From positions 1 through 64,000 of the forward strand of contig JAEOTA010000022.1 of NCBI GenBank assembly GCA_016840085.1: 64,000 nucleotides of DNA. Reading direction: 5' to 3'. Below the pieces are notes generated by a model, which was given only the letters and a program-made list of their open reading frames with translations, was not told where the DNA came from and did not search any database. Made by a program: the position numbers and the translations under genes. The DNA is from Promethearchaeota archaeon. Lineage in GTDB: Archaea; Asgardarchaeota; Lokiarchaeia; Sigyniarchaeales; SOKP01. Below are positions 1 through 64,000 of this stretch, piece by piece. Numbering within the stretch: position 1 is the stretch's first letter; every line of letters starts with the position of its first letter.

Positions 1-173
1 GCACCAGTGGGTAATTTGAAACCTTCATACTCAAAAGTGGAAAATCTCCCTCCTATACGACTTCTACTCTCCACCACAAGGGCTTTAAATCCCTTACGGG
101 AGAGGAAACTTGCTGCTGTTAATCCACCCAAACCTGATCCAATAATCACTATATCATAATCATCATCCATCAT
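1..173 (-). CDS. FAD-dependent oxidoreductase (phytoene desaturase-like), 5' part; runs off window
   Basis: Manual translation MMDDYDIVIIGSGLGGLTAASFLSRKGFKALVVESRSRIGGRFSTFEYEGFKLPTG: GxGxxG dinucleotide-binding motif plus E..IGGR. Confidence 0.85.
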   Translation of the reverse strand, partial: MMDDDYDIVIIGSGLGGLTAASFLSRKGFKALVVESRSRIGGRFSTFEYEGFKLPTG

Positions 174-579
174 GTCATCCAGCACCTCCAGCATCTCCAA
201 TTAGAATAACTCCAATTGGATTATTAGCGTTAGTCTCTAAGACATCTTGACCAGGCTTTGCATCATACTTTTCTTTTAATTTCTTTTTCATCTATCCACT
301 CCAGAATTACCTGTCATACATAATCGGTTTTATTTTCATCCACTATGAGAGCTTTTTTTAATGGTAAAGACATATTTTATCTGAAATACTTTTTAGATAT
401 TAATGATAAATAGCATTTTAGAAATAATAAAAGTTTAGACAATACCAATTATAATAAATTAATGAACACTAAACTTTGGATATAACAAGGTCTAAATTCC
501 AAAATTCTAGTTTTCATTCTTTTACCAAAATTCCTCCGAATTCAGACGCTGAATTTACCTTTTCTGAAAAATTCATTGT

Positions 580-1245
580 TTAATAGAGAAATGGAATTAG
601 CTTCTTAGTCTTTCCTTTATATTCTTCAAATTGTTTACCAAATTTCTCCAGTAAAATTCTTTCTTCTTCAATTAAACGCATTCTATATACCAAGAAAGTA
701 TAAGTAAATATAATAATAAGAGTAATGATACACCTGAAAACAAGGCAGAATCCAATGGTCGCAATTAAACCACCAGAATACATGGGATTTCTAATATATT
801 TATATACTCCCTGAGTAAAGAGTTGATGATCCTTTTCAGTACTTAATTCCGCGGTTCCAAATCGTCCTAATTGCACTCTTGCCACGAGAATTAGCAAAGA
901 ACCAGTAAGGTAGAGAATGAATCCTATATAACTGATAACAATATTATCCCAGAAAGGCAATATTTGGGATATAAACAATTTATTTTCAAAATAGGCTCCT
1001 ATTAGGAAGAAAGGAGACAATAAAAGCATGGTTAATATTAAAATATCAAAAATTTTCGAAGCTCGTTTTTCTTCTGGAAGAGAACGTATTAACGTATCTG
1101 TAAGAGTAAACATATATGCCGTAAGCAAATAGATCACATAAATAGGAATCGAGTATATCTCTGGTACAAGAATTATGTAGAATATGTTCTGATAAATAAG
1201 GTAAACAATTATGAAAAGCAATAATTTCTTTACAAAATCTTTCAT
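580..1245 (-). CDS. Isoprenylcysteine carboxyl methyltransferase (ICMT/Ste14-like) family membrane protein
   Basis: Multiple TM segments; HQLFTQGVYKYIRNPMY and EERILLEKFGKQFEEY motifs. Confidence 0.85.
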   Translation of the reverse strand: MKDFVKKLLLFIIVYLIYQNIFYIILVPEIYSIPIYVIYLLTAYMFTLTDTLIRSLPEEKRASKIFDILILTMLLLSPFFLIGAYFENKLFISQILPFWDNIVISYIGFILYLTGSLLILVARVQLGRFGTAELSTEKDHQLFTQGVYKYIRNPMYSGGLIATIGFCLVFRCIITLIIIFTYTFLVYRMRLIEEERILLEKFGKQFEEYKGKTKKLIPFLY

Positions 1246-1483
1246 TCGATTATAGGCTCTTTTTTGATAAGAATATTGTTTAATGATTTATAAAAATCTT
1301 ATGGAAAAGTAAATCCCATTAAAAATGTTTACACAATTTTTATATAAATATCTCGATTCTAATAAGTTTACATGTAGGTCACCGACTTTTTGTCGAAATT
1401 TGAAAAAACTTATTTTGAAAAAAATATGAAGCATATTTACATTATTAATAAAGAAATCAGAATATCTTTTAGGTAGTTCAAAT

Positions 1484-1870
1484 ATGAAAAAAGAAATTGT
1501 AAAAATCAATGGAATTAGAAAACCTCAATCTCCGTTTAACTATGTTGTAAAATCAGGGAATTTTTTGTTTCTTACGAGTCAGCTTTCAATAGATCTAAAG
1601 ACAGATAAGATTCTTAGTGGTAATATTGCTGTACAGACAAAGCAAGCTTTGGAGAATATCAAATTCTTACTAGAATCTTCTGGAGCAACAATGGATGATA
1701 TCCTAAAAGTGGTGGTATATATGAGGGATATAAAAGATTTTGATCAAATGAATCGAATTTATCGAAAATATTTTTTAGAAGGTCAAGAACCTGCTAGAGT
1801 AACTATTCAAGCATTATCACCCATTAAAGATATTGACATTGAAATTGAAGTTATAGCATTACTCCCTTAA
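1484..1870 (+). CDS. ridA: RidA/YjgF/UK114 family deaminase
   Basis: QTKQALENIKFLL, KVVVYMRDIKDFDQMNRIY, PARVTI, IEIEVIA. Confidence 0.9.
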   Translation: MKKEIVKINGIRKPQSPFNYVVKSGNFLFLTSQLSIDLKTDKILSGNIAVQTKQALENIKFLLESSGATMDDILKVVVYMRDIKDFDQMNRIYRKYFLEGQEPARVTIQALSPIKDIDIEIEVIALLP

Positions 1871-2023
1871 TTGGAAAATAAAATCCACTCTTCGCAAATT
1901 AGATGAAGAGATATTTAAAGCCATTAAAATTCCTATAAGTGTTTTGGATACATTATATAAAGAAATTTTAAAAGAATTAAGCACTGAAAGAATAAAATAA
2001 TGATTCTAATAGGAAATTTGTGA

Positions 2024-2117
2024 AAGTGAGGAAGACAGAAGACAACATGATTACATAAATTGGTATTATGAACAAATAGAAAAATTTACTAAAAGATATC
2101 TTGATAAAGAAAAAAGG
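2024..2117 (+). repeat. Orphan copy of the 3' end of the Zn-finger gene (43749-43843); left boundary marker of the island
   Basis: 44 bp identical (2031-2074 = 43756-43799, GAAGACAGAAGACAACATGATTACATAAATTGGTATTATGAACA) with degenerate similarity on either side. Confidence 0.9.
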
Positions 2118-2349
2118 TATTTTGATAAATTATTCTGCCAAAAAAAAAAGCTGGAGAAGAGGTATATGAGAAGCTCCAACTATCAACTTCTTGAGTTTTC
2201 GCTTTAGTCATGAGATCTTCTAATAAAATATCATGTATTCAAGCTTTTCTCTATCCAATATTAGGATCTCAAATTCCCGATTAAATATTTTCTGGGTAAC
2301 TGAAATTCTTGTTGTGACACAGTTAAAAACAACGTTCTTATCCATTATT

Positions 2350-2898
2350 TTATGTAAATTTTAAATCTTTTATATTAGGATATTTACTATCTTCTTCTTC
2401 ATCAATTTGTTCACATTTCCAAATTGAGTCTTCTAATACTAAAAAATAATCAATATAAATATTAGTGTTCTTATCTTTTAGTAAATCATATAGTAATAAC
2501 TCTGTTTTAATTCTTTGACCATAGATGCTCTCTCGAAGTTTATTTGAGTCATATAAATCCTTCCACTTTAAAGTATAGTATAGAGCTTTAATAATATCCT
2601 TCTTATATGGGAAACCTCTAAAGGAAGTGTCAAAAATTTCTATCCATAAGATATTAATTTGATCTGGGATTTGCGGGGATTGTTTAGATAAATCTAAATA
2701 CTGATAATTATGACTTAACATAATTAAATCTGGTATAATCCCTTCAGATCTACCAGTTATTTATTTAATTTGAGTAGGAAGATGTTGGATATTAGCCTCA
2801 ATATATTCAGTTTGGGAAAACATCCCTGATCTTGAATTATAGTGTTTGAAATAATCTTTAGCATACTGTAATCTTTCTTGATGTATATCGCCACGCAT
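2350..2898 (-). pseudogene. Putative PD-(D/E)XK-like nuclease pseudogene (premature TAA at 2761-2763)
   Basis: ATG at 2898 reads MRGDIHQERLQYAKDYF...PTQIK*ITGRSEGIIPDLIMLSH, in frame into ORF 2350..2721; PDL...WIEI pattern. Confidence 0.55.
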
Positions 2899-3096
2899 AT
2901 CATAATAGTTTATTTTTAAATAGAAAAACTTTTCTGAAAATCATTTACAATTGGTATCTTACTTTGTCATGAGGAGGCACCATCAGAAGGAGATGGTATT
3001 TGGAGTAGAGAATGTGGAAAAAGATATATTTCTATTGCATTTATTATAAAATCAGATAAAAGTTAATTGCAAACATTTTTTATAAGATAGATATAT

Positions 3097-4029
3097 ATGT
3101 ATGAATCATTCCCCCATGTTTTTTCTGAAAAGAATCCCCAAAGTTAAATATATTTAAGGGATCTAGTATCTTTTATTCAAATAATACTAAAAAGGATTGA
3201 GGTAGCAAAAGAGAAATATGGAGAAACTCTTGGTAGTAATGTTGGAGAAAATTTTAAGCAACTACAATATTTAAAACTTGATGTGAGATCTTTATATTTA
3301 TTTTCATCGGCTTTTCTAGATTATTTAGTGAAATATATTTCTCATTCATTTTTTCAAGATTATATTAAATCTGGGCTTAAGAATAAATCATTTCGTCACC
3401 ATATAAAAGCTCTGGAAAAATTTGAGAGATTAGATGAATTATTTAACGAATATAAGAATTTTTTGCTAAAGAAAGAACAAATTCTAGAATTTAGAATTAT
3501 AAATATAAGAGACAAAATGATAACTCACCGATATACGGATATCAATGAGTTTTGGGGTTATGACCCAAGGACGAAAACATTTTACATTTATTTTACAAAA
3601 CAAAAAGATTTCTATGAAATAGAAGATCAACTAAAAAACGATATCGGATCAATGATTCAAAAGTATAATATTGAAAAAGAGTTTAATCCTAGATTAACTA
3701 GTGAATTTGTCTATTATGATTCAATATTGGAGGAGTTGGAAAATCTTCCTATTAGTTTTGAAAAAAAAGATAGAGATTTGATAAAGAAATCTAGAATCGC
3801 ATTAGGAGCAATCATAAATGGTGAAAAAGTCTATAAGCTTCTTTATGAAACTTCTGAAGGATTATGTAAGATATTGAATAAGAATGGTCTTAGGTTTATG
3901 CCAAGATATAGAGAGTATGTGGAATATCTGAGAATTTTTATCAAGTATTTTGGAGGAGTTACCACGGGGGAGGGAGAAAAGAGAGGTAAAAAAATAAAGA
4001 TAAAAAATTTACAGCTCTTTTTCTCTTAA
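3097..4029 (+). pseudogene. HEPN-motif protein, paralog of 23558..24385, with premature TAA at 3145-3147
   Basis: MYESFPHVFSEKNPQS*IYLRDLVSFIQIILKRI...LDVRSLYLF aligns with the paralog N-terminus; both share the RDKMITHR motif. Confidence 0.7.
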
Positions 4030-4257
4030 TCTACATATAAAAGCCTTCAACATTCTTATATCTCGATTATTTAGCTTATTGCTTAAAATTATATCTTTAT
4101 AGTCAAGTCTGTCTAAATTACTTGCCAATTCCACTAAATCTTCCTCTATTGAATCAAAATCGTCATTTAATTCAATGATTTTATTGAAAAATACATTTAA
4201 ATTCTTATAAAGTAAAAGTAATTTGTTTAGTTTGGATTCTACAAGTATAGTTTCCAA
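4009..4257 (-). CDS. Hypothetical protein / gene fragment
   Basis: 82-aa ORF with protein-like composition and a TTG start; no motif. Confidence 0.3.
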   Translation of the reverse strand: METILVESKLNKLLLLYKNLNVFFNKIIELNDDFDSIEEDLVELASNLDRLDYKDIILSNKLNNRDIRMLKAFICRLREKEL

Positions 4258-4657
4258 TTTATGTCATTTATCGAAAATGAAAAGGAGTTGTAAATATAAG
4301 AGTAGTTTTAAGAAATTCTTTTATATTTAAGATTGGATTTACTTATTGACCAATTAATTGACCAACCACGGTTAAAGAAATGAATAAAATCCCCATTATC
4401 TTTTTTGGTTATTTTGAAATACTCCATATTAAAGAACTTAGCAAAATCTAATTTATGAATGATTAGGCTGTAAAATCTTTTAAAAAATCCCTTACTAAAA
4501 TATGAGAAAAAAATCACCATAAAAGCTTCTTAGAACTCTCTAATTTGAAGAAATCTACTTTTGGTTTAAATTAATGGTAGAAAAATCCTTTATAATACTT
4601 GACTTTCCAATCCTAAATATAAAAGCAATGCGACAGAATGAGAAAAATTATTAATGA

Positions 4658-6412
4658 TTATAAAATACCTTGAATATTTAATTTTGGAATTAAATCTGAA
4701 AATCCCTTTTTCTTTGGATAATTCTCATTTAAGTATTCTGAAATTTTATCAATCCATTCAAGAAAATCTTCTTTATTAAATTTTAGTTCAAAAATTTTAT
4801 TATTTAAAAATTCATCAATAATATTAATATCTCCTAATATAGACAAACGTATTTCATCATTATTAATCTTATGACTAATACTTAATCCAAAAATTTTAAC
4901 AATTTCATTGCTCTTAATATTTGACAAGAATTCCTTAATAACTTCAAAAGTTCTATAGACAAGTTTAGATGTATCAATTTGATCATGAATAATTAATGGG
5001 ACTCTAATTTGCTCTTTATACTCCCTATTAATACCTAACTTGCTTGAGATTTCATAAGGGACTTTATTTTTATCTAGAATATTTAAAAAATTTTCATTTA
5101 TATTCTGATTTAATGGATGGATTGATACAATTTTTCGTTCTTGAGTTATATTATATTCCCATGGATGAAATGAGATTAATAGCTGAAGTTTAGGGAAGTA
5201 ATCTTTATTAAGAATGCCATTAGAAGATTCATTTTTTTCTAATTTATATGTTTCAAGCACTTCATCCTTTCCACCAAGATATTCACCAACTAAATAATTA
5301 TCTCTATAATAATCAGATAGCAATCTTTTCCATTTTGGTATTGCTAATTCTCCATCTAATCTCCAAAGTTTAATATAATTAGTTTTTCTTCCTGCTTTAG
5401 AAAGATTAGAATTAATTCTTTTTGTTAATTGATCTTTGGTGTAAAGTCGTACGGCACCATCAAAATGAACTTCCTTCAAATTTTCACTGAAGATGGAGTG
5501 TACATATCTACACCCATAATAGTCTATCTTATCTAACGGTGGTTTAATTGAAGGGGGATCGATATATAGCTCTTCTGCCTCAAAATTGTTTTTATCTTTT
5601 TTCGACTGCCAATTAAAATCTGTCCTAATTAAAGATGTAAATGATTTTTGCGATCCAACAACATATTTAGTTTCACCTGGTTTAATTGAATTTAAATTAT
5701 CTTCAAAGAAAGGACCCCACCAGTACTCCCTCTCATGATACATCGCAACTGTTGATGCCAGACCAACCATATCAGGATCAATCCTTATTTTAATATTGTC
5801 AATTGATTCACTAATTTTTTTTAATTGAAAAAGAAATGGTAGGTTTATCCCATTAAGTATATGAAAAGATCTTCGAAAAAATCTATGTGCAAAGATGCAT
5901 AATTTTCCAATTTTGTAGATTCCTAAATCCAGAGGTTCTAGTTCATTTAATGATACTAATCCATCTTTATCATATTTATTATCTAAGTTGGGAAAAACCC
6001 TATTAGTTAATCCTGGTTCAAAAAAGTAGACACATTCTTGGGCGTAAGGTTTTTCATGATTATTTAGGCTATTTTGGATTAAATTTTTTAACTCACCAAT
6101 TTTTTCTTCATTATCTTTAATCTTTTGATTATAAAACTGATTAAATTTTTTTACAATTAATTGAAATTCTCGATTATTTTCAACAAGTTTAGTACTAACT
6201 AAGTTTCTCACTATTCCAGGTTCTATATGAATTCCAAAAATTTGATTCCAACCAATAAGATTATTATAATCGTGACCTAAAAGCATTGGAGTTCCTTTTC
6301 TATAATAATCCCATGCTATTAGAGCTAAATTTCTGGGCAAAATTCTACTTTCAACGCCTCTGTCATCTAACACTACTTCATCTGTTGCTGAAACCCCTAT
6401 CATAGTTTTCAT
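4658..6412 (-). CDS. Conserved hypothetical protein; N-terminus resembles HK97-type prohead protease motif
   Basis: 584-aa ORF; PMLLGHDYNNLIGW; C-terminal RYVHSIF...HFDGAVRLY...KLWRLDG block. Confidence 0.7.
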   Translation of the reverse strand: MKTMIGVSATDEVVLDDRGVESRILPRNLALIAWDYYRKGTPMLLGHDYNNLIGWNQIFGIHIEPGIVRNLVSTKLVENNREFQLIVKKFNQFYNQKIKDNEEKIGELKNLIQNSLNNHEKPYAQECVYFFEPGLTNRVFPNLDNKYDKDGLVSLNELEPLDLGIYKIGKLCIFAHRFFRRSFHILNGINLPFLFQLKKISESIDNIKIRIDPDMVGLASTVAMYHEREYWWGPFFEDNLNSIKPGETKYVVGSQKSFTSLIRTDFNWQSKKDKNNFEAEELYIDPPSIKPPLDKIDYYGCRYVHSIFSENLKEVHFDGAVRLYTKDQLTKRINSNLSKAGRKTNYIKLWRLDGELAIPKWKRLLSDYYRDNYLVGEYLGGKDEVLETYKLEKNESSNGILNKDYFPKLQLLISFHPWEYNITQERKIVSIHPLNQNINENFLNILDKNKVPYEISSKLGINREYKEQIRVPLIIHDQIDTSKLVYRTFEVIKEFLSNIKSNEIVKIFGLSISHKINNDEIRLSILGDINIIDEFLNNKIFELKFNKEDFLEWIDKISEYLNENYPKKKGFSDLIPKLNIQGIL

Positions 6413-7134
6413 CTTTTTATTTCCCTTCTATGATTTTTTTATCTCAAATTTTAGTATATAAACATATTAACTAAAATATGATCATTTTATACTATTATTT
6501 AACATTTTTGTTCAATTTAAATAAAAATGAAAATCCTAATTATTAACAATACTCTTTAATTTAACACCTAAAGACATGATAATCTAACCTTGATATCATT
6601 ATTATTTCCTTAAATCCTTATATTATTTTTTTACTTTATTGTTAAAGAGTAAATAGAATTAGTGATTAATCTAATTCTTAAATAATAATGATTAAGAAAA
6701 ACACATAGAGAATAAGCTAATCTCCACTTTAAAATTCCTTCCTCTACTTTTTCAGGAGGGGGTACCACAGCATTACCTAAACTAGATGTGTCCTTCATTG
6801 GAGAAATTGCAATATAATTAAATCACTTTAGTTGTTAACTTATTAAAATAAGTCCAGCTTATCTTTATTAAAATTTGGGAATTTATGAAAGGATTAAAGA
6901 TAGTAATTTTCTGAGTTGGCAGAGGAGCTTGTATTTGGTTTGAAATCAATTGATAATGATATTGAAATAGATGATAAAAATTATGAAATCATATAGTTTT
7001 TGATAAGCTATTTTTGTATCAAACTAAAAAACTTCAATTTTTTTTTAATAATTGTAGTTATTTAGATAATATAAAAAATTAAGTATTTAAATAGTCTCTA
7101 GAAATATATAGAATAAGGAATTTTATTAATTCTT

Positions 7135-8286
7135 ATGAATCAGAAATCAATTGCCATTATTAATCCAAAAATTTTAAAATGGGCACGTGAACAATGTGGT
7201 TTAACCCATCAAGAAGCAGTAGGTTCATATTTCAATCCTGAAAAGTTAGAAAAAGCTGAGAAAGGGAAAATATATCTCACATTTAATCAATTTCTAACGA
7301 TTGCTAACAGATATGGTAGGAATCCTGCTTTCTTTTACTTAGATCATATCCCTAAGGAGGTATTAATAGAAGACTTCAGAACACCTAGTTCCCTAAAAGT
7401 AAAATATAGTCCAAAATTGAGAAAAACCATCATAAATGTTAAAGAAAAGCATGAACTGGCAGTAGATTTTAAAAATTATGATAGAGAATATGATTATTCT
7501 TATGTAAATTTGATCAGTATAGAAAGTAATGTTGAAGATGTAGCTAAAAAAATATCAAATTTACTAGATATTAATCTTAAAGAGCGTAAATTGTGGAAGA
7601 ATAAGTATTCAGCGCTTAAAGGTTGGATAAAAGCTATTGAAACAAGGGGAATATTAGTTTTTCAACTAAGTCATATAGATACTAGTGAAATGAGAGCTTT
7701 CTCAATCTCTGAAACACCTTTCCCTGTCATAGCATTAAATAGAGGTGATAGCCCATTCGGAAGGATATTTTCATTAATACATGAATTATGTCATATTATG
7801 TTAAAAAAAGGAGGTATCTGTACATATCGCTTTCAGGATGAAGAGCACTTCAAAATTGAAAAATTTTGCAATGCTGTTGCAGGTGAAGTGTTGGTCCCTA
7901 AACCTTCCTTATTAAAACAAAAAATTATAATAAAGCATGGATCTTCGGTTGAATGGGATGAAAGAGAATTAAAATCATTAAGTAAAGTCTATTGGGTTAG
8001 TAGTGAAGTAATACTACGTCGTCTTCTCACTCTAAATTTAACTTCTAAAACATTTTATCAAAAAATGAGAGAAAACTGGAAAAAAAGAGAGCGTGAACAA
8101 GGAGGATTTGGAGAGAAAGGGCATTTAAAAGTATTAAGAACTAATTCTCCAAATTTCATCAAAATCGTCTTAAATGCTATGTATGATAATAAGATTCTTA
8201 TGACTGATGTTTCTTACTATTTAGATATGAGTTTAAAGTATTTTAATGACTTAGTTAAAAATTTCAAAAGATCCCAATATGAATAG
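7135..8286 (+). CDS. XRE-HTH + ImmA/IrrE metallopeptidase
   Basis: INPKILKWAREQCGL HTH; RIFSLIHELCH (HExxH) and IEKFCNAVAGEVLVP. Confidence 0.9.
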   Translation: MNQKSIAIINPKILKWAREQCGLTHQEAVGSYFNPEKLEKAEKGKIYLTFNQFLTIANRYGRNPAFFYLDHIPKEVLIEDFRTPSSLKVKYSPKLRKTIINVKEKHELAVDFKNYDREYDYSYVNLISIESNVEDVAKKISNLLDINLKERKLWKNKYSALKGWIKAIETRGILVFQLSHIDTSEMRAFSISETPFPVIALNRGDSPFGRIFSLIHELCHIMLKKGGICTYRFQDEEHFKIEKFCNAVAGEVLVPKPSLLKQKIIIKHGSSVEWDERELKSLSKVYWVSSEVILRRLLTLNLTSKTFYQKMRENWKKREREQGGFGEKGHLKVLRTNSPNFIKIVLNAMYDNKILMTDVSYYLDMSLKYFNDLVKNFKRSQYE

Positions 8287-8755
8287 GCAGATTTATCCAT
8301 ATGCTAGGTATAGTTTTGACACTTCAGCATTTATTGAATCATGGAATCGTTGGTATGCTCCTGATATTTTTAAATCATTATGGAAATTTATTACAGATCA
8401 AATTGAAAATGATATAATTATTGCTTCAATTGTGGTTAGAGAGGAGTTAGAAAGGCAACATGATAAATTACTTGAATATGTTAAAAAATTTTCAAATTTA
8501 TTTAAGAATCCAATTGAAGAAGAACATGATACTATTCGGTTAATTGTTAATAATCCTAATTATGAACATTGGGGACGTGGTGTCTCCCATAAGGCAGATC
8601 CCTTTGTAATTGCGTTAGGGAGAGTGTGTAATATATGTGTTGTGACATTTGAAGATCCAACCAAAAATGGCAAAATCCCTGCTGCTTGTAGAGAATATAA
8701 TGTTGATTGTTGTGATTTTCCTGAATTTTTAAGGAGAGAAAGCTTTAGTATATAA
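8279..8755 (+). CDS. DUF4411 family PIN-domain protein
   Basis: YSFDTSAFI...YAPDIFKSLW...V.EEL...ADPFVIALG...VVTFE...KIPAAC; overlaps upstream IrrE gene by 8 nt. Confidence 0.88.
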   Translation: MNRQIYPYARYSFDTSAFIESWNRWYAPDIFKSLWKFITDQIENDIIIASIVVREELERQHDKLLEYVKKFSNLFKNPIEEEHDTIRLIVNNPNYEHWGRGVSHKADPFVIALGRVCNICVVTFEDPTKNGKIPAACREYNVDCCDFPEFLRRESFSI

Positions 8756-8986
8756 AATTTATGATCAACCTAATAATTACAACTTTAGTATTTTTTTTTA
8801 AAATTAATCTTGATAATGAAAATAATATTATAGAGTGGTTATCTAACTTTTTTGGATGTGGCAATATGGGGGGAGAGAGAAAAGAGAAAATATTTCTTTA
8901 ATTTCAATTTTAACACAGTACAGCATTTTAATTTTTAATTTCAAGAGCACCACACTAGGAAAGATCGAGAACATGTTTAATCATTA

Positions 8987-9198
8987 CTAAAAAATGCCAA
9001 CATTCCTTTCTCTAAATTATAATATAAAAGAAATCCTAATATGATTTGAATATAAAATTTTTTGAATATTAGTACTTATTATAAAATCCCTTACAGAGAA
9101 ATAATCATCTTTTTACTCAATAAAAAACCTGCAAAGATTCTCTTTTTATATAGACGATTTTTCTTTTTATATTTAAACATAAAATTCAAAAGCTAAAA
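8987..9198 (+). repeat. ~210-bp non-coding direct repeat, copy 1
   Basis: Collinear with 16501-16714 (shared blocks e.g. AAAAATGCCAAC, ATCCCTTACAGAGAAATAA, AAAAAACCTGCAAAGAT, TAAACATAAAATTCAAAAG); roughly 85% identical by eye. Confidence 0.9.
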
Positions 9199-9435
9199 AA
9201 ATTGAAATTAAAAAAAGCCCAAATGAAATTACACAAATTAATTGGATGTTTAAGTAATTCCACCTTTGAAATTTTTTTCTAAACTTCTTGATAAATTGAA
9301 TTTCTATAATCTTTGCTTCTGGGATGGCACTACAGAGGAGAAAACAATTATCAAATGAAAAAATGAGTAAAATTTTAATGATTAAAAATCTATAAAACTC
9401 TTAGATTAATTTTAATTTATTCAAAAAATCCATAT

Positions 9436-11847
9436 ATGGTGTTAATTTTGGAATTGCAACTAAAAGAAATAGGAATTAAAAATTTTCTTAGTTATAAAGA
9501 TGCTAAATTCAAAGATCTTAAAAATTTTAATGTTCTAATTGGTAAAAATAATTCAGGGAAATCTAATTTGTTTAAACTTTTAGAATTTTTAAGAGAGAGA
9601 TTTAACAGTACAAATTTTAATAAAAATTATCTTTATAATGAAATTGATTCTAAGGCTGAAATTGATTTGAGATTTCTTTTATCAGAAACTCTTCGAGAAA
9701 AAATTTTTCAAAAATTATATAGAGGGAATTATTTACAAAAAGCCTTTATTCACAATGAAACAGATAAAGGATACCTTAAGAGAAATGAATGGAATAAAGA
9801 AGAGATTGCAATTAAATGGTTATTGAATAATGATATTTATAAATTTTTAGATGTTAATCTGAGTTTTTTACCTAATTTAGGTAGAATTATAATCACACGA
9901 ATTTCGATTTATAATGGAAAGTTTGATAAATCTCAGACATTATTTTCAGCAAACTTCGTAAACAACTCTTTTAAGACTGAATATTTAGATTTAGGGGAAT
10001 TATTATCAAGAGATAAGCCTCTCTTATATTTTTTTTCAGATTTTAATTCAACAGAAATTGGTTTTAATCAAAGTCCATTAAATGATATATTTATCAACGC
10101 TAAAAATTTCAATAAAAATCCTGTTTTACATATCTTATTAGAATCTCTTTCAAAAAACTTTTTTAACGCTCTTCATCATATTCCTGATAAGAGGAAATTT
10201 AATCCCGATACAGAGAGAGAAAATATAGCTAATACTAATCTTACTCCAGACGGAACTAACTTTGTCAAATTCATCCATAAAAAAAAATCCTTCAATGAAG
10301 ATGAGTGGTTGAATGAATTTATTGAAAGACTTAGGAATTATATGCCTGAAATAGAAAGATTAGGAGATACTATAGATGCAAATTCTGATCGAGCTATGCT
10401 AATATCAAAAGAAAAAGGATTGGATATGGAATTGAAGTACGAAAATATGGGTGCTGGTATATTGAATATTGCACTTTTTATAGCATATATAATGGAATTA
10501 GAAGATGAGAGTATTTTGTGTATTGAAGAACCAGAATTATTTATATTTCCAGGTCTGCAAAAACTAGTTCGAGATGAGTTTTTAAGAAGTAGTTCGAATA
10601 ATCAGATTTTTATTACAACACACTCACCACATTTTCTTTCGAGAGATTTCAATAATTCTGCAATATATCAGATTAAAAAGATTGATAACTCAACCTCAGT
10701 TATGAAGATTTCAGATGAAAATCTTTTTGAGGTGTTTAAAGAATTAGATTTAAATCTATACGATTATCTTCTCTATGACGGGATTTTGTTTGTGGAAGGT
10801 CAAGATGACCTAAATGTATTTAAAATTATTTCAGATGAACTTTTTGAACCAAAATTTAAAATTATTCAATGTTATGGTAAAAAAAAATTTATTTTTTATG
10901 CAGAAGCTGAAATTTTACATCTACTAACCAAAAGCGACTTAAAATTTCTATTTTTATTAGATTTAGACAGAGGTAACGAAAATATTTGGTTAAAAATTAA
11001 AGATGATAAACTTAAAGAAATTATAGAAGAACACACTCTTAAACTTTTCTCTTATGAAATTGAGAATATTTTTCTTCAACCAATACTAATTATTGATTAT
11101 TTATTCACTAAAAATAAGATTCAAAACTTAGTTGTGGATTCTAGATGGCTATTCGAAAATTTAGAACGCATTTTTATTAAGAAAGGTAAAAATAATTTAA
11201 AATATATCTTAAAAAAATTTATTGATTCTAACTATGATTGGTTTGGGAAAGATGATTATGATTACATATATAATGGAACTGAAAATATTAGTGCGTTGGA
11301 TGATATATATAAATATTGGATTGAGAGAACAGAAGAATTATTAAATAAGAAAGATGAATTTTGTGAAATTAAAATTAATGAGAAAGCTAAGCTCGTTGAA
11401 AATTTCAATGAAATTAAAGAAACATATGTTGAACACTTTAATAAAAAAGAATACTTTAAAATTATTTCTGGTAAAGATGTTATTAAAGAATTAAAGGTTC
11501 TTTTAACGAATAAATTTAAATTATCAGAAACTATTTCAGTAGAGAATTTGTCAATGCATCTATTAAAATTTTTAAATGACTATAACTACATACTTCCAGA
11601 AAAAGGAAAGGAACCTAACATTTTTAATTTTAAAGATGAATTTCTAGCATATGAACAACAGAAAATACCAATAACTGAAGAGCAGTTAATTGATTTTATT
11701 AATTATCTTGAAAAATTGAAGAAATTGATTATAGGAATACAAACAAAATTAAACTGTGAATTCCAAAAGAATTTTGAAAGACTAAATCGAATGGATTTCC
11801 AACAGATGTTTAATTTCTTAATTAAAAGATGGAATCTGAATTTGTAA
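9436..11847 (+). CDS. OLD-family ABC-ATPase + TOPRIM nuclease
   Basis: IGKNNSGKS (Walker A), MGAG signature, CIEEPE (Walker B), ITTHSP (H-loop), LFVEGQDD and LDLD (TOPRIM). Confidence 0.88.
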   Translation: MVLILELQLKEIGIKNFLSYKDAKFKDLKNFNVLIGKNNSGKSNLFKLLEFLRERFNSTNFNKNYLYNEIDSKAEIDLRFLLSETLREKIFQKLYRGNYLQKAFIHNETDKGYLKRNEWNKEEIAIKWLLNNDIYKFLDVNLSFLPNLGRIIITRISIYNGKFDKSQTLFSANFVNNSFKTEYLDLGELLSRDKPLLYFFSDFNSTEIGFNQSPLNDIFINAKNFNKNPVLHILLESLSKNFFNALHHIPDKRKFNPDTERENIANTNLTPDGTNFVKFIHKKKSFNEDEWLNEFIERLRNYMPEIERLGDTIDANSDRAMLISKEKGLDMELKYENMGAGILNIALFIAYIMELEDESILCIEEPELFIFPGLQKLVRDEFLRSSSNNQIFITTHSPHFLSRDFNNSAIYQIKKIDNSTSVMKISDENLFEVFKELDLNLYDYLLYDGILFVEGQDDLNVFKIISDELFEPKFKIIQCYGKKKFIFYAEAEILHLLTKSDLKFLFLLDLDRGNENIWLKIKDDKLKEIIEEHTLKLFSYEIENIFLQPILIIDYLFTKNKIQNLVVDSRWLFENLERIFIKKGKNNLKYILKKFIDSNYDWFGKDDYDYIYNGTENISALDDIYKYWIERTEELLNKKDEFCEIKINEKAKLVENFNEIKETYVEHFNKKEYFKIISGKDVIKELKVLLTNKFKLSETISVENLSMHLLKFLNDYNYILPEKGKEPNIFNFKDEFLAYEQQKIPITEEQLIDFINYLEKLKKLIIGIQTKLNCEFQKNFERLNRMDFQQMFNFLIKRWNLNL

Positions 11848-12105
11848 TATGATTTAATCAGTCAAATCATTAATTTAATTCATTAAATTAATTTTTCCCC
11901 TAAGAATGAGGAGAATATCACAGCAAGACACTAATTATAAAAGAAAATGGGGAAAATAATATATTTGTGTTTGTTTTAAAGAATAATAAGACAAAAAAGT
12001 AATATAACTAATTTAAAATGAAAATTATTTCGATTGAATTCAAGAATCCATTTCAGGTTATATTAATCCAATTAAAATTAACTAAATACAAAATCGGTAT
12101 TTAAG

Positions 12106-14541
12106 ATGGTATTAAATCTTTCAAAATTTAAAGGAATGAAATGCACTCAATGTATTGAAGGTCTTTCACTTAAAAGAAAAAATACAGTTAATTTTGCATA
12201 TTGTGAGAATTGTGGAAAGGTATGGATGCTAGATTATTCTAAAGATGGTAATATAGTGGGATTTGAATGTTATGAACTAAATTTTCTGATTGAATTTAAT
12301 GTTGAGTTACCTTTCAATTTGGGTTTGCCTACAGGGCTTTATTCATATGGTACACCAAATCAACTGAGGATTAGGAGAGATATGTATTATTTTCAAAAAG
12401 GAAATGAATTGGAAAATGTTAGGACAATGCAACCATTTTATTACCCTGAAAAAGAAACCTTTGATAAATTCGGAATGGTTAGGAAAGATCATAAAGATAA
12501 GGGTTTTAAAAGAAAGATGAAAACTGTCTTCTTTAAAAGATTTTCATTATCTGGTATTTTTAAAAGAGGGTTTGAAATCCAAAAGCTCTTAAATGAACCA
12601 AATATGTTAGGGCTCATATACAGAATTCAAAATAAATTCTTGGAATTAGTAAATCAGTTTTTAATGTATTATAGTATTTTTTTTCCAGCGAACAATACAA
12701 AAGGATTAAGTCAACATGAAATAAGACCTATCTCAATATATGAATTCAGTAAATGTTTATTTAACTGCAGAGCAATTATCAACAATAAATCTTATGAAAT
12801 AATCCCGATCATTCAAGATTATACAAATCTCAAAGGATATCCAGACATTTCTTATCTTAATGAAAAAGGAAAATTGGATGAGTTTGAAAAAGTATTACAG
12901 AATCACAAGAATATATCCATTTTAGAATATCAACAGATGTTCATTCTTGCTCGTTCATTATACCGTACAAATAGAAATTTTATGGGAGGGGCAATAATAA
13001 CAATGGCGATGACGTCGTATGAAGCACTTCTATACAGTCTTGAGACGAATCATCCATTTTTTCTAAATTTAAGACTTGTAAGGAAGGATATTTTTAAAAA
13101 ACATCCCGATCTAAAGAAACCTGGGAAAAAATCGTTTGGTTTTCTCGAGTTTTATACAAATTATGCCAGGAGTTCAATTTTTTGGTTAATAAAAAGAGAT
13201 TATATAAATAATTTTGAAAACTCTAAAGAATTGCGCGAGCACTTGAAAAATTTGAATATAATGAGATGGATAAGAAATGATATTGTCCATCGTGCAGAAT
13301 TTAAGAAAAAAGTACAAAAAGAATATAATACTGAAACAGGATTTAAAGATATACATCTTATTAGTTATAAAGATAAAAGGAAAAACAAAGTCTATTCAAT
13401 TGATTTCAATATACTATGGAATAGCTTTCTAAAAATATATGATATTTTAGAAAAAATGATATTAAAAATTAAATACAATAATATTAATTGGGAAATTGAA
13501 TGCATACCAAAATTCGAGTATTTAGGATTTAATACTGAAGAAGGTCGTCACATCTTATCAATGGTCCCCAATATCAATTGGCGAGAAATGAATTCTTATA
13601 AAATTTCAATGGATCCTCCTTCCGTTCCACCAGAATTATTTCCTATTGATTTAAAAACTAATGATAATAAGAAAATCTGTATTAATTTTTCAAAAGAAAC
13701 AGAAAAATTTGAAAGATTTACTTCTATTGAGACTCCAATTAAGTCTTCTTCTAAGGATATTAAAAAATCAATGAAGCAAAAAAAAATTCATATACATTTT
13801 ATGAGGAATGGTCCAAAAATTTATTCAAGTTGTGAAAATTGTGGATATATTTTAGCAATTCATCAACATCATTACTATAAAAATTATAAATGTCCTAAAT
13901 GCAACACAGAATTCGATATACTTAATAAATGGTTAATAAGCGGAAGTGATTATTTAAAGAAATATAATTCTAGAATTGCAATTGAATTTTTTAAAAAAGC
14001 ATTGGAGATAGATTCAGAAAATCCTGAGGTACTAAATAATATCGGTGTATGCTATTTTAATCTTAAAAATTATGAGCAATCAAGAAATCATTTTGAACAA
14101 ATTGATTTGAACTCTATAAAAGATACAAACATAAAAATGGTGGTTATATGTCATAAAGCTATGACTTACTATGAATTAAATCAAAAGAATAAATGTAAAG
14201 AATTGCTTAATAAAGCTTCATTAATTGATCCGGGGAATTGGTTCTTGCTTATAAATCAATGCATTTATCTAACTAATGAAAAACATTCTGATGATGCTTT
14301 GACATTATGTGAAAGTCTAATCGAGAAAGATGAATTTAATCCTGACTTAATGTACTTAAAATCACGTATTTTGACACAAAAAAGAAAATATTCTGATGCC
14401 GTCGCACTTTTATCAAATGCAATCAATCTGGATCCGTCATTAAGAAATAAAGCAATGGAACAAGTAGATTTCGAACCGCTGAAAGATTTAGATGATTTTA
14501 AAAGTATCTTAAATGAAGGAATAAATAATGAAAATGAGTGA
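12106..14541 (+). CDS. Zn-ribbon + HEPN-like + Zn-ribbon + TPR protein
   Basis: CTQC/CENC N-terminal; SYEALL...RNDIVH; CENC/CPKC; TPRs (AIEFFKKALEIDSENPEVLNNIGVCY). Confidence 0.7.
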   Translation: MVLNLSKFKGMKCTQCIEGLSLKRKNTVNFAYCENCGKVWMLDYSKDGNIVGFECYELNFLIEFNVELPFNLGLPTGLYSYGTPNQLRIRRDMYYFQKGNELENVRTMQPFYYPEKETFDKFGMVRKDHKDKGFKRKMKTVFFKRFSLSGIFKRGFEIQKLLNEPNMLGLIYRIQNKFLELVNQFLMYYSIFFPANNTKGLSQHEIRPISIYEFSKCLFNCRAIINNKSYEIIPIIQDYTNLKGYPDISYLNEKGKLDEFEKVLQNHKNISILEYQQMFILARSLYRTNRNFMGGAIITMAMTSYEALLYSLETNHPFFLNLRLVRKDIFKKHPDLKKPGKKSFGFLEFYTNYARSSIFWLIKRDYINNFENSKELREHLKNLNIMRWIRNDIVHRAEFKKKVQKEYNTETGFKDIHLISYKDKRKNKVYSIDFNILWNSFLKIYDILEKMILKIKYNNINWEIECIPKFEYLGFNTEEGRHILSMVPNINWREMNSYKISMDPPSVPPELFPIDLKTNDNKKICINFSKETEKFERFTSIETPIKSSSKDIKKSMKQKKIHIHFMRNGPKIYSSCENCGYILAIHQHHYYKNYKCPKCNTEFDILNKWLISGSDYLKKYNSRIAIEFFKKALEIDSENPEVLNNIGVCYFNLKNYEQSRNHFEQIDLNSIKDTNIKMVVICHKAMTYYELNQKNKCKELLNKASLIDPGNWFLLINQCIYLTNEKHSDDALTLCESLIEKDEFNPDLMYLKSRILTQKRKYSDAVALLSNAINLDPSLRNKAMEQVDFEPLKDLDDFKSILNEGINNENE

Positions 14542-14715
14542 AAAAGAGAAAGAGAGTTATTATAATAAGATCAGCAATTTAGCTAAAATCCTAAAATTTT
14601 ATTTTTGAAGTGATAAAAGAATGAGAATTAAAAAAATTTTAATGGAGCACTATAATAAGTTTTTAAAATTTTTGTTTAGTGGTGTTTTTAACAATGACTT
14701 AAAAATTAAGGGTAT

Positions 14716-16469
14716 ATGCTTCCTTTAAGATTAAATTTTGCTCTAAATCTTATTTTATTATTACTAACTATTCTCTACTATTTCTCACGGAAAAAGGAAC
14801 ATCCTGCACAGAAAATCAAGAATGTTCTTATTACATTTTTCATTATTATGTGTTCTCTTTTCTTTCTAAATTTAGATTCTTTAATCTTTTCTCAAGATTT
14901 AGATTCAATAGAAAATATGATCTTTGGTGGTTTCTCTCCAATAATATTAATCAGTTCACTTATTATATTCATTAATTCATATTTTATAGTAGAACAAGAC
15001 ATTATTGAATTAGACACCCCCTCCAGATATAAATCCAGAAAAGGAACTATTAAACTCGGAAAAACAATGAAAAAAAAAAGAATGAAACATAAATTCTTCC
15101 TTTCATTGAAGGACCTTGAAAGGCATATGTTTGTTTGTGGCGCTACTGGAACAGGCAAAACCAACTTTTTACAATATTTTTTAATGAACTTTAAAAAACG
15201 CTATAATATACCATTCCTATTAGTAGAGTTCAAAGGTGAATATATTTTTCTCCAAGATAAAATAGAAGATTTATTAATAATTAGACCTGGAGAAAACTTT
15301 TCAATGAATATATTTAATCCAGAAGGGGCTAATCCAGAAATTCATGCTGAAAGGATTTTTGATATTTTAAAAAGTGGTCAATTTCTAGACGACCACGCGG
15401 AATTTTCACCCCAAATGCAAAAAGTGTTAGTAGATATCTTAACAATAATTTGTAGCAATCCTCGCCTTCAAAGTTGGAATGGCTTTTATAGAGAGTGTGG
15501 AAAATACTTAGAAGACCAGAAAAAAAAATCCCAATGGTCCATCAAACTCTTATTAGTATCCAAAATAGAATTAGAAGATTTTCGATAGGACCAATAAAAG
15601 CTGTTTTTGCTACAAGATATAAATTAAAAATTAGGGATCTATTCGATAAAAACATATTAATAGATCTAAGCTCTATTATCCGCTTAGGTGGAGAAAAAGA
15701 GGATGCCTTATTCTTTCTAAATATGATCTTAAAATATTTATGGGACAAAAATTTAACATATGGAGCGTATAACTTTAAGGGGATAAAGCACATAACAATT
15801 GTCGAAGATGCACAATATTTTGCGCCAAAAGATAAATCTTCTCAAACAAAAATATCATCTTATCTTGAAGATATTGCGTTATTACAAAGAGGAACTGGGG
15901 AATGCTTAATCTCGATCGCAACACGACCTAATGTAAGCGCAGAGATTCTAGCTAATTGTGGTGTGTTAATAACTTTTAAAAATTATATGTCAAAAGATTT
16001 CCTAAGCAAATTATTAAATCTGAGTGAAGAAAACGAGGATTATTTGTCTTACTTAGAAGAAGGTCAGTGTATAGCACGGGTAAATTCCATCAAAAAACCT
16101 TTTTTACTGTGGATACCATACATTGAAAGGCATTGGCTAAAGAGAGGAGACGTTAATAGAAAAAACAAAATGATCTTAAAAAAGTTTAAAGAGCAAGACG
16201 AAAGAATATCACAAACTACAAATGTATCAAACCCTAAAGTTGAAAACTCTAAGAAAATCTCTCAAAGCGAACGAAACAATCAACATATGGATAAGAATTT
16301 TATAGAAGTTGCTAAAATGAAATATTTTATTGATAACATGTATAATGATGATACAAATACTAAAAAAGAGTTTAATCCGCAAAATTATAGAAAATGCCCT
16401 GAATGCTTTTCAATAATCGAGAAAGCACATAAAAATTGCCCTTATTGCGGATCATTAAAGAAAATATGA
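14716..16469 (+). pseudogene. Membrane-anchored HerA/VirB4-like (DUF87) ATPase with C-terminal Zn ribbon, split by a frameshift at the A9 run 15520-15528
   Basis: ORF1: TM helices and RHMFVCGATGTGKT; ORF2: ITIVEDAQ (Walker B), QRGTG...IATRP, CPEC/CPYC. One extra A would fuse them (~584 aa). Confidence 0.8.
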
Positions 16470-16500
16470 ATAACGCCATTTATAGAATGTTTATTTTTAG

Positions 16501-16714
16501 CTAAAAAAATGCCAACTTTCCTTTCTCTAATTCATAATCTACAAGAAATCCTGATACGGTTTGTAAACTATATTTTTTGAATATTAGAGATTATTATAAC
16601 ATCCCTTACAGAGAAATAACTATCTTTTTATTCAATAAAAAAACCTGCAAAGATACTCTTTTTATATAGGCGATTTCTCTTTTTATAATTAAACATAAAA
16701 TTCAAAAGATAAAA
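16501..16714 (+). repeat. ~210-bp non-coding direct repeat, copy 2
   Basis: Collinear with 8987-9198; lies just downstream of the HerA-like gene. Confidence 0.9.
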
Positions 16715-16816
16715 TTATGTTCAACTCAGGTAAAGAATTTAATCAAAAGAAGCTTTTTTTACATTTTAATGGTTTAGTAGACGAATATATGAATAGGATC
16801 GTTGGGAAACATAAAA

Positions 16817-18082
16817 TTAAATTTTCTCAACTTTAATTGCTTTCCAAGATTCTTTTTGTTTTTTCTTGTCGTAAGAAGGTATTGCTTCACATTTTACTTC
16901 ATCATTATCTTTAACATTTGAGGGTAAAATAGATTTGTCGCATATTATTGATTCTTTTTTAGTATTGATGAAACAGAAAGGTCGATTTTGACGACCCAAA
17001 TTTAAAACACCCATAAATGTCTTTTTTTTTGATTCCTTCATTTTTTGAATTTTAGTATTTATATTTCCTTCTGCTTCCCAAAATTCTTGACAGTGTGAAA
17101 ATATTTGGTTAATTGAACTTAAATTAGAAATATCCGGAAAAGAACCAGATAACTTTTTTATAGAAGACTCTATATCTTCTGGAACAGTCCAACCTTCCTT
17201 TTCTCGAATTAGTTTACTTAATATAAAATGATATAATGCTTCTTTATCTTTTCCTAATTCAACACATAAATTTCCAATTCTATGATAAATATTTACCATT
17301 ATTTTCATAGACTTATTTAAAATCGCAGCTTGATAGAACATTTTCAACGCATTATCTTTAACATTCATCTTCAATAACAAATCTGCATAATCTTTGTAAA
17401 TCCACCAATCTTTTTTATATCTCATTAACTCTTCATATATTTTTGCTGAAACCTCATATCTCTCTGACTCTTTAAAAGATTTAGCTTTTAAATTAAGAAA
17501 GAATTCCTTAATTTGGGGAAACTCATTAATGCATTCATCAATATTAGAAATAACTTCCTCATATTGCCCAATTTTTAGTAATGCCTTATAATAATTATAT
17601 TTCCATCGAGATTTATCACTCCATTTTGTACCTTTTATAAAATCTTTACTTAAATCCTCAATATTCACTTTTTTTAGCCATTTAATTGCATTTTGTAACT
17701 TTTCGTGATTATCTGCTAGTTTTAATAATTTGAAAGCAATTTTTTTTAGTATAATAGGATTAAATGTTATTTTATCGATTTTTTTAGCAACAATTAATGC
17801 TTCAGTAAAACTATTAACTTGTTTAAATGGACCACTTACGAGAGTCCAAGCAACCTCATTTTTTACCCAATCTATTGTGGGAAATAAATCTATTAGACTC
17901 TTAGCAAAAGAAACAGCATATTCAAAATTTTCTAATTTTCTTAAACAATGAAGCAAACCAGCACCTGTATATGCATCTTTTAAAATATCCCAACTTTGTT
18001 TATAATATTCCAATGCCTCTTCATATTTGTTTTCTTTCCTTAAAATATTTGCTTTAATAGCTAAATCTTTTGGTTTCATCAT
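16817..18082 (-). CDS. TPR protein with C-terminal cold-shock/OB-fold domain
   Basis: TPR helices throughout; C-terminal PFCFINT...DEVKCEAIPSYDKKKQKESWKAIKV. ATG at 18082 preferred over TTG at 18151. Confidence 0.75.
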   Translation of the reverse strand: MMKPKDLAIKANILRKENKYEEALEYYKQSWDILKDAYTGAGLLHCLRKLENFEYAVSFAKSLIDLFPTIDWVKNEVAWTLVSGPFKQVNSFTEALIVAKKIDKITFNPIILKKIAFKLLKLADNHEKLQNAIKWLKKVNIEDLSKDFIKGTKWSDKSRWKYNYYKALLKIGQYEEVISNIDECINEFPQIKEFFLNLKAKSFKESERYEVSAKIYEELMRYKKDWWIYKDYADLLLKMNVKDNALKMFYQAAILNKSMKIMVNIYHRIGNLCVELGKDKEALYHFILSKLIREKEGWTVPEDIESSIKKLSGSFPDISNLSSINQIFSHCQEFWEAEGNINTKIQKMKESKKKTFMGVLNLGRQNRPFCFINTKKESIICDKSILPSNVKDNDEVKCEAIPSYDKKKQKESWKAIKVEKI

Positions 18083-18602
18083 TAATAATCCATTGCCTTT
18101 TGGAAATCTATATATAATTATTAAAGTAAATTGAAAATATATATTTTTCAATAAATGTGATTATACTAGCATAGAATATCAAAAAATTATTAATAGATTA
18201 AAAACAACAGATAGATTTCATAGGGGTTATGTACAATTTTATTCGAACAGTAATCTGTTTGTTCAAAAAATTAATAAAAAATATAAATTCAATCTCCCGC
18301 TTTTGTTGAGACAATCTAGCAAGGTTTTTCAGCTCTACGAGAAAAATTTCATGCAAAAATACAAAATTTTATTTACTAAATGATTAAATTCTAAATGAAT
18401 TAATCATAAAAAATTTAAGTAAACAGAAGAATTAAGATATTAACCAAAGCAAAAAATCTAAATTCCTAATATGTAACTTTTAATCATTATTAAAATATCC
18501 TTTACTTTTATGGGATTATAACTCAAAATATAAGAAAAATGATACAAATTATAGAATATGAGCTTAATGAATTTCCTCTAATAATTGAAAAAGGTTAGAA
18601 AT

Positions 18603-20279
18603 ATGTCTCAAAAATCCATAAAATTAAATAACATTCAACTTAGAAATTTCATCGAAGAATTAAAAAAATTAGATATTACGCCTAAGAAATTTCCGGGAAA
18701 TACAGATTCTGAATTAATTCGATTCAAACAGAATGAAAGATTTTTTGTAGTCTATAAAAATGGAACTATACTTAAAAAACCTGATTTTCTTATTGATAAA
18801 TTAATTGAGAGAATTATTTCTGATACTTTAAATGAATTATATCAAGATTTTGATTTGATTATTGGATCTGATGAAGTTGGTAAAGGAGAATGGTATGGAC
18901 CTTTAATAACAGTGGCAGCTTGTATAAAAAAAGAAGATATATTAAAATTTCAAAAAATAGGAATAAGAGACAGTAAAAATTTAAAGAAAAATCAAATTAT
19001 TTCTATTTTTAATGAATCTAATAAATTAAAATTTCAAAGACATTCTGTTACAATTAATCCTCAAAGGTTGAATGAATTATGGAGGGATTTCATTGAGAAT
19101 AATCAAAACTATAATGATCTTATTGCGTGGCAACATCAACGCGCAATTTTAGACTTATTAAAAAAAATAGACATTTCAAAAAGAATTTTAATAGTAATCG
19201 ATAAATTTGATTTAGAAAAAGTAGATAAAAGATTAAAAGATTTGCAAAAGAAGGATAATATTAAAATTCTTCAACTTTCTAAAGGAGAAAGCCATATTCC
19301 AGTAGCTTTAGCAAGTATTATTGCTAAGAATATGTGGTATGAAAAGATTGAAGATATCAATAACAAGTTTAATATATCATTACCAAAAGCTTCCATTGAT
19401 GAAATTGAACCTCAGATAGTTCACCAGATTGGAAAATTATTTTTCAAAAATGTTAGGAAAGTTGTAAATGCATTTTTTTTAAAAAAAAATCTGGAAAATC
19501 TATTATTAACCGAAATAGGAAGAATTGAACTATTCGATAAAAATATTAGAGATATAGTTTTAGAGATTTTCAAAAATGATAAGAAAATCTATAATTATTT
19601 GATTTCAGCTTATAAATTTGACTTTAAAACTAATCAAGTTCAAAGAGAAACATTAAATTCAAAAGACTTTATCAAGGTTATTGAAAACGAGGAACTATCT
19701 AAAAATGAAATAAAATCTTTAAAAGAAAGAGATCCTGATTTTTTAATTAAAAGATTTATACTACATCAATTAAATCAAAAACTAGATGAATTAGATAATA
19801 TTGATTTTAAGTATTGTATTAAACCAGTAAAAAGAATAGCTAAAACCATATCCGCTTTTTGTAATAGATATATTTTAACAAGAACTGATTCATTTATAGT
19901 ATTTGGAGTTAAAGACATAAAAGATATGCCTGATGGTTTTTCAGTTAAAGATAGGATTTTAAATTTAGATAATATGCTTAAAGAATCTAAACTCGCAACA
20001 CCAGAACAATTTCAACTCAAACTTAATGATATTGTTGAAAAACATTTAAAACCTAACCCTGACACATGTTATTCAATTAAAAGTTTAAATTTAAAGGATT
20101 ATGGTCCTTTTAAAGAGGATTGTGAAATTATCATTATTAGTATTAAAAATTTTAATTTAGATAGTCCAATCCATTTTGAGGGTAATGTTTATATTCGTAA
20201 AAATGGAGAAGATAAAATCGCTGCTCATGAAGAAATTGAGCAACTAATGAAAAATATTCATCAATTAAAAGAAAAATAA
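18603..20279 (+). CDS. RNase HIII fused to C-terminal Schlafen/AlbA_2 domain
   Basis: TBP-like N-terminus (FVVYKNGTIL); IGSDEVGKGEWYGPL, GIRDSK, VIDKF, KGESHIPVALASIIAK; then ELDNIDFK, IAKTISAFCN, IVFGVKD, VYIRKNG. ORF track start 18585. Confidence 0.85.
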   Translation: MSQKSIKLNNIQLRNFIEELKKLDITPKKFPGNTDSELIRFKQNERFFVVYKNGTILKKPDFLIDKLIERIISDTLNELYQDFDLIIGSDEVGKGEWYGPLITVAACIKKEDILKFQKIGIRDSKNLKKNQIISIFNESNKLKFQRHSVTINPQRLNELWRDFIENNQNYNDLIAWQHQRAILDLLKKIDISKRILIVIDKFDLEKVDKRLKDLQKKDNIKILQLSKGESHIPVALASIIAKNMWYEKIEDINNKFNISLPKASIDEIEPQIVHQIGKLFFKNVRKVVNAFFLKKNLENLLLTEIGRIELFDKNIRDIVLEIFKNDKKIYNYLISAYKFDFKTNQVQRETLNSKDFIKVIENEELSKNEIKSLKERDPDFLIKRFILHQLNQKLDELDNIDFKYCIKPVKRIAKTISAFCNRYILTRTDSFIVFGVKDIKDMPDGFSVKDRILNLDNMLKESKLATPEQFQLKLNDIVEKHLKPNPDTCYSIKSLNLKDYGPFKEDCEIIIISIKNFNLDSPIHFEGNVYIRKNGEDKIAAHEEIEQLMKNIHQLKEK

Positions 20280-20532
20280 TCTCAAAACTTTCATTCCTAT
20301 ATTCAAATTTTATTTTGTTTAAAAGAAATGAAGGAATTAATTTTTTTAATTAAAGTATCATCTTGAATTAACATAAACATAAATATGCAATTTAATCATT
20401 ATATCATATAATTTGTTAGAAATAGACAAAAATAGAATTAGAATTTTTTAACAATCAATAAATTATGGTCTATCTCATTCAAAAAAATGAATGAAGACAA
20501 AAAGAATTGGGTGATTTCATATTAGAACTGAA

Positions 20533-23301
20533 ATGGAGGTTCTCCGGAAATATGGTTACGACATTCTAGTTAATCATTTTGAACCTTTTTTAAGAAATTT
20601 CATAGTAAACATTGTATTATTAAAAAATTATAAGGATAATTGGAAAAAACAAATCCCAAAGCATATTGTAAGACGTTTAATTAAAGAAAGAAAGATAAAT
20701 TTTTCTAAAGTAAAGATTCATGAATTTTTTCAACAATTATTCTTCTCAGATTTAAAGAGTATTCTTATTTTTAGCGAAAATTATGAAAAATCAGAAGATC
20801 TTATAAAGGATTTGGAGAAAAATATGTTCATTTTATTAATGAATGAGTTAAATCGAATTAGACGTAAAGTTGCTCACGTTAAAGAAAATTTTTCTCAAAT
20901 AGATTTGGATAATATTAAAAATGACATTCGGAGTATATGTCGTGGTAAAGCGAGTGTTTCAATGATAGTTTTTATAGATAATGAAAAATATATTGAAAAT
21001 GTAAATTTAAAGTCAATAAAAATTGTGGATCAAGGAGATAAATGTAAGAATAATTTACCTGCTGCAGATTATGATTTAGATGGTGGTTTTGTTGGCAGGA
21101 ATAAAGAAATTAATGAAATTATCGAAAAAATTTACTCTGATTTAGATAGAATCATTACAATTAATGGTGCTGGTGGAGTAGGAAAAACTGCTTTAGCCTT
21201 AGAACTTACTAAATCGATATTAGATGATCCAGATAATCCTTTTGAGGCTATTATTTGGTTTAGTGCGAAAGAGGAGCGATTAACCGAAATTGAAATTGTT
21301 CCTATTGAACCTGACATTAAAGATTTAGAACAGTTAATAAATGACATTTTAGAAATAATTGATAAAAATGCATTTGAAAATTACCAACAAGTGAATGTTC
21401 CAATTGAATACTGTGTTGAGTTTTTATATAAAAGATTTCGAGAGCACAAATATTTGCTTATAATAGATAATCTTGAGACTATCCTAGAAAAAGAACATTT
21501 AATTAGATTTATTGAAGATGTGCCATGCAAAGTGCTAATAACAAGTCGAATGGGATTAGGAAGGCTTGAAAGACCAGTTACTTTAAAAGAGCTTGATGAA
21601 TCTGATGCATTATTATTATTTAAATATGTAGTAAAGGCCAGAGATATTCAGGATTTAATTAATTTAAACGATAAAAAAATTGTTAAATTAGTTAATAAAG
21701 TGAAAAGATATCCTTTAGCAATAAAGTGGTCGATTGGAAAATATCTTTTAGGTCAAAAAGTTGAAGAAGCATTTCCAAATAATTTACCAGGTGATAGTCT
21801 TATTGCCAAATTCAGTTTTGAACACATTTTCTCACTATTATCCGAAAATGACAAATTAGTACTTTATAGCATCATTGTGTGGAATGAATCTGTTTCTAAA
21901 GAAATGTTGAGATATCTCACAGAGTTGGATGATGAAGATTTAGATACAGCTATAAGAAATTTAATGTTAACGTCTTTCATTTATCTTGTTGATTTTAATA
22001 CAAAATATGCTATTTTAAGTCTTACAAGTGGATTTATAAATATAAAGTTAGACGAAAATAAAAAAATACGAGTAATACTCCAGAATAGAAAATATTATTT
22101 ATCAAAATTAATTGAAGGAGAAGAAAAACTAAGATCAAGTCGATATTCGCTAATAGATTCATTGGGTATAAAAACTCCTGAAGAAAAAATTGCATTTGAT
22201 TATATAAAAAAAGCAAAAGAGTTTTTCTTAATTAAGAATAATCTAAATGAATCTGAGAAATTATTTGAAACTGCTGTTAGCATTTCACCTGATTTGGGAT
22301 ATGTTTATGAAGAATTTTCCAAATTTGAGTTTTATAGAAAAAAAGATCATAATAAAGCAATTCAACTAGCAAAAAAGAGTATAGAAGTTGAACCTGAAAA
22401 TTTTCATCTTTGGCTTAATTATGGAATTATGCTAAGAAAGACTAATCAAGTAAAAGAAGCTATATTAATCTTAAAAAAAGCCTTAGAATTAAACCCAAAA
22501 TATATAACTACGGCATATCAACTAGCTCGGGCTTATACTTTTATAGGTGATTATAAAAAAGCAGATGAGTTATTAGAACAAGCACAAAACAAATCTAAAC
22601 TTCGCAATCAGAGACTTTATATTATCTCGTCAACAATAAGAATAGATAACTATATACGATGGGCTAAAGAACATTTATTTAATAAGAATTATGATAAAGC
22701 AATTAATTTATTGAATTACGCAGAAGGGTATGCTAATGATATCATCAATATTGATCCTAACGATGATTATATTCATTATTTTACAAGAGAATTACATTAT
22801 ACGTATGGCTTAATATATGAAACTAAAGGTGAATCTGATAATGCATTAAAATCCTTTGAAAATGCCGTGGCGGAAATTGCTAATAAGAGGGATATCGGAA
22901 ATCGTAAAAATCTTTTCGCAAGATCTTTCTATCGAATTGCAAAATTAAAAGAAAAAATAGGAGTTTTCAATATTCAAGAAATAATCGATTTTATTGATAA
23001 AGGATTAGCTGATTGTAAAAAGGATTCAAAAATATATAAAAAATTAAAAAAATTTAAAGTTCAAACTTTTAAATTAGATAAAGAACGTCTAATTGGAAAG
23101 ATTATTTATTTTAATCCAGATGAAGCATATGGTTTTATTAAAAGTAAAGAAGAAGAATATTTTTTTCATATAAGTGATTTTATAGAAAGGATTAATTCAA
23201 GTAGTTTAATTGATTCGAAAGGAAAAAAAGTTTCATTTAACGTTTTGAAGAAGCATGAGAATGGTAAAAAAGATATTGCTGTAAAAATTGATTTAATTTA
23301 A
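20533..23301 (+). CDS. Swt1-like HEPN + NB-ARC/STAND ATPase + TPR + cold-shock domain (Avs/NLR-like)
   Basis: FEPFLRNFI...RRKVAH; FVGRNKEI, GAGGVGKT, LLIIDNLE, VLITSR, YPLAI; TPRs; YFNPDEAYGFI...FFHISDF. Confidence 0.85.
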   Translation: MEVLRKYGYDILVNHFEPFLRNFIVNIVLLKNYKDNWKKQIPKHIVRRLIKERKINFSKVKIHEFFQQLFFSDLKSILIFSENYEKSEDLIKDLEKNMFILLMNELNRIRRKVAHVKENFSQIDLDNIKNDIRSICRGKASVSMIVFIDNEKYIENVNLKSIKIVDQGDKCKNNLPAADYDLDGGFVGRNKEINEIIEKIYSDLDRIITINGAGGVGKTALALELTKSILDDPDNPFEAIIWFSAKEERLTEIEIVPIEPDIKDLEQLINDILEIIDKNAFENYQQVNVPIEYCVEFLYKRFREHKYLLIIDNLETILEKEHLIRFIEDVPCKVLITSRMGLGRLERPVTLKELDESDALLLFKYVVKARDIQDLINLNDKKIVKLVNKVKRYPLAIKWSIGKYLLGQKVEEAFPNNLPGDSLIAKFSFEHIFSLLSENDKLVLYSIIVWNESVSKEMLRYLTELDDEDLDTAIRNLMLTSFIYLVDFNTKYAILSLTSGFINIKLDENKKIRVILQNRKYYLSKLIEGEEKLRSSRYSLIDSLGIKTPEEKIAFDYIKKAKEFFLIKNNLNESEKLFETAVSISPDLGYVYEEFSKFEFYRKKDHNKAIQLAKKSIEVEPENFHLWLNYGIMLRKTNQVKEAILILKKALELNPKYITTAYQLARAYTFIGDYKKADELLEQAQNKSKLRNQRLYIISSTIRIDNYIRWAKEHLFNKNYDKAINLLNYAEGYANDIINIDPNDDYIHYFTRELHYTYGLIYETKGESDNALKSFENAVAEIANKRDIGNRKNLFARSFYRIAKLKEKIGVFNIQEIIDFIDKGLADCKKDSKIYKKLKKFKVQTFKLDKERLIGKIIYFNPDEAYGFIKSKEEEYFFHISDFIERINSSSLIDSKGKKVSFNVLKKHENGKKDIAVKIDLI

Positions 23302-23557
23302 TTATCGAGTAATATATGCATTCTCATTAAATATATTTTCTATATCTATTCTAATAAGTATACAAGTAGGTCTACAGGATTTTATCGAAATGTGAAAAAA
23401 ATTATGCCTTGAGCTTTTTCCTCTACGTATTTTGATTAGACCGACTTTTATTTTAGGTATAAATATGTATATGTATCAATATTAATTTCCCAAGAAAAAT
23501 TCTAAAAAATAAGATATATGTATATTCTTGATATAGATATATTTGATAAAGATTGAA

Positions 23558-24385
23558 TTAAAATCTTGAAACATGTCGCGTTGAGATTTTTGGGTATTTC
23601 TTCTTTAGAATCTGAGATATTTCCTCTGAAAAATCGTATACTAATTGAAATAGATTTTCTTCATTAACTATTATTCCCAATTTATCTCTATATTTTACAA
23701 TTTTCTCCTCATCTTCTTTTTCGATTTGTGAAGGTAAATTCTCCAAATTGGAAAGAATTAAATCTAAATAAACAAAATCGCTAATAGCTTTTCTATCGTG
23801 GAATATTTCAATATTATATTTCTTACCTAAATTAATAATTTCATTCTTTAAACCAATATTAATGTTAATTGGGTCTATAGATTTGTCAAAATAGATGTAA
23901 ATAGTTTTATTTTGATCATTAAAGCCCCAATGTTCATTTAAATTCAGCCCCCTATGAGTAATCATTTTATCCCTGACATATTTTATCCTCAATTTAATCT
24001 TTCTTTCATATTTGAATATAAATTCTTTATATAAATTAAACCAAGAATCAGTATAAGGAGTTGTTTTTAAGCTTTTAACATGATCTTTAAAAGATCTTGA
24101 TTTTAAATTGTAATTAGATAAAAAAATTTGATTAATATATCTTATAAAATAATCGATATAGATTTTAGCAAATAGATATAAGGTTTTAATATCCAAAACA
24201 ATTGTTTCTAAATTAAAAGGAATGAATTTCCCCGTTCCAGAATATTTTGCTTCAATTTCCTTATTTTCTTTGATTCTGGTCAATAAAATTCGAAAGTAAG
24301 TAATAATTTGAATTAATACTCCTGCAGATTGAGATGCTTTTATATTATCGATTAATATTGGAATAGAAAACTCAAATTTACTCAT
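23558..24385 (-). CDS. HEPN-motif protein
   Basis: RDKMITH (R-x5-H); intact paralog of 3097..4029. Confidence 0.7.
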   Translation of the reverse strand: MSKFEFSIPILIDNIKASQSAGVLIQIITYFRILLTRIKENKEIEAKYSGTGKFIPFNLETIVLDIKTLYLFAKIYIDYFIRYINQIFLSNYNLKSRSFKDHVKSLKTTPYTDSWFNLYKEFIFKYERKIKLRIKYVRDKMITHRGLNLNEHWGFNDQNKTIYIYFDKSIDPININIGLKNEIINLGKKYNIEIFHDRKAISDFVYLDLILSNLENLPSQIEKEDEEKIVKYRDKLGIIVNEENLFQLVYDFSEEISQILKKKYPKISTRHVSRF

Positions 24386-24428
24386 TCTATCTCCTTAACT
24401 AATTCTAATTTTTATAAATAAATTTTCT

Positions 24429-24550
24429 AATTATTAATTCACTAAGAAAATCTAATAAAAACATAGAAAATTGAATATAAATATAATGGCAGATATATCT
24501 ATTGTGAAATCATAAATATGACTCAAAAAGAATTAGACAAATGGACAGGT
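24429..24550 (+). repeat. Duplicate of hsdM promoter region and first 11 codons
   Basis: Near-identical to 27364-27485; encodes MTQKELDKWTGEKC* versus HsdM MAQKELDKWTGRK. Confidence 0.9.
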
Positions 24551-24601
24551 GAAAAGTGTTAAGGTTGATTGTATTTTGTTATTTATTAAAAAAAAATATG
24601 T

Positions 24602-25657
24602 ATGTTAAGGATTATTAAAATGAAAAATTGGATTATTATTCATCATTTTTCAAGTTATCTTGAGCATAATGATTTAATTGGTATTCCTGCTAGGTTAGAT
24701 AAAGAAGCTAATGAATTAGTTCCAAAATATTCTGCAGCTGAAGAAATTCAAAATGGAGATCAATTTGCTTATTATTGTCCAGCCCCCAAAAAAGTTGTGA
24801 TCGGATTATTTGAGATAATTGATGGACCAGGAATATTTGCTGATGATTGGAATGATAGCATTCATTTTAGGATAAAACCAATTCTACCAGTAGACTTAGA
24901 TACTAACAGTGTACCTTACCATGATTTAGTAAATAACTTGAACTACTTTAAAGATAATGAAGGAAAAGTGTTAATTGGTCCTTCAGCCTCATTCAAATTA
25001 AAAGGAACGATAAAATCTATTGATAATGAAGACTTCAATAAGATCTTAAAGCTATATAAGAAAACTGAAATTATCCCTCAACCAGAAGATTCACTACATA
25101 TCAATATGATTAAAACAAGTCATCTCCAAGCTAACCAATTTCAATGTTATAGCTTTGTAGGCTCTCAAGAACGCAATCGAGTATATAATAATATCTCTGA
25201 TAATGAAGAGATATATGTTTCAGGTGCTACTATGGAAGATCTACCCTCGTGGTTATCTGACATAGGAAATCAATTAGGAACACAACAGCGCATACGTTAT
25301 ATTGATAATCTCTGGTTTTTTGAAGAATCACCCGGATTTTATGTACCATTTGCAGCAATTGAACATGAAAAAGATGCAAACTTAAGGGGTGTAATGGACC
25401 GTTTTACCGGGTTGAATAATACTTTAAATAGCAATAAGCACCTTAAAGAAATTAATCCATTATATTTTTTAGTCGCTAAAGATTCTACTCAAGCTTATTC
25501 CTATGAAAGGAAAATTAATGAACATGGAGAATGGAGACTTTTTAAAAGAGATCATAAGTTTTTCATCTTTTCAAAGCCTGAAATTGAAAATAGAACTCCA
25601 AAATACGTTCAAATCCTCACAGAGCACTTGAAATCGATACCGTATTATGAAGGATGA
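24602..25657 (+). CDS. EVE/PUA-like domain + PD-(D/E)XK-like nuclease (candidate modification-dependent restriction enzyme)
   Basis: WIIIH...EIQNGDQFAYY...VIGLFEI N-terminus; YIDNLWF...AAIEHE C-terminus; start may be 24620. Confidence 0.6.
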   Translation: MLRIIKMKNWIIIHHFSSYLEHNDLIGIPARLDKEANELVPKYSAAEEIQNGDQFAYYCPAPKKVVIGLFEIIDGPGIFADDWNDSIHFRIKPILPVDLDTNSVPYHDLVNNLNYFKDNEGKVLIGPSASFKLKGTIKSIDNEDFNKILKLYKKTEIIPQPEDSLHINMIKTSHLQANQFQCYSFVGSQERNRVYNNISDNEEIYVSGATMEDLPSWLSDIGNQLGTQQRIRYIDNLWFFEESPGFYVPFAAIEHEKDANLRGVMDRFTGLNNTLNSNKHLKEINPLYFLVAKDSTQAYSYERKINEHGEWRLFKRDHKFFIFSKPEIENRTPKYVQILTEHLKSIPYYEG

Positions 25658-25684
25658 AAATTAAAATTTTTTATTTGTATATAG

Positions 25685-27307
25685 ATGATTGATAAAGAGA
25701 TTTTATTAACTGAAGCAGATCCTAAATTTAAGGAATTCATGATTTCTGTTTTAGAGGAATTCGATCGTATTAGAACAAATCTACCAGGAATAGAAATAGG
25801 AAATAATCCTATTTCTCCTCATAATGAATATGTCATCCCTCCAAATTTATTTAGTGATTTTGGACAATTTGATATAGAAGAGTTTAACCCAAACGTAATA
25901 AATCAATTGAATGAATTATTACTAATAGATGAATTTCCTCTTCATATTTACTTTGATTTAGATTTTTCATATTATGGAATAAAAATTGTAAATTTTTATG
26001 ATAAGCTATTTGAAGAAACTTTTCTCATCTATTTATTCTGGAATTCTACCCTGCCTTTAAAAATATTATCAATGATAAATGAATTGCGAATGAGTTTTAA
26101 GTTAAAAAAAATGCCAATTAATATTCTAATTCCTTTAAAAGGATTTTATTTGCCAAGTAGAAAGGAAGATAATAATCATATGAGCAAAATCTATAATATT
26201 CAATTAAAAAAAATAGATGAAGCTACTCAAGTAGCGCTTAAGAATATCTCAAATTATTCTATAATAAATTTTCATTATAATGATAATGAAAACAAGATCC
26301 AATTTGTTTTTGAAGGAATTAATAAACAATTCTCAGAATTTTGTATTAATGCTAAAGGAAACACTGACTTTAAGCTACAGGAGTATGATCCAAGATATTC
26401 CTATTCATACCTATGGAGATATATCGAAGAAGTTGCTCAATCGTTAACTTTGGAAGGTACTTTACTAAGATTTGGTCAACCTTTTTATAATTTCCCTTGG
26501 TGGATTTCTAGTGAAACAAAAATAAGATTCGATTTCCATTACCCCGAGTGGATGAGTAATAAATTTATGAATAAAAATAATTATTCTGGATTAGTACCCG
26601 ATACAGAATCCTTTTCTACAACATTTTTCCGTCAAATGAGAAAATATTATGAAAAAGGAAAGCAATTATGGGAAAAAGATTTTATTATTAATTATGGGGC
26701 TCCACTGAACTCAGAGATGGAGTTTTTAAATGAGCTTCATTCAGATTCAAAATTTATATCTAATCCCGATAGAATCGTGTATCTTTTTAGAAATTTAAAT
26801 GATAACAAATCCACTATTAATTTTAAAAAAGATTTCTTCATTCTTGATAGATTTTTGAAATTAAGCCAAAGAGAAAAAATAGAAGACATTATTTTAGATG
26901 TTTGTATAATTTTAGAAACATTGTTATTATACAATATCCAGGATGAACTTTCTTATCGATTAAAGTTAAATGTTTCAAGTTTACTAGCTGAAAATGTCGA
27001 AGAATTCGACTTTTATTTTAATTTTTTCTCAGAATTGTATAAATATCGTAGTGCGATAATACATGGAAATCCAAAATTAACAAGAGGTTATAAAAATTTT
27101 GTTGAAAATACATATCCAAATCTATTAGAGAAGCTGGATATAAATAACGAAATCTCTAAGAATTTTATAAATAAAACAATACAGTATGATATATTCAAAA
27201 AGATATGCATGGTGTTTAATAAGTTAATAGATTCAAATATAGATTACCGTAATGATTTTAAAACAGATGGTTTTCTAAAAATATTTCTTAAAAAAGAACC
27301 AATTTAA
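25685..27307 (+). CDS. ApeA-like HEPN domain protein
   Basis: LETLL...ELSYRLKLNVS...LYKYRSAIIHG. Confidence 0.75.
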   Translation: MIDKEILLTEADPKFKEFMISVLEEFDRIRTNLPGIEIGNNPISPHNEYVIPPNLFSDFGQFDIEEFNPNVINQLNELLLIDEFPLHIYFDLDFSYYGIKIVNFYDKLFEETFLIYLFWNSTLPLKILSMINELRMSFKLKKMPINILIPLKGFYLPSRKEDNNHMSKIYNIQLKKIDEATQVALKNISNYSIINFHYNDNENKIQFVFEGINKQFSEFCINAKGNTDFKLQEYDPRYSYSYLWRYIEEVAQSLTLEGTLLRFGQPFYNFPWWISSETKIRFDFHYPEWMSNKFMNKNNYSGLVPDTESFSTTFFRQMRKYYEKGKQLWEKDFIINYGAPLNSEMEFLNELHSDSKFISNPDRIVYLFRNLNDNKSTINFKKDFFILDRFLKLSQREKIEDIILDVCIILETLLLYNIQDELSYRLKLNVSSLLAENVEEFDFYFNFFSELYKYRSAIIHGNPKLTRGYKNFVENTYPNLLEKLDINNEISKNFINKTIQYDIFKKICMVFNKLIDSNIDYRNDFKTDGFLKIFLKKEPI

Positions 27308-27452
27308 CTATAAGTTTTTTATATTCTTTCTTATAAAGAGCTTTATTTTTTTAATAATTTGGAAATTATTAATTCACTAAGAAAAGCTAATAAAAACATA
27401 GAAAATTGAATATAAATATAATGACTGATATATCTAGAGTGAGATCATAAAC

Positions 27453-28961
27453 ATGGCTCAAAAAGAATTAGACAAATGGACAGGTCGAAAAATGCCGAAA
27501 TTAACCCTTGATAAGTTAGAGTCTTTTTTATGGAATGCTGCGGATATACTACGCGGCAGTATTGATTCCTCAGAATATAAACATTATATTTTTGGATTGT
27601 TGTTTCTAAAGCGACTTTCGGATGAGTTTGATGAGGAACACGAACAAGTTGAAGGTGATCCTGAAGATCCCGATAACTATCAGTTTTTTGTGCCAGAACG
27701 AGCTCGATGGAAGAGTATTCGTAGAGTATCAGAGGGAATTGGAAATGCTATAGATAAAGCTTTTGAAGCGCTAGAAGAAAATAATCCTCTCTTAGAAGGT
27801 GTCTTAACACCAATTCAATTTCAAGACCCTAAGCGTTTACCAGATGCAGTATTGAATAAGCTTATTACGCATTTTAGCCAACCCGAGTTTAACCTTGCCA
27901 ACTCGAATTTAAGCGAACCAGATATGCTAGGAAGAGCTTATGAATATTTGATTAAACAGTTTGCCGATGATTCTGGTAAAAAAGGAGGTGAATTCTATAC
28001 TCCCCAGGGTGTTGTAAAACTTTTAGTCCGACTTTTAGATCCTCAAGAAGGAATGAGAATTTGCGACCCTGCATGCGGTAGTGGTGGAATGCTTATTGAA
28101 AGTTTTAATTATTTGAAAGAACAAGGAAAAAATCCTAATAATATTTCAATTTTTGGACAAGAAAAGAATTTAAACACTTGGGCTATTGCGAAAATGAATT
28201 TTTTGCTACATAATATTCTTGATCACAGAATTGAACATGGGGATACTATGGCAGATCCCAAATTAAAAGAAGATAATCTTTTAATGTTATTTGATATCGT
28301 CATCGCGAATCCTATGTGGAATCAAAAAGAATGGAATCGTGAATCATTTGAGCGAGGAGATCGTTATGGAAGAGCAAAGTATGGAATCCCTCCAAAAAGC
28401 TCTGGTGATTGGATGTGGGTACAACACATGTTAGCCACATTGAATAACAGGGGAAGATTGGGAATAGTATTGGACAATGGCGCATTATTTCGAGGTCAGA
28501 GTGAAGGAAAAGTAAGAAAGGCAATTGTGGAAGCAGATGTTATTGAAGGAATTGTTGCGTTACCCTCTAATCTTTTCTATAATACTGGGGCTCCAGGTTG
28601 TTTAATAATAATAAATAAGCAAAAATCAGAAGAATTGAAAAATAAAATATTTTTTATCCATGCTGAAACTGAGTTTGAAGAAGGAAAAGCACAGAATTTT
28701 CTGAAAGATAAACACATCCGAAAGATATCGAAAACTTATAGAAAAAAAGAGGAAATAGAGAAATTTTCAGCATTAATCGATCTTGAGGAAATACAAGAAA
28801 ATGATTATAATTTGAACGTTTCCCGTTATATTGATACTTTACCTGAAGAAGAACCCATTGACGTTACTGAATATAATACAGAACTACAGAAACTGCAAAC
28901 TGAACGATTAGAATTAGAAAAAGATTTTGAGAGAAATATAAGAGATTTAGGGTATAAATAA
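27453..28961 (+). CDS. hsdM: Type I RM methyltransferase subunit
   Basis: LWNAADILRG, GEFYTP, DPACGSGG, ANPMW. Confidence 0.95.
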   Translation: MAQKELDKWTGRKMPKLTLDKLESFLWNAADILRGSIDSSEYKHYIFGLLFLKRLSDEFDEEHEQVEGDPEDPDNYQFFVPERARWKSIRRVSEGIGNAIDKAFEALEENNPLLEGVLTPIQFQDPKRLPDAVLNKLITHFSQPEFNLANSNLSEPDMLGRAYEYLIKQFADDSGKKGGEFYTPQGVVKLLVRLLDPQEGMRICDPACGSGGMLIESFNYLKEQGKNPNNISIFGQEKNLNTWAIAKMNFLLHNILDHRIEHGDTMADPKLKEDNLLMLFDIVIANPMWNQKEWNRESFERGDRYGRAKYGIPPKSSGDWMWVQHMLATLNNRGRLGIVLDNGALFRGQSEGKVRKAIVEADVIEGIVALPSNLFYNTGAPGCLIIINKQKSEELKNKIFFIHAETEFEEGKAQNFLKDKHIRKISKTYRKKEEIEKFSALIDLEEIQENDYNLNVSRYIDTLPEEEPIDVTEYNTELQKLQTERLELEKDFERNIRDLGYK

Positions 28962-28974
28962 AAATTCAATAGCT

Positions 28975-30171
28975 ATGAAAAAAACTAAGATTGGTTTGAT
29001 ACCCGAAGATTGGGAATTTTCAAATATTGGAAATTACTGTGATGTAATCACCGGGGGTACTCCGAGCACAAAAATTGAGGAGTATTTTAATCCTCCCGAA
29101 ATTCCTTGGATGAGATCTGGTGAAATAAAAGGATATAAAATAAAATCAATTTCTACTTTTATATCAAAAAAAGGATTAGAAAATTCAGCAGCGAGAATTC
29201 TTCCAAGAAAATCTGTTGTTATAGCACTAGCAGGTCAAGGAAAAACTCGTGGAACTACCTCGCCACTGGAAATCAAAAGCTCTTGTAATCAGTCAGTTGC
29301 TTGTATGGTACCAAATGGAAAACTAAATTACATATTTTTACACTATCATCTTAGTCGTTTATATAAATATATTAGAAATATTACTGGAGATGTTGGTCGA
29401 GAAGGCTTAAATCTAAAGTTGATTAGAAAATTCCCTTTAATTTTACCCCCTTTAAATGAACAACAAAAAATTGCTACAATACTATCTAATGTAGATGATC
29501 TTATTCTTCAAACAGATAAAATAATCGAAAATTTACAAATATTAAAAAGAGGGCTGATGCAACGCCTCTTTACGGAAGGCCTCGGGCATACCGAATTTAA
29601 ACAGACGAGATTGGGGAAAATTCCAAAAGAATGGGAAATTAAGAAACTTGAAAATATATTGATTCTTGAGTACGGAAAAGGATTACCCAAAAGGAAGAGA
29701 CAGAATGGTCCTATCCCAGTTGTAGGTTCAAATGGCATAATTGATTATCATAATGAACATTTAGTTAATGGACCAGGGATTGTAATAGGAAGAAAAGGCT
29801 CTATGGGAAAAGTTTCTTGGATAAATGAGAATTTCTGGCCAATTGATACAACTTATTTTATTAAAATTATCGATAATAGCATAGATAAGAAATGGCTTTA
29901 TTACGCTTTAACAAATTTAAATTTAGAAAGATTAAGTTTAAGTGACGTAGTTCCAGGTTTAAATCGTGAATACGCGTATTCAAGGAATATTTTAATACCC
30001 AAATTATATGAACAAGAGCAAATTGTAAAAATTTTAGAAAATATAGATAAAATTATTGAAAATGAGCAAAATTATTTAAATAACTTAAAAAATACAAAAA
30101 AAGGTTTAATGCAAGAGCTCTTAACAGGTAAAAAAAGAGTAAAAATTAATCAAGATGAAGTGTTATTATGA
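28975..30171 (+). CDS. hsdS: Type I RM specificity subunit
   Basis: Two TRD-conserved repeats (IPEDW/IPKEW; PPLNEQQKIA; KRGLMQ/KKGLMQELLTG). Confidence 0.95.
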   Translation: MKKTKIGLIPEDWEFSNIGNYCDVITGGTPSTKIEEYFNPPEIPWMRSGEIKGYKIKSISTFISKKGLENSAARILPRKSVVIALAGQGKTRGTTSPLEIKSSCNQSVACMVPNGKLNYIFLHYHLSRLYKYIRNITGDVGREGLNLKLIRKFPLILPPLNEQQKIATILSNVDDLILQTDKIIENLQILKRGLMQRLFTEGLGHTEFKQTRLGKIPKEWEIKKLENILILEYGKGLPKRKRQNGPIPVVGSNGIIDYHNEHLVNGPGIVIGRKGSMGKVSWINENFWPIDTTYFIKIIDNSIDKKWLYYALTNLNLERLSLSDVVPGLNREYAYSRNILIPKLYEQEQIVKILENIDKIIENEQNYLNNLKNTKKGLMQELLTGKKRVKINQDEVLL

Positions 30172-33100
30172 ATCTTTTTGATTGGAGTGAATATAACCAA
30201 ACAGAAAAACCAGCATTGGATTTATTACAAGAGCTAGGCTATCAACATAAAGAAGGAAAAGAAGTAAGTCCTCAATATACTACTATTGAACGTACCAGTC
30301 TTAGGGAAGTGATTCTTTCAGCAACATTAACAAAAAAGATTAAAGAATTTAACCCTTGGATTAATGAATCAAATATTAAGCAAGTTTTTCGTAAATTAAC
30401 AATAATAACCACTTCCAGTCAAATTGATTTTAATGAACAAATCTGGGAATATCTAACAAAACCTAGTAAGCTTGTAGTGGAGCAAGATCTTCATGATGGA
30501 AAAGGTCGGCGGAATCAATGGGTTATACTCATCGATTGGGATAATCCCAAGAAAAATGAATTTTTAGCAGTCAATCAATTTAAAGTTAATGCTTCCAGAG
30601 GGAATAGAATACCAGATATTGTAATTTTTATTAATGGTTTGCCATTAGTTGTAATTGAATGTAAAAGTCCTCTTTTAACAAACCCTTTGCAGCAAGGTAT
30701 ACGCCAGATTATAGAATATCAAGAAACAATACCTAAATTATTTTACCTTAACCAAATTATTATAGTTACAAGTAGTCAATCAGCTGTTTTTGGTGTTATT
30801 GGAAATTCATACGAGAACTTCCAAATTTGGAAGGATCCATATCCTATTACTAAAGACCAGCTTGGAAAAATTGTTGAACAAACAGGTCGTTCAACTCCAG
30901 ATCCTACACCTCAAGATATTCTACTTCATGGATTGCTTGAAAAAAGAAATCTTTTGGATTTAATTCGGAATTTTATAATTTTTGAAACTTTAAGAGGAAA
31001 GCTTATTAAAAAAATCGCTCGATATCAACAATTTAGAGCAACTAATATAACTCTAGCTCGTATCTTAACAGAAAAGGATCCTCAGCAGCGAGGTGGAACA
31101 ATTTGGCATACACAAGGTTCAGGAAAATCTCTCACTATGTTATTTACTGCGATAAAATTGAGGAGAGAGACAAAACTAAATAACCCTTTACTTGTTTTTA
31201 TATGTGATAGGATTAACTTAGTAAGTCAATTAAATAATACATTCGAAAGATGTGGATTTCCTAATCCGATTGAAGCTAAAAATGTTGATAATTTGCAGGA
31301 ACTTATCAAAATTGGACAAGGTGTCACAATATTTACAACAATTCAGAAATTTCGCACAAAAGATGCAGATTCACAAACAGGAATATCAAAAAGTGGATTA
31401 GAATTTTCTATATTTAATACAGAACAGAATATTTTTGTACTAGTTGATGAAGCACATCGTTCACAATATAAGATTTTCGGTATGAATATGCGTATCGGAA
31501 TGCCTAATGCATGTTATTTAGCATATACAGGAACTCCATTGGCTAAAAACGAATATAATGAGACAATTTCTGTTGGTAGAGGTAAAACAGTAAAAAAATT
31601 TGGAAAGATTATTGATAAATATGATATAAGGCAATCTGTTGAAGATGGTTCTACAGTAAAGATTCTTTATGAAAACCGACTACCTAAATTAACAGTAGAA
31701 GGAGAATCTATTGATGAGATTTTTAACCGTGTATTTGCTGATAAAACTCCTGAAGAGCGGGAAAGAATCAAACAGAAATATGCCACTGAAGATGCAATTC
31801 TAGCTGCTCCAGAAAGGATTAAAAAAGTTGTATTGGATATTCTGAAGCATTATGAAGATCATATTGAACCAAATGGATTTAAGGCTCAAATCGTAACAGC
31901 TTCAAGAAAATTAGCTGTTATGTACAAGAAATACTTAGATGATTTGAATGCTCCTGAATCTGTAGTAATTATTTCAGCAAATCCTCGCTATGATGATGAG
32001 TTAAGAGCTCTTGGTGTTGATTTTTTCACTGAAAAATCAAAGCAAAAAGAGAGGATTGAAAGATTTAAAGATGACAATGATCCTCTAAGATTTTTAATAG
32101 TGTGTGATATGCTCATTACGGGATTTGATGCTCCAATTGAACAAGTGATGTATCTTGATAAGAGATTGACAGAACACAATTTATTACAAGCTATTGCCAG
32201 GGTCAATAGAATTCATGAGGATAAAAATTATGGTCTTATTGTTGATTATTATGGTGTTTCTAATCATTTAGAAAGAGCCTTAGAAATCTTTGATAAACCT
32301 GACATTGAGGGGTTTATGAAATCCATTGAGAGTGAGTTGTATCCTTTAGAAGGATATCATAAAGCTGTGCTCTCTTACTTTGAAGAAATAGATATAAATG
32401 ATTTAGAAGCGTGTATTTTAGCTTTGGAGTCTGAAAGTGATAGAGCAGATTTTCACAGCGATTTTAAAAAGTTTGCGCAAAGTATGGATGTTGTTTTACC
32501 AGATCCCCGTGCTCAACCATATTTAACTGATTTAAAAAGATTTGGTATGATTTTACAAGCTGCAAAAAACCGTTATCGTGAAGAACAATTGAACCTCGCT
32601 GGATGTGGTAAGAAAGTCCAAAAGATTATAGATGAACACATAAGATCGACTGGTATTAAAATTTTAGTTGAACCTGTTCCCATTCTTTCAGAAAAATTCC
32701 AGGATGCATTAGATAGTCTAAAATCGGAAAAATCAGTCGCAAGTGAAATGCAACACGCTATTCAACATGAAATAAGTGTTAAAATAGATGAAGATCCCGT
32801 TTTTTATAGGAGTTTAAAAGAACGGTTAGAAGAAATAATACAGATGTACAATGAAAACAGAATCAATCTGGCCGAAAAAATTAAGAGATTAAGAGCACTA
32901 TATAATGAAATTAAAGAAAGACCAAATTTAGCTGAAAAAATGGGACTCAACAGCGCTGAGCTAGCAATTTTCAATTTATTAAAGGAGGATTCTATTAAAT
33001 CGGGGATTGAAGATGAGCGGGAAATTGTGAAATTCACCTATGAGATATTAGAAGCAATTGAACCATATGTAACTCTGATCGATTGGCAAAATAAATCTGA

Positions 33101-33227
33101 TATTTTAAGACAAATACGAAAGGCAAGCAAACTGGTCTTTCATCAGAAAGATATTGATAAAAAAAGACAAAATCCTTTAGCACATCAAATTGAAGAACTC
33201 GCTAAAGTACATTTTCCATCAAGATAA
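30168..33227 (+). CDS. hsdR: Type I RM restriction subunit
   Basis: PDIVIFINGLPLVVIECK, HTQGSGKS, DEAH, YTGTP, QAIARVNR. Confidence 0.95.
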   Translation: MNLFDWSEYNQTEKPALDLLQELGYQHKEGKEVSPQYTTIERTSLREVILSATLTKKIKEFNPWINESNIKQVFRKLTIITTSSQIDFNEQIWEYLTKPSKLVVEQDLHDGKGRRNQWVILIDWDNPKKNEFLAVNQFKVNASRGNRIPDIVIFINGLPLVVIECKSPLLTNPLQQGIRQIIEYQETIPKLFYLNQIIIVTSSQSAVFGVIGNSYENFQIWKDPYPITKDQLGKIVEQTGRSTPDPTPQDILLHGLLEKRNLLDLIRNFIIFETLRGKLIKKIARYQQFRATNITLARILTEKDPQQRGGTIWHTQGSGKSLTMLFTAIKLRRETKLNNPLLVFICDRINLVSQLNNTFERCGFPNPIEAKNVDNLQELIKIGQGVTIFTTIQKFRTKDADSQTGISKSGLEFSIFNTEQNIFVLVDEAHRSQYKIFGMNMRIGMPNACYLAYTGTPLAKNEYNETISVGRGKTVKKFGKIIDKYDIRQSVEDGSTVKILYENRLPKLTVEGESIDEIFNRVFADKTPEERERIKQKYATEDAILAAPERIKKVVLDILKHYEDHIEPNGFKAQIVTASRKLAVMYKKYLDDLNAPESVVIISANPRYDDELRALGVDFFTEKSKQKERIERFKDDNDPLRFLIVCDMLITGFDAPIEQVMYLDKRLTEHNLLQAIARVNRIHEDKNYGLIVDYYGVSNHLERALEIFDKPDIEGFMKSIESELYPLEGYHKAVLSYFEEIDINDLEACILALESESDRADFHSDFKKFAQSMDVVLPDPRAQPYLTDLKRFGMILQAAKNRYREEQLNLAGCGKKVQKIIDEHIRSTGIKILVEPVPILSEKFQDALDSLKSEKSVASEMQHAIQHEISVKIDEDPVFYRSLKERLEEIIQMYNENRINLAEKIKRLRALYNEIKERPNLAEKMGLNSAELAIFNLLKEDSIKSGIEDEREIVKFTYEILEAIEPYVTLIDWQNKSDILRQIRKASKLVFHQKDIDKKRQNPLAHQIEELAKVHFPSR

Positions 33228-33266
33228 AAAATAAGACCAAATAAATATACAAAAAAATAAGTTAAA

Positions 33267-34010
33267 ATGGTTTCTGAAATACAAACGATAAAGTATGGAG
33301 ATATAGAAATTAGTTATTCCATAGACCGAACGTCTCGTAAGACTATAGGTATAGTTGTAGAACCCGATGGGAAAGTAATAATCAAAGCACCTTTAGATTT
33401 AGAACAACAAATAATCCAGGAATCAATTTACAAAAAAAGAAAATGGATTGCTGAAAAAATAAAATTAACAGAGGAAATCGAAAAACCAATTCCGCTTAAA
33501 CATGAACTTGTTAGCGGAGAAAAAATATTATTAAAAAATAGATTAATTAGATTAAAAATACACCCTTATCCAAATAAAAGGTCAAAAATTACATACGCTT
33601 TTAAAATTCTTCATATTTATATTAATGAAACACTTTCTCAAAAGGAACGAGAAGAAGAAATAAAGAGAGTGCTGATTAATTGGTATAAAGAAAAAGCTCT
33701 TAATATTATCACTAATAGAATTGATAAATACTTGGCATTAATTGATTTCAGGCCTCACGGAATTAAAATTAGAAACCAAAAAGTAAGATGGGGCAGTTGT
33801 ACTAAAGATGGAAAATTAATTTTTAATTGGAGAATTGTAATGGCTCCTATATCAGCTATTGATTATATTATTGTTCATGAATTATCACATTTAAAGGAAC
33901 CTACTCATTCTACTAAATTCTGGAGTATAGTTCAATCGCTGTTTCCCAATTTCAAAAAATGTAAAGAATGGCTTAGAATAAATGGATTAAATTTAGAATT
34001 AAGAATTTAA
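33267..34010 (+). CDS. M48/YgjP (DUF45) zinc metallopeptidase commonly following type I RM
   Basis: RWGSC, DYIIVHELSHL, HSTKFW. Confidence 0.9.
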   Translation: MVSEIQTIKYGDIEISYSIDRTSRKTIGIVVEPDGKVIIKAPLDLEQQIIQESIYKKRKWIAEKIKLTEEIEKPIPLKHELVSGEKILLKNRLIRLKIHPYPNKRSKITYAFKILHIYINETLSQKEREEEIKRVLINWYKEKALNIITNRIDKYLALIDFRPHGIKIRNQKVRWGSCTKDGKLIFNWRIVMAPISAIDYIIVHELSHLKEPTHSTKFWSIVQSLFPNFKKCKEWLRINGLNLELRI

Positions 34011-34030
34011 CAAAAGGATTATTAAAAAAT

Positions 34031-36763
34031 CTACTCATTATTTAATGGATTTTCAATAAGATTTTGTAGAACTTCATTTTTTTCTAAAATTTCGGGACAT
34101 TGTTCAAAATGATATGAAATCCATCGAACTTTTCCATCTTGAATTTTATTATAGAAATAACAGGCATTTTTATTTTTTCTGGGTTCTAACGAAATTGTAA
34201 AAAATGGCAATAATTTAAGTGGTGTAAGTTGATTTTTTTCGATCATATATATAGTACCTTTATCCATTGGGATTGATGTTATTATTTCTTTTTTTTTAAA
34301 AATCATTGAAGGTCCTTTTAAGTCATGAACAGTATAACTGTATTTACCAAATTCGTAATCATTCTTACCTGGTAGTATAAATAATAAAGAATCAAATTTG
34401 TTAGCCATAACTTCTCTAAAGTTAGTTAATTCTTTTTCTAAAAGAGTTAAACGGTTCGATATTATGTCTGGATTCATAATTCCACTGTGACCTTTCCAAT
34501 CGTTCCGATATCTATTAGTAATTTTTAAAATCTTCATTAATTTATCATTAATAATAGATTCTAGAATTTCTATAGTATTAATATGGTATAAAGAAAGGCA
34601 GAGATTCCTATTTTCAGAACTAAATAGTAAATCATTTGTGATTTTAATAAGAGTAGAATTATAGGTGACCAACTTACCAAATGTACTAAATTTTAAATTT
34701 TTAAATCCCTTCTCATTTGTAAAAATTGTCTTTTTGAAGCGGTCAAATAGTTCTGTTTTCCAATACATAGCACTAATCATTATAGTAAATAAAAATTCTG
34801 CTAAAGCTTCAAAAAAATTGAGTAAATGATCCACTTTTAATTTTGGTTTAATATCCGCATGATATCGTATTAATATTGAAGCCAATGGGTATGGGAGTTT
34901 GTTAATCCATTCTTCAAAACCTTCCTTGCGATTAAACGAACTTAACTTTTGTCTGATGTTATTTATTTCCTTAAGGTTTGACCATAATTTAGAATCGTAT
35001 TCTTTAAGTTGCAGAATAATCTCTCGTATATTTTGATGTAAATCGATAATTATATTTTGAGTATTTATATCTGGAAGATATATTTTTGATGTTATTAAAC
35101 TTTTCTTTGAAATACTTGGAATTACAGATCCAAAAGATATATGTTCTCTCAATTTTAAGCCAAGAGGGGAATTATAAAAACCTGAAGCAAAATCTGCCAA
35201 TAATTTATCTGGATTAAAAACTAACTGAATATAATTATGTGGTTTTAAGCTAATTTCATCTAAATTTACTATTGACTCAGATCTGCCAATTTTTGGTAGG
35301 TATATTGAGTTAGATTTTGACTCAAATCCGTTTAATAAATCTTTAGAACTTAAATTAATTTCACTTATCAAATCTTTCAGATAGTACGAATCTAATCTCA
35401 TTTTAGATGCAATAGAATCAAGATCATTAATATAAATTTTAGGGTATAAATTATAATCATTTTTTTTAATTGTTTCTATATTAATTATAGCAGAAAATTG
35501 CTCAATATTTTCTAATTTTTCATAAGCGCTTAGAATTTTATTTAGATGAAATTCCTGAAGTATATTTTTTCCCTGAAAATGTTCAAATTCATCTTTAGCT
35601 TGAATGAAATAAATATTATTTTTCAATATTTCTGGTTTGTTCTTATTAATTATAATTACACAGCAAGATATATTCGTATTCCAGAATAGATTGGAAGGCA
35701 ACTCTATAATAGTTTCAATTAAATCATCCTTTATGAATGCTTTTCTAATCTTCCTTTCTGATCTACCTCGAAATAATGCCCCATTATCTGTAAGAATTCC
35801 AAATCTTCCATATTCTGAAGTTATTTCTAACATATGCTGCAGCCACATCCAATCACCAGAAGTTTTTGGTGGTATTCCATATTTAGATCTATTATATGGA
35901 TCTCCATTTGTATAATGCTTTCGAGGCCAATCCCATTGATTCATTGGAGGACTAGATATTACAATATCAAATTTCATTAATTCATTATTTTGAAGAAATG
36001 GATTGATTAATGAATTGCCTAATTCTATTTTTGCACTAAAAAATCCACTTAAAAAAAAATATAATTTTGTAATATACCACAAATCATAACTTAATTCTTT
36101 ACCAAAAATCGACAAGTTATCTAAATTATTACCCTTTTCCTTAAGATTATTAACTGATTCTAATAAAAAACTCCCATTACGAGAACAAGGATCACATATC
36201 TTCATACCTTCTTCTGGCTTTAATAGTTTAATTATTAATTTAACAATTTGAGGTGGTGGTAAAAATTCATTATTACTTTCACTACTAATATAGCCCCCAT
36301 ATTTAATGATCAATTCAAACCCAATAAGAATTAATCCAGTATCCATTAGATTTGAATTAGATAAATTATATTTAGGATTGCTAAAATGTTGTATTAATTT
36401 ATTTAATAATCTATCTGGTAAATTAGTAGGATCCATAAATTGAATTGGAGTAAATAAACCTTTCAAAATGGGGTTAAAATCTTCTAAAGCATCAAATGCC
36501 TTATCGATTTCAAAACCAATTCCTTCAGAAACATTACGAATATCCCTCCAATGTGCACCATCTGGAATAAATATCTCATAATTATCCGGATCTTCTGGAT
36601 CACCTTTTAAATGGTTGAATATCTCATCAAATTGATCACTTATCCTTTTTAAAAAAAAGAGTGCACTTAGATAGTAAAACTTCTTTTTTTTAAATTTTAA
36701 TACACTTAAAATTTCTCCTGCTTCCCATAAAAACCTCTCTAAAGTAATTAGATCTATTGTCAT
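34031..36763 (-). CDS. Degenerate HsdM paralog + half HsdS-like region + HEPN fusion
   Basis: N-terminal half closely tracks HsdM (GDPEDPDNY, VSEGIG, YGIPPK.SGDWMW) but motif I is DPCSRNG and motif IV is SPPM; GSVIPSISK...LPDINTQ (HsdS-like); FFEALAEF...RNDWKGH. Confidence 0.8.
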   Translation of the reverse strand: MTIDLITLERFLWEAGEILSVLKFKKKKFYYLSALFFLKRISDQFDEIFNHLKGDPEDPDNYEIFIPDGAHWRDIRNVSEGIGFEIDKAFDALEDFNPILKGLFTPIQFMDPTNLPDRLLNKLIQHFSNPKYNLSNSNLMDTGLILIGFELIIKYGGYISSESNNEFLPPPQIVKLIIKLLKPEEGMKICDPCSRNGSFLLESVNNLKEKGNNLDNLSIFGKELSYDLWYITKLYFFLSGFFSAKIELGNSLINPFLQNNELMKFDIVISSPPMNQWDWPRKHYTNGDPYNRSKYGIPPKTSGDWMWLQHMLEITSEYGRFGILTDNGALFRGRSERKIRKAFIKDDLIETIIELPSNLFWNTNISCCVIIINKNKPEILKNNIYFIQAKDEFEHFQGKNILQEFHLNKILSAYEKLENIEQFSAIINIETIKKNDYNLYPKIYINDLDSIASKMRLDSYYLKDLISEINLSSKDLLNGFESKSNSIYLPKIGRSESIVNLDEISLKPHNYIQLVFNPDKLLADFASGFYNSPLGLKLREHISFGSVIPSISKKSLITSKIYLPDINTQNIIIDLHQNIREIILQLKEYDSKLWSNLKEINNIRQKLSSFNRKEGFEEWINKLPYPLASILIRYHADIKPKLKVDHLLNFFEALAEFLFTIMISAMYWKTELFDRFKKTIFTNEKGFKNLKFSTFGKLVTYNSTLIKITNDLLFSSENRNLCLSLYHINTIEILESIINDKLMKILKITNRYRNDWKGHSGIMNPDIISNRLTLLEKELTNFREVMANKFDSLLFILPGKNDYEFGKYSYTVHDLKGPSMIFKKKEIITSIPMDKGTIYMIEKNQLTPLKLLPFFTISLEPRKNKNACYFYNKIQDGKVRWISYHFEQCPEILEKNEVLQNLIENPLNNE

Positions 36764-37546
36764 AATAATAATACCAAATTAATTATATACATTAATGGAT
36801 AATTATCAATATTTATAAAAAGAAATATTATTAAAGATTTTATGAAAAATTACCAAATTCGATAAATTAACTTTCTAATTGAATTTTTATGAATTATGAA
36901 GAAATTAATGATAAATTAATTAGAGATGTTTTGAAAGACTTCAAAATCTCTAATTCATTCAGTTTTTAGAGCTTTATTCAAAATTAAAAAAATAAAACAT
37001 AAATAAATATTTAATTAATAAAAGTAAAATAATACAAGATCTCAACATATAGAATTTAATATCATTCTTTCTTACTTATTAAACGATGAATGAACTAACT
37101 GCGAGAGAAATACATTAGATAGAAGCACTTGCTAAAAAACATGAATTTTTCACATCATTCATGCTCCATTACTAAAGTAAAACATTAATTATCGAATAAT
37201 CAGATTTATAGTCAGGCAGAATAGAATGGTTACACACTCTTATCTGCTGAAGAAGTAAAATTTCTGGAAGAGAATTCTAAAAATAATGAAAATATGCAGG
37301 AATTGTTGGAGATTTATGAAATAATATAATATTTAGGAAGCTTTAATTATAAAGAATTCTTAGATCTAAAATTAGAAGTAATCAAAGAGAAAAAAAAATT
37401 GCTGAATCTATAGAGAATCCTTTCAATTATGCTAAATCCTGATAATGTATTACTTAAAATCAAAATTATTTAAATATTTAAATATTAAAAATTAATAATT
37501 TGATATATAAGAGAAATCATACAAGAACGTAAAACCTATAAAAGAA

Positions 37547-39613
37547 ATGAACGTAGTAAAAGTTTTGGGTAAAGAATATCAAATCACTGATGCCTCCCTT
37601 GACTTAAGTGGAATATCTTTAGAAAGTATCTCTGATATAAAAGGATTAGATAATTTTTCTAATCTTAAACTCCTTTTTCTTGATGAGAATGAGATTTCCG
37701 AGATAGCGGGGTTAGAATCTCTTGAAAGTCTCGAAATATTATCATTAGCAGATAATAGAATATCTGAAATTAAAGGACTTAATACTTTAACCAATTTAAA
37801 ATTCTTAGATCTTCGTTTAAATGATCTTTATGAAATAAAGGGATTAGAATTTTTAATAAATTTAGAAGAATTAATTCTTGACGATACTGGCATTTCAGAA
37901 ATAAAAGGACTTGATAACTTAAAAGATTTAAAGATTTTATCGCTAGACTACAATTCTATAAAAGAAGTTAAAAATTTAGATGGATTGTATGACTTAGAAG
38001 AATTATATTTAAATCTTAATGAAATAAGTAAAATAAAGAATCTGGACAACCTAAAAAATCTAAAAACTTTAGGTCTTGAATCAAATAAGATCTCAGAAAT
38101 CATAGGACTTGAACATTTAAAAAGATTAGAATTTTTAAATCTTTCTGATAATCCATTAGAGGGTATAGATGAGTTTTATGTAAGGAGTGAAGTTAATGCA
38201 CAAACTATAGTTGAATATTGTCTGAGAAAAACTCGTGGTGAGCCAGAAAATATTGAATTTTATGATCTAAATAAAATATATGATCAAAATCTAAATGAGT
38301 TTAAACTCTATTTAGAAAAATTAAATTCTGATGATTTTATTAACATAGGAACTCATCGAGAATTTAAAAAGCATAGAATTATACAAAATAGGATATTTTT
38401 TGAATATCCCGTTGAAAGAGTCTTTTTATCAGATGTAGATACTTCATTTAGTAGGCTAAAGATTCATATTATACAACTGCATTCTTTAAAAGGCATTGAA
38501 TATAATGAAAGTGATAAATTGGAATTTTTTAAATATATAATAAGACATTTCTGGGATAATAAAGAAATTGAAGAAAAGAATGTTTTAGTATATAAAGATT
38601 TTAACTATCGAATCTCAAGCAAAATTGATGAAATTCTAGATTTATCGATAATTAAAAATCAATTTCCTCCGAATCTAGTTATATTTCCAGAAAATTCTAT
38701 ACCTTATTCCAAAGTTGAGGATTTAAAAATAATTTCTAAAAATTACAGAGTTATTATGATTGGTGGACTAGAACATCGCATAGATAATATTGGTGAAAAT
38801 TTTACAAATACAGCTTTTATTATTGATAAGGGAAATATCGGTTATCAAATAAAGCAAACACCTGTAAAGATTATTGATTCGAAAAACAATAACATTTTGC
38901 AAGAAAGAATAATTTGTCAAAAAATTCCTAAGATTAAAATTTTCCAAACCTCTATCGGGAGCGTTGCTGTAATTATTTGTAAAGATTTTTTAAGATTAAG
39001 TGATATTATCTCCAATTGGGCGAAAAAGAATGAGGTTGATATTATTGTAATCCCTTCCCTAACAAGTAAAGTTCTTCCTTTCCACTCTAAACTATTCAAT
39101 ATTTTGAATTACTCAACTCACAAAGATTTAATTATCATATTTAGTAATATAGGGGAATATGGGGGTTCTGAATTATTTTCTATTGATACAAATCCTCAAA
39201 TTGAAGCTAAATTTAGAAAAAATGTTTATGATAATATAGGTGAAACCATTATAGTCAGAGAGATTGATTTAAAAACAATTAAATTAATAATGTCTGACAT
39301 AAAATTTAAATTTTTAAAAGATTGGGATAAACTAGAAAAGATCCTTATTCTCAAAATAATGGCAAATATGAATCAAGAAATAACTCCAACTCCTCAAAAT
39401 CATACTTCTATTATGAAATTCCTTCAAAAAAAAAAATTAATATCAGCACAAAATTTATTTGATTTTTATGAATTAAGGAAAATTAGGAATTCCATAGTTA
39501 GTGATAAAATAATTGCCCGAAGAACATTAGAAAATTTCAATAATAGATTAAGTGATTTAATAAGATCTCTTGAGAAAATAACGATAAAAAAAATAATTGA
39601 ACTAAAAATTTAA
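37547..39613 (+). CDS. Leucine-rich repeat + carbon-nitrogen hydrolase (nitrilase-like) protein with degenerate HEPN-like tail
   Basis: About 8-9 22-aa LRRs (LxxLxLxxNxIxEIxGL); IFPE, IKQTP, IICKDF (E-K-C triad); ELRKIRNSIVS. Confidence 0.8.
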   Translation: MNVVKVLGKEYQITDASLDLSGISLESISDIKGLDNFSNLKLLFLDENEISEIAGLESLESLEILSLADNRISEIKGLNTLTNLKFLDLRLNDLYEIKGLEFLINLEELILDDTGISEIKGLDNLKDLKILSLDYNSIKEVKNLDGLYDLEELYLNLNEISKIKNLDNLKNLKTLGLESNKISEIIGLEHLKRLEFLNLSDNPLEGIDEFYVRSEVNAQTIVEYCLRKTRGEPENIEFYDLNKIYDQNLNEFKLYLEKLNSDDFINIGTHREFKKHRIIQNRIFFEYPVERVFLSDVDTSFSRLKIHIIQLHSLKGIEYNESDKLEFFKYIIRHFWDNKEIEEKNVLVYKDFNYRISSKIDEILDLSIIKNQFPPNLVIFPENSIPYSKVEDLKIISKNYRVIMIGGLEHRIDNIGENFTNTAFIIDKGNIGYQIKQTPVKIIDSKNNNILQERIICQKIPKIKIFQTSIGSVAVIICKDFLRLSDIISNWAKKNEVDIIVIPSLTSKVLPFHSKLFNILNYSTHKDLIIIFSNIGEYGGSELFSIDTNPQIEAKFRKNVYDNIGETIIVREIDLKTIKLIMSDIKFKFLKDWDKLEKILILKIMANMNQEITPTPQNHTSIMKFLQKKKLISAQNLFDFYELRKIRNSIVSDKIIARRTLENFNNRLSDLIRSLEKITIKKIIELKI

Positions 39614-39618
39614 ATTAT

Positions 39619-40679
39619 TTATAACGACGGAATTAATTTCGCAAAACTGCAGCGAGTTTTAATTTCTATTGATGATAATTTAAAACTTCTTATAAATTTT
39701 ATGAGTGCACGCTGAAATTTCTTGAAAGTGTCAAAAAAAGTGTTATGCGTGACCTGTTTGCGGAAGAACTTCCAAAACCACTCCATTGGATTTAAATCGG
39801 GGGAGTATGGCGGTAGAAAGAGAAGCTCAAATTTTTCCTTGTTAGCTTCTAAAAATGGTTCTAACTCCTTAGAATGGTGCGCACGGGCATTGTCCAATAT
39901 CAGGAGGATTTTCCCCGAGTTCATATACCTGGCAAGGAGCCCCTCTAAAAAATGTTGGAAATGGGATGCCTTTAACGTGTTAGATAATGCCACATGAACT
40001 TTTCCAGCTAGGGGTTCAACTGCACCAATGAGATGTTGTCGTTGCCGACCGCCGTAGGTTAAGATTTCGGGCTGTTGCCCTTTTAACGACCACATGCGAG
40101 TGATGGACGGCGAAAACTGGATACTCGCCTCGTCTTGGAAAAGAACTACGCCATCTTCTCCGAGAGAGTCCAAACTTTTTTAAAATCATTTAGGAATTCT
40201 TTTTGTTTCTCAATATCAGCCTTCGGAAACTTGTATCTCGGACGTTGGAGCGTAAACCCTAGCTTGTGAAGGAGTCTCTGCGCTTGGCGCACGCTTAATT
40301 CCACGCCAAATTTCTGTTTAATGTGATACGACACGCTCTTTCCTTCCCAATTGCTAAACTCATACCCTAATTCACGAGGATGGGTTAACACATCCGCTTT
40401 TAACGTTTCTTTTTCTTCTTCAGAAAGGCTTGAGGGGCGCCCTGGAGGTGTATTTGGAACGATGTTTTCTAATCCACCCTCATTGAACATCTTTACCAAA
40501 GTTTGTATCGTTCTACGAGATTTTTTTATTAGTTCTGCAACTATCGTGCAGTTCATGAACTCATGCATCAAAAAAAGAGCATGATATCGTTCTTTCAGCT
40601 TAGAATTTTTCTCTTTCTTGTAGAGCTCGACCAACTCATCGTGGTTTGGCGAGCTCCTTGTTATTTGAAGTTTTTCCAT
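39619..40679 (-). CDS. IS630 transposase (HTH orfA 40146..40679 + DDE orfB 39619..40173, -1 frameshift at TTTTAAAAAAG ~40175-40185)
   Basis: FQDEA, ILDNARAH, LPPYSPDLNPME; PGRP and HTH in orfA. Confidence 0.9.
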
Positions 40680-40776
40680 GAATCTAAGAGCAAAAAATAG
40701 TCTTATTTAAGGGTGTGATATTCAGGCGATATCCAGAAAAAGATACTTAAAGCATGAGAAATTATTTATGTCGTTA
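39622..40776 (-). mobile_element. IS630-family insertion sequence
   Basis: TIRs TAACGACGGAATTAATTTCGCA / TAACGACATAAATAATTTCTCA (18/22); TA duplication at 39620-21 and 40777-78; visibly higher GC than flanks. Confidence 0.92.
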
Positions 40777-41013
40777 TAAATATAATGGGATGTATTCTCC
40801 AAAAAAAGAAATTCTTGTTAAATTACGTGAAATAACTGCTATTCTTTCAAAATTTTTTTTATTTAATTTTTTTATTTAAATAGAAGGGATAGAATAAATA
40901 TTCAAATTTGAAAAATAAACCACAAATCATGACTCCTATCATCCATCCTTTGGGTTTATCAGGTGCCAAAATTCTTACAATACATTTTAATATACATCTC
41001 TAAATTTTGGGTT

Positions 41014-41403
41014 TTACCTCATAAGTGGGGAGTTCCTGGTAGGAGTCTCCTTATTTTTATATAGATAATTAGAACGGTTTTTTAAAGCTTCAATTACTTC
41101 TTTTTCGAGTGGATCTAATCCCTCGGATAGAATAGCTTCGGCAATATCTAAACCTTTTGGAGTCAGGGAAATATTATGGCGAGATCCTTGATTATTAAGA
41201 TTTGGAACGTACTTCCTGTCAATAAATTGTTTATTAGTTAAAAAAGAAAGGGCTTGAGAAATTCTACTCTTAGACTTATTAAACCTTTTAATAAGATCTT
41301 CTGTGAGTACCTCTTCCTTGCTAAATCTCTGTTGCCGGAGATATAACAGTATTCTCGTGATAAGATGAGGATAAAATTGCTTCCTTTCCTTCTTCGATAA
41401 CAC
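41014..41403 (-). CDS. Winged-helix (MarR-like) DNA-binding protein
   Basis: LIKRFNKSKSRISQALSFL...FIDR...ISLTPKG. Confidence 0.7.
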   Translation of the reverse strand: MLSKKERKQFYPHLITRILLYLRQQRFSKEEVLTEDLIKRFNKSKSRISQALSFLTNKQFIDRKYVPNLNNQGSRHNISLTPKGLDIAEAILSEGLDPLEKEVIEALKNRSNYLYKNKETPTRNSPLMR

Positions 41404-41604
41404 AAATATTTTCTAGTTTAATATTTATAAACTACACCATCGTTCGAAATTTGGAGAATGAGCAGATCCATAGGTTTTTGAATTTCAAAATGGAATACAA
41501 AAAGTGAAGTTTAATCAAAAATAAACTAGTTTAATGTTATATAAACTTCATAGAGCGAATATATAGAAGAATAAGTATATATAGTAGATTTTAATATTTA
41601 AATC

Positions 41605-41661
41605 ATGAGATTACGCGTTAATGTAGTCTTATTCATCAGTCTGCGCGAATATAGCGACTGA
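41605..41661 (+). promoter_or_regulatory. Structured leader: two hairpins coinciding with an 18-aa uORF upstream of 41675
   Basis: AUGAGAUUAC/GUAGUCUUAU (10 bp including 2 G-U pairs) and UCAGUC/GACUGA; uORF MRLRVNVVLFISLREYSD*; TATA-like AAGTATATATAG ~41573. Confidence 0.45.
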
Positions 41662-41674
41662 AAACACCCAAAGG

Positions 41675-43309
41675 ATGGAAAAGAAAATGAAAAAAGAGAA
41701 ATTTAAATCGAAAGAAGAAGAACATTTGTGGGAAATCAGACAAGCATACATAGAACTCGTGGACTATTTAAAAATTATCATGTTTCAACAAGGCATTTTA
41801 GAAAGACCTTCATACATGGAACTTTCAACAAAACTGGGCTTTAATTATAATTGGATTAAAGACAAAAAGGATACTCTAAAAGCACATTTTCCATTGAAAA
41901 AAACATTTGACGACTTCTTTATTAGATTAATAGCGAAAAATATAGATTTATTAAATGGTTCTTGGAATGCCATTGAAAACAAATTTCAAAATCTCTATAA
42001 CATCGCTTTTTCTACAGAAGCAAACTTGCCTTCTTCCCCATCTGTATTCAAGAAATCAATTAAAAGGCAATTCTTTGATGACATAAAGGAAATAATTAGA
42101 TATAATTTTCCAAATGCCAGAATTTTTGACACTGATTTATCTAGGATTTTCTTCAGTAGAGCTAGAGCATTAAAAGATACTCATATTAAGGGAAGTACGA
42201 AATTCAGACGCTTTGATGAATCCACGCTTTTTGCTATGATATACAGAATTCGAATAATAACTAATCAAGATTTTGTAAGAAGAATAAGAGATATTAAAAC
42301 CGTAGATCAAATGACACTTAATAGCATCAAACGCGATATTGAAAGATATATTGAGGACTTCATATTTAGCAATCCCTTTAATAGTAAATACGTAAATGAC
42401 AAGCATGATATAGGAACCAAATATTTCAAGCCTGAATATGATTTAACTTTAAACTTGTGGTTTGTTCTATCTAAAACGAAGAAAACACCAATACTTTTAA
42501 AACACGCTCAAAAGATGTTAAAATTTGATACATTTGGGAAATTTAGGAGAGGATGGGAATATTCATGGGATGGTATTATGAATATGTTGAAAGAATTGGT
42601 TAAGTTATTGCCTAGTGAAGAATATTCAAAAGCTTTTGAGAAAGCTTGGAAATATGTTGAAATACGTAATTTATACCCAGCCTTACCTAGAGTGTATCAT
42701 TCAAGTTGGTATACTAAGAATACTATAAAATATCATGTATTAATGCTAATCATCCGTGATTTAGGACTAGATATTTTAAATCTTGACCGGATTAAACCAG
42801 AAGCTTTTAACAAGACTCAATTTATGGATTCTTACACATTTGAGAGACATCATATCTATATAAATGATAAATACTCAATCGATGTAAATAGACTAGTACT
42901 AGTTATGCATATGTATCACAACGACCTTGAAGGTAAAACTGATTTAGTATTAGAATTAGTCAAAAGAAGAATTGATTTAACTTTAGAATGTCCTCAATAC
43001 TATAAAACTAATCTCAAAGAATGGAAAACTAAGTGGCAAGAATATCTTGAAAGACGAAATTATTTAATAGAAAATGGCATAGAGAATTTCATCGTGAATT
43101 ATTTTACTGATGAACAAGGAAACAATTATGTACTTAATAGATTTTTTAATAATGTTCCCAAAGGTCATATTGAACAAGAAATACGAAGCATGATGCAAGA
43201 TTGGATTAACAAAGGAAGACCAGCACCAATTTTAAACACCCACATCTTAAATAGACTCTTTTTGGGAACGTCCCAACTTTTAAATAGTGGTTATTCACCC
43301 AATATTTAA
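41675..43309 (+). CDS. Hypothetical protein with possible HNH-like motif
   Basis: 544-aa ORF; FERHHIYINDKYSIDVNRLVLVMHMYHN. Confidence 0.65.
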   Translation: MEKKMKKEKFKSKEEEHLWEIRQAYIELVDYLKIIMFQQGILERPSYMELSTKLGFNYNWIKDKKDTLKAHFPLKKTFDDFFIRLIAKNIDLLNGSWNAIENKFQNLYNIAFSTEANLPSSPSVFKKSIKRQFFDDIKEIIRYNFPNARIFDTDLSRIFFSRARALKDTHIKGSTKFRRFDESTLFAMIYRIRIITNQDFVRRIRDIKTVDQMTLNSIKRDIERYIEDFIFSNPFNSKYVNDKHDIGTKYFKPEYDLTLNLWFVLSKTKKTPILLKHAQKMLKFDTFGKFRRGWEYSWDGIMNMLKELVKLLPSEEYSKAFEKAWKYVEIRNLYPALPRVYHSSWYTKNTIKYHVLMLIIRDLGLDILNLDRIKPEAFNKTQFMDSYTFERHHIYINDKYSIDVNRLVLVMHMYHNDLEGKTDLVLELVKRRIDLTLECPQYYKTNLKEWKTKWQEYLERRNYLIENGIENFIVNYFTDEQGNNYVLNRFFNNVPKGHIEQEIRSMMQDWINKGRPAPILNTHILNRLFLGTSQLLNSGYSPNI

Positions 43310-43407
43310 ATTTTTTTTTTTTTTTTTCCATACCTTTTCTTTACTTATGAAAGATGAGTGAAGACCCATTATTTAAATAGTTTTTTTCCTATAAGTCTAC
43401 TATAATT

Positions 43408-43857
43408 ATGAAAGATGAGCGAAGAGTCATTATACGCAATGAACAACTTAAAAAGCTAAGAAATAACCTTAGAGAAATTATAATAAGAGCTGTTTATGAT
43501 GAGATTGAGATATTACGAAATTTTGATAGTTTATACGAAGGATGGCTGGAATTAACACAAGAAGAACAAAAAGAAGTTGCTTATTTACAAGGAACAAAAC
43601 ATAGTCTTTCTAGAGCATTAAATAATTCTATTTGTGTGTGCCCTCTTTGCACTCAAAGCGATAAGGATATGGTATATATCGCTGATCATGAAATTTGGTA
43701 TTGTATCGAATGCCAAGAAAAAGGGCTTATCTGGTACCCCTCACATGGAAGTGAAGAAGACAGAAGACAACATGATTACATAAATTGGTATTATGAACAG
43801 AAAGATAAGTTTACTAAAAAGTATCTCAATAAAGATAAAAAGGCTTCCGGTAAATAG
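43408..43857 (+). CDS. Zn-finger hypothetical protein
   Basis: CPLC...WYCIEC. Confidence 0.75.
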   Translation: MKDERRVIIRNEQLKKLRNNLREIIIRAVYDEIEILRNFDSLYEGWLELTQEEQKEVAYLQGTKHSLSRALNNSICVCPLCTQSDKDMVYIADHEIWYCIECQEKGLIWYPSHGSEEDRRQHDYINWYYEQKDKFTKKYLNKDKKASGK

Positions 43858-43889
43858 CTCTTTCAGATCAGCGGATTGGATGGTCTTCT

Positions 43890-44285
43890 TTATACTCTCC
43901 TTCCACGATGCCCACCCTTCCTTCTACAGTGGTCGTGGGATTTAGGGGTTACTTCTTCAATCCTTCCGACTTGGAGGCCAGATCGTGCGAGGGCACGGAT
44001 ACAAGCTTGGGCACCTGGTCCGGGGGTTTGAGATTTATTTCCACCTGGGGCTCTTACTTTTATATGGATACCAGTTATTCCTTTATCCTTAAGTTCGGTG
44101 CTGACACGGAATCCGCACTGCATAGCGGCGTAGGGATTTGATTCATCGCGATCTGCCTTCACAACCATTCCACCAGAGCATTTTGCGAAAGTTTCTGCGC
44201 CTGAAAGGTCGGTAGCTGTCACGATGGTATTGTTATAGCTTGAAAAAATGTGAACAATTGCCCATTTATTTTCTCTCTTTGCCAT
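43890..44285 (-). CDS. rps11: 30S ribosomal protein uS11
   Basis: [29 protein letters not shown]. Confidence 0.98.
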
Positions 44286-44303
44286 TTTTTTATCAACCTA
44301 TAA

Positions 44304-44801
44304 TTATTCTTTTACTTGAGCAAAAGGGCTATTGGCCGCAAATCGAATTAGATCTTCCTCCGCTTGTTTTACAATATATGAGGGAGAGTTAACAATTTTA
44401 TCACCAATAGCAATATGTTTATGCACAATTTTCTGACGCGCTTCGTGAATTGTCTGCGCAAGACCTTTTTCATAGACAAGAGTCTGTAATCTTCGTTTTA
44501 AAAGATCTTCAACAGTAATGAGGAGTACATCCTCGAATTCTGCTTGTTCTCCAATTATACCTAGTCGATTCAATTTTTTGATTAATGTTTGTTGAACTTC
44601 AAGAGCTTGCTCTTTCGATAAAGTTCTAGATTGTCGCGCTATATGACGCCAATTTCCTAACGTAGTGCGAGTTTTCCAGAATTCTCGTTTATTCCTTAGA
44701 CCATATTTACCCAAGAATTCAAGTTCTTCCATCATTCTATCTTTTTGAAACGGATGTTTAGGCTTCTTAAATTTCTTTTTTAGCCGTCTAGGATCTCCCA
44801 T
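44304..44801 (-). CDS. rps4: 30S ribosomal protein uS4
   Basis: MGDP...YGLRNKREFW...RRLQTLV...ARQKIVHKHI. Confidence 0.98.
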   Translation of the reverse strand: MGDPRRLKKKFKKPKHPFQKDRMMEELEFLGKYGLRNKREFWKTRTTLGNWRHIARQSRTLSKEQALEVQQTLIKKLNRLGIIGEQAEFEDVLLITVEDLLKRRLQTLVYEKGLAQTIHEARQKIVHKHIAIGDKIVNSPSYIVKQAEEDLIRFAANSPFAQVKE

Positions 44802-44819
44802 TTCTACACCTTTAGTTAT

Positions 44820-45311
44820 TTACTGTTGTTGTTGTCTTTTTCTCCTCCGCATAACTCCAACAACTAATCCATGACGCCCAGTGCTTTTGGTTCGTTGACC
44901 ACGCACTTTTAATCTTAGGTGATGTCTAACACCGCGGTAGCTTTTTATTTTTTTCATCCGATCTATGTCTCTTTTTATAGTAATATCTAATACGTTTCCG
45001 ATAACATGAAGATCTTCACCAGTGCGTAGATCTTTAGATCTATTTACCATCCAATTAGGGACACCATTTTCAACAGGATTTAAAATGACTTCTTCGATTC
45101 TATTTATGTCTTTTTCTGGAATGGCTCCAATCCTTATATTCGGATTTATTCCAGCCACTTTAACTATTACTTGAGCAAATCTTCTACCAACACCTTTAAT
45201 TTGTGTTAATCCATACTCAACTTTCGCGTTTCCATCCACTTGTGATCTCAGTTTACGGAAGAATACTTTTTCCCGAAAATTTTTTGGTCGAACTGCAGAT
45301 AAAGAACTCAT
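44820..45311 (-). CDS. rps13: 30S ribosomal protein uS13
   Basis: LTQIKGVGRR, SYRGVRH, VRGQRTKSTGR. Confidence 0.98.
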   Translation of the reverse strand: MSSLSAVRPKNFREKVFFRKLRSQVDGNAKVEYGLTQIKGVGRRFAQVIVKVAGINPNIRIGAIPEKDINRIEEVILNPVENGVPNWMVNRSKDLRTGEDLHVIGNVLDITIKRDIDRMKKIKSYRGVRHHLRLKVRGQRTKSTGRHGLVVGVMRRRKRQQQQ

Positions 45312-45489
45312 TTGAACTCAATCAATTAATAGTTTATTTTCTTTTTTAATTTAATGGTAGTAAATATAGAATTTAATATTAAATTTTTGGTTTTCTCAAA
45401 GGAGTGGGAACAAGGTAAGGAAATTTCAATACTTGGGATGTTAACATTTAGGTACTCTTATTTTTTTTTCCATTTTTGACGTTTTTCTT

Positions 45490-46605
45490 TTAAGATGGAA
45501 ATACACTAGTAGCATCATTATCGATAATAGCCCCAAAAAGTCGGTTAAAAAATGCCTTTCCTAGTTCAATTCCCCTTGGATCACTTCTATTTAACCGTGT
45601 AAAACTAAGAGGAGGCAAATACGCGTAAGCCATCAATGATCTTAAGTAACCATCCCATGCCCTATCAAAATCAACACTCGTAATTCCATTCTTTTCCAAT
45701 CGTTTCAAATATAATTTGATCATTTCCTTCTCAATTTGTCGTCTTAAATCAATTTTTATACTTCCTGATAAAAGGTATGCGACATCCAGAATACCTCCAC
45801 TTATTAGTGGCAATTGCCAATCGATAGTTATTATGGGATTTTCACTGTTCTCAGAATCAAAAAACATATTGGCTGCTCGATAGTCAAAATGCACAATAGT
45901 CAAATTTTCATCTTGGGTATTTTTAAGCAGCCACGGAAAATGTTTATATATCTTTTCTCCAACCTCTCGACCACCTTCTGGGAGAAAATTCAGAAAATCT
46001 TCTGATTTTACTGCTAAATCCCATGAATTACGGAAAGTATCGATGAATGACATTCTTATAGTTTTATCCTTAGGTTGAGGTATCCAGTCAAACGAAAAAA
46101 GATCTGGAGCATCCCACCATCGTGCATGAAAATCTGCAATTGAAATTATTGCTTGTTTGGTTTGCTCATAATTTAAACCTTCAACCTGGTCAACCATCTT
46201 ATAACATGAGCAATCTTCAAGAATGAGAATGAATCTTTTAGCTTCTAAATCATAATCTGAATAAATCAGACCTGGAACCCGTATAGGACTTTTTGGTGCT
46301 ACTTCGGTATAAAATCTTATCTCTTTTTCATAAAGGTTATATTGAAGAGCGACGGTTAAAGCTGTTCTAAAGGTTGTAGGCATTTTTACAATCATGGTTT
46401 TTGGTAGTTCAGGAGATTCTTTATCATAAGTATTTGTTAGTCTTGCTATATCACTCACAAATCCTTCCCCCACTCCCCATGGTTCTCTGGAAATGGATTC
46501 AATATTGAAATCCTTAAGATATCCAGAGTTATGAAGAACCTTATTAAGCCATTCTGAAGTGATTCTTTTAGTTCGTTTAGGTATCGTTAATGGTTTAGGT
46601 ATCAT
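45490..46605 (-). CDS. Ecdysteroid-kinase/APH-like phosphotransferase
   Basis: EIRFY, LILED, ADFHARWW, HFDYRAANMFF, IDWQ. Confidence 0.85.
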   Translation of the reverse strand: MIPKPLTIPKRTKRITSEWLNKVLHNSGYLKDFNIESISREPWGVGEGFVSDIARLTNTYDKESPELPKTMIVKMPTTFRTALTVALQYNLYEKEIRFYTEVAPKSPIRVPGLIYSDYDLEAKRFILILEDCSCYKMVDQVEGLNYEQTKQAIISIADFHARWWDAPDLFSFDWIPQPKDKTIRMSFIDTFRNSWDLAVKSEDFLNFLPEGGREVGEKIYKHFPWLLKNTQDENLTIVHFDYRAANMFFDSENSENPIITIDWQLPLISGGILDVAYLLSGSIKIDLRRQIEKEMIKLYLKRLEKNGITSVDFDRAWDGYLRSLMAYAYLPPLSFTRLNRSDPRGIELGKAFFNRLFGAIIDNDATSVFPS

Positions 46606-46780
46606 TATTAATAACACCCTAATTTTACAATAACATAAAAATTATTCAGTGAGAATTTTAGGAATTATAAATCCTTATATCTACTTTTAATTTTTTACAA
46701 ATTTTTAAAAGAGATTCATAAGAAAATGATTCCATACAACATATTCCAATTTTATAATCGACATATACAAACGAACCCAT

Positions 46781-47326
46781 TTAATATTTGCTCCTCCATT
46801 TGTATCTACGATAACCATAGGAAGAAATCAATACAACCGTAACGCCAAGAAAAAAGAGTCCATAACTCGAAGCATAGCGAATATAACTTATTATTATCTC
46901 ACTAAAATATAAAATATCATCTTCTTCACCAACAGGATATTCTTCGGCATGAAATAAAATAAATGTATTGCCCTGAAATGGAGGAATTATTTGAATAGTT
47001 GCTATATATTCAGTTATATTTTCTACTTCCCAGTAAGGTATATACGGTTCTTCATTAAGAAAGCTCTTAAAACCTTTGCTGTCTATTATTTGAAGCGAAA
47101 TAGTTCCACGCTCAACAGAAATGTTTAGAAAGATTTCTTGAGAGTGCGATCTCCATGGAAATTCAAACCAATCTATATAATAAGAATTATGACTAGAAAG
47201 ACCATGTCCAACAGGGTATCCACGATCTAAAGTTTTAGTTTCAGGATAAGGTACAAATAATAGGCATAAACTAACAGTACTAGATAATATTATAAAAAAG
47301 ATAAGCCATGAAAACTTGCGAGGCAT
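46781..47326 (-). CDS. Membrane-anchored hypothetical protein
   Basis: N- and C-terminal hydrophobic helices; basic tail. Confidence 0.75.
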   Translation of the reverse strand: MPRKFSWLIFFIILSSTVSLCLLFVPYPETKTLDRGYPVGHGLSSHNSYYIDWFEFPWRSHSQEIFLNISVERGTISLQIIDSKGFKSFLNEEPYIPYWEVENITEYIATIQIIPPFQGNTFILFHAEEYPVGEEDDILYFSEIIISYIRYASSYGLFFLGVTVVLISSYGYRRYKWRSKY

Positions 47327-47377
47327 AATTATTCACTCTCTTTTCATTTTTTTTTTGCCATTCAGTTTAATTTTATC

Positions 47378-48166
47378 TTAATCAACCCTAATATCTAACT
47401 GTTTGAATGCATAAAATGTTATTAACATAATCAGTATAGATAATCCGAAAAATACAATTATACAAATGATTGTTACAGTACTTAAGACAATTTTATCATA
47501 AAAAATTAAATTATAAAAAAAATTGATAACTTTTACTGTGTAAGAACTGTATGAAAGAAGTCCTAATTCTAAATCTTCTAAAAATAGCTCTATAGTTACA
47601 TAAAAAAAAGGCAAAATGAAAGAAAGCACTACGTTCCGAGTTAACGCCGAAATCATGAATGTTAATGATGATATAAATATTAATTGTATAAATACAATTA
47701 AAAATCCCATTAGAAAAATATCGATCGAAACTAATAAATCGGTCCTAATGAAAATCATAATAAGAAAAGTTGAAAAATAAAATAACATCAAAATAAAAAT
47801 GCTTATCACCACACAAAATAACTTTATGGCAAGAATTTTATTTCTAGATTCCGTAGCATAAATTATCATAGCAGATTTATTAGAAAATTCTCCCGAAACC
47901 ATATCACCAACAATTATAATTGGAATAAGTCGGAGAAATAAATATATACTAAATTCTATAATATCTTCCCAATATAGCATCTCATCTAAATCGAATTGAG
48001 TGGTTATATTTCTAAAGTTATATTGATTCAAGATTAGGAATATATCGATCAATGATAAAATAAGGCATACAATAAACTTTATTGAGAGAAGCCTGTGTTT
48101 CAGATAAAAAGAGAACAAATGTTTTTCATAATATAAGGAAGATCGAATTTTATTCTCTCTTTTCAT
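47378..48166 (-). CDS. ABC-2 type transporter permease
   Basis: ~6 TM helices; DMVSGEFSNKS...SRNKILAIKL; overlaps the ATPase gene. Confidence 0.85.
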   Translation of the reverse strand: MKRENKIRSSLYYEKHLFSFYLKHRLLSIKFIVCLILSLIDIFLILNQYNFRNITTQFDLDEMLYWEDIIEFSIYLFLRLIPIIIVGDMVSGEFSNKSAMIIYATESRNKILAIKLFCVVISIFILMLFYFSTFLIMIFIRTDLLVSIDIFLMGFLIVFIQLIFISSLTFMISALTRNVVLSFILPFFYVTIELFLEDLELGLLSYSSYTVKVINFFYNLIFYDKIVLSTVTIICIIVFFGLSILIMLITFYAFKQLDIRVD

Positions 48167-49106
48167 AGGATTCTCCCTTTATTATTTGTTTATATAATTT
48201 AATTAAAGTTCCACTAATAGGCGTGAAATTGAAATCTTTATAATCCTTTATTGTGTTATTTACTTTTTCTGGATTATCAGTTCTGAAAATAATTTTATCC
48301 CTTAATATTTTTGGTAAATCAGAAAACAGGTCCTTTTCAGCAGATAATAATTCAGTAAGTTCTTTAAGAGTCACATTATCTTCATAGTTGATTCTAGTTA
48401 TTTCATATTCATTAAATCCGTACATGTGAGCAAGATTGTAGACTATATCTGAAGCTTTTATTATGCCGTCATCAATAAACGCTACATAATCTGCTAATTG
48501 TTCTATTTCAAGAACGATATGGCTTGAAATAATAACTGTGATTCCTTCTTTTCTTTTCATTTGGATTTTTTGAATAAATTCCTCTCTACCTAATGGATCA
48601 ATATTAGATAAGGGTTCATCAAGAAAAACTATTTTAGGTTCTCCAGCAAACGCTTGAGCCAATCCTAAACGCTGCTTCATTCCTCTAGAATATGATTTAA
48701 TAATCTTATTCCAATAGTTTTTATCTATACCGCTCCACACTAAATATGATTCAACATGTTTTTTGTCTCCTCCTTTATTAGTTCTCAAGCCAATAATTAA
48801 TTTAAGAAACTGTCTTCCAGTAAGATTAGGATTAAACCCCACATTTTCAGGTAAAAAACCAATCTTTCTTCTTATTTTACCTGAGCTATTTAGGATATTA
48901 GTTCCGAAAATAGATGCGGTTCCATTTGATGGTTTTACTAAACCTAAGAGCATTAACATTGTTGTTGTTTTTCCTGCCCCGTTTGGTCCTAAAAAGGCAA
49001 AACACGAGTTTAGGATTTCCAAATTAATATTATCTACAACTACTCTATTATAATATTGTTTTGTTAAACCTTGAATTTTAATTATTGGTTCTTTAGTGGA
49101 ACTCAT
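48150..49106 (-). CDS. ABC transporter ATP-binding protein
   Basis: GPNGAGKTT, YSRGMKQR, FLDEP, ISSH. Confidence 0.95.
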   Translation of the reverse strand: MSSTKEPIIKIQGLTKQYYNRVVVDNINLEILNSCFAFLGPNGAGKTTTMLMLLGLVKPSNGTASIFGTNILNSSGKIRRKIGFLPENVGFNPNLTGRQFLKLIIGLRTNKGGDKKHVESYLVWSGIDKNYWNKIIKSYSRGMKQRLGLAQAFAGEPKIVFLDEPLSNIDPLGREEFIQKIQMKRKEGITVIISSHIVLEIEQLADYVAFIDDGIIKASDIVYNLAHMYGFNEYEITRINYEDNVTLKELTELLSAEKDLFSDLPKILRDKIIFRTDNPEKVNNTIKDYKDFNFTPISGTLIKLYKQIIKGESYEKRE

Positions 49107-49338
49107 AAGATTAGAGTTTTATTGAGTTATTTTTTAAAAAAAAAGATTGATTGTCTAATTCAAAATCTAATAGGATAAGAATCAATATATATCTATGTTA
49201 ACTGTCATAAAATGCTCACACGAAATATTTTAAATAACTAAATATAAAAATTAGAGTTAACTAAAATTTGATAAAAAGATATTTCTCAATTTTCATCATA
49301 GTCTAATTTTATTTTAAGAAAAAAGATGAAAGAGTGAA

Positions 49339-50043
49339 ATGAAAAGAAAACTGAAAAATGTACTACTAATAATAATTATAATTGGAATTATCCTAACAAG
49401 CTTGATAATTATTAATCATTTTATAATATTAACAAGAATATATTATAAGATAAATTATGAAGCAAACATTCAAAATTTTGAGAGCTTAATCGAAAAAAGT
49501 GAATTATTTGAATATCAAAAGTACTGTAAATATCGAGATTTATCAGGGGAGGTTCAAAACGTAAGTAATTTCGATTATTATTATCATATCGATAGAGATC
49601 TTATAGAATCTCTTAAGTTAAAAGTTGAAGATGATAAAGAGAAATTTCATTTTTGGCCCTTTTATAGTCATAAATTATTTTATTCATTAGAAGCTACTAA
49701 TGAATCTTTGATATATCTGACTTATAACAATAATTCAATTATTAAAGCGGAGTATGCAAACCATACAGAGATATTTGCTGCTTGGAGTGATTATTATGAA
49801 AATAACTCTCTATTTTGGGTGGGAAATTGGTATCTAAATTTTACTTATATCCCCTTTGCTTCTAATATATCATCTACTATTATATTAAATGATATTATTC
49901 TAGTCAAAATGAATCTATATTATGATTATGTTTATGGAAATTTGGGAGTTGAAACTTTAAGAATTGACCAATTCTTATGTTTTAATTCTAATCTCCAAAC
50001 TTTGTTTGTTTATTTTCCTTTAGTAGGTATGATAATGGCATAG
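49339..50043 (+). CDS. Hypothetical protein with N-terminal membrane anchor
   Basis: 234-aa ORF; basic N-terminus plus hydrophobic helix. Confidence 0.7.
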   Translation: MKRKLKNVLLIIIIIGIILTSLIIINHFIILTRIYYKINYEANIQNFESLIEKSELFEYQKYCKYRDLSGEVQNVSNFDYYYHIDRDLIESLKLKVEDDKEKFHFWPFYSHKLFYSLEATNESLIYLTYNNNSIIKAEYANHTEIFAAWSDYYENNSLFWVGNWYLNFTYIPFASNISSTIILNDIILVKMNLYYDYVYGNLGVETLRIDQFLCFNSNLQTLFVYFPLVGMIMA

Positions 50044-50129
50044 GAAAAATCTTAAGAGAGATATTTAACATTATTTCTTTTACTAAAAAAATTAAACAAA
50101 AATCATTATAATAAAATTAGTGAGTTGAG

Positions 50130-50199
50130 AGATAAGATTATGGGGTGGAAAACTAAACTGTTAGATAATTCCACCCTAATATTATAAACTCGCTTATCT
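50130..50199. terminator. Stem-loop between convergent transcription units
   Basis: GGGTGGAA (50143-50) / TTCCACCC (50169-76), with outer AGATAAG/CTTATCT arms. Confidence 0.4.
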
Positions 50200-50256
50200 A
50201 AATTGATTAATTCTCTTATATTAATATTTTATTCTTGATAAAATGTGATGAAGAAT

Positions 50257-50439
50257 TTAATAAATTGGAATCCATTTATTTTTCTCTTTTTTTTCGTTAA
50301 TATAGTTCTTACAATTATTTTTTTTACTATTAGCAATTATTTTAAGTAAAGATAAGCCTGACTTTACTTCTTCCAGTGGTTTAGTTTCGATTAATTTATT
50401 TGAGATTAAATCATTATAAAAAGTTTTTCCTTTTTCTCT
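50257..50439 (-). pseudogene. Orphan diverged copy of the last 60 codons of the FrhB-like gene
   Basis: REKGKTFYNDLISNKLIETKPLEEVKSGLSLLKIIANSKKNNCKNYINEKKEKNKWIPIY* versus TEKGKILYNDLISNNLIESKPLEGVKPGLPLLQRIAGSKKNNCKKHINSRLEENKRVPNY*; no start codon. Confidence 0.88.
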
Positions 50440-50531
50440 TTAATCCTAACTTTATTCTTCTGCGAATAATCTACAAAAAAATGAAGTTTCAATCTATTTC
50501 TTGTTAAAAAAGAACAGGTAGTGTCAGTCGT

Positions 50532-52025
50532 CTAATAATTAGGTACGCGTTTATTTTCTTCTAATCTTGAATTAATATGTTTTTTACAGTTGTTTTTCTT
50601 CGACCCCGCAATTCTTTGTAGAAGGGGTAAACCCGGTTTTACGCCTTCTAAAGGTTTAGATTCAATTAAGTTATTCGAGATTAGATCGTTGTAAAGGATT
50701 TTACCTTTTTCCGTTCTTATAAGTACTGTATTCCAACCAGAAGGAGAACCAATAGATCCAATTGAAATATCAGCAGATTCAGAAGTCAAATCGTAACACA
50801 TTTCACAATCTTCTCGAGCCAAATGTGAAATCTCTTTTATTGGAACGTTTAACTCATCTCCATTTTTAGTATATACAAAGAATTTTCCTTTATTGATATC
50901 CATCTTTTTAGCATCATTAACATCAACATTTAGCTTCTCACAAATCTTTAAAAGGGATTCATAAGAAAAAGATTCCATACAGAATATTCCAATTTTATAA
51001 ATAATATTATTTAAGGAGGGCAATCCAATATCGTAAATCTCGGATTTTAGGATTGCTTGCATTTGACAAGGTACTCCTACTACCGCGATTTTTTTATTTT
51101 TAAGCTCATTTTGGTTTAGTAATTGTAAATTTGGATTGTTTACATATTTTGTTCCGGCTGTTGAGAGGATATCTTCTTTGTTTTTAAGCAAAATTGGTTC
51201 AGGTCTCCATAATGTATTACTCATTTTTGCTCCTAATGCAAAATCAATTTTATTTTTTTCAAGAAGATAATGGAGACATGTACTCGAAATCCCCCCATCT
51301 TGGCAAATTTCAGAAATCTCCTTAATTTTAGTTCTTGCAGAATAAGCTTCAAGAAAATGACCAACATTTGAATAGTCTTTAATTTCTGGAGTATTTTCTT
51401 GAGCCATATTTATAACCTTTACAGGCAAATATGTTCGAGGACACACAAAATAGCATAATCCACATCGAATACATTTATCCTCGTCAATTTTTCCAAATCC
51501 ATTATAGATATGAAGACAATTTACAGGGCAGATACTAGCGCACAGACCACAACCTGAACAATTCTTAGAATCAAATATAACTTTTACTGGCTCGTATATA
51601 GGTTTTAAATTTGAAATATCTTCTTTGGTTATTGAAATAGATAAGTCTTTAAAAATGAGGGTATCAGGATCATCTTCATGACTCTTAATTTTATCGTATA
51701 ATTCTTCTACTGATACCAGTTTTTCATTTTTTAACAAATCTAGTAAACTCAAAGTGTGATATACTTCAATTGAGTTTTGTGTTGAAAACTCTTTAATTGT
51801 ATTAAAGTTGTTATTTGAACTATTGCTAAAAAAATTAAATAGAGAATATTTTAATCGCTCTTGATCAAACATTTGTAAAAGAATAGCTTCATATTGAGAT
51901 TCATCATAAATACCCGTATCTAATATATCTTGTTTAGCATCAATTAGAGCTCGAATTCTATACGAATCTAAAGCATCCGCTACATCCTTTAAAAATTCCC
52001 ATGATAAACTTTCTTCAGAACTCAT
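50532..52025 (-). CDS. FrhB/FdhB-family F420-binding subunit with 2x[4Fe-4S] ferredoxin domain and N-terminal extension
   Basis: CSGCGLCASICP, CIRCGLCYFVCP, QDGG, AGTKY, VGVPCQ, GIFCMESF, ADISIGSIGSP. Confidence 0.9.
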   Translation of the reverse strand: MSSEESLSWEFLKDVADALDSYRIRALIDAKQDILDTGIYDESQYEAILLQMFDQERLKYSLFNFFSNSSNNNFNTIKEFSTQNSIEVYHTLSLLDLLKNEKLVSVEELYDKIKSHEDDPDTLIFKDLSISITKEDISNLKPIYEPVKVIFDSKNCSGCGLCASICPVNCLHIYNGFGKIDEDKCIRCGLCYFVCPRTYLPVKVINMAQENTPEIKDYSNVGHFLEAYSARTKIKEISEICQDGGISSTCLHYLLEKNKIDFALGAKMSNTLWRPEPILLKNKEDILSTAGTKYVNNPNLQLLNQNELKNKKIAVVGVPCQMQAILKSEIYDIGLPSLNNIIYKIGIFCMESFSYESLLKICEKLNVDVNDAKKMDINKGKFFVYTKNGDELNVPIKEISHLAREDCEMCYDLTSESADISIGSIGSPSGWNTVLIRTEKGKILYNDLISNNLIESKPLEGVKPGLPLLQRIAGSKKNNCKKHINSRLEENKRVPNY

Positions 52026-52079
52026 AATAAACCTTAAATTATTTTTTATTCATAATTTTCCGAAAACCCATACAAAGGG

Positions 52080-52123
52080 ATAGTTCCTTCTCAACTAATA
52101 TTTTCTTGAAAAGATCATTCTAT
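52080..52123 (-). promoter_or_regulatory. Candidate eukaryote-like SECIS element
   Basis: Directly after the mvhD stop: AUAG-A-AUGA-U-CUUUUCAA-GAAAAUAUUAG-UUGAGAAG-GA-A-CUAU (AUGA...AA...GA with upper and lower stems). Confidence 0.55.
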
Positions 52124-52548
52124 TTCGGATTAAATTTTGGTAGAGGAGGGAGTGCTTGAATTTTTTTGGTAATATCTTCAACAGAGTTAATGAATCTCTC
52201 AACTTCTGCTGCAGAACAAAAATATTGTTGAACTCGTTCGTCAGAAATTCCTGCATGTCTTAATAATTTTTTCAAAGTTAATATATGATTATATGTATTC
52301 ATATTTCCATTACCAAACTCGCATTCACCTTCCCTTCATGAGATCACAGCTACACCATCAGCACCATTTAAAAAGGCTTCCATGATCAAATGAATTCCTA
52401 TTCGACCAGTGCATCTTACTCGAATTAAATAGAAATCTGTAGAATATGATTTTCTTGTTACTCCTGTTAAATCGGCTACCGAATACCCTCACTTATCACA
52501 GCCGAATGCTATAATCTTTCTAGATTTATCATTTATTACCTTAGACAT
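52120..52548 (-). CDS. mvhD: MvhD/VhuD hydrogenase Fe-S subunit, selenoprotein with 2 Sec (UGA at 52489-91 and 52336-38), 142 aa
   Basis: MSKVINDKSRKIIAFGCDKUGYSVADLTG...IRVRCTGRIG...GADGVAVISUREGECEFGNGN continues into ORF 52120..52302; both UGAs fall at conserved Cys positions. Confidence 0.92.
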
Positions 52549-52569
52549 TATAATTAACCTCTAAATTGC

Positions 52570-54582
52570 CTATTTTTCAATACTCTCAGCAATTTCATCA
52601 ATAATTTTTATTTCAGTACATCCAATACCTTTTATTTCCTGAATAAATTGTGTGTCTCGATAATATTTTAGGTCAATAGCTCTCGCGGGACAAGAAGATA
52701 CACATACACCGCAGCCTTTACATTTTAAATCGTCAACTTCTGCAATTTCATTCTCATTAACTTTTATTGCTTCATAGTAACATAATTTCTCACATCTATG
52801 ACATCCCATGCATAGTGTTTTATCTACCTCAGCAATAATTAATTCTTGATTAAAAGTATCATGAGATAAAAGAGTTGATGCTTTACTTGCAGCAGCTAAT
52901 GCAGAAGAAACCGAATAAGGAATGTTTTTTGGGCCAGCAGCACATCCAGCTATGTAAATTCCTATATCTTTTGTTTCTTGTGGACTTAAACATCCATGGA
53001 TTTCTGAAAGGAAACCTCCTGGACCCTTACTTAGTCCCATTACATCGATCATTTCTTCAGTTCCTTTTGAAGGGATCATTCCTGTTGACAATACAACTAA
53101 ATCAGCATCAATTTTTATAATCTCACCAGTTAAAGACGAATATGCTCTGACTTTTAAGTTATTCGTTTTAGAGTCTTCGATAATTTCACCTACTTTTCCC
53201 CGAATCATTGTTATACCCGATTCTCTTATTTTTCTATAATATTCTTCATTACCCTTGTCTGTTGTTCGAATATCAATATAGAACATAAACACATCCATAT
53301 TTGGATATTCTTGTCTCAGTAATTGAGCATTCTTAAGTGCAACACTGCAGCAAACGAAAGAACAATACGAATTAGCGTTTATATCTCTGGAACCTACACA
53401 TTGAATTATTACAACCGTTTTTGGTGTTTCTCCATTTGAAATTCGATACACATGTCCACCAGTAGGACCGATAGGACTTAACAACCTCTCTAGTTCTATT
53501 TGTGTAATCACATCAGGATAGTATCCATAATTATATTCATTCGACTCCCATATTGGATATTCATCCCATCCCGTGGCTACAATTGCCGCTCCTACTTTAA
53601 CATCGATATATTCTGTTTCTTGTTCAAAATCAATAGCTTCAGCGGGGCATATTCGTTCACAATTTTTACAATCAATACACACACTTCTATCCATAACCGC
53701 TAATTTTGGTACTGCTTGAGGAAATGGTATATAAATTGCGCTTCTTTCACCAATACCTCTGTCAAACTCGCTAGGAACTTTAATAGGACATTTTGTTGTA
53801 CATAAGCCGCAACCAGTACATTTAGTCTCGTCAACATACCGCGCATTTTTTCTGATTTTAACCTTATAATCTCCAGGTATACCACTAAACTCTATTACAT
53901 CACTATAAGTAAATAAATTAATGTTTGGATGTTTTGATGCATTTACCATTATTGGTGCCAGGACTCATATTCCACAATCATCAGTAGGATATATTCTATC
54001 TAATTGTGCCATTTTCCCGCCAATAGTGGCTTCTTTCTCAACCAAATATACAGGAATGCCTTGGTTCGCAAGATCTAATGCTGCGTTCATTCCAGCAATA
54101 CCCGCACCTACAATTAAAACTGCCTTCTCTACGGGAATTTCTTTTCGTGGTATTGTTTCTAGTTCTCTGGCACGGTTTATACCCGCTTGAACTAATCTTA
54201 TTGCTTTCTGAGTAGCACCTTCTCTGTCCTTAGCATGGACAAAAGAACAATGTTCTCGAAGATTAACCATTTGGAAATAATATGGGCTTAATCCTGCCTC
54301 AGCTAACACAGCTCTATATGTGGATTCATGGATTTGTGGCGTACAAGCTGCAACCACTATTCTATTTAAATCAAGATCAAGAATATCATTTTTTATAATA
54401 TTTTGACCTGGGTCTGAACAGGTAAAATCATTTGTTCTTGCAATAACCACATTATTTATTGCAGCGTTTTTTTCAACATAATCTCTTACAGCATCACAAT
54501 CAACAGCAGCTCCGATATTAACTCCTCATCTGCATACATAAACTCCGATTCTTAGATCATCCTTGGTCTGTTTATCAGACAA
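52570..54582 (-). CDS. hdrA: Heterodisulfide reductase subunit A, selenoprotein with 2 Sec (UGA at 54526-28 and 53965-67), ~670 aa
   Basis: TTG start after AAGGTGA; RIGVYVCRUGVNI...AACTP...NLREHCS...GAGIAG...PTDDCGIUVLAP, continuous in frame with ORF 52570..53949. Confidence 0.92.
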
Positions 54583-54849
54583 CTAGTTCACCTTTTTGTA
54601 AAACTTCACCATTAATTTTTTGTTAATTTGAAATATTATCTTAAATCTAATTGGTTTATGAAATTATTGAAATAATTTATTTTTTCTGATTAGATTTCAT
54701 AATTTCGAAAACAATAACAGAATTAAAAATAAATTGTAATTTTCAAACATTATTTTTTTAAAGAAGATCTTTATAGTAAATCGTTCTTAATTTAGATTAA
54801 TAATTTGATGCATTTTTAAATTTTATATAAGTGGATTGAGTAGTTTTAG

Positions 54850-55611
54850 ATGAAAGATAATAATGATGAATATTTTTACATTAATGGTCAACATTATGAT
54901 TATATGATCAAAAGCAGACAAGCTCATGATTCTATTCCTTTTTATGTAAGGTATGCAAAAATGTATGGTAGTCCAGTTCTCGAATTAGCTTGTGGGACTG
55001 GAAGAATTACCATTCCAATTGCAAAAGAAGGTTTATCGGTTATTGGATTAGATTTCTCAGAAAAAATGTTAGATCACGCAAAGCGAAAATCTAAAGAAAA
55101 TGATTTAGACATAGAATGGGTACAAGGAGATATGATTAATTTTAGCTTAAATAAGAAATTTTGTACTATAATAATGCCTGGTGCTGCGATGAATTGGATA
55201 GTTGACAATAAAAGTATGGAAAATTGTTTAATAAATGTAAGAAAGCATTTAAAACAGAATGGTCGATTTATTTTCGATGCATTTAATCCCGATTTAGATA
55301 TATTACAAAGAGAGGGTTCTAAAATTTATCCGATGTATGATTATCCAAATCCTGAGGGTGAAGGAACTGTTTTTGTAGCTGGAAGTAATAGTTATGATAA
55401 AGTTTCTCAAATAAACTATTTCAATTCATATTATAAATTTGAAGGCAAGGAAATTGTAAAAGAATTGAAACTTCGAATGTTTTTTCCACAAGAATTAGAT
55501 GCATTACTTTATTATAATGGTTTTATAATTGATAATAAATATGGTACTTTTAAGGAAGAACCGTTTAATTCAGATTCAAACCTCCAAATTATAATTTGTC
55601 ATAAGAATTAA
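54850..55611 (+). CDS. Class I SAM-dependent methyltransferase
   Basis: VLELACGTGRI, GLDFSEKML, WVQGDM. Confidence 0.92.
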   Translation: MKDNNDEYFYINGQHYDYMIKSRQAHDSIPFYVRYAKMYGSPVLELACGTGRITIPIAKEGLSVIGLDFSEKMLDHAKRKSKENDLDIEWVQGDMINFSLNKKFCTIIMPGAAMNWIVDNKSMENCLINVRKHLKQNGRFIFDAFNPDLDILQREGSKIYPMYDYPNPEGEGTVFVAGSNSYDKVSQINYFNSYYKFEGKEIVKELKLRMFFPQELDALLYYNGFIIDNKYGTFKEEPFNSDSNLQIIICHKN

Positions 55612-55665
55612 ATAAATAATAACTTACTCGTGAAATTTTTTATTAAAAATTCATTACTACTTTTT

Positions 55666-55851
55666 ATGGCACAACAAGAAGAATCTAAAAAAGAAGAATT
55701 TGCTAAACAGTTTATGACAGAAGAAGGTTTAAAAGGTAAAGCAAGAAGGATTAAAATAATGAAAATTATTGATATGGTCGGTTACGATAAAGGAAAGATT
55801 AAAACAGCCTTAGCGCGCTCTACAATTACGGATAGGATTCAGCATGATTAA
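55666..55851 (+). CDS. Small hypothetical protein
   Basis: MAQQEESKKEEFAKQFM...; co-oriented directly upstream of serS. Confidence 0.7.
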   Translation: MAQQEESKKEEFAKQFMTEEGLKGKARRIKIMKIIDMVGYDKGKIKTALARSTITDRIQHD

Positions 55852-55886
55852 AGAGTATATTTTTAAAAAAAAGAAGGAGTTTTAGT

Positions 55887-57188
55887 ATGCTTGATATTGA
55901 ATTGTTTCGAAATAATTTCGATAAAATATTAGAGTCAGAGAAAAAAAGATTTAAAGATCCATCAAATGCAGAAAAGGTTCTTGAACATGATAGGAAATGG
56001 CGAGGAGCTATAAGTAAATATCAAGAACTAAAGCAAAAACATAATGAAACCTCTCGTCAAATCGGGGAATTTAAAAAAAATGGGAAAACTAAGGAAGCTG
56101 AGGAGGCCATAAGAGCTACAAAAGAATTGAAAGAACAAATAGATGAGTTAGAGCAACTAAAGCAAGAGTATTTTGAACAACGAGAAAAATATCGATATAT
56201 TGTAGGTAACCTGTTGCATGAATCAGTCCCAGTTGCCGAAACAGAAGAAAACAATGAAATTATTAGAACATTTGGGGAATTACCGAAATTTGATTTTACT
56301 CCTTTAAATCATGTCGAATTAATTGAAACTATTGATGGCGCAAACACTAAAAAAGCTGCTGAAGTTGTAGGATCACGATTTTATTATTTAAAAGGAGATT
56401 TAGTTTCACTTAATTTAGCTTTAATGAGATTTGCATTAGATTTTTTGGAAAAAAAAGGATATATTCCGCTATGGACACCCTTTTTCATCAAATATGAAGT
56501 TATAAAAGCTGCTGCGGAATTAGCTGATTTCGAAGAACAATTATACAAAATCCAAGATGAAGATTTATTTATGATTGCAACCTCTGAGCAAACGGTAGCA
56601 GCCTACCATTATGATGAAATTATAGAGCCTGAAAGATTGCCAATTAAATATGCTGGAATCTCTTCATGTTTTAGGAGAGAAGCCGGATCCCATGGTAAGG
56701 ATACACTAGGAATATTTAGAGTGCACAGGTTTGAAAAGGTTGAACAGTATGTTTTTTGTAAACCAGAAGAATCATGGGAATTTCACGAAGAATTAATTAA
56801 AAATGCTGAAGAAATTTACAAAAAATTAGAACTACCTTATAGAATTGTTAACATTGCATCTGGAGAATTAAATGATAATGCTGCAAAAAAATACGACCTA
56901 GAAGTATGGTTTCCCGCTTCAGAAGCTTATCGAGAATTGGTTAGCTGTAGTAATTGTACCGATTATCAAGCAAGAAAATTAAAAATTAGGATAGGAAAAG
57001 TAGGCACTAAGCAACCAAAAGAAATTTTACATACTTTAAATTCAACAGCAATAGCAACTGAACGGACCATTTGTTGTATATTAGAAAATTATCAAAATGA
57101 AGATCATTCAGTATCAATTCCGGTAGTACTTCAGAGATATATGAATGGTAAAAAAGTTATTAAAGCAATAAAACAAGAGGAAAAGTAA
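55887..57188 (+). CDS. serS: Serine--tRNA ligase (bacterial/eukaryal type)
   Basis: MLDI, ATSEQ, CFRREAGSHG, ELVSCSNCTDYQAR, HTLNST. Confidence 0.97.
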   Translation: MLDIELFRNNFDKILESEKKRFKDPSNAEKVLEHDRKWRGAISKYQELKQKHNETSRQIGEFKKNGKTKEAEEAIRATKELKEQIDELEQLKQEYFEQREKYRYIVGNLLHESVPVAETEENNEIIRTFGELPKFDFTPLNHVELIETIDGANTKKAAEVVGSRFYYLKGDLVSLNLALMRFALDFLEKKGYIPLWTPFFIKYEVIKAAAELADFEEQLYKIQDEDLFMIATSEQTVAAYHYDEIIEPERLPIKYAGISSCFRREAGSHGKDTLGIFRVHRFEKVEQYVFCKPEESWEFHEELIKNAEEIYKKLELPYRIVNIASGELNDNAAKKYDLEVWFPASEAYRELVSCSNCTDYQARKLKIRIGKVGTKQPKEILHTLNSTAIATERTICCILENYQNEDHSVSIPVVLQRYMNGKKVIKAIKQEEK

Positions 57189-57190
57189 GA

Positions 57191-58429
57191 ATGATAGAAA
57201 TTTCTTTAGAAGAATTTGAAGATTTTTTTAAAGACAGAATTAATTCCCAATTTGCTAAAATAAAGAAAGCAGCAAATAAATTCATACTGGATATTAAATC
57301 AAACATGATTGACATTAAAATTTGTATGGATCATTTTCTTGAAGTAGGAGAAGAAAAGATTGATGCGAAAGCTCAAAAGTCATTGCATTTTTTCATTGAT
57401 CGAATTAAAAAAGAGATTGATGAAGTTGAGATTCCTGAAAAAGAAATTAATTATGATAATCTAAATGATTTACTAAATTCTATAAAAAAGTTATTTCCTA
57501 TTATAAATGAAATAGCAAGGAAGTCATTACCTAAGTTTCAAAAAGAAGTTCAGTCCCAAATAAAAGAACTTAATTATATTACACGAAAACTTGGAAGTAA
57601 ACAAAAAACTTTGGATGATTTTTTAAGAAAGAAATATACTGGAGTCAAAGAAGCAGAAGATCTACTAAAAAGAATACCAAAAATATTTACTCTAAGGGAT
57701 AATATAGAAAAAGCGAAGATTGACCTAGATACATTCGAGAGTGAATGTGAACAAAAAAAGGAAGATCTTAATAATTTAAATTCAGAATTAATTAAACTTG
57801 AAAAAAATGAATTGTTTCGAAATCTTGAAACTGAGAAAAACACCTTGTTTCAATTAAGGTTAAAAATTAATGATGAAATAGGTTTTAAGAAAGCTTTAAA
57901 AAAATTAAAATTTGATTTGGAGAAAGGGACATACAATATCCCAAATATTGATTTGAATTATCTTAAAGAGTTTCTCAAAAGCCCTATAAAAATGTTGGTT
58001 GAAGAATCTGATAGAACTGATTTCCCAAAACTTTCCAGTTTAATGGTTCAATTACGTCATGCATTAGAAGAAAATAAATTAACTCTAAAATCTGAGACTA
58101 AAGAAAAGACCATTGATCAAATAAATGTTATTTTTGATGAGAAAAAATTACAGCAAGATATTGAGAATTATTTACAAATTAAAAAACGAATTGAAGAAAT
58201 TGAAAACAAAATTGATGATGCCGGCTTAGCTCGGAAATTAGAAGATATAAAAAATAATATATCTTCTACAACTGTAAAATTAGAACATGTAGAAGCAGAT
58301 TATAATCGAAAAAACAAAGATTATACAAGATATCTTAGTAATTTAAAAAGAGAGAGAGAGGAATTTCAAAGTGCAGTAGAGCAAATATTACAAGAACCAA
58401 TAAAAATTAATATCATTTTTTCGTTTTAA
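57191..58429 (+). CDS. Coiled-coil hypothetical protein
   Basis: 412 aa, E/K/L-rich heptads; 2 nt after the serS stop. Confidence 0.8.
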   Translation: MIEISLEEFEDFFKDRINSQFAKIKKAANKFILDIKSNMIDIKICMDHFLEVGEEKIDAKAQKSLHFFIDRIKKEIDEVEIPEKEINYDNLNDLLNSIKKLFPIINEIARKSLPKFQKEVQSQIKELNYITRKLGSKQKTLDDFLRKKYTGVKEAEDLLKRIPKIFTLRDNIEKAKIDLDTFESECEQKKEDLNNLNSELIKLEKNELFRNLETEKNTLFQLRLKINDEIGFKKALKKLKFDLEKGTYNIPNIDLNYLKEFLKSPIKMLVEESDRTDFPKLSSLMVQLRHALEENKLTLKSETKEKTIDQINVIFDEKKLQQDIENYLQIKKRIEEIENKIDDAGLARKLEDIKNNISSTTVKLEHVEADYNRKNKDYTRYLSNLKREREEFQSAVEQILQEPIKINIIFSF

Positions 58430-58451
58430 TGTCTTAGGGTCATCATAGATT

Positions 58452-59183
58452 CTACATTTTCTTTAAAATTTTGAATGCTCTATTATTAGTCGCACTTGTT
58501 TTCTTTATTCGTAATTTTAGATTTTCTTTTAAAAATTTAAATACTTCTTTATGTTTTAAATTAAAGATTTTTAAATATTGGTAAGCGAGAACTAAATCTT
58601 GGGTGATATCAATGTCAAAACCCGCTCGAAATGAATCATATATAGTTATTTTTTCAATACCTTTTTTAGAAGCATTTTCTAATAAAGCAACCAAGGAGGG
58701 AGTGGTTGGATCAGAAAAATAAGATGGAATTATATCGGGGGGATTTCTAGCTAGGATTGATACTCCGGCAGAATGAATGGCAGGACATACAACGAGCTGA
58801 TTTTTTTTTATAAGTGTGTTGATTTCATTAAAATTTTCAGCTGAAATTAAAATTAAATCTAAAAATGAAAAAATAGTTTGTTCAGCATGAAATTTATTAA
58901 TTGCAATATCATTAAGGTCTTTTATAACCATATCAAAAGATTTTGGAGGAGTTGTCAAATCTTCTTTGATTCCAATTAAGCCAAAATCATCTGAGATTTC
59001 CAATATTTCAGGAGTATTACAATATACAATTTTGTGGTCAAAAAAATTCACTTTTGCTAATATAGTGCCAAGATCTTTAAACATCGCAATAGTTAATTCT
59101 TTAAGTTGTTCGACTGTAAAACAGTCTCTAAGACGAGATTTTGTCCTCGTTAAAGGAGCTATAGGTATCAGTAAAGAACTCAT
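58452..59183 (-). CDS. cofC: 2-phospho-L-lactate/PEP guanylyltransferase CofC-like
   Basis: LIPIAPLTRTKSRL...AMFKDL...DLILI...FDIDITQDL. Confidence 0.75.
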   Translation of the reverse strand: MSSLLIPIAPLTRTKSRLRDCFTVEQLKELTIAMFKDLGTILAKVNFFDHKIVYCNTPEILEISDDFGLIGIKEDLTTPPKSFDMVIKDLNDIAINKFHAEQTIFSFLDLILISAENFNEINTLIKKNQLVVCPAIHSAGVSILARNPPDIIPSYFSDPTTPSLVALLENASKKGIEKITIYDSFRAGFDIDITQDLVLAYQYLKIFNLKHKEVFKFLKENLKLRIKKTSATNNRAFKILKKM

Positions 59184-59377
59184 ATTCCTTGTATAAATAG
59201 GTTTCTTCTAAATTCTTTATAATAATTTTAACATCAAAAATAAATTGCAATATTTAAGATTATTTAGTATCTATTTAAAACTATTTAAAAGTTGAATTGT
59301 TATACTCTTAAATACTTTATTAATGTTCTCACTTAGTTTTATTGAAGTCTAATAATTACTTTGTTTCGATAATTTCT

Positions 59378-59941
59378 TTATTTTAACTTATTTATAATCT
59401 GAATTGATAAATTCTCAAATGCTTCATTGACATTTTCATTTAATTTTGCAGAAGTTTCTATGTATTTAACTCCATATTTATCTGCTTTTTCCTTTGCTTT
59501 CTCAAAAAGAATTATTCTTTCTTGTTTCCTGTCAATCTTATTACCCACAATCATAAAAGGAATATCTCCACTAAGTTCGGTTAATTTTGTAATCCAAAAA
59601 TCGATATTATTAAATGATTCTGGGTTTAAAATATCATAAATTACAAATGCTCCTACAGCTTGTACGAAATAGTACTCGTTGGCAAATAAAGACTGTCGTT
59701 GCCCCCCAATATCCCAAAAATATAATTTAAAACCTTTTTCTTTAATATCCTTCTTTAGTTTAGGATTTTTAAGGTCTAACTGATCAATAATTTTTGTTAA
59801 ATCAATTTCTTTAATTAAGAAATTTGCCCCAATTGTTTGTTGATATTCCTCACTGAATTTATCATCAACATACCGAGCCAAAAGACTGGTTTTACCTACT
59901 CCCGCATCTCCACACAAGATGCATTTACCGCGGTAAGACAT
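59378..59941 (-). CDS. Rab-like small GTPase (eukaryotic signature protein)
   Basis: GDAGVGKTS, TIG, WDIGGQ, NKID, ETSAK. Confidence 0.93.
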   Translation of the reverse strand: MSYRGKCILCGDAGVGKTSLLARYVDDKFSEEYQQTIGANFLIKEIDLTKIIDQLDLKNPKLKKDIKEKGFKLYFWDIGGQRQSLFANEYYFVQAVGAFVIYDILNPESFNNIDFWITKLTELSGDIPFMIVGNKIDRKQERIILFEKAKEKADKYGVKYIETSAKLNENVNEAFENLSIQIINKLK

Positions 59942-60063
59942 TTCGCTTTTTCCCCTAATTTACTTTTAAAATAAATTAAATTATAAGTCTTAATTCTGAA
60001 TTTTTCTTTTTTTTATATTTCTAAAAATGTCAATCCAATTTATTTTTAATCATATTAAATAAT

Positions 60064-60909
60064 TTAATTTGTATAGGGTGCCTTTTTAGGTGCTAGTTGT
60101 ATAAGTTTACATTGGCTCGTTATAAAATATTTAAATAAGTGTTCGTAACCGATTAATTGTTTAGGTGCCCCGTTTTCTAACCATAATCCTGAAGTATATT
60201 CTGGAGCTTCTTTTACTTGATCTAAGGTAGTAAGAAGAAATTCGTTATCAGTTATTAATAAACCAAACGGTAAAACATTATCCCCTTCAATAGAATGAAT
60301 TGTGATGGAGATCTTCAGCAATTTTTTTATCTCTTCTTTTAAAACTTCATTATATTTCAATGCAATAACAACTTGAATATTAGATGAAAATTTTTTATTC
60401 CACAGTTCTCTTAATACCCAATCATATCCACCTAGTTCTTGCATGAGTAAATCAGGAGTAATAATAAAAAAAATCCTTACTTCTGCTGAACTAATTAGTT
60501 CCTTAATTTTTTTTCTAATTTTTGATCTCGAATTAATTGCCCAAACACGAGGTTCAGATTCTTCTGTACCTATTTCTAATTCACTTATAACTTTTTCTAA
60601 AACCAAAGTGTCATCTATCTTCTGTTTGTATTCTTCACGTATTACTTTAAAAATTCGCTCTATCGGTATTACCTGATAATTAGCTCCCCTCTTAATAGGT
60701 TCTTTCTGAATGAATCCTTTTTCAATCAACCTATTTAATGAATCATAAACTCGCGCGCGATCTACTCCTGAGTATTTTGCAATATCTGCTGGACTCAAAA
60801 TTTTATATTTACATAATGTTAATAAGACTTTAGAGTCATTTTTTGTGAACCCAAGGGATTGAAGGGCTTCCTCAATTTCCGGTGTTTGAAGTAATTTTTT
60901 GCTTGGCAT
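60064..60909 (-). CDS. TrmB-family transcriptional regulator
   Basis: LQSLGFTKNDSKVLLTL...ADIAKYSGVDRARVYDSLNRLIEKG plus C-terminal effector domain. Confidence 0.9.
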   Translation of the reverse strand: MPSKKLLQTPEIEEALQSLGFTKNDSKVLLTLCKYKILSPADIAKYSGVDRARVYDSLNRLIEKGFIQKEPIKRGANYQVIPIERIFKVIREEYKQKIDDTLVLEKVISELEIGTEESEPRVWAINSRSKIRKKIKELISSAEVRIFFIITPDLLMQELGGYDWVLRELWNKKFSSNIQVVIALKYNEVLKEEIKKLLKISITIHSIEGDNVLPFGLLITDNEFLLTTLDQVKEAPEYTSGLWLENGAPKQLIGYEHLFKYFITSQCKLIQLAPKKAPYTN

Positions 60910-60950
60910 ATTTGGATTGTGTAAGAAAAATCAAATCCATGATATATATT

Positions 60951-60972
60951 TTGACTATATTACATTAGTCAA
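60951..60972. promoter_or_regulatory. Palindromic operator adjacent to trmB TATA box
   Basis: TTGACTA-N8-TAGTCAA next to the ATATATA box at 60942-60948. Confidence 0.5.
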
Positions 60973-61336
60973 GTAAGTTATATTTTAATCTTTTTTTTTA
61001 GAAAATTTAAAATTTGGATTAAAATGATTGAATCATTTTGATAATATTTTTTATTAAAATCAGTGTATCTTTTAATTGATAGCTAAATACGTATGCAATA
61101 TTAAAAAAAGAATAAATCGAGATTTCATTTAATAGAAGTTGTAATTTCAACAACTCTGTATTCCTTAAAAATTAAGCAATGTGTAATAATGGGCTAATCA
61201 ATTTTCGAAGAAAATATTGAATTATTAATAAAAGTGAAATCTCAAAAAATTAAGGATTCAAGGCTTTATCTAATAAAAATCAACTTTTCGATTTTGTCGG
61301 AAAAATTATTTTAACATTAATAAATCGATCTGATCC

Positions 61337-61402
61337 TCGAATCAATATGATCTCTTATGAGAGATATGATCTCTCCTTGATTCGAATCATAACATTTATA
61401 TA
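61337..61402 (+). promoter_or_regulatory. Nested-symmetry element and TATA box upstream of the histone gene
   Basis: TCGAATCAA...TTGATTCGA inverted repeat, two ATATGATCTCT direct repeats, perfect palindrome TGATTCGAATCA, then TTTATATA at 61395; GGAGG at 61462. Confidence 0.5.
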
Positions 61403-61473
61403 ATAGAAATGTGTAGTAATACTTAATTAACATTTATTTTACAAAACAATAAAAAAATTGTGGAGGAATAAAA

Positions 61474-61707
61474 ATGGCTAAAAAGAAAGCTCCTGCGAAA
61501 AAATCTGAAGGATACATTGCGAAAGCACCTATAAGAAGATTAATGAAAAAAGAAGGCGCAGATCTAGTTGCTGCTGAAGCACTAGACAAATTGATTAACT
61601 TCTTAGAAACGAGTGCTGCTACAGCAACTAAAGACGCTATAAAGGTATGTAAAGCGGACAAACGGAAGAGAGTAACTGCCGCAGATATTCGCGCCGCAAC
61701 TCGCTAA
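61474..61707 (+). CDS. Archaeal histone with Lys-rich N-terminal tail
   Basis: IAKAPIRRLMKKEGA...A...RKRVTAADI histone fold; MAKKKAPAKKSEG tail; strong SD. Confidence 0.92.
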   Translation: MAKKKAPAKKSEGYIAKAPIRRLMKKEGADLVAAEALDKLINFLETSAATATKDAIKVCKADKRKRVTAADIRAATR

Positions 61708-61713
61708 ATATCC

Positions 61714-61950
61714 TTAGATTTTAAATACTAACGATAAATTCTTTTTTTTTTTTTCTTGATTTTCACCTATGGTGTCAAGCTCGATCTGAAAAGTGGGGGT
61801 AAATGTATCTGAGCTGTCGCTAAATATAGATTCTGGTGTATATTCATGATATTCGACAAATAACAGTTGTATTTGTTCTTTAAGGTGTCTATCAATATCG
61901 CCTTGTTTGGCTATTGTTTCCCAATATTCAGGGATCTTGATCTCAACCAT
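61714..61950 (-). CDS. Small hypothetical protein
   Basis: 78 aa; ATG preceded by AGGAGG. Confidence 0.65.
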   Translation of the reverse strand: MVEIKIPEYWETIAKQGDIDRHLKEQIQLLFVEYHEYTPESIFSDSSDTFTPTFQIELDTIGENQEKKKKNLSLVFKI

Positions 61951-62186
61951 ATTTGTTATTTCCTCCTATTTTTCTTTTGGTAGTATGAATTATAAGAACG
62001 ATTGGGTATTTATATCCTAATAAATTTTGACTTAATTTACTTAAAACGCTCTAAGGTCTATTAGATAAATTTAAAAGTATAAAAAAATAAAGATTTAATT
62101 TGAATTGGAAAATTTTTTTTTCTTACTGATTGACATTCTACCAAGTTATTTTATATTTTAAATTGGAATTTATCTTTTCATGTTTA

Positions 62187-63047
62187 TTATGACTCAAATA
62201 AGTATTTTCTTCGTAATTTTATTTTAGCTTCAATCGCTTTATATATTATAAGGTAAATCCATGAGATAAAGACCCACATAATCCCAATAAGGGCATAGAT
62301 AGAGGGCGTGAACCACCAATATTCAGCTTTAATGAGATTAAGTCCGGGTAAAGTAAGTTGTGATATTAATATCCCAAAGACTATAAATGGTACTACCGTA
62401 AGTATTCCGATCAGAATGCCATATTTGAGGATATATCGTAATAATTCTTTAAGATCTATAGGGGTTCTATAAAGATAATCTATTAGTAATGCTGCGAAGA
62501 TAGGAATTGACACCAGAAATAAAGATAACACAATAAGAAAAATAACATAAAATACATGTAATACGGAATCAAGAATTCCTGGCGATTCTGGAGTTTTCTG
62601 AATATCAAGCACCTTAAACTGTATCATTAGAGGTGTATTGAAAGATTCATCGGTGCTGTTGCCATATGTCAACGCTGGCTTATTGGTAATATCATCAATT
62701 CCATCACGTTCTTGGTCAATACAACTATTCAACCAAATTATATCGCTTTTATAATGTAGTTTTTTTCCAAGTAAATTGTTATACAATCCTAAAATAAGTC
62801 CATCAGTCTGATTCTTTGTGATGGGAATCATTCTAACCCATAAAGTCTCATTATAAATAGGATCTGAGTAGCTATACAGCATACGCGCGTCAGATTCCCA
62901 GATAGTATAGTGAATCTGAACATTATCATATTTTCTAACTTTTTCTGGTATTGGTCTAGCGAAAATAGCAATAATAACGACAACCAAAACAACACTAATC
63001 AATATTATATTTCTAGTTCTTTTTGAAAGAGTAATATTTTTAGTCAT
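62187..63047 (-). CDS. Membrane protein with degenerate FKBP-like extracellular domain
   Basis: N-terminal TM; KVRKYDNVQIHYTIW...GLILGLYNNLLG...FKVLDI; three C-terminal TMs. Confidence 0.65.
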   Translation of the reverse strand: MTKNITLSKRTRNIILISVVLVVVIIAIFARPIPEKVRKYDNVQIHYTIWESDARMLYSYSDPIYNETLWVRMIPITKNQTDGLILGLYNNLLGKKLHYKSDIIWLNSCIDQERDGIDDITNKPALTYGNSTDESFNTPLMIQFKVLDIQKTPESPGILDSVLHVFYVIFLIVLSLFLVSIPIFAALLIDYLYRTPIDLKELLRYILKYGILIGILTVVPFIVFGILISQLTLPGLNLIKAEYWWFTPSIYALIGIMWVFISWIYLIIYKAIEAKIKLRRKYLFES

Positions 63048-63113
63048 TTGGTATATCTTTAGTTATTCTCAATAATATCTAATTAAAAATAAAATAAATA
63101 AAGAAAAAAAAAA

Positions 63114-64000
63114 TTAAGTGATTTTGAATTTTCTCTTTCTTTTCTCTAACACTACTATGAAAGATATGATACCTACAGTTCCAATTAATAACGTGTAATT
63201 ATATCCCGGAATAAAGGGCTTTTTCCCATCAATTTCCTCTTCCACTTCATATTCGTCAAAATAGACCGTAAGTGTCGGATCATGGCGTAACCGTTCTCCG
63301 CTCCATACAGGATAATTTTGCGTCTCTAATCTGAATAGACTATCAGCTATGTTAAATGAAGGGTCTTGTTTGACAATATCTACCAATGTAAAAATAGAAT
63401 TTATAAAAGGTTGTTCATGGTACGAAGACGAGTCCATATACCACATTACCATTGGATGAATGCTTCCGCCTTCAGATTCAAGAACTGTATTTTTATCTGA
63501 TATTGGAAAGTCATAAAGTGTATAATTCTTCTTGTCCGGTCCGCCCATGTTAATTGTTGCAACCAGGGTATCATTTGACTCAAAATCAAAAGTGCTACAA
63601 GGTAGGCTTAATGCTTTAGTGTCAATTTCATCAATATCAAAGGTAGACAGAAAATAATTATATTGAGGCATTACTAATCCATACCCTTGAGATGCGTCAT
63701 ATAAGCTAGCGTTAGTAATTTTTCCAAGTTCCCAAGTAACATCCAAATCTGTTTGATTTTCTCCTACATTATAATCATATTCGAAAGAATAATCAAAAGG
63801 ACAGGAATGAATATATGATGAGTTCCCTTCCGTTCTAAAGAGACCTAATGAATACATTAGCCCTACATCTGTAGGATACCCCGGATATGTTATTCCCCAA
63901 GTTACATTAGCATCTGTAGTGTCTGTAGGAGGAGTGAATTGAATAGTGGAGGCGATTTCACTTACAGATTTATCTATGGGATACAACCAATGTCCCGACC
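63114..64000 (-). CDS. Surface (glyco)protein with IPGY/Loki-CTERM-type sorting signal; 3' part, frame open to window edge
   Basis: IPGYN + TM helix + KRKRK tail; several N-x-S/T sequons. Confidence 0.8.
   Translation of the reverse strand, partial: SGHWLYPIDKSVSEIASTIQFTPPTDTTDANVTWGITYPGYPTDVGLMYSLGLFRTEGNSSYIHSCPFDYSFEYDYNVGENQTDLDVTWELGKITNASLYDASQGYGLVMPQYNYFLSTFDIDEIDTKALSLPCSTFDFESNDTLVATINMGGPDKKNYTLYDFPISDKNTVLESEGGSIHPMVMWYMDSSSYHEQPFINSIFTLVDIVKQDPSFNIADSLFRLETQNYPVWSGERLRHDPTLTVYFDEYEVEEEIDGKKPFIPGYNYTLLIGTVGIISFIVVLEKRKRKFKIT

Follow-up and report, generated by a model that had tools for sequence, protein, structure and literature searches.

Whether an RNase HIII joined in frame to a Schlafen domain in an archaeon is a real protein, and what such a protein would be for, is the question raised by one gene of the window (the whole 64,000-nucleotide stretch of Promethearchaeota DNA analysed here). 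Its open reading frame runs for 558 aa from an ATG with no internal stops, and the motifs quoted for both halves by the first-pass annotation are all found where it had placed them: SDE at residues 89-91, VID at 198-200 and KGE at 227-229, followed by E396-x4-DFK, SAFCN at 417, FGVKD at 434 and YIR at 530. The gene and its parts are as follows.

18603..20279, + strand: RNase HIII-Schlafen fusion gene, 558 aa
18603..18842, + strand: TBP-like N-terminal domain, aa 1-80 (structural alignment to 4py5 from residue 5; sequence alignment)
18843..19457, + strand: RNase HIII catalytic domain, aa 81-285 (invariant residues; PF01351, E 3e-21)
19458..19754, + strand: helical linker of about 100 aa, matching no family (low model confidence; dN/dS 0.13-0.54)
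19755..20279, + strand: Schlafen/AlbA_2 domain, aa 385-558, with E396-x4-D401-x-K403 and two insertions relative to canonical AlbA_2

Full-length fusions form 11 clusters at 52-100% identity from several sources, and the gene is spanned by single contigs in two sequencing runs, probably those of the source study, without a single difference, which rules out a one-off assembly chimera. Runs containing this DNA are metagenomes of marine sediment, and the named relatives both of the protein and of a homologue from its family belong to Promethearchaeota, pointing to a Loki-type Asgard host. The fusion is real, and all of its regions are under purifying selection, with dN/dS at or below 0.55 in every one. 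That Pfam overlooks the C-terminal domain in the full-length query would suit a neutral passenger fusion or an assembly artefact, but this explanation is already largely refuted by the conservation data, since the motifs stay intact and each region stays constrained in clusters as distant as 52% identity, and we regard it as very improbable.

The N-terminal half was compared with known RNases H by sequence and by predicted structure. The model (pLDDT mostly 77-96 for residues 1-280) matches RNase H3 4py5 with Z 25.2 and rmsd 3.0 over 259 aligned positions, spanning residues 5-283 and thus including the TBP-like domain, which is hybrid-binding in characterised RNases H3; the sequence alignment to 4py5 covers residues 5-265 (phmmer, E 4e-19). 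D90, E91, D200 and E229 are invariant in the fusion alignment, as are GKG 93-95 and DSK 123-125, and the four carboxylates are the equivalents of those of Ta-RNase H3 (PMC4132731). The top NCBIfam match is rnhC, ahead of RNase HII, at 116.5 bits against an rnhC equivalog cut-off of 161.2 bits. The RNase H core has the lowest dN/dS in the protein (0.11-0.13 in close pairs), and that of the TBP domain reaches 0.55. Taken together, sequence and model identify this half as an RNase HIII with a motif-complete catalytic site that is predicted to be intact, and so uphold the TBP-like domain and full acidic set claimed at first reading; the linker of about 100 aa was likewise recovered, as a helical stretch.

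No Pfam family was detected in the C-terminal domain when the full-length protein was searched. Residues 380-558 alone, however, match PF04326 at 42.7 bits (cut-off 25.3; E 9e-11), and profile-profile alignment to canonical AlbA_2 domains (hhalign) gives 96.8%. The fold matches 2kyy, SAMD9 (7ksp) and 3lmm about equally (Z 9.1-9.5), and Foldseek also retrieves SLFN14 and SAMD9; when PDB sequences were searched with the Schlafen profile, only chance matches came back. Among the 11 members E396 and K403 are invariant, position 401 is D or E, and Ex4(D/E)xK is kept in all, with dN/dS of 0.12-0.31 for the domain. The arrangement E396-x4-D401-x-K403 conforms to the Ex4DxK motif needed for RorSlfn5 defence and RNA cleavage (PMC13056530). 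The C-terminal domain is thus, as first proposed, a Schlafen/AlbA_2 domain, with RNA cutting as its predicted activity.

RNase HIII is usually viewed as a bacterial housekeeping enzyme. The genome encodes a separate RNase HII, on a contig (C83) amid core-looking genes, and an RNase HI on another (C5). The generalisation that RNase HIII is mainly bacterial does not fit the phylum, in which 69 of 301 genomes carry an RNase HIII homologue; in one family (f9) it is present in 57 of 76 genomes as a stand-alone gene 3′ of a biotin-ligase gene. A second RNase HII-family match was present in all eight of the reasonably complete carriers checked. As judged from these sequences, RNase HIII is widespread in archaea and has often been recruited into conflict modules. 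The fusion itself is present in only 2 of the 135 genomes of its family and is a rare accessory gene, not a housekeeping one. PADLOC has no model for it, no relative was found on viral contigs, and plasmids yielded RNase HIII-domain matches only, none reaching 80% coverage.

The fusion lies within a group of defence-type genes spread within about 30 kb of it.

7135..36763, no strand assigned: surrounding defence island, context only (Pfam, PADLOC and motif evidence)

Known defence genes less than 10 kb from the fusion are a type I restriction-modification system, an OLD-like ATPase-TOPRIM gene and a HEPN-NB-ARC gene; the island also holds an IrrE-like gene with DUF4411, a HerA-like gene, a second HsdM and three more genes with RxxxxH-type motifs. 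The IrrE/ImmA-like peptidase and its DUF4411 partner occupy 7135-8755, and the OLD/PARIS-like ABC ATPase-TOPRIM protein 9436-11847. The HEPN-type RxxxxH genes lie at 12106-14541 (TPRs and a weak zinc-finger match), 23558-24385 and 25685-27307 (the latter two matching no Pfam family). The HerA-like ATPase at 14716-16469 consists of two overlapping ORFs split at an A run near 15520, and its paralogue on C83, 62% identical, is uninterrupted in a single frame; the split may represent a frameshift, phase variation or an assembly error. Just downstream of the fusion, 20533-23301 encodes a protein with Swt1-like HEPN (weak match), NB-ARC, TPR and cold-shock domains, which makes this gene an NLR-like candidate for defence. 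It was rejected as a conserved partner, other genes being found at that position in three further loci (L003, L059 and L001).

Trees of the RNase H core separate an archaeal-type clade (KGEW) from a bacterial/TOTE clade (KGDYF) with SH-aLRT support of 99. The sister pair of the fusion family (SH-aLRT 97) differs in its linker and ends in a PD-(D/E)XK-like tail; for the tails of P0012, P0019 and L014 this call is made from an EID...ECK motif alone, and Pfam and PDB searches of them returned nothing. In further branches (P0013 and nine additional clusters, most of the latter with an apparently duplicated N-terminus) RNase HIII is joined to a canonical AlbA_2 by a short linker, and elsewhere in the archaeal-type clade it carries HEPN. 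A single clade of Schlafen-fused RNase HIII cores was rejected by the AU test (p 1e-10), so that effectors must have been gained, lost or exchanged several times. An adjacent clade of stand-alone RNase HIII genes (Bathyarchaeia and others, 30 loci) stands head-to-head with a TBP-like/zinc-finger/PIN gene. The Schlafen subtype of the fusion in turn occurs on unrelated N-termini at 57% and 39% identity, one of them membrane-anchored. Two-way exchange of sensors and effectors is a typical signature of sensor-effector conflict systems. Related RNases HIII are thus found with a Schlafen, a HEPN, a nuclease-like tail or a PIN partner, in line with the modularity that the first-pass annotation described for Schlafen proteins, and on sequence grounds both halves of the fusion are swappable modules, a point that is new here.

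Several related arrangements were observed in the same searches. The TBP-like/zinc-finger/PIN gene is conserved and 281 aa long (PIN E 7e-8 to 3i8o; for example L046:8539-10267 and L071:7097-8846), and in L095 and L096:7977-8540 the RNase HIII is present as two ORFs (187 and 121 aa) next to an intact copy of it. P0231 and L166 (G327) carry the divergent Schlafen subtype after a beta-rich domain without annotation and a putative membrane anchor, which makes them candidates for a membrane-linked Schlafen of Asgard archaea. RNase HIII is also found C-terminal on proteins with a Lon protease (S16) domain (P0016, P0081, P0087, P0099 and P0110; Atlas cluster with 173 members). A search of Atlas by shape listed clusters of RNase HII, Lon and HEPN type, with AlbA_2 in none. 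One RNase HIII-AlbA_2 protein with an apparently duplicated TBP-like N-terminus (P0027; L055:8001-9569) lies amid metabolic genes with no evident defence island.

TOTE systems (TPR, OB, TBP, Effector) often include an RNase H, as outlined in PMC12458937, and the gene divergent from the fusion is of this type, a link that the first reading overlooked.

16817..18082, − strand: TPR-DUF7017-S1/CSD (TOTE-type TPR-OB) gene, 421 aa, divergent (PF22707, above cut-off; PF22860)
18080..18143, − strand: ancestral TOTE operon leader joined to the TPR-OB start (match in L148 and L152 to the DNA preceding the RnlA-like gene)

The TPR-OB gene is divergent from the fusion in the window and in L003, L059 and L062, and one homologue (P0106; 36% identity, E 3e-73) is itself fused to RNase HIII. 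The window's TPR-OB, with its Pfam TOTE domain, occurs in this genome only among the 301. An operon of RnlA-like HEPN, RNase HIII and TPR-OB genes houses all of its homologues with 79-86% or with 37% identity, and wherever the context of a further homologue was examined, it was an operon or fusion of the RnlA-like/RNase HIII kind. The co-directional operon with a TOTE-clade RNase HIII and an RnlA-like TBP protein, present at all other loci examined, is absent from the window, and a search of the genome, which is 98.8% complete, returned no RnlA-like gene. The leader matches DNA upstream of the RnlA-like gene at 91% over 65 nt and 83% over 71 nt, and its junction with TPR-OB is the same in the four loci, in each of which the fusion stands head-to-head. 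Since the operon leader is fused straight to TPR-OB, the junction appears to be a scar left when the RnlA-like and RNase HIII genes were lost. TPR-OB remains intact and under selection at the divergent loci (dN/dS 0.24-0.31 at dS 0.5-0.8; overall range 0.21-0.48), and the window's copy is nearer to the operon alleles than the other divergent copies are, suggesting allele exchange or more than one event. Descent of the fusion's RNase H from the operon's own RNase HIII was rejected, the two belonging to different clades (KGEW versus KGDYF). The simplest reading of these sequences is that a TOTE operon, neighboured by a non-orthologous RNase HIII-effector gene, lost both of its nucleases. TPR-OB would then have been retained because it serves the fusion, of which it is a probable partner.

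Since TPR-OB is absent beside P0009 and P0010, it is not an obligatory one. In these and other deeper-branching members (P0009, P0010, P0012 and G228) a gene of 140-150 aa lies directly upstream instead, its close form being confined to the two fusion-bearing genomes of the 301. Atlas suggests Whirly for its product (0.91-0.92, a weak recognition), and the likeness is taken as a lead only. TPR-OB and Whirly folds are known to bind single-stranded nucleic acid. Such partners would suit an R-loop, with the hybrid going to RNase HIII and the displaced strand to the partner.

Rarity, an island location, intact motifs, selection, module swapping and the operon scar all speak for defence, and the fusion is likely, though not certain, to be a defence protein in one of the three forms considered here. 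The form favoured over its rivals, with confidence just short of even, is a Schlafen tRNase activated by accumulated hybrids or R-loops. The fusion would be a prokaryotic Schlafen protein acting as an accessory nuclease against invaders, its regulatory half being an RNase HIII with intact catalytic residues, and would have replaced the RnlA-like HEPN and RNase HIII pair of the TOTE operon. Its TBP-RNase H module would bind and cut RNA:DNA hybrids (primers, R-loops) that accumulate as a virus or plasmid replicates and is transcribed, while a partner with a single-strand-binding fold, TPR-OB or the Whirly-like protein of deeper-branching members, would bind the displaced strand or restrain the enzyme. 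Sustained occupancy by hybrid might then bring the Schlafen domains together through the helical linker and switch on tRNA cleavage, which would stop translation and leave the infected cell dormant or dead. A trigger of this kind is suggested by analogy: RNase HI enhances RnlA (PMC7180214), RNase H/TBP-like domains have been proposed to steer HEPN toxin RNases to hybrids (PMC3710099), an idea that also underlies TOTE (PMC12458937), and SLFN11 is activated by ssDNA (PMC13056530). It is awkward for hybrid sensing that an active RNase H would destroy its own ligand, and host R-loops would have to be tolerated; the dispensable partners, the related fusion among metabolic genes and the stand-alone homologues after a biotin-ligase gene are also contrary to it.

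PMC13056530 elucidates a single pSlfn sensor, which recognises a phage protein rather than nucleic acid, and RorSlfn5 is triggered in this way. The RNase HIII/TPR-OB module might likewise capture viral factors that target RNase H or its TPR partner, by binding or by inhibition, and thereby release the Schlafen tRNase. A Schlafen fused to a copy of a housekeeping enzyme would suit such a guard, and the TBP domain and TPR-OB do evolve faster than the RNase H core; however, a pure decoy would have no need of the four catalytic carboxylates, which are retained in the most strongly selected part of the protein, and an archaeal viral RNase H inhibitor was not identified in the present analysis, leaving this explanation unlikely. 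We consider it improbable that the two nucleases are simply co-localised or co-inherited, with RNase HIII clearing invader primers and R-loops and the Schlafen domain controlled separately, for instance by TPR-OB as antitoxin. 'Two-headed RNases' were proposed for HEPN fusions (PMC3710099), and TOTE operons, like the RNase HIII/TBP-Zn-PIN pair, do divide the same functions between separate genes, but coupling is suggested by the repeated in-frame addition of varied effectors at one and the same end and by the conservation of the linker under selection.

A role in genome maintenance or stress rather than in antiviral defence would make the protein a supplementary RNase H for R-loops, with an AlbA_2 domain that binds the freed RNA, degrades it or slows translation under replication stress. 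Homologues are near-core and in a housekeeping context in family f9, P0027 has metabolic neighbours, and known defence genes are missing from the neighbourhood of 30.4% of pSlfn genes (PMC13056530). Yet the fusion is confined to so few genomes of its family, in a host already provided with RNases HI and HII, and is found in a defence island beside a TOTE remnant with its effectors being swapped, so that we give this role, too, little chance. The hybrid-activated Schlafen tRNase remains the reading that we prefer.

The first-pass annotation knew of no description of the fusion, and the literature search, with the TOTE review and the pSlfn supplement lying outside it, likewise found none; two recent surveys of archaeal and Asgard defence mention neither RNase H, Schlafen nor TOTE. 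From its sequence the fusion is probably an undescribed immune protein, although the concept of a toxin RNase coupled to RNase H has close precedents. A broader proposal, which we advance tentatively and think rather doubtful, is that archaea, above all Asgard lineages, repeatedly made RNase HIII the sensor of an undescribed R-loop- or hybrid-triggered immune family with interchangeable effectors (Schlafen, HEPN, PIN, PD-(D/E)XK) and single-strand-binding partners, and that here such a module displaced the TOTE nucleases and took over TPR-OB, giving a Schlafen switched on by nucleic-acid structure, like human SLFN11. If so, RNA:DNA hybrids or R-loops would join the triggers of prokaryotic Schlafen nucleases, and would do so in the archaeal group nearest to eukaryotes, whose SLFN11 and SAMD9 respond to nucleic acids. 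No experimental test of TOTE systems was found in the literature searched, from which their defining review was absent; the fusion and TPR-OB offer a two-gene, single-enzyme handle on these predicted systems, and chimera tests are made possible by naturally occurring variants that have or lack the RnlA/RNase HIII pair and by the natural exchange of effectors on one RNase HIII.

Four known systems come close to the one described here. With RNase HIII/RNase H3 (rnhC; 4py5, 2d0a, 3vn5) the fusion shares the TBP-like domain, catalytic fold, four carboxylates, GXG and DSK, and it differs in having 270 additional C-terminal residues, in scoring under the rnhC equivalog cut-off and in being an accessory gene of a host that also has RNases HI and HII. 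RNase LS/RnlA HEPN toxins (PMC3710099; PMC7180214) likewise couple a toxin RNase to an RNase H/TBP-like hybrid-binding domain, with RNA:DNA duplexes as the proposed target (PMC3710099), whereas the fusion has a Schlafen effector, a type 3 RNase H, an archaeal host and no visible RnlB-type antitoxin. The pSlfn1-55 proteins (RorSlfn5, EcoSlfn7; PMC13056530) have in common with it the Slfn/AlbA_2 domain, Ex4(D/E)xK, a variable fused partner domain and a defence-island location; in the fusion, known here from sequence, that partner is a complete, apparently intact RNase HIII. The main text of PMC13056530 does not mention RNase H but lists a 'TBP-like' class (1.5%), and that survey covers complete RefSeq genomes, whereas the fusion family comes from metagenomes and MAGs. 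Finally, TOTE systems as outlined in PMC12458937 also combine in one locus a TPR-cold-shock/OB gene with the Pfam TOTE domain, a TBP-like domain, an RNase H and a nuclease effector. The window locus differs from a TOTE operon in lacking the RnlA-like and RNase HIII genes of the latter, and in having in their stead a divergently transcribed RNase HIII of another clade that carries Schlafen instead of HEPN.

Follow-up and report, generated by a model that had tools for sequence, protein, structure and literature searches.

[quoted passage not shown] PrrC, a HEPN anticodon nuclease embedded in type IC R-M systems, has a proposed second-line role (PMC3710099, PMC12707154); the protein couples an ABC-ATPase to HEPN, and a separate complex, EcoprrI, keeps it silent. 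In Ronin of E. coli ECOR55, a system of three genes (hsdM, hsdS and the gene for the 61-aa membrane toxin RonA) that usually lacks hsdR, the methylase parts serve as bait for a toxin triggered by anti-restriction proteins (ArdA, Ocr or Aop1), and killing is independent of HsdM catalysis (10.1101/2023.04.06.535777). PARIS (AriA/AriB) detects Ocr and responds by cleaving tRNA (PMC12707154). Phage-protein-bound structures with one target-recognition domain (TRD) and a dimerising coiled coil have also been solved, namely Esub1 (8VSQ/8VSR) (PMC11754733) and a Vibrio vulnificus methyltransferase (MTase) chain with a half-S-like tail, which its entry title places in complex with Ocr (7EEW) and which is described as an intact MTase. 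In their 2013 survey, Anantharaman et al. described HEPN domains as back-up effectors of R-M that are fused to nucleases, helicases and ATPases "but not to the methylases" (PMC3710099).

Here, we analysed a 64,000-nt stretch of the genome of a Promethearchaeota archaeon (the window), in which a protein of 910 aa, P0001, combines a degenerate HsdM, half an HsdS and a probable HEPN domain. As with PrrC, a probable HEPN effector is here tied to type I R-M, many members of the family lying between hsdS and hsdR; unlike PrrC, P0001 has no ATPase, its sensor would be the fused dead HsdM plus half-HsdS, and its gene lies beside the operon and convergent on it. The bait principle with dispensable catalysis is shown for Ronin and we infer it for P0001, which differs from Ronin in several ways: its probable HEPN RNase is a soluble helical domain on the same chain as the bait, its active site is naturally degenerate, and a complete R-M system, hsdR included, adjoins it. 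PARIS is built from unrelated domains, an ABC ATPase and a TOPRIM nuclease, whereas 7EEW and Esub1 lack a toxin domain. On the best reading by analogy, P0001 would work like PrrC and Ronin while belonging to neither, as it has no ABC ATPase and no RonA, and its family would form a large exception to the rule of the 2013 survey, with the methylase disabled. A search of mostly open-access literature returned no description of this architecture.

A four-domain fusion gene faces a type I R-M operon

The frame of P0001 is uninterrupted (0 internal stops) and convergent on the operon hsdM-hsdS-hsdR-ygjP, as the original prediction had it (Table 1). It lies on the minus strand, and 20 nt separate its end from the ygjP stop codon. 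It is thus transcribed against the R-M operon and lies outside the operon itself. The same protein and gene layout were found in three independent Logan assemblies, which rules out an assembly artefact. Beyond the domains described originally, P0001 contains a fourth one, a conserved beta-rich domain at its C-terminus. Pfam, PADLOC and NCBIfam scans found no ATPase domain, all 910 aa being assigned to other domains, and there is no N-terminal PD-(D/E)xK nuclease domain as in single-chain type IIG/IIB R-M enzymes, the N-terminus being HsdM_N. Scans for promoters, terminators and repeats yielded nothing above chance.

P0001 sits where a low-GC defence island ends on the right; the island holds the R-M operon and several STAND/TPR and HEPN-like genes. 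The window also carries the ribosomal genes rps13/4/11 and LRR proteins, which together with homologs from marine sediment of Lokiarchaeal type suggest a host from the Lokiarchaeia. The 4.68-Mb genome has one hsdM, and a close hsdM was found in 4 of 54 congeners, a low background for linkage to R-M. The nearest orthologous R-M operons (L099, L100 and G077) are without the fusion gene, which is thus an accessory gene in a variable position behind ygjP. Searches of 60 related genomes and of three congeners that have hsdM, all incomplete MAGs, recovered no full-length ortholog.

Table 1 Features of P0001 and of the adjacent type I R-M operon (positions in the window)
Feature	Position	Strand	Basis
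P0001, pseudo-methyltransferase/half-HsdS/HEPN/beta-domain fusion, 910 aa	34031..36763	-	ORF, Pfam, recurrence in assemblies
HsdM N-terminal helical domain (aa 8-127)	36383..36742	-	Pfam PF12161, E 7e-11
Degenerate N6-MTase catalytic domain (aa 158-446)	35426..36292	-	Pfam PF02384, E 4.5e-70; invariant-site losses
Altered motif X NEFLPP (aa 165-170; resident GEFYTP)	36254..36271	-	Alignment to resident HsdM
Altered SAM-binding motif I DPCSRNGS (aa 191-198; resident DPACGSGG)	36170..36193	-	Alignment; PMC2647291
Altered catalytic motif IV SPPM (aa 271-274; resident NPMW)	35942..35953	-	Alignment; PMC2647291
Junction segment (aa 441-455)	35399..35443	-	Regional identities
Single TRD, kept across the family	35078..35401	-	Profile, fold, family conservation
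HsdS-type coiled coil and fold-back helix, predicted homodimer interface	34934..35077	-	Structure model, dimer model
Probable HEPN domain (aa 611-795)	34379..34933	-	Conservation, model, fold comparison
HEPN-type motif RNDWKGH (aa 753-759)	34487..34507	-	Sequence, family alignment
Beta-rich C-terminal domain (aa 796-910), conserved, no named family, accompanies HEPN	34034..34378	-	Model, family alignment
Resident hsdM (502 aa), with an intact motif I and the motif IV NPMW usual in its clade	27453..28961	+	Translation, Pfam
hsdS, two TRDs	28975..30171	+	Domain scan
hsdR; translation shows nuclease, Walker A and DEAH motifs	30168..33227	+	Translation, domain scan
M48 metallopeptidase of ygjP type, closing the R-M operon	33267..34010	+	Domain scan

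The methyltransferase domain is probably inactive and maintained by selection

Residues 1-448 of P0001 align with residues 17-463 of the resident HsdM at 51% identity (E 2e-161), and the alterations of motifs X, I and IV read from the sequence originally are present as quoted (Table 1). At sites that are at least 95% conserved in ~120 HsdMs, P0001 has lost G179, Y182 and T183 in motif X, G209 and S210 in motif I (replaced by R195 and N196, respectively), as well as Q236, D264, T265, A285 and N286, and W289 is replaced by Met. Altogether, four motifs (X, I, III and IV) carry changes, and both the Asn and the stacking aromatic residue of motif IV are gone. In the motif alignment, the G209-to-R195 change falls on the position of EcoKI G177, and the losses in motif IV fall on EcoKI N266 and F269. 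In EcoKI, G177D impairs SAM binding and changes of N266 or F269 abolish activity (PMC2647291). The loss of residues at these inactivating positions strongly suggests that the M domain of P0001 is inactive as a methyltransferase, in line with the original prediction of a dead enzyme, and the Gly-to-Arg change in motif I is expected to preclude SAM binding. P0001 nevertheless keeps the fold and 62% of the invariant HsdM sites. P0001 misses the TIGR00497 equivalog cut-off (130 vs 243 bits), and the C-terminal HsdM helices that contact HsdS are absent, the alignment ending at HsdM residue 463.

The domain is not a pseudogene remnant. Between P0001 and resident hsdM, dN is 0.42 against a dS of ~1.9, and simulated neutral decay to the same nucleotide identity left 30% amino acid identity (maximum 35%) and ~29 stops (minimum 18), compared with 51% and 0 stops in P0001. 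These data indicate that P0001 is maintained by purifying selection, and the comparison excludes neutral decay.

The M part belongs to the lineage of the resident HsdM

P0001 had been taken for a copy of the resident HsdM 5 kb away. This holds in part. The distance is indeed ~5 kb end to end, and the resident is of the same lineage and the nearest sampled relative, closest to P0001 among ~120 HsdMs; what failed was a recent duplication at the DNA level. A recent tandem duplication was rejected at 64% nucleotide identity, with synonymous sites saturated and the identity of four-fold sites close to chance level (19 of 46 vs 35% expected). In the tree, P0001 falls in a 7-row clade with the resident HsdM (96/95; branch 2.7 vs 0.04). 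The AU test of strict sisterhood (p=0.16) neither showed nor rejected it, and the placement varies with the taxon set, one set putting P0001 near the resident (97/90) and another joining it to archaeal relatives (80/90).

In the tree of the C-terminal part, the sisters of P0001 are three archaeal long forms, P0064, P0330 and P0159 (SH 94), whose loci resemble the P0001 genome. Their M parts share 32-36% identity with P0001, keep DPPW and the motif I glycines, and also bear signatures of the NPMW lineage; where the context is visible, they lie away from type I R-M. Diagnostic sites in P0001 favour the subclade of the resident by 6:2 (50% vs 43-48% identity), a lean that the three relatives do not have. 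Regional identities differ along the chain: aa 61-130 of P0001 are 64% identical to the resident HsdM (relatives, 21-24%) and 16-20% identical to the archaeal fusion relatives, while the junction at aa 441-455 is 53% identical to those relatives and 20% identical to the resident. Two histories fit these patterns: later renewal of an old archaeal fusion by a resident-like hsdM, or slower decay of P0001 from one ancestral fusion. A clean recent swap was not established, as P0001 stands near the resident in two trees and with the archaeal fusion relatives in the third. A mosaic with the short-form pseudo-MTase that is typical of the family (see below) was rejected, since P0001 scored 46 bits on the short-form profile, no better than ordinary HsdMs (48.5 ± 7.4); the similar-looking motifs of P0001 and the short form are thus convergent. 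Across the family, full HsdM-like N-termini occur on at least five separate branches and stem from different HsdM lineages, indicating that swapping of the M part is recurrent, and some long forms (P0125, P0304 and P0052) keep intact motifs.

A half-HsdS is predicted to form a homodimer

The HsdS-like segment noted originally was confirmed by profile and by fold. In hmmsearch, the half-S of P0001 matched five S subunits with E-values from 5e-9 (the PacII S subunit) to 2e-7, and its fold matched Esub1 (Z 11.9, rmsd 3.9, 143 aligned residues), PacII S (Z 10.9) and 7EEW (Z 9.2). An origin as a copy of the resident hsdS was rejected, with just 27-30% identity over short stretches. An AlphaFold model of the C-terminal half (124 homologs, pLDDT 94) comprises the TRD and a long helix (aa 452-610), a helical bundle (aa 611-795) and the beta-rich domain (aa 796-910). 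Foldseek searches against the PDB with this model or with the bundle alone gave no match at E≤0.001.

For aa 452-910 of P0001, modelling of two copies predicts a homodimer joined at the coiled coil, with a score of 0.51 against 0.00 for the best control, though the pass may reflect memory of solved half-HsdS dimers such as Esub1. Of 30 proteins whose structures were solved as pairs, 20 attained the mark for this score, against 1 of 23 solved as single chains, and the homodimer runs agreed on at least 69% of contacts at a pLDDT of at least 80. In the model, contacts from 149-120/124 to 156-124/128 (model numbering) indicate that the pre-HEPN helix turns back towards the two-fold axis (near 132-135), which would place the starts of the two HEPN domains close together. 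The confident interface is the half-S region alone; the HEPN domains and any HEPN-HEPN contact lie outside the confident part.

The helical bundle is a probable HEPN domain

The bundle at aa 611-795 is probably a HEPN RNase, judging from conservation and the model, which agrees with the HEPN-type assignment of the RNDWKGH region. In an alignment of 124 rows, R753 and H759 are invariant, E652 is conserved at 99% and N754 at 96%, and in the model of the domain (pLDDT 93.5) the motif forms the end of helix 132-149. The top fold match is the Roquin N-terminus (Z 9.4, rmsd 3.2, 121 aligned residues; unrelated GPCR bundles reach Z ~7), which we take to be a HEPN domain. Further matches are tied with the GPCR bundles at ~7, namely LsoA (7.3), 1wwp (7.2), Csm6 (6.9), 2hsb (6.8) and 8xdj (6.7); RnlA, sacsin and several small HEPN proteins are also among the matches listed (Z 6-7, again tied with GPCR bundles). 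Pfam support for HEPN is faint, at 2 of 100 family members. In P0001 and in the family, the C-terminal 300 aa are not matched by any Pfam, NCBIfam or PADLOC model, and no defence model covers the C-terminal half of the family. The same HEPN plus beta module is fused elsewhere to kinases, helicases, CHAT and Macro domains, a distribution that would suit a mobile effector.

The family is widespread and often embedded in R-M operons

Clustered at 50% identity, the family that shares the C-terminal half comprises 1,340 clusters, of which 935 match at E<1e-10, and spans many bacterial phyla as well as archaea. Legionella resiliens, Rufibacter and Psychroflexus are among the cultured hosts with a homolog. 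Most members have 730-790 aa, with a shorter and much older pseudo-MTase, and the typical short forms of 750-790 aa lack a recognisable HsdM N-terminal domain. A canonical motif IV, (N/D/S)PP(F/Y/W), occurs in 9 of 107 short-form members, and motifs I and IV are both intact in 4 of 107. The acidic residue of motif II is gone in most members, and the Asp, Pro and last Gly of motif I are retained in most. By part, mean identity is lowest in the pseudo-MTase (25% vs 34-36% for the TRD, HEPN and beta domains). The mean pairwise identity of the TRD is 34% vs 17% for the TRDs of neighbouring HsdS proteins, the family having been selected on that region. Members are currently annotated as 'N-6 DNA methylase' or hypothetical.

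Linkage of homologs to type I R-M is strong in the family. Among 79 GTDB loci, hsdM, hsdS and hsdR occur together within 10 kb in 25, and the fusion gene lies between hsdS and hsdR in 20; among the 38 well-flanked loci (at least 7 kb on both sides), a complete R-M system lies within 10 kb in 18, the gene lies between hsdS and hsdR in 11, and another 18 have no R-M gene. The best C-terminal match also lies between hsdS and hsdR, and one locus (L042) has the same convergent layout as P0001. Members sit inside or after the R-M operon and none at its head, some overlapping or abutting hsdS or hsdR. The linkage extends across many phyla and changes at least seven times on the family tree, with one large embedded clade and several stand-alone clades (a Bacteroidota-rich and a Methanomicrobiales clade included), so the locus rows are not independent. 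Stand-alone members have mixed neighbours, some of them defensive (Gabija, Shedu, AbiE and BanI). Genes for SAH hydrolase or SAM synthetase lie beside some members, the SAH hydrolase case being one methanogen clade and one bacterium. A plasmid search gave four weak actinobacterial matches, and Atlas feature searches returned unnamed clusters only.

P0001 as a candidate self-contained decoy of type I R-M

We propose, with a probability of roughly 45%, that P0001 is a single-chain, self-contained decoy or guard of type I R-M. Two copies would pair via the half-HsdS coiled coil, each contributing one M domain and one TRD, and together resemble the M2S1 methyltransferase clamp; judging from the motifs, the M domains would be unable to methylate, and the clamp would be bait rather than enzyme. 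The two HEPN domains would exit the coiled coil near the two-fold axis and be held inactive. An anti-restriction protein of viral or plasmid origin, either a DNA mimic or another type I binder, would enter the clamp and flex the coiled coil, upon which the HEPN pair would form an RNase site that cuts host RNA, probably tRNA or another translation RNA, leading to dormancy or death. Since the bait and the adjacent R-M system share one HsdM lineage, the bait should attract the inhibitors of that system. Ocr occupies and strains the M2S1 clamp (PMC2647291), and the phage protein paratox flexes the helices of the Esub1 dimer by ~11 Å (PMC11754733). We counted against the decoy reading the middling HEPN fold scores and faint Pfam support, the position of HEPN outside the confident dimer interface, the 18 of 38 loci without R-M, the orthologous operons without the gene, its transcription against the operon, and the nearest three archaeal relatives, which keep DPPW and the motif I glycines and lie away from type I R-M where the context is visible. 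Also against it, Ocr, ArdA and Stp are anti-restriction proteins of bacterial type and the host of P0001 is archaeal. An anti-virus role with HEPN output, whatever the trigger, is in our judgement quite probable.

P0001 might instead join the resident R-M complex as a PrrC-style guard, for example via the N-terminal M-M interface, and be silenced there until the complex is inhibited or lost. We regard this as unlikely. The segment aa 61-130, which closely resembles the resident HsdM, belongs to the domain that forms the M-M bridge of EcoKI (PMC2647291), and many homologs are part of the operon, down to overlaps with hsdS or hsdR; yet typical members lack that domain and P0001 lacks the helices that contact HsdS. 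Obligatory co-assembly with a host MTase, one form of the decoy in the original prediction, is made less likely by the half of the well-flanked members that have no R-M nearby, those of the Bacteroidota-rich and Methanomicrobiales clades included. It also seems improbable that P0001 is an abortive system in which HEPN is fired, in the absence of an inhibitor protein, by a dead clamp responding to a fixed DNA site, to modified bases or to the SAM/SAH level. The unusual conservation of the TRD, in a family selected on that region, suggests a fixed ligand; the retained motif I residues, the neighbouring SAH hydrolase or SAM synthetase genes and the proposal of SAM depletion as an unexploited danger signal (PMC12707154) also speak for such a sensor. 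However, the Arg in motif I of P0001 should block SAM, the motif II acid is lost in most members, and the SAH neighbourhood is narrow.

Two further explanations are less likely still. A homodimer with two identical TRDs, as in Esub1, would read palindromes (PMC11754733), and a dead MTase-TRD dimer bound to a palindromic operator or to RNA could tune R-M expression, with HEPN as a mild RNase or RNA binder. Such a non-lethal regulator is very unlikely in our view: the catalytic Arg and His are invariant, the HEPN plus beta module is distributed over fusions like a mobile effector, no operator-like palindrome stood out upstream of P0001, and no member occupies the head of an operon. Least credible to us is an active single-chain MTase with an atypical SPPM, or a relic in decay. 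Ser does occur at the first position of motif IV in active MTases, the fold and most invariant sites persist, and close relatives keep DPPW, but four motifs are altered at once, the aromatic residue is gone, and neutral decay is excluded.

If P0001 is the self-contained decoy proposed here, it may, more tentatively and with considerable doubt, represent the Asgard archaeal case, with a resident-matched bait, of a cross-domain family of single-chain integrated decoy receptors that wire a dead type I clamp straight to a HEPN RNase and whose bait has been repeatedly swapped with local HsdM lineages and so tracks the inhibitors of resident R-M systems. Wherever such genes enter R-M inventories as working type I methyltransferases, the totals come out too high. 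The fusion family offers a one-gene sensor-effector that is directly testable, and it could report anti-restriction proteins, those of archaeal viruses included.

Gene setting of P0001

The defence island that has P0001, the pseudo-HsdM/half-HsdS/probable HEPN/beta-domain fusion, at its right edge reaches further left, and its additional genes are listed in the table together with those flanking hsdM and P0001. The 922-aa protein, with an R-x4-H motif visible in its HEPN part, is a predicted Avs/STAND-like receptor with an RNase head; similar genes were also found close to hsdM in L096 and in L100, one of the nearest orthologous R-M operons. Pfam and PADLOC scans of the two unannotated proteins directly upstream of hsdM gave no match. 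To the right of P0001, the 688-aa fusion weakly matched the PADLOC RT-associated nitrilase (E 2.6e-13), and an IS630-like element comes next.

Features in and around the island, and at locus L096
Feature	Position
IrrE-like peptidase	within window 7135-20279
AAA_15/21 ATPase	within window 7135-20279
TPR proteins	within window 7135-20279
HerA-like gene, apparently split over two frames	window 14716-16469
TPR-S1/CSD TOTE-type protein	within window 7135-20279
RNase HII fusion	within window 7135-20279
Swt1-like HEPN + NB-ARC + TPR + cold-shock domain protein, 922 aa	window 20533-23301
Two unannotated proteins, HEPN-like R-x4-5-H motifs (RSAIIH; RDKMITH)	window 25685-27307 and 23558-24385
LRR + nitrilase-like fusion with helical tail, 688 aa	window 37547-39613
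IS630-like element	window 39619-40679
P0058, HsdM joined straight to the HEPN+beta module, no target-recognition domain	L096:7029-9185

Motif IV and the HsdM fusions

The resident HsdM (window 27453-28961) carries a non-canonical motif IV, NPMW, which is kept throughout its clade of about 30 proteins; one subclade has DPMN, lacking the aromatic residue, and may be a further set of inactive or m4C/m6A-type subunits. Motif IV reads NPPM in P0058, which is an independent fusion of HsdM to the HEPN+beta module. An hsdR fragment follows P0058, whose island shares the NB-ARC/TPR gene with the window. Among the nearest archaeal fusion relatives of P0001 (P0064, P0330 and P0159, at L082, L093 and L086), DPPW and the motif I glycines are retained, and SAM binding or methylation may persist; one member adjoins a type IIG-like MTase and another lies amid housekeeping genes.

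Other family loci

At the congener locus L091:1468-1752, surrounded by housekeeping genes, only a 94-aa beta-domain remnant is left, suggesting that a full gene was once present and has since been lost. On a Pedobacter contig, two family members lie near each other (L012:3882-10207). At L009, L034, L036, L052, L059, L062, L065 and L071, stand-alone members adjoin SAH hydrolase, in a Methanomicrobiales clade, or, at L009, both SAM synthetase and SAH hydrolase; these neighbours weakly hint at SAM/SAH sensing.

Follow-up and report, generated by a model that had tools for sequence, protein, structure and literature searches.

The window analysed here (the whole stretch of DNA, 64,000 nucleotides from an Asgard archaeon of the Loki type) carries on its forward strand one uninterrupted open reading frame (37547–39613) that encodes a 688-residue protein, P0001. 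Nine 22-residue leucine-rich repeats (LRRs) of the SDS22/internalin type (residues 18–215; 37598–38191), which may serve as the sensor or binding module, lead through a helical linker (residues 216–300; 38192–38446) into a divergent nitrilase-superfamily (C-N hydrolase) domain, the putative effector (residues 301–575; 38447–39271). The protein ends in a four-helix HEPN-fold tail with a degenerate active site (residues 576–688; 39272–39610). An earlier note on this DNA had proposed this arrangement of LRRs, C-N hydrolase and HEPN-like tail, and the single frame does contain all of the modules. As predicted from its sequence, P0001 joins in one polypeptide an LRR module, a nitrilase-type enzyme with all of its catalytic residues and an RNase tail that has decayed. 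Pfam, NCBIfam and PADLOC scans found no STAND, NACHT, NB-ARC or other NTPase in it. The dN/dS of the whole gene is 0.18; this and every other dN/dS value given here comes from one close pair, P0001 and its 76%-identical orthologue. Judged by eye, the N terminus does not resemble a signal peptide.

The earlier note placed the gene in a defence island, and its flanks agree with that description. Upstream on the same strand is a type I restriction-modification (R-M) operon, hsdM-hsdS-hsdR, with a gene for a YgjP-like metallopeptidase (27453–34010; Pfam). Between this operon and the P0001 gene, a 910-residue type I methyltransferase-like protein is encoded on the reverse strand (34031–36763); it matches N6_Mtase and HsdM_N in Pfam and MTase_I (E = 2.3e-76) and Specificity_I in PADLOC. 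The Pfam and PADLOC scans also placed an OLD/AriA/GajA-like ATPase in the island. Immediately downstream and convergent lies an IS630-like transposase in two overlapping frames (39619–40679, reverse strand; DDE_3, E = 1.2e-36; HTH_33, HTH_32 and HTH_29). Neither P0001 nor any neighbour scanned has a reverse transcriptase (RT) domain, and the sole RVT_1 match of the genome lies on another contig (C74), in keeping with the suggestion that the protein acts independently of an RT.

The repeats are exactly as regular as had been noticed. Starting at residue 18, nine units of 22 residues follow one another in register and without indels, and their consensus, LxxLxLxxNxIxxIxxLxxLxx, is SDS22-like and places them in the SDS22/internalin type. 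Matches to Pfam LRR_4 (E = 5.6e-21), Pfam LRR_8 (E = 3.8e-12) and NCBIfam internalin-type models (E about 1e-22) are all significant. At the predicted concave-face positions dN/dS is 0.15, with no signal of diversifying selection, a comparison of one pair that has low power; we counted this against a role as an antiviral sensor. The generic protein-binding character of LRRs and their great abundance in Asgard genomes were counted on the same side. The 85-residue linker contains only helices, five of them in the AF2 model, and is conserved across the family, with F284 invariant and G268, T269, E272 and Q280 nearly so (63-row alignment A1). Relatives in which an ATPase precedes the nitrilase share part of it, their alignment to P0001 beginning at about residue 241.

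The nitrilase domain scores below the Pfam threshold for CN_hydrolase (PF00795; 18.5 bits against a cut-off of 23.2, E = 1.4e-3). An AF2 model of the linker and nitrilase (pLDDT 87.1) matches Nit2, Nit3, aliphatic amidase and beta-ureidopropionase in Foldseek (E = 2e-10 to 1e-8, probability 1.00). In this model the domain is an alpha-beta-beta-alpha sandwich and a divergent branch of the nitrilase superfamily; since the Pfam gathering score was not reached, membership is assigned on fold and active site. The intact E-K-C triad read earlier from the motifs FPE, IKQTP and ICKDF is in place: by alignment, the catalytic Glu is E382 (codon 38690–38692), the Lys K436 (38852–38854) and the nucleophilic Cys C478 (38978–38980). 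E382 is Glu in all 63 LRR-type, 21 ATPase-type and 22 distal relatives, and K436 is Lys in 62 of the 63 (one gap), 21/21 and 22/22, respectively. C478 is kept in 63/63 LRR-type and 21/21 ATPase-type proteins, and a second Glu, E453, in 62/63 and 21/21. Of the four regions of P0001 the nitrilase has the lowest dN/dS (0.11, one orthologue pair). The complete, near-invariant active site and this low value were counted in favour of P0001 being a sensor joined to a working effector. When the family profile was run against all PDB sequences, it matched only pantetheinase (vanin) at E = 0.002 and NAD synthetase at E = 0.03, both weakly, and no DRT1 chain, so the domain has no close solved relative by sequence.

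An exhaustive HMMER search over 1.84 billion representatives returned 107 matches, the stronger of which include no compact, housekeeping-type nitrilase. Ten close matches were scanned and proved to be LRR-nitrilase, ABC-type ATPase (AAA_15/AAA_21)-nitrilase, LRR-ATPase-nitrilase or DUF4365-LRR-ATPase-nitrilase proteins. Ten remoter ones have N-terminal HEAT/ARM or TPR repeats or unidentified N-terminal regions, and score with the PADLOC models RTasNitrilase, RT_UG5-nitrilase and CARF_nitrilase. Among the matches scanned, the nitrilase is a C-terminal module on LRR, ABC-type ATPase, HEAT or TPR proteins. Profile comparison with hhalign gave E = 2e-54 between the LRR-type and ATPase-type nitrilases, 2e-36 between the LRR-type and the distal set and 9.5e-6 between the LRR-type and housekeeping nitrilases. 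The tree recovers the LRR-type clade at 99% support with the ATPase-type clade as its sister (98%), and the housekeeping CN_hydrolases of the lineage form a group of their own, split from all other rows at 99%. The phylogeny that the earlier note had asked for thus does not group the domain with housekeeping amidases. One could still suppose an ordinary metabolic nitrilase or amidase that became fused to LRRs by chance, as the fold and catalytic tetrad are typical of the superfamily. We regard this as highly improbable and already disfavoured, given the sub-threshold CN_hydrolase score, the character and small number of the HMMER matches, and the four bona fide CN_hydrolases encoded elsewhere in the same genome, from which the tree separates P0001.

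The kinship to defence-associated RTs (DRTs) that had been suggested is upheld in part. The PADLOC model of DRT-associated nitrilases, RTasNitrilase, matches P0001 at 47.8 bits (E = 2.6e-13), and the distal clade aligns with UG5 at E = 3e-15. The direct link to UG5-large is weak (hhalign E = 0.03), weaker than that to housekeeping nitrilases; the family HMM, with E values up to 10 allowed, matched only 2 of the 120 UG5-large proteins, and the very long branch of UG5 joins the tree on the non-housekeeping side. The connection to RT-nitrilases therefore runs through the PADLOC model and the intermediate, distal clade, and, given the E of 0.03, direct membership of the P0001 nitrilase in the UG radiation is not claimed. 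By its sequence affinities, the P0001 nitrilase is not a housekeeping amidase and is probably kin to the branch that bacteria use as an anti-phage effector. A feature search of the ESM Atlas returned bacterial clusters only (score 0.91) and was uninformative.

The model of the tail has a pLDDT of 83.8. In VIA-align its top 16 matches are all HEPN proteins (Z = 6.7–9.6; rmsd 2.8–4.1 Å over 95–109 residues, about 100 of the 119 modelled), Z values that, being below 13 for helical bundles, are not decisive alone. Foldseek found no significant match to this model (best E = 0.39), and the Pfam match, to a HepT-like family, is weak and sub-threshold (E = 0.012). We assign the HEPN fold from the VIA-align ranks and the motif seen in relatives, together with the weak Pfam HEPN matches. 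Among 16 homologous tails (alignment A2), R-N-x3-H occurs in 11 and K-N-x3-H in two; P0001 and its two closest relatives have no motif His. In P0001 the place of the motif is taken by R647-N-S-I-V-S652 (39485–39502), which does not fit Rx4-6H, as the reading of a HEPN-like helical tail lacking the His had anticipated. Because the motif His is replaced, RNase activity of this tail is unlikely. The tail is the least conserved and fastest-evolving domain of P0001 (58% identity, dN/dS 0.32 against the closest orthologue), yet it remains under purifying selection despite the loss of the His, and its sequence is therefore most likely kept as a structural or regulatory piece. Tails vary widely: 31 of 88 family members have none, a HEPN-type tail is present in 16 and HNH in two (E = 2.5e-13), alongside no fewer than six further classes. 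Read from these alignments, the family is a constant LRR-nitrilase core with exchangeable tails, a modularity in the style of effectors that was counted for the sensor-effector reading.

In a different division of labour, the variable tail would be the real effector and the nitrilase core would serve chiefly as a scaffold for oligomerisation; P0001 would then be an allele in decay or one repurposed as a decoy or regulator. HEPN RNases require dimerisation, and the tail is the region that changes fastest. Dimers, spirals and filaments are characteristic of nitrilases; DRT1 forms filaments, and its nitrilase activity requires oligomerisation (PMC13275509). A two-copy complex prediction for residues 294–688 scored 0.50 (median of 0.00, 0.51 and 0.50) against 0.00 for the best control, a result counted for the sensor-effector reading as well as for the scaffold. 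Of 30 proteins solved as same-chain pairs 20 reach this mark, as does 1 of 23 known as single chains. The predicted dimer surface comprises residues 314–320, 333–334, 354–373 and 562–570. Contacts agree between runs in at least 0%, the partner pLDDT is at least 76, and, because solved nitrilase dimers exist, the pass may reflect likeness only. We nevertheless consider a mere scaffold quite unlikely, since all 31 tail-less members retain the catalytic tetrad, the nitrilase is under the strongest constraint of the four regions, the P0001 gene is intact and its closest orthologue keeps the same His-less tail.

The family has about 90 members, and those hosts that have a name are Asgard. Sampling 301 genomes of the phylum turned it up in three, two of which are among the 23 from the genus, and this patchy, accessory distribution was counted for the sensor-effector reading. 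Recognised defence genes stand in 6 of 10 neighbourhoods of family members, that of the window included, so the homologues do not lie outside defence contexts as a group. One gene lies amid six TIR/ThsB_TIR and three LD_cluster3 genes (L001). In L004, the gene for the HNH-tailed P0047 starts 38 bp after an hsdM-hsdS-hsdR-YgjP operon, a four-gene arrangement shared with the window, and is followed by SLFN_AlbA_2 and NYN genes. Another has MmeI-type R-M genes on one side and an SMC four-gene operon on the other (L008), another lies two genes downstream of an SLFN_AlbA_2-NB-ARC STAND gene with one small gene between (L038), and another after a 1774-residue DEAD/MZB helicase (L011). No recognised defence gene was seen in three of the ten (L003, L006 and L039), and the P0037 locus (L037) holds only toxin-antitoxin and mobile-element genes: an integrase, a group II intron and PIN toxin-antitoxin genes. 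These four loci were counted against an antiviral role. No partner gene is conserved; on both sides, the neighbours vary from locus to locus among the ten. The standalone distal nitrilase P0140 has toxin-antitoxin genes around it and no RT; a second one, P0137, stands on short contigs.

The three neighbourhoods without recognisable defence genes would fit a non-immune amidase directed at proteins or peptides, in which the LRRs recruit a cellular protein and the nitrilase deamidates or deacylates it in Asgard signalling or proteostasis. Nitrilase-superfamily N-terminal amidases and N-acyltransferases act on proteins, as LRRs in general bind them; the repeats gave no sign of positive selection, and the best of the weak PDB sequence matches was the pantetheinase. 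We think this unlikely, since relatives join the same core to HNH or HEPN nucleases or to defence-type ABC ATPases, the distribution is very patchy and the gene recurs in R-M, TIR and STAND islands. A further reading is that the protein serves a mobile element as an addiction or conflict toxin, built like polymorphic toxins from a conserved trunk and swappable C-terminal toxin tips. The patchiness, the variable tips, the transposase directly downstream of P0001 and the mobile-element and toxin-antitoxin genes near P0037 speak for such a toxin, which we nevertheless hold to be very unlikely: Pfam finds no secretion-associated domain in P0001 and the N terminus is not signal-peptide-like by eye, the examined loci have no conserved same-orientation downstream gene resembling an immunity gene, and most show no recognisable element carrying the family gene.

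P0001 is probably, from its domains and relatives, a candidate one-protein immune sensor that has not been described. Our preferred reading, to which we give a probability of roughly 60%, is a cytoplasmic, single-polypeptide antiviral sensor-effector that works with neither an NTPase nor an RT. The nine-repeat solenoid would bind an invader-derived or invader-modified protein. By analogy with DRT1, binding might relieve autoinhibition, drive self-association of the nitrilase, or both, and the Glu-Lys-Glu-Cys centre would then arrest the infected cell by hydrolysing a C-N bond of some molecule essential to it. In relatives with R-N-x3-H, the C-terminal HEPN domain may act as a second, RNase-type effector. 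[quoted passage not shown] A tentative extension, which we consider doubtful, is that P0001 represents a class of NTPase-free Asgard LRR receptors in which ligand capture makes the nitrilase assemble into an oligomer or filament, the role of DNA adducts in DRT1, and so switches on a metabolite-destroying C-N hydrolase, the HEPN or HNH tail nucleases of relatives being brought together in the process. If so, the prokaryotes most closely related to eukaryotes would link recognition by LRRs to cell-autonomous immunity in a new way.

The searchable literature yielded no account of LRR-nitrilase proteins. The candidate shares parts with several known systems. Like the Class 3 UG/Abi RT-nitrilases (DRT1/UG1 and UG5-large/DRT11), P0001 has a C-terminal divergent nitrilase with an intact catalytic centre in a defence context, and the PADLOC model that it matches, RTasNitrilase, is that of the nitrilases associated with UG5-small and UG6. 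Unlike Class 3 systems, it has no RT, uses LRRs as the presumed sensor, comes from an archaeal host and resembles the UG5-large profile only weakly. The ABC-type ATPase-nitrilase and LRR-ATPase-nitrilase fusions (P0091–P0096, P0106–P0117 and P0126), which are also undescribed, hold the sister nitrilase clade and in some cases N-terminal LRRs, but P0001 has no NTPase between its LRRs and nitrilase. Its tail has the four-helix fold of HEPN RNases such as HepT/MNT toxins, Csm6 and RiboL-PSP HEPN, and relatives' tails carry their motif, whereas in P0001 the His is replaced and Pfam HEPN matches are sub-threshold. As in NLR/STAND receptors (Avs, bacterial NACHT proteins and eukaryotic NLRs), a repeat sensor and an effector would share one polypeptide, with LRRs as in plant and animal NLRs; P0001 differs in having no STAND, NACHT or NB-ARC NTPase and in the order sensor-effector instead of effector-NTPase-sensor. 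Among the enzymatic effectors of prokaryotic immunity, those of the nitrilase type are some of the least understood. The LRR-nitrilase family would offer the same effector type with a simple protein-binding sensor, no RT machinery and natural variants in which HEPN or HNH is gained or lost as a second effector. Its compactness would suit it to the questions of which molecules defence nitrilases hydrolyse and how these enzymes are activated. It would also add Asgard archaea to the organisms with LRR-based sensor-effector fusions, a point of relevance to how eukaryotic LRR-based innate immunity arose.

A sigma-70 promoter scan upstream of the P0001 gene, with a model not applicable to archaea, gave background levels. 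The spacer there, of about 780 bp (36764–37546), contains only two open reading frames, of 26 and 38 residues.

The P0001 gene (37547–39613, plus strand) is a single unbroken ORF encoding 688 residues, with leucine-rich repeats (LRRs), a linker, a nitrilase domain and a HEPN-like tail in that order. It is divergent relative to the upstream gene and convergent with the downstream IS630-like transposase, and the AT-rich 780-bp spacer on its 5' side holds only two ORFs (26 and 38 aa). Residues 17–208 match the Pfam models LRR_4 (E = 5.6e-21) and LRR_8 (E = 3.8e-12), and internalin-type NCBIfam models match the module at E of about 1e-22. When cut into 22-mers starting at residue 18, the sequence yields nine repeats of SDS22-type consensus in perfect register. 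The N-terminus, read by eye rather than with a predictor, does not resemble a signal peptide.

The Pfam model CN_hydrolase matches P0001 below threshold (E = 1.4e-3; 18.5 bits vs a cut-off of 23.2), and the PADLOC model of DRT-associated nitrilases, RTasNitrilase, reaches 47.8 bits (E = 2.6e-13). A structure model of residues 215–688 (mean pLDDT 87.1) retrieved the nitrilase superfamily in Foldseek with a probability of 1.00 (E = 2e-10 to 1e-8), including mouse Nit2, yeast Nit3, amidases and beta-ureidopropionase. The catalytic motifs read in the earlier note are present: FPE supplies E382, IKQTP supplies K436 and ICKDF supplies C478. The second glutamate is likely E453. In an alignment of 63 LRR-type cores, E382 and C478 are invariant, and K436 and E453 are each found in 62; all four residues are kept in 21/21 relatives with an ABC-type ATPase. 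The nitrilase domain has the lowest dN/dS of the protein (0.11, against the 76% identical orthologue P0002 of locus L011).

Word-indexed searching retrieved some 90 proteins that combine LRRs with the same core (38–76% identity); the few named sources are Lokiarchaeota or Promethearchaeota. When HMMER was run exhaustively against 1.84 billion representatives, only 107 hits came back. Further down that ranking are proteins of 800–1335 aa with a C-terminal nitrilase. Ten members that were scanned comprise AAA_15/AAA_21 ABC-type ATPase-nitrilase, LRR-ATPase-nitrilase, DUF4365-LRR-ATPase-nitrilase and further LRR-nitrilase architectures. Ten remoter members have N-terminal HEAT/ARM repeats, TPR repeats or regions that could not be identified, and match the PADLOC models RTasNitrilase, RT_UG5-nitrilase and CARF_nitrilase. 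In profile–profile comparisons, the LRR-type nitrilase matches the ATPase type at E = 2e-54, the remoter (distal) set at 2e-36, housekeeping nitrilases at 9.5e-6 and the UG5-large reverse transcriptase (RT)-nitrilases, obtained via pSymA of S. meliloti RMO17, weakly, at only 0.03. The distal set matches UG5-large at 3e-15 and housekeeping nitrilases at 6e-9. In a maximum-likelihood tree of 90 nitrilase domains, a phylogeny that the earlier note had called for, the LRR clade is monophyletic (99%) with the ATPase clade as its sister (98%). The lineage's ordinary CN_hydrolases are separated at 99%, leaving the P0001 domain apart from housekeeping amidases, and UG5, which has a very long branch, falls on the non-housekeeping side. 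On this evidence the P0001 nitrilase is no housekeeping amidase and is part of a radiation of nitrilase modules in multidomain, conflict-type proteins. Its link to RT-nitrilases appears real through the PADLOC model and indirect with respect to UG5-large.

Residues 576–688 form a helical bundle (pLDDT 83.8 when modelled alone). Foldseek returned no significant match for this model, its best rows nevertheless being HEPN proteins. In VIA-align the top 16 rows were all HEPN (1wwp, 2hsb, 2q00, YutE, HepT toxins and Csm6), covering 95–109 of 119 residues at an rmsd of 2.8–4.1 Å with Z of 6.7–9.6, values that, for helical bundles, are not decisive alone. HEPN-clan Pfam matches are weak (HEPN_RiboL-PSP, E = 5.9e-5 for the relative P0008; HepT-like, E = 0.012 for the P0001 tail). 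Among 16 aligned homologous tails, those of a subgroup of about 836 aa carry the textbook motif LRxFRNxVVHG (R-N-x3-H). The motif is retained in 11 of the 16, and two have K-N-x3-H; P0001 and its two nearest relatives have R-N-S-I-V-S or similar, as in the earlier description of a HEPN-like tail lacking the histidine. Taken together, the VIA-align ranks and the motif in relatives make the HEPN assignment sound. Conservation within P0001 is lowest in the tail (58% identity to P0002 vs 79–82% elsewhere), which is still constrained (dN/dS 0.32).

The conserved unit of the family corresponds to P0001 residues 217–575. Among 88 members, 31 stop no more than 30 residues past the core; a HEPN-type tail follows the core in 16, an HNH tail in two (Pfam HNH, E = 2.5e-13) and HTH_3 plus DUF2240 in one, and at least five more tail classes have no family match. 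Up to 413 residues (median 237) precede the core, so the number of LRRs varies too.

P0001 is encoded within a long defence island. This includes an OLD/AriA/GajA-like ABC ATPase of 803 aa, probably with Toprim (9436–11847, plus strand; PADLOC HEC-01A E = 2.6e-26, AriA 1.5e-25, Old 5e-22), and a 444-aa protein (16817–18151, minus strand) that matches the PADLOC model for TPR repeats fused to a cold-shock-like domain (E = 2.3e-23) and also PDC-M16B models. The 811-aa ORF next to the ATPase (12106–14541) has no PADLOC match. An hsdM-hsdS-hsdR-YgjP operon (27453–34010) is followed by a 910-aa type I MTase-like gene (34031–36763) on the strand opposite to P0001. In another Asgard assembly (L004), the HNH-tailed relative P0047 begins 38 bp past the same operon and is followed by SLFN_AlbA_2 and NYN genes. 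The site is therefore a variable defence hot spot with different alleles of the LRR-nitrilase family. Comparison of L004 3348–12433 with 27453–39613 of the window places the 910-aa gene between operon and P0001 in the window.

At other loci, LRR-nitrilase genes have MmeI-type R-M genes on one side and a four-gene SMC operon on the other (L008), lie two genes downstream of an SLFN_AlbA_2-NB-ARC gene, from which a single small gene separates them (L038), follow a 1774-aa DEAD/MZB helicase (L011), or share their neighbourhood with an integrase, a group II intron and toxin-antitoxin genes of the PIN type (L037). Neighbours are all unknown genes at L003 and L039 and metabolic at L006. P0013, with an intact HEPN motif, occurs at L001 among six TIR/ThsB_TIR and three LD_cluster3 genes. 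No neighbour is conserved across the loci examined, and the LRR-nitrilase gene therefore acts alone. Directly upstream of P0013, L001 702–8840 is a dense TIR/ThsB_TIR cluster interleaved with LD_cluster3 (SLOG-like) genes, possibly a multi-gene island of Thoeris-like type in this Asgard MAG.

The proposed independence from an RT also holds, as the genome's single RVT_1 match lies on a contig other than that of P0001. Class 3 UG/Abi systems have a similar effector, but their defining RT is absent from P0001; NLR-like proteins share its sensor–effector logic, but their defining STAND NTPase is likewise absent. In the literature that could be searched, we came across no account of LRR-nitrilase proteins. 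The DRT1 nitrilase requires oligomerisation for activity and is restrained by a C-terminal lid (PMC13275509). By analogy, we propose two steps: the LRRs would bind a presumed ligand, releasing or assembling the nitrilase, which would then destroy an essential amide- or nitrile-bearing molecule, substrate and phenotype both being putative. A two-copy prediction of residues 294–688 scored 0.50 (runs 0.00, 0.51 and 0.50; best control 0.00), passing a mark reached by 20/30 proteins solved as one-chain pairs and 1/23 solved as single chains. Contact agreement between runs was at least 0% and partner pLDDT at least 76. Since nitrilase dimers are solved, the pass indicates likeness, not binding. The predicted symmetric surface comprises residues 314–320, 333–334, 354–373 and 562–570, with the tail uninvolved.

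The core was found in 3/301 sampled genomes of the phylum, all in one family, and in 2/23 of the genus, counts that rest on scored first-look candidates, a part of all, so that some copies may be missed. The only other relative of the P0001 nitrilase in its genome (L010; G000 contig C2, 30918–31457, plus strand; E = 2.6e-7, 28% identity) forms the C-terminal part of a roughly 1010-aa open frame and probably belongs to a large fusion protein of the kind found in the sister clades. Three ORFs in or beside the island (351, 540 and 544 aa; 24602–27307 and 41675–43309, plus strand) matched nothing in Pfam or PADLOC at the thresholds applied. The IS630-like transposase (39619–40679, minus strand) abuts the 3' end of the P0001 gene; its HTH domains (40146–40679) and DDE_3 (39619–40173) are encoded in two separate, overlapping ORFs, reflecting a programmed frameshift or else a broken copy.
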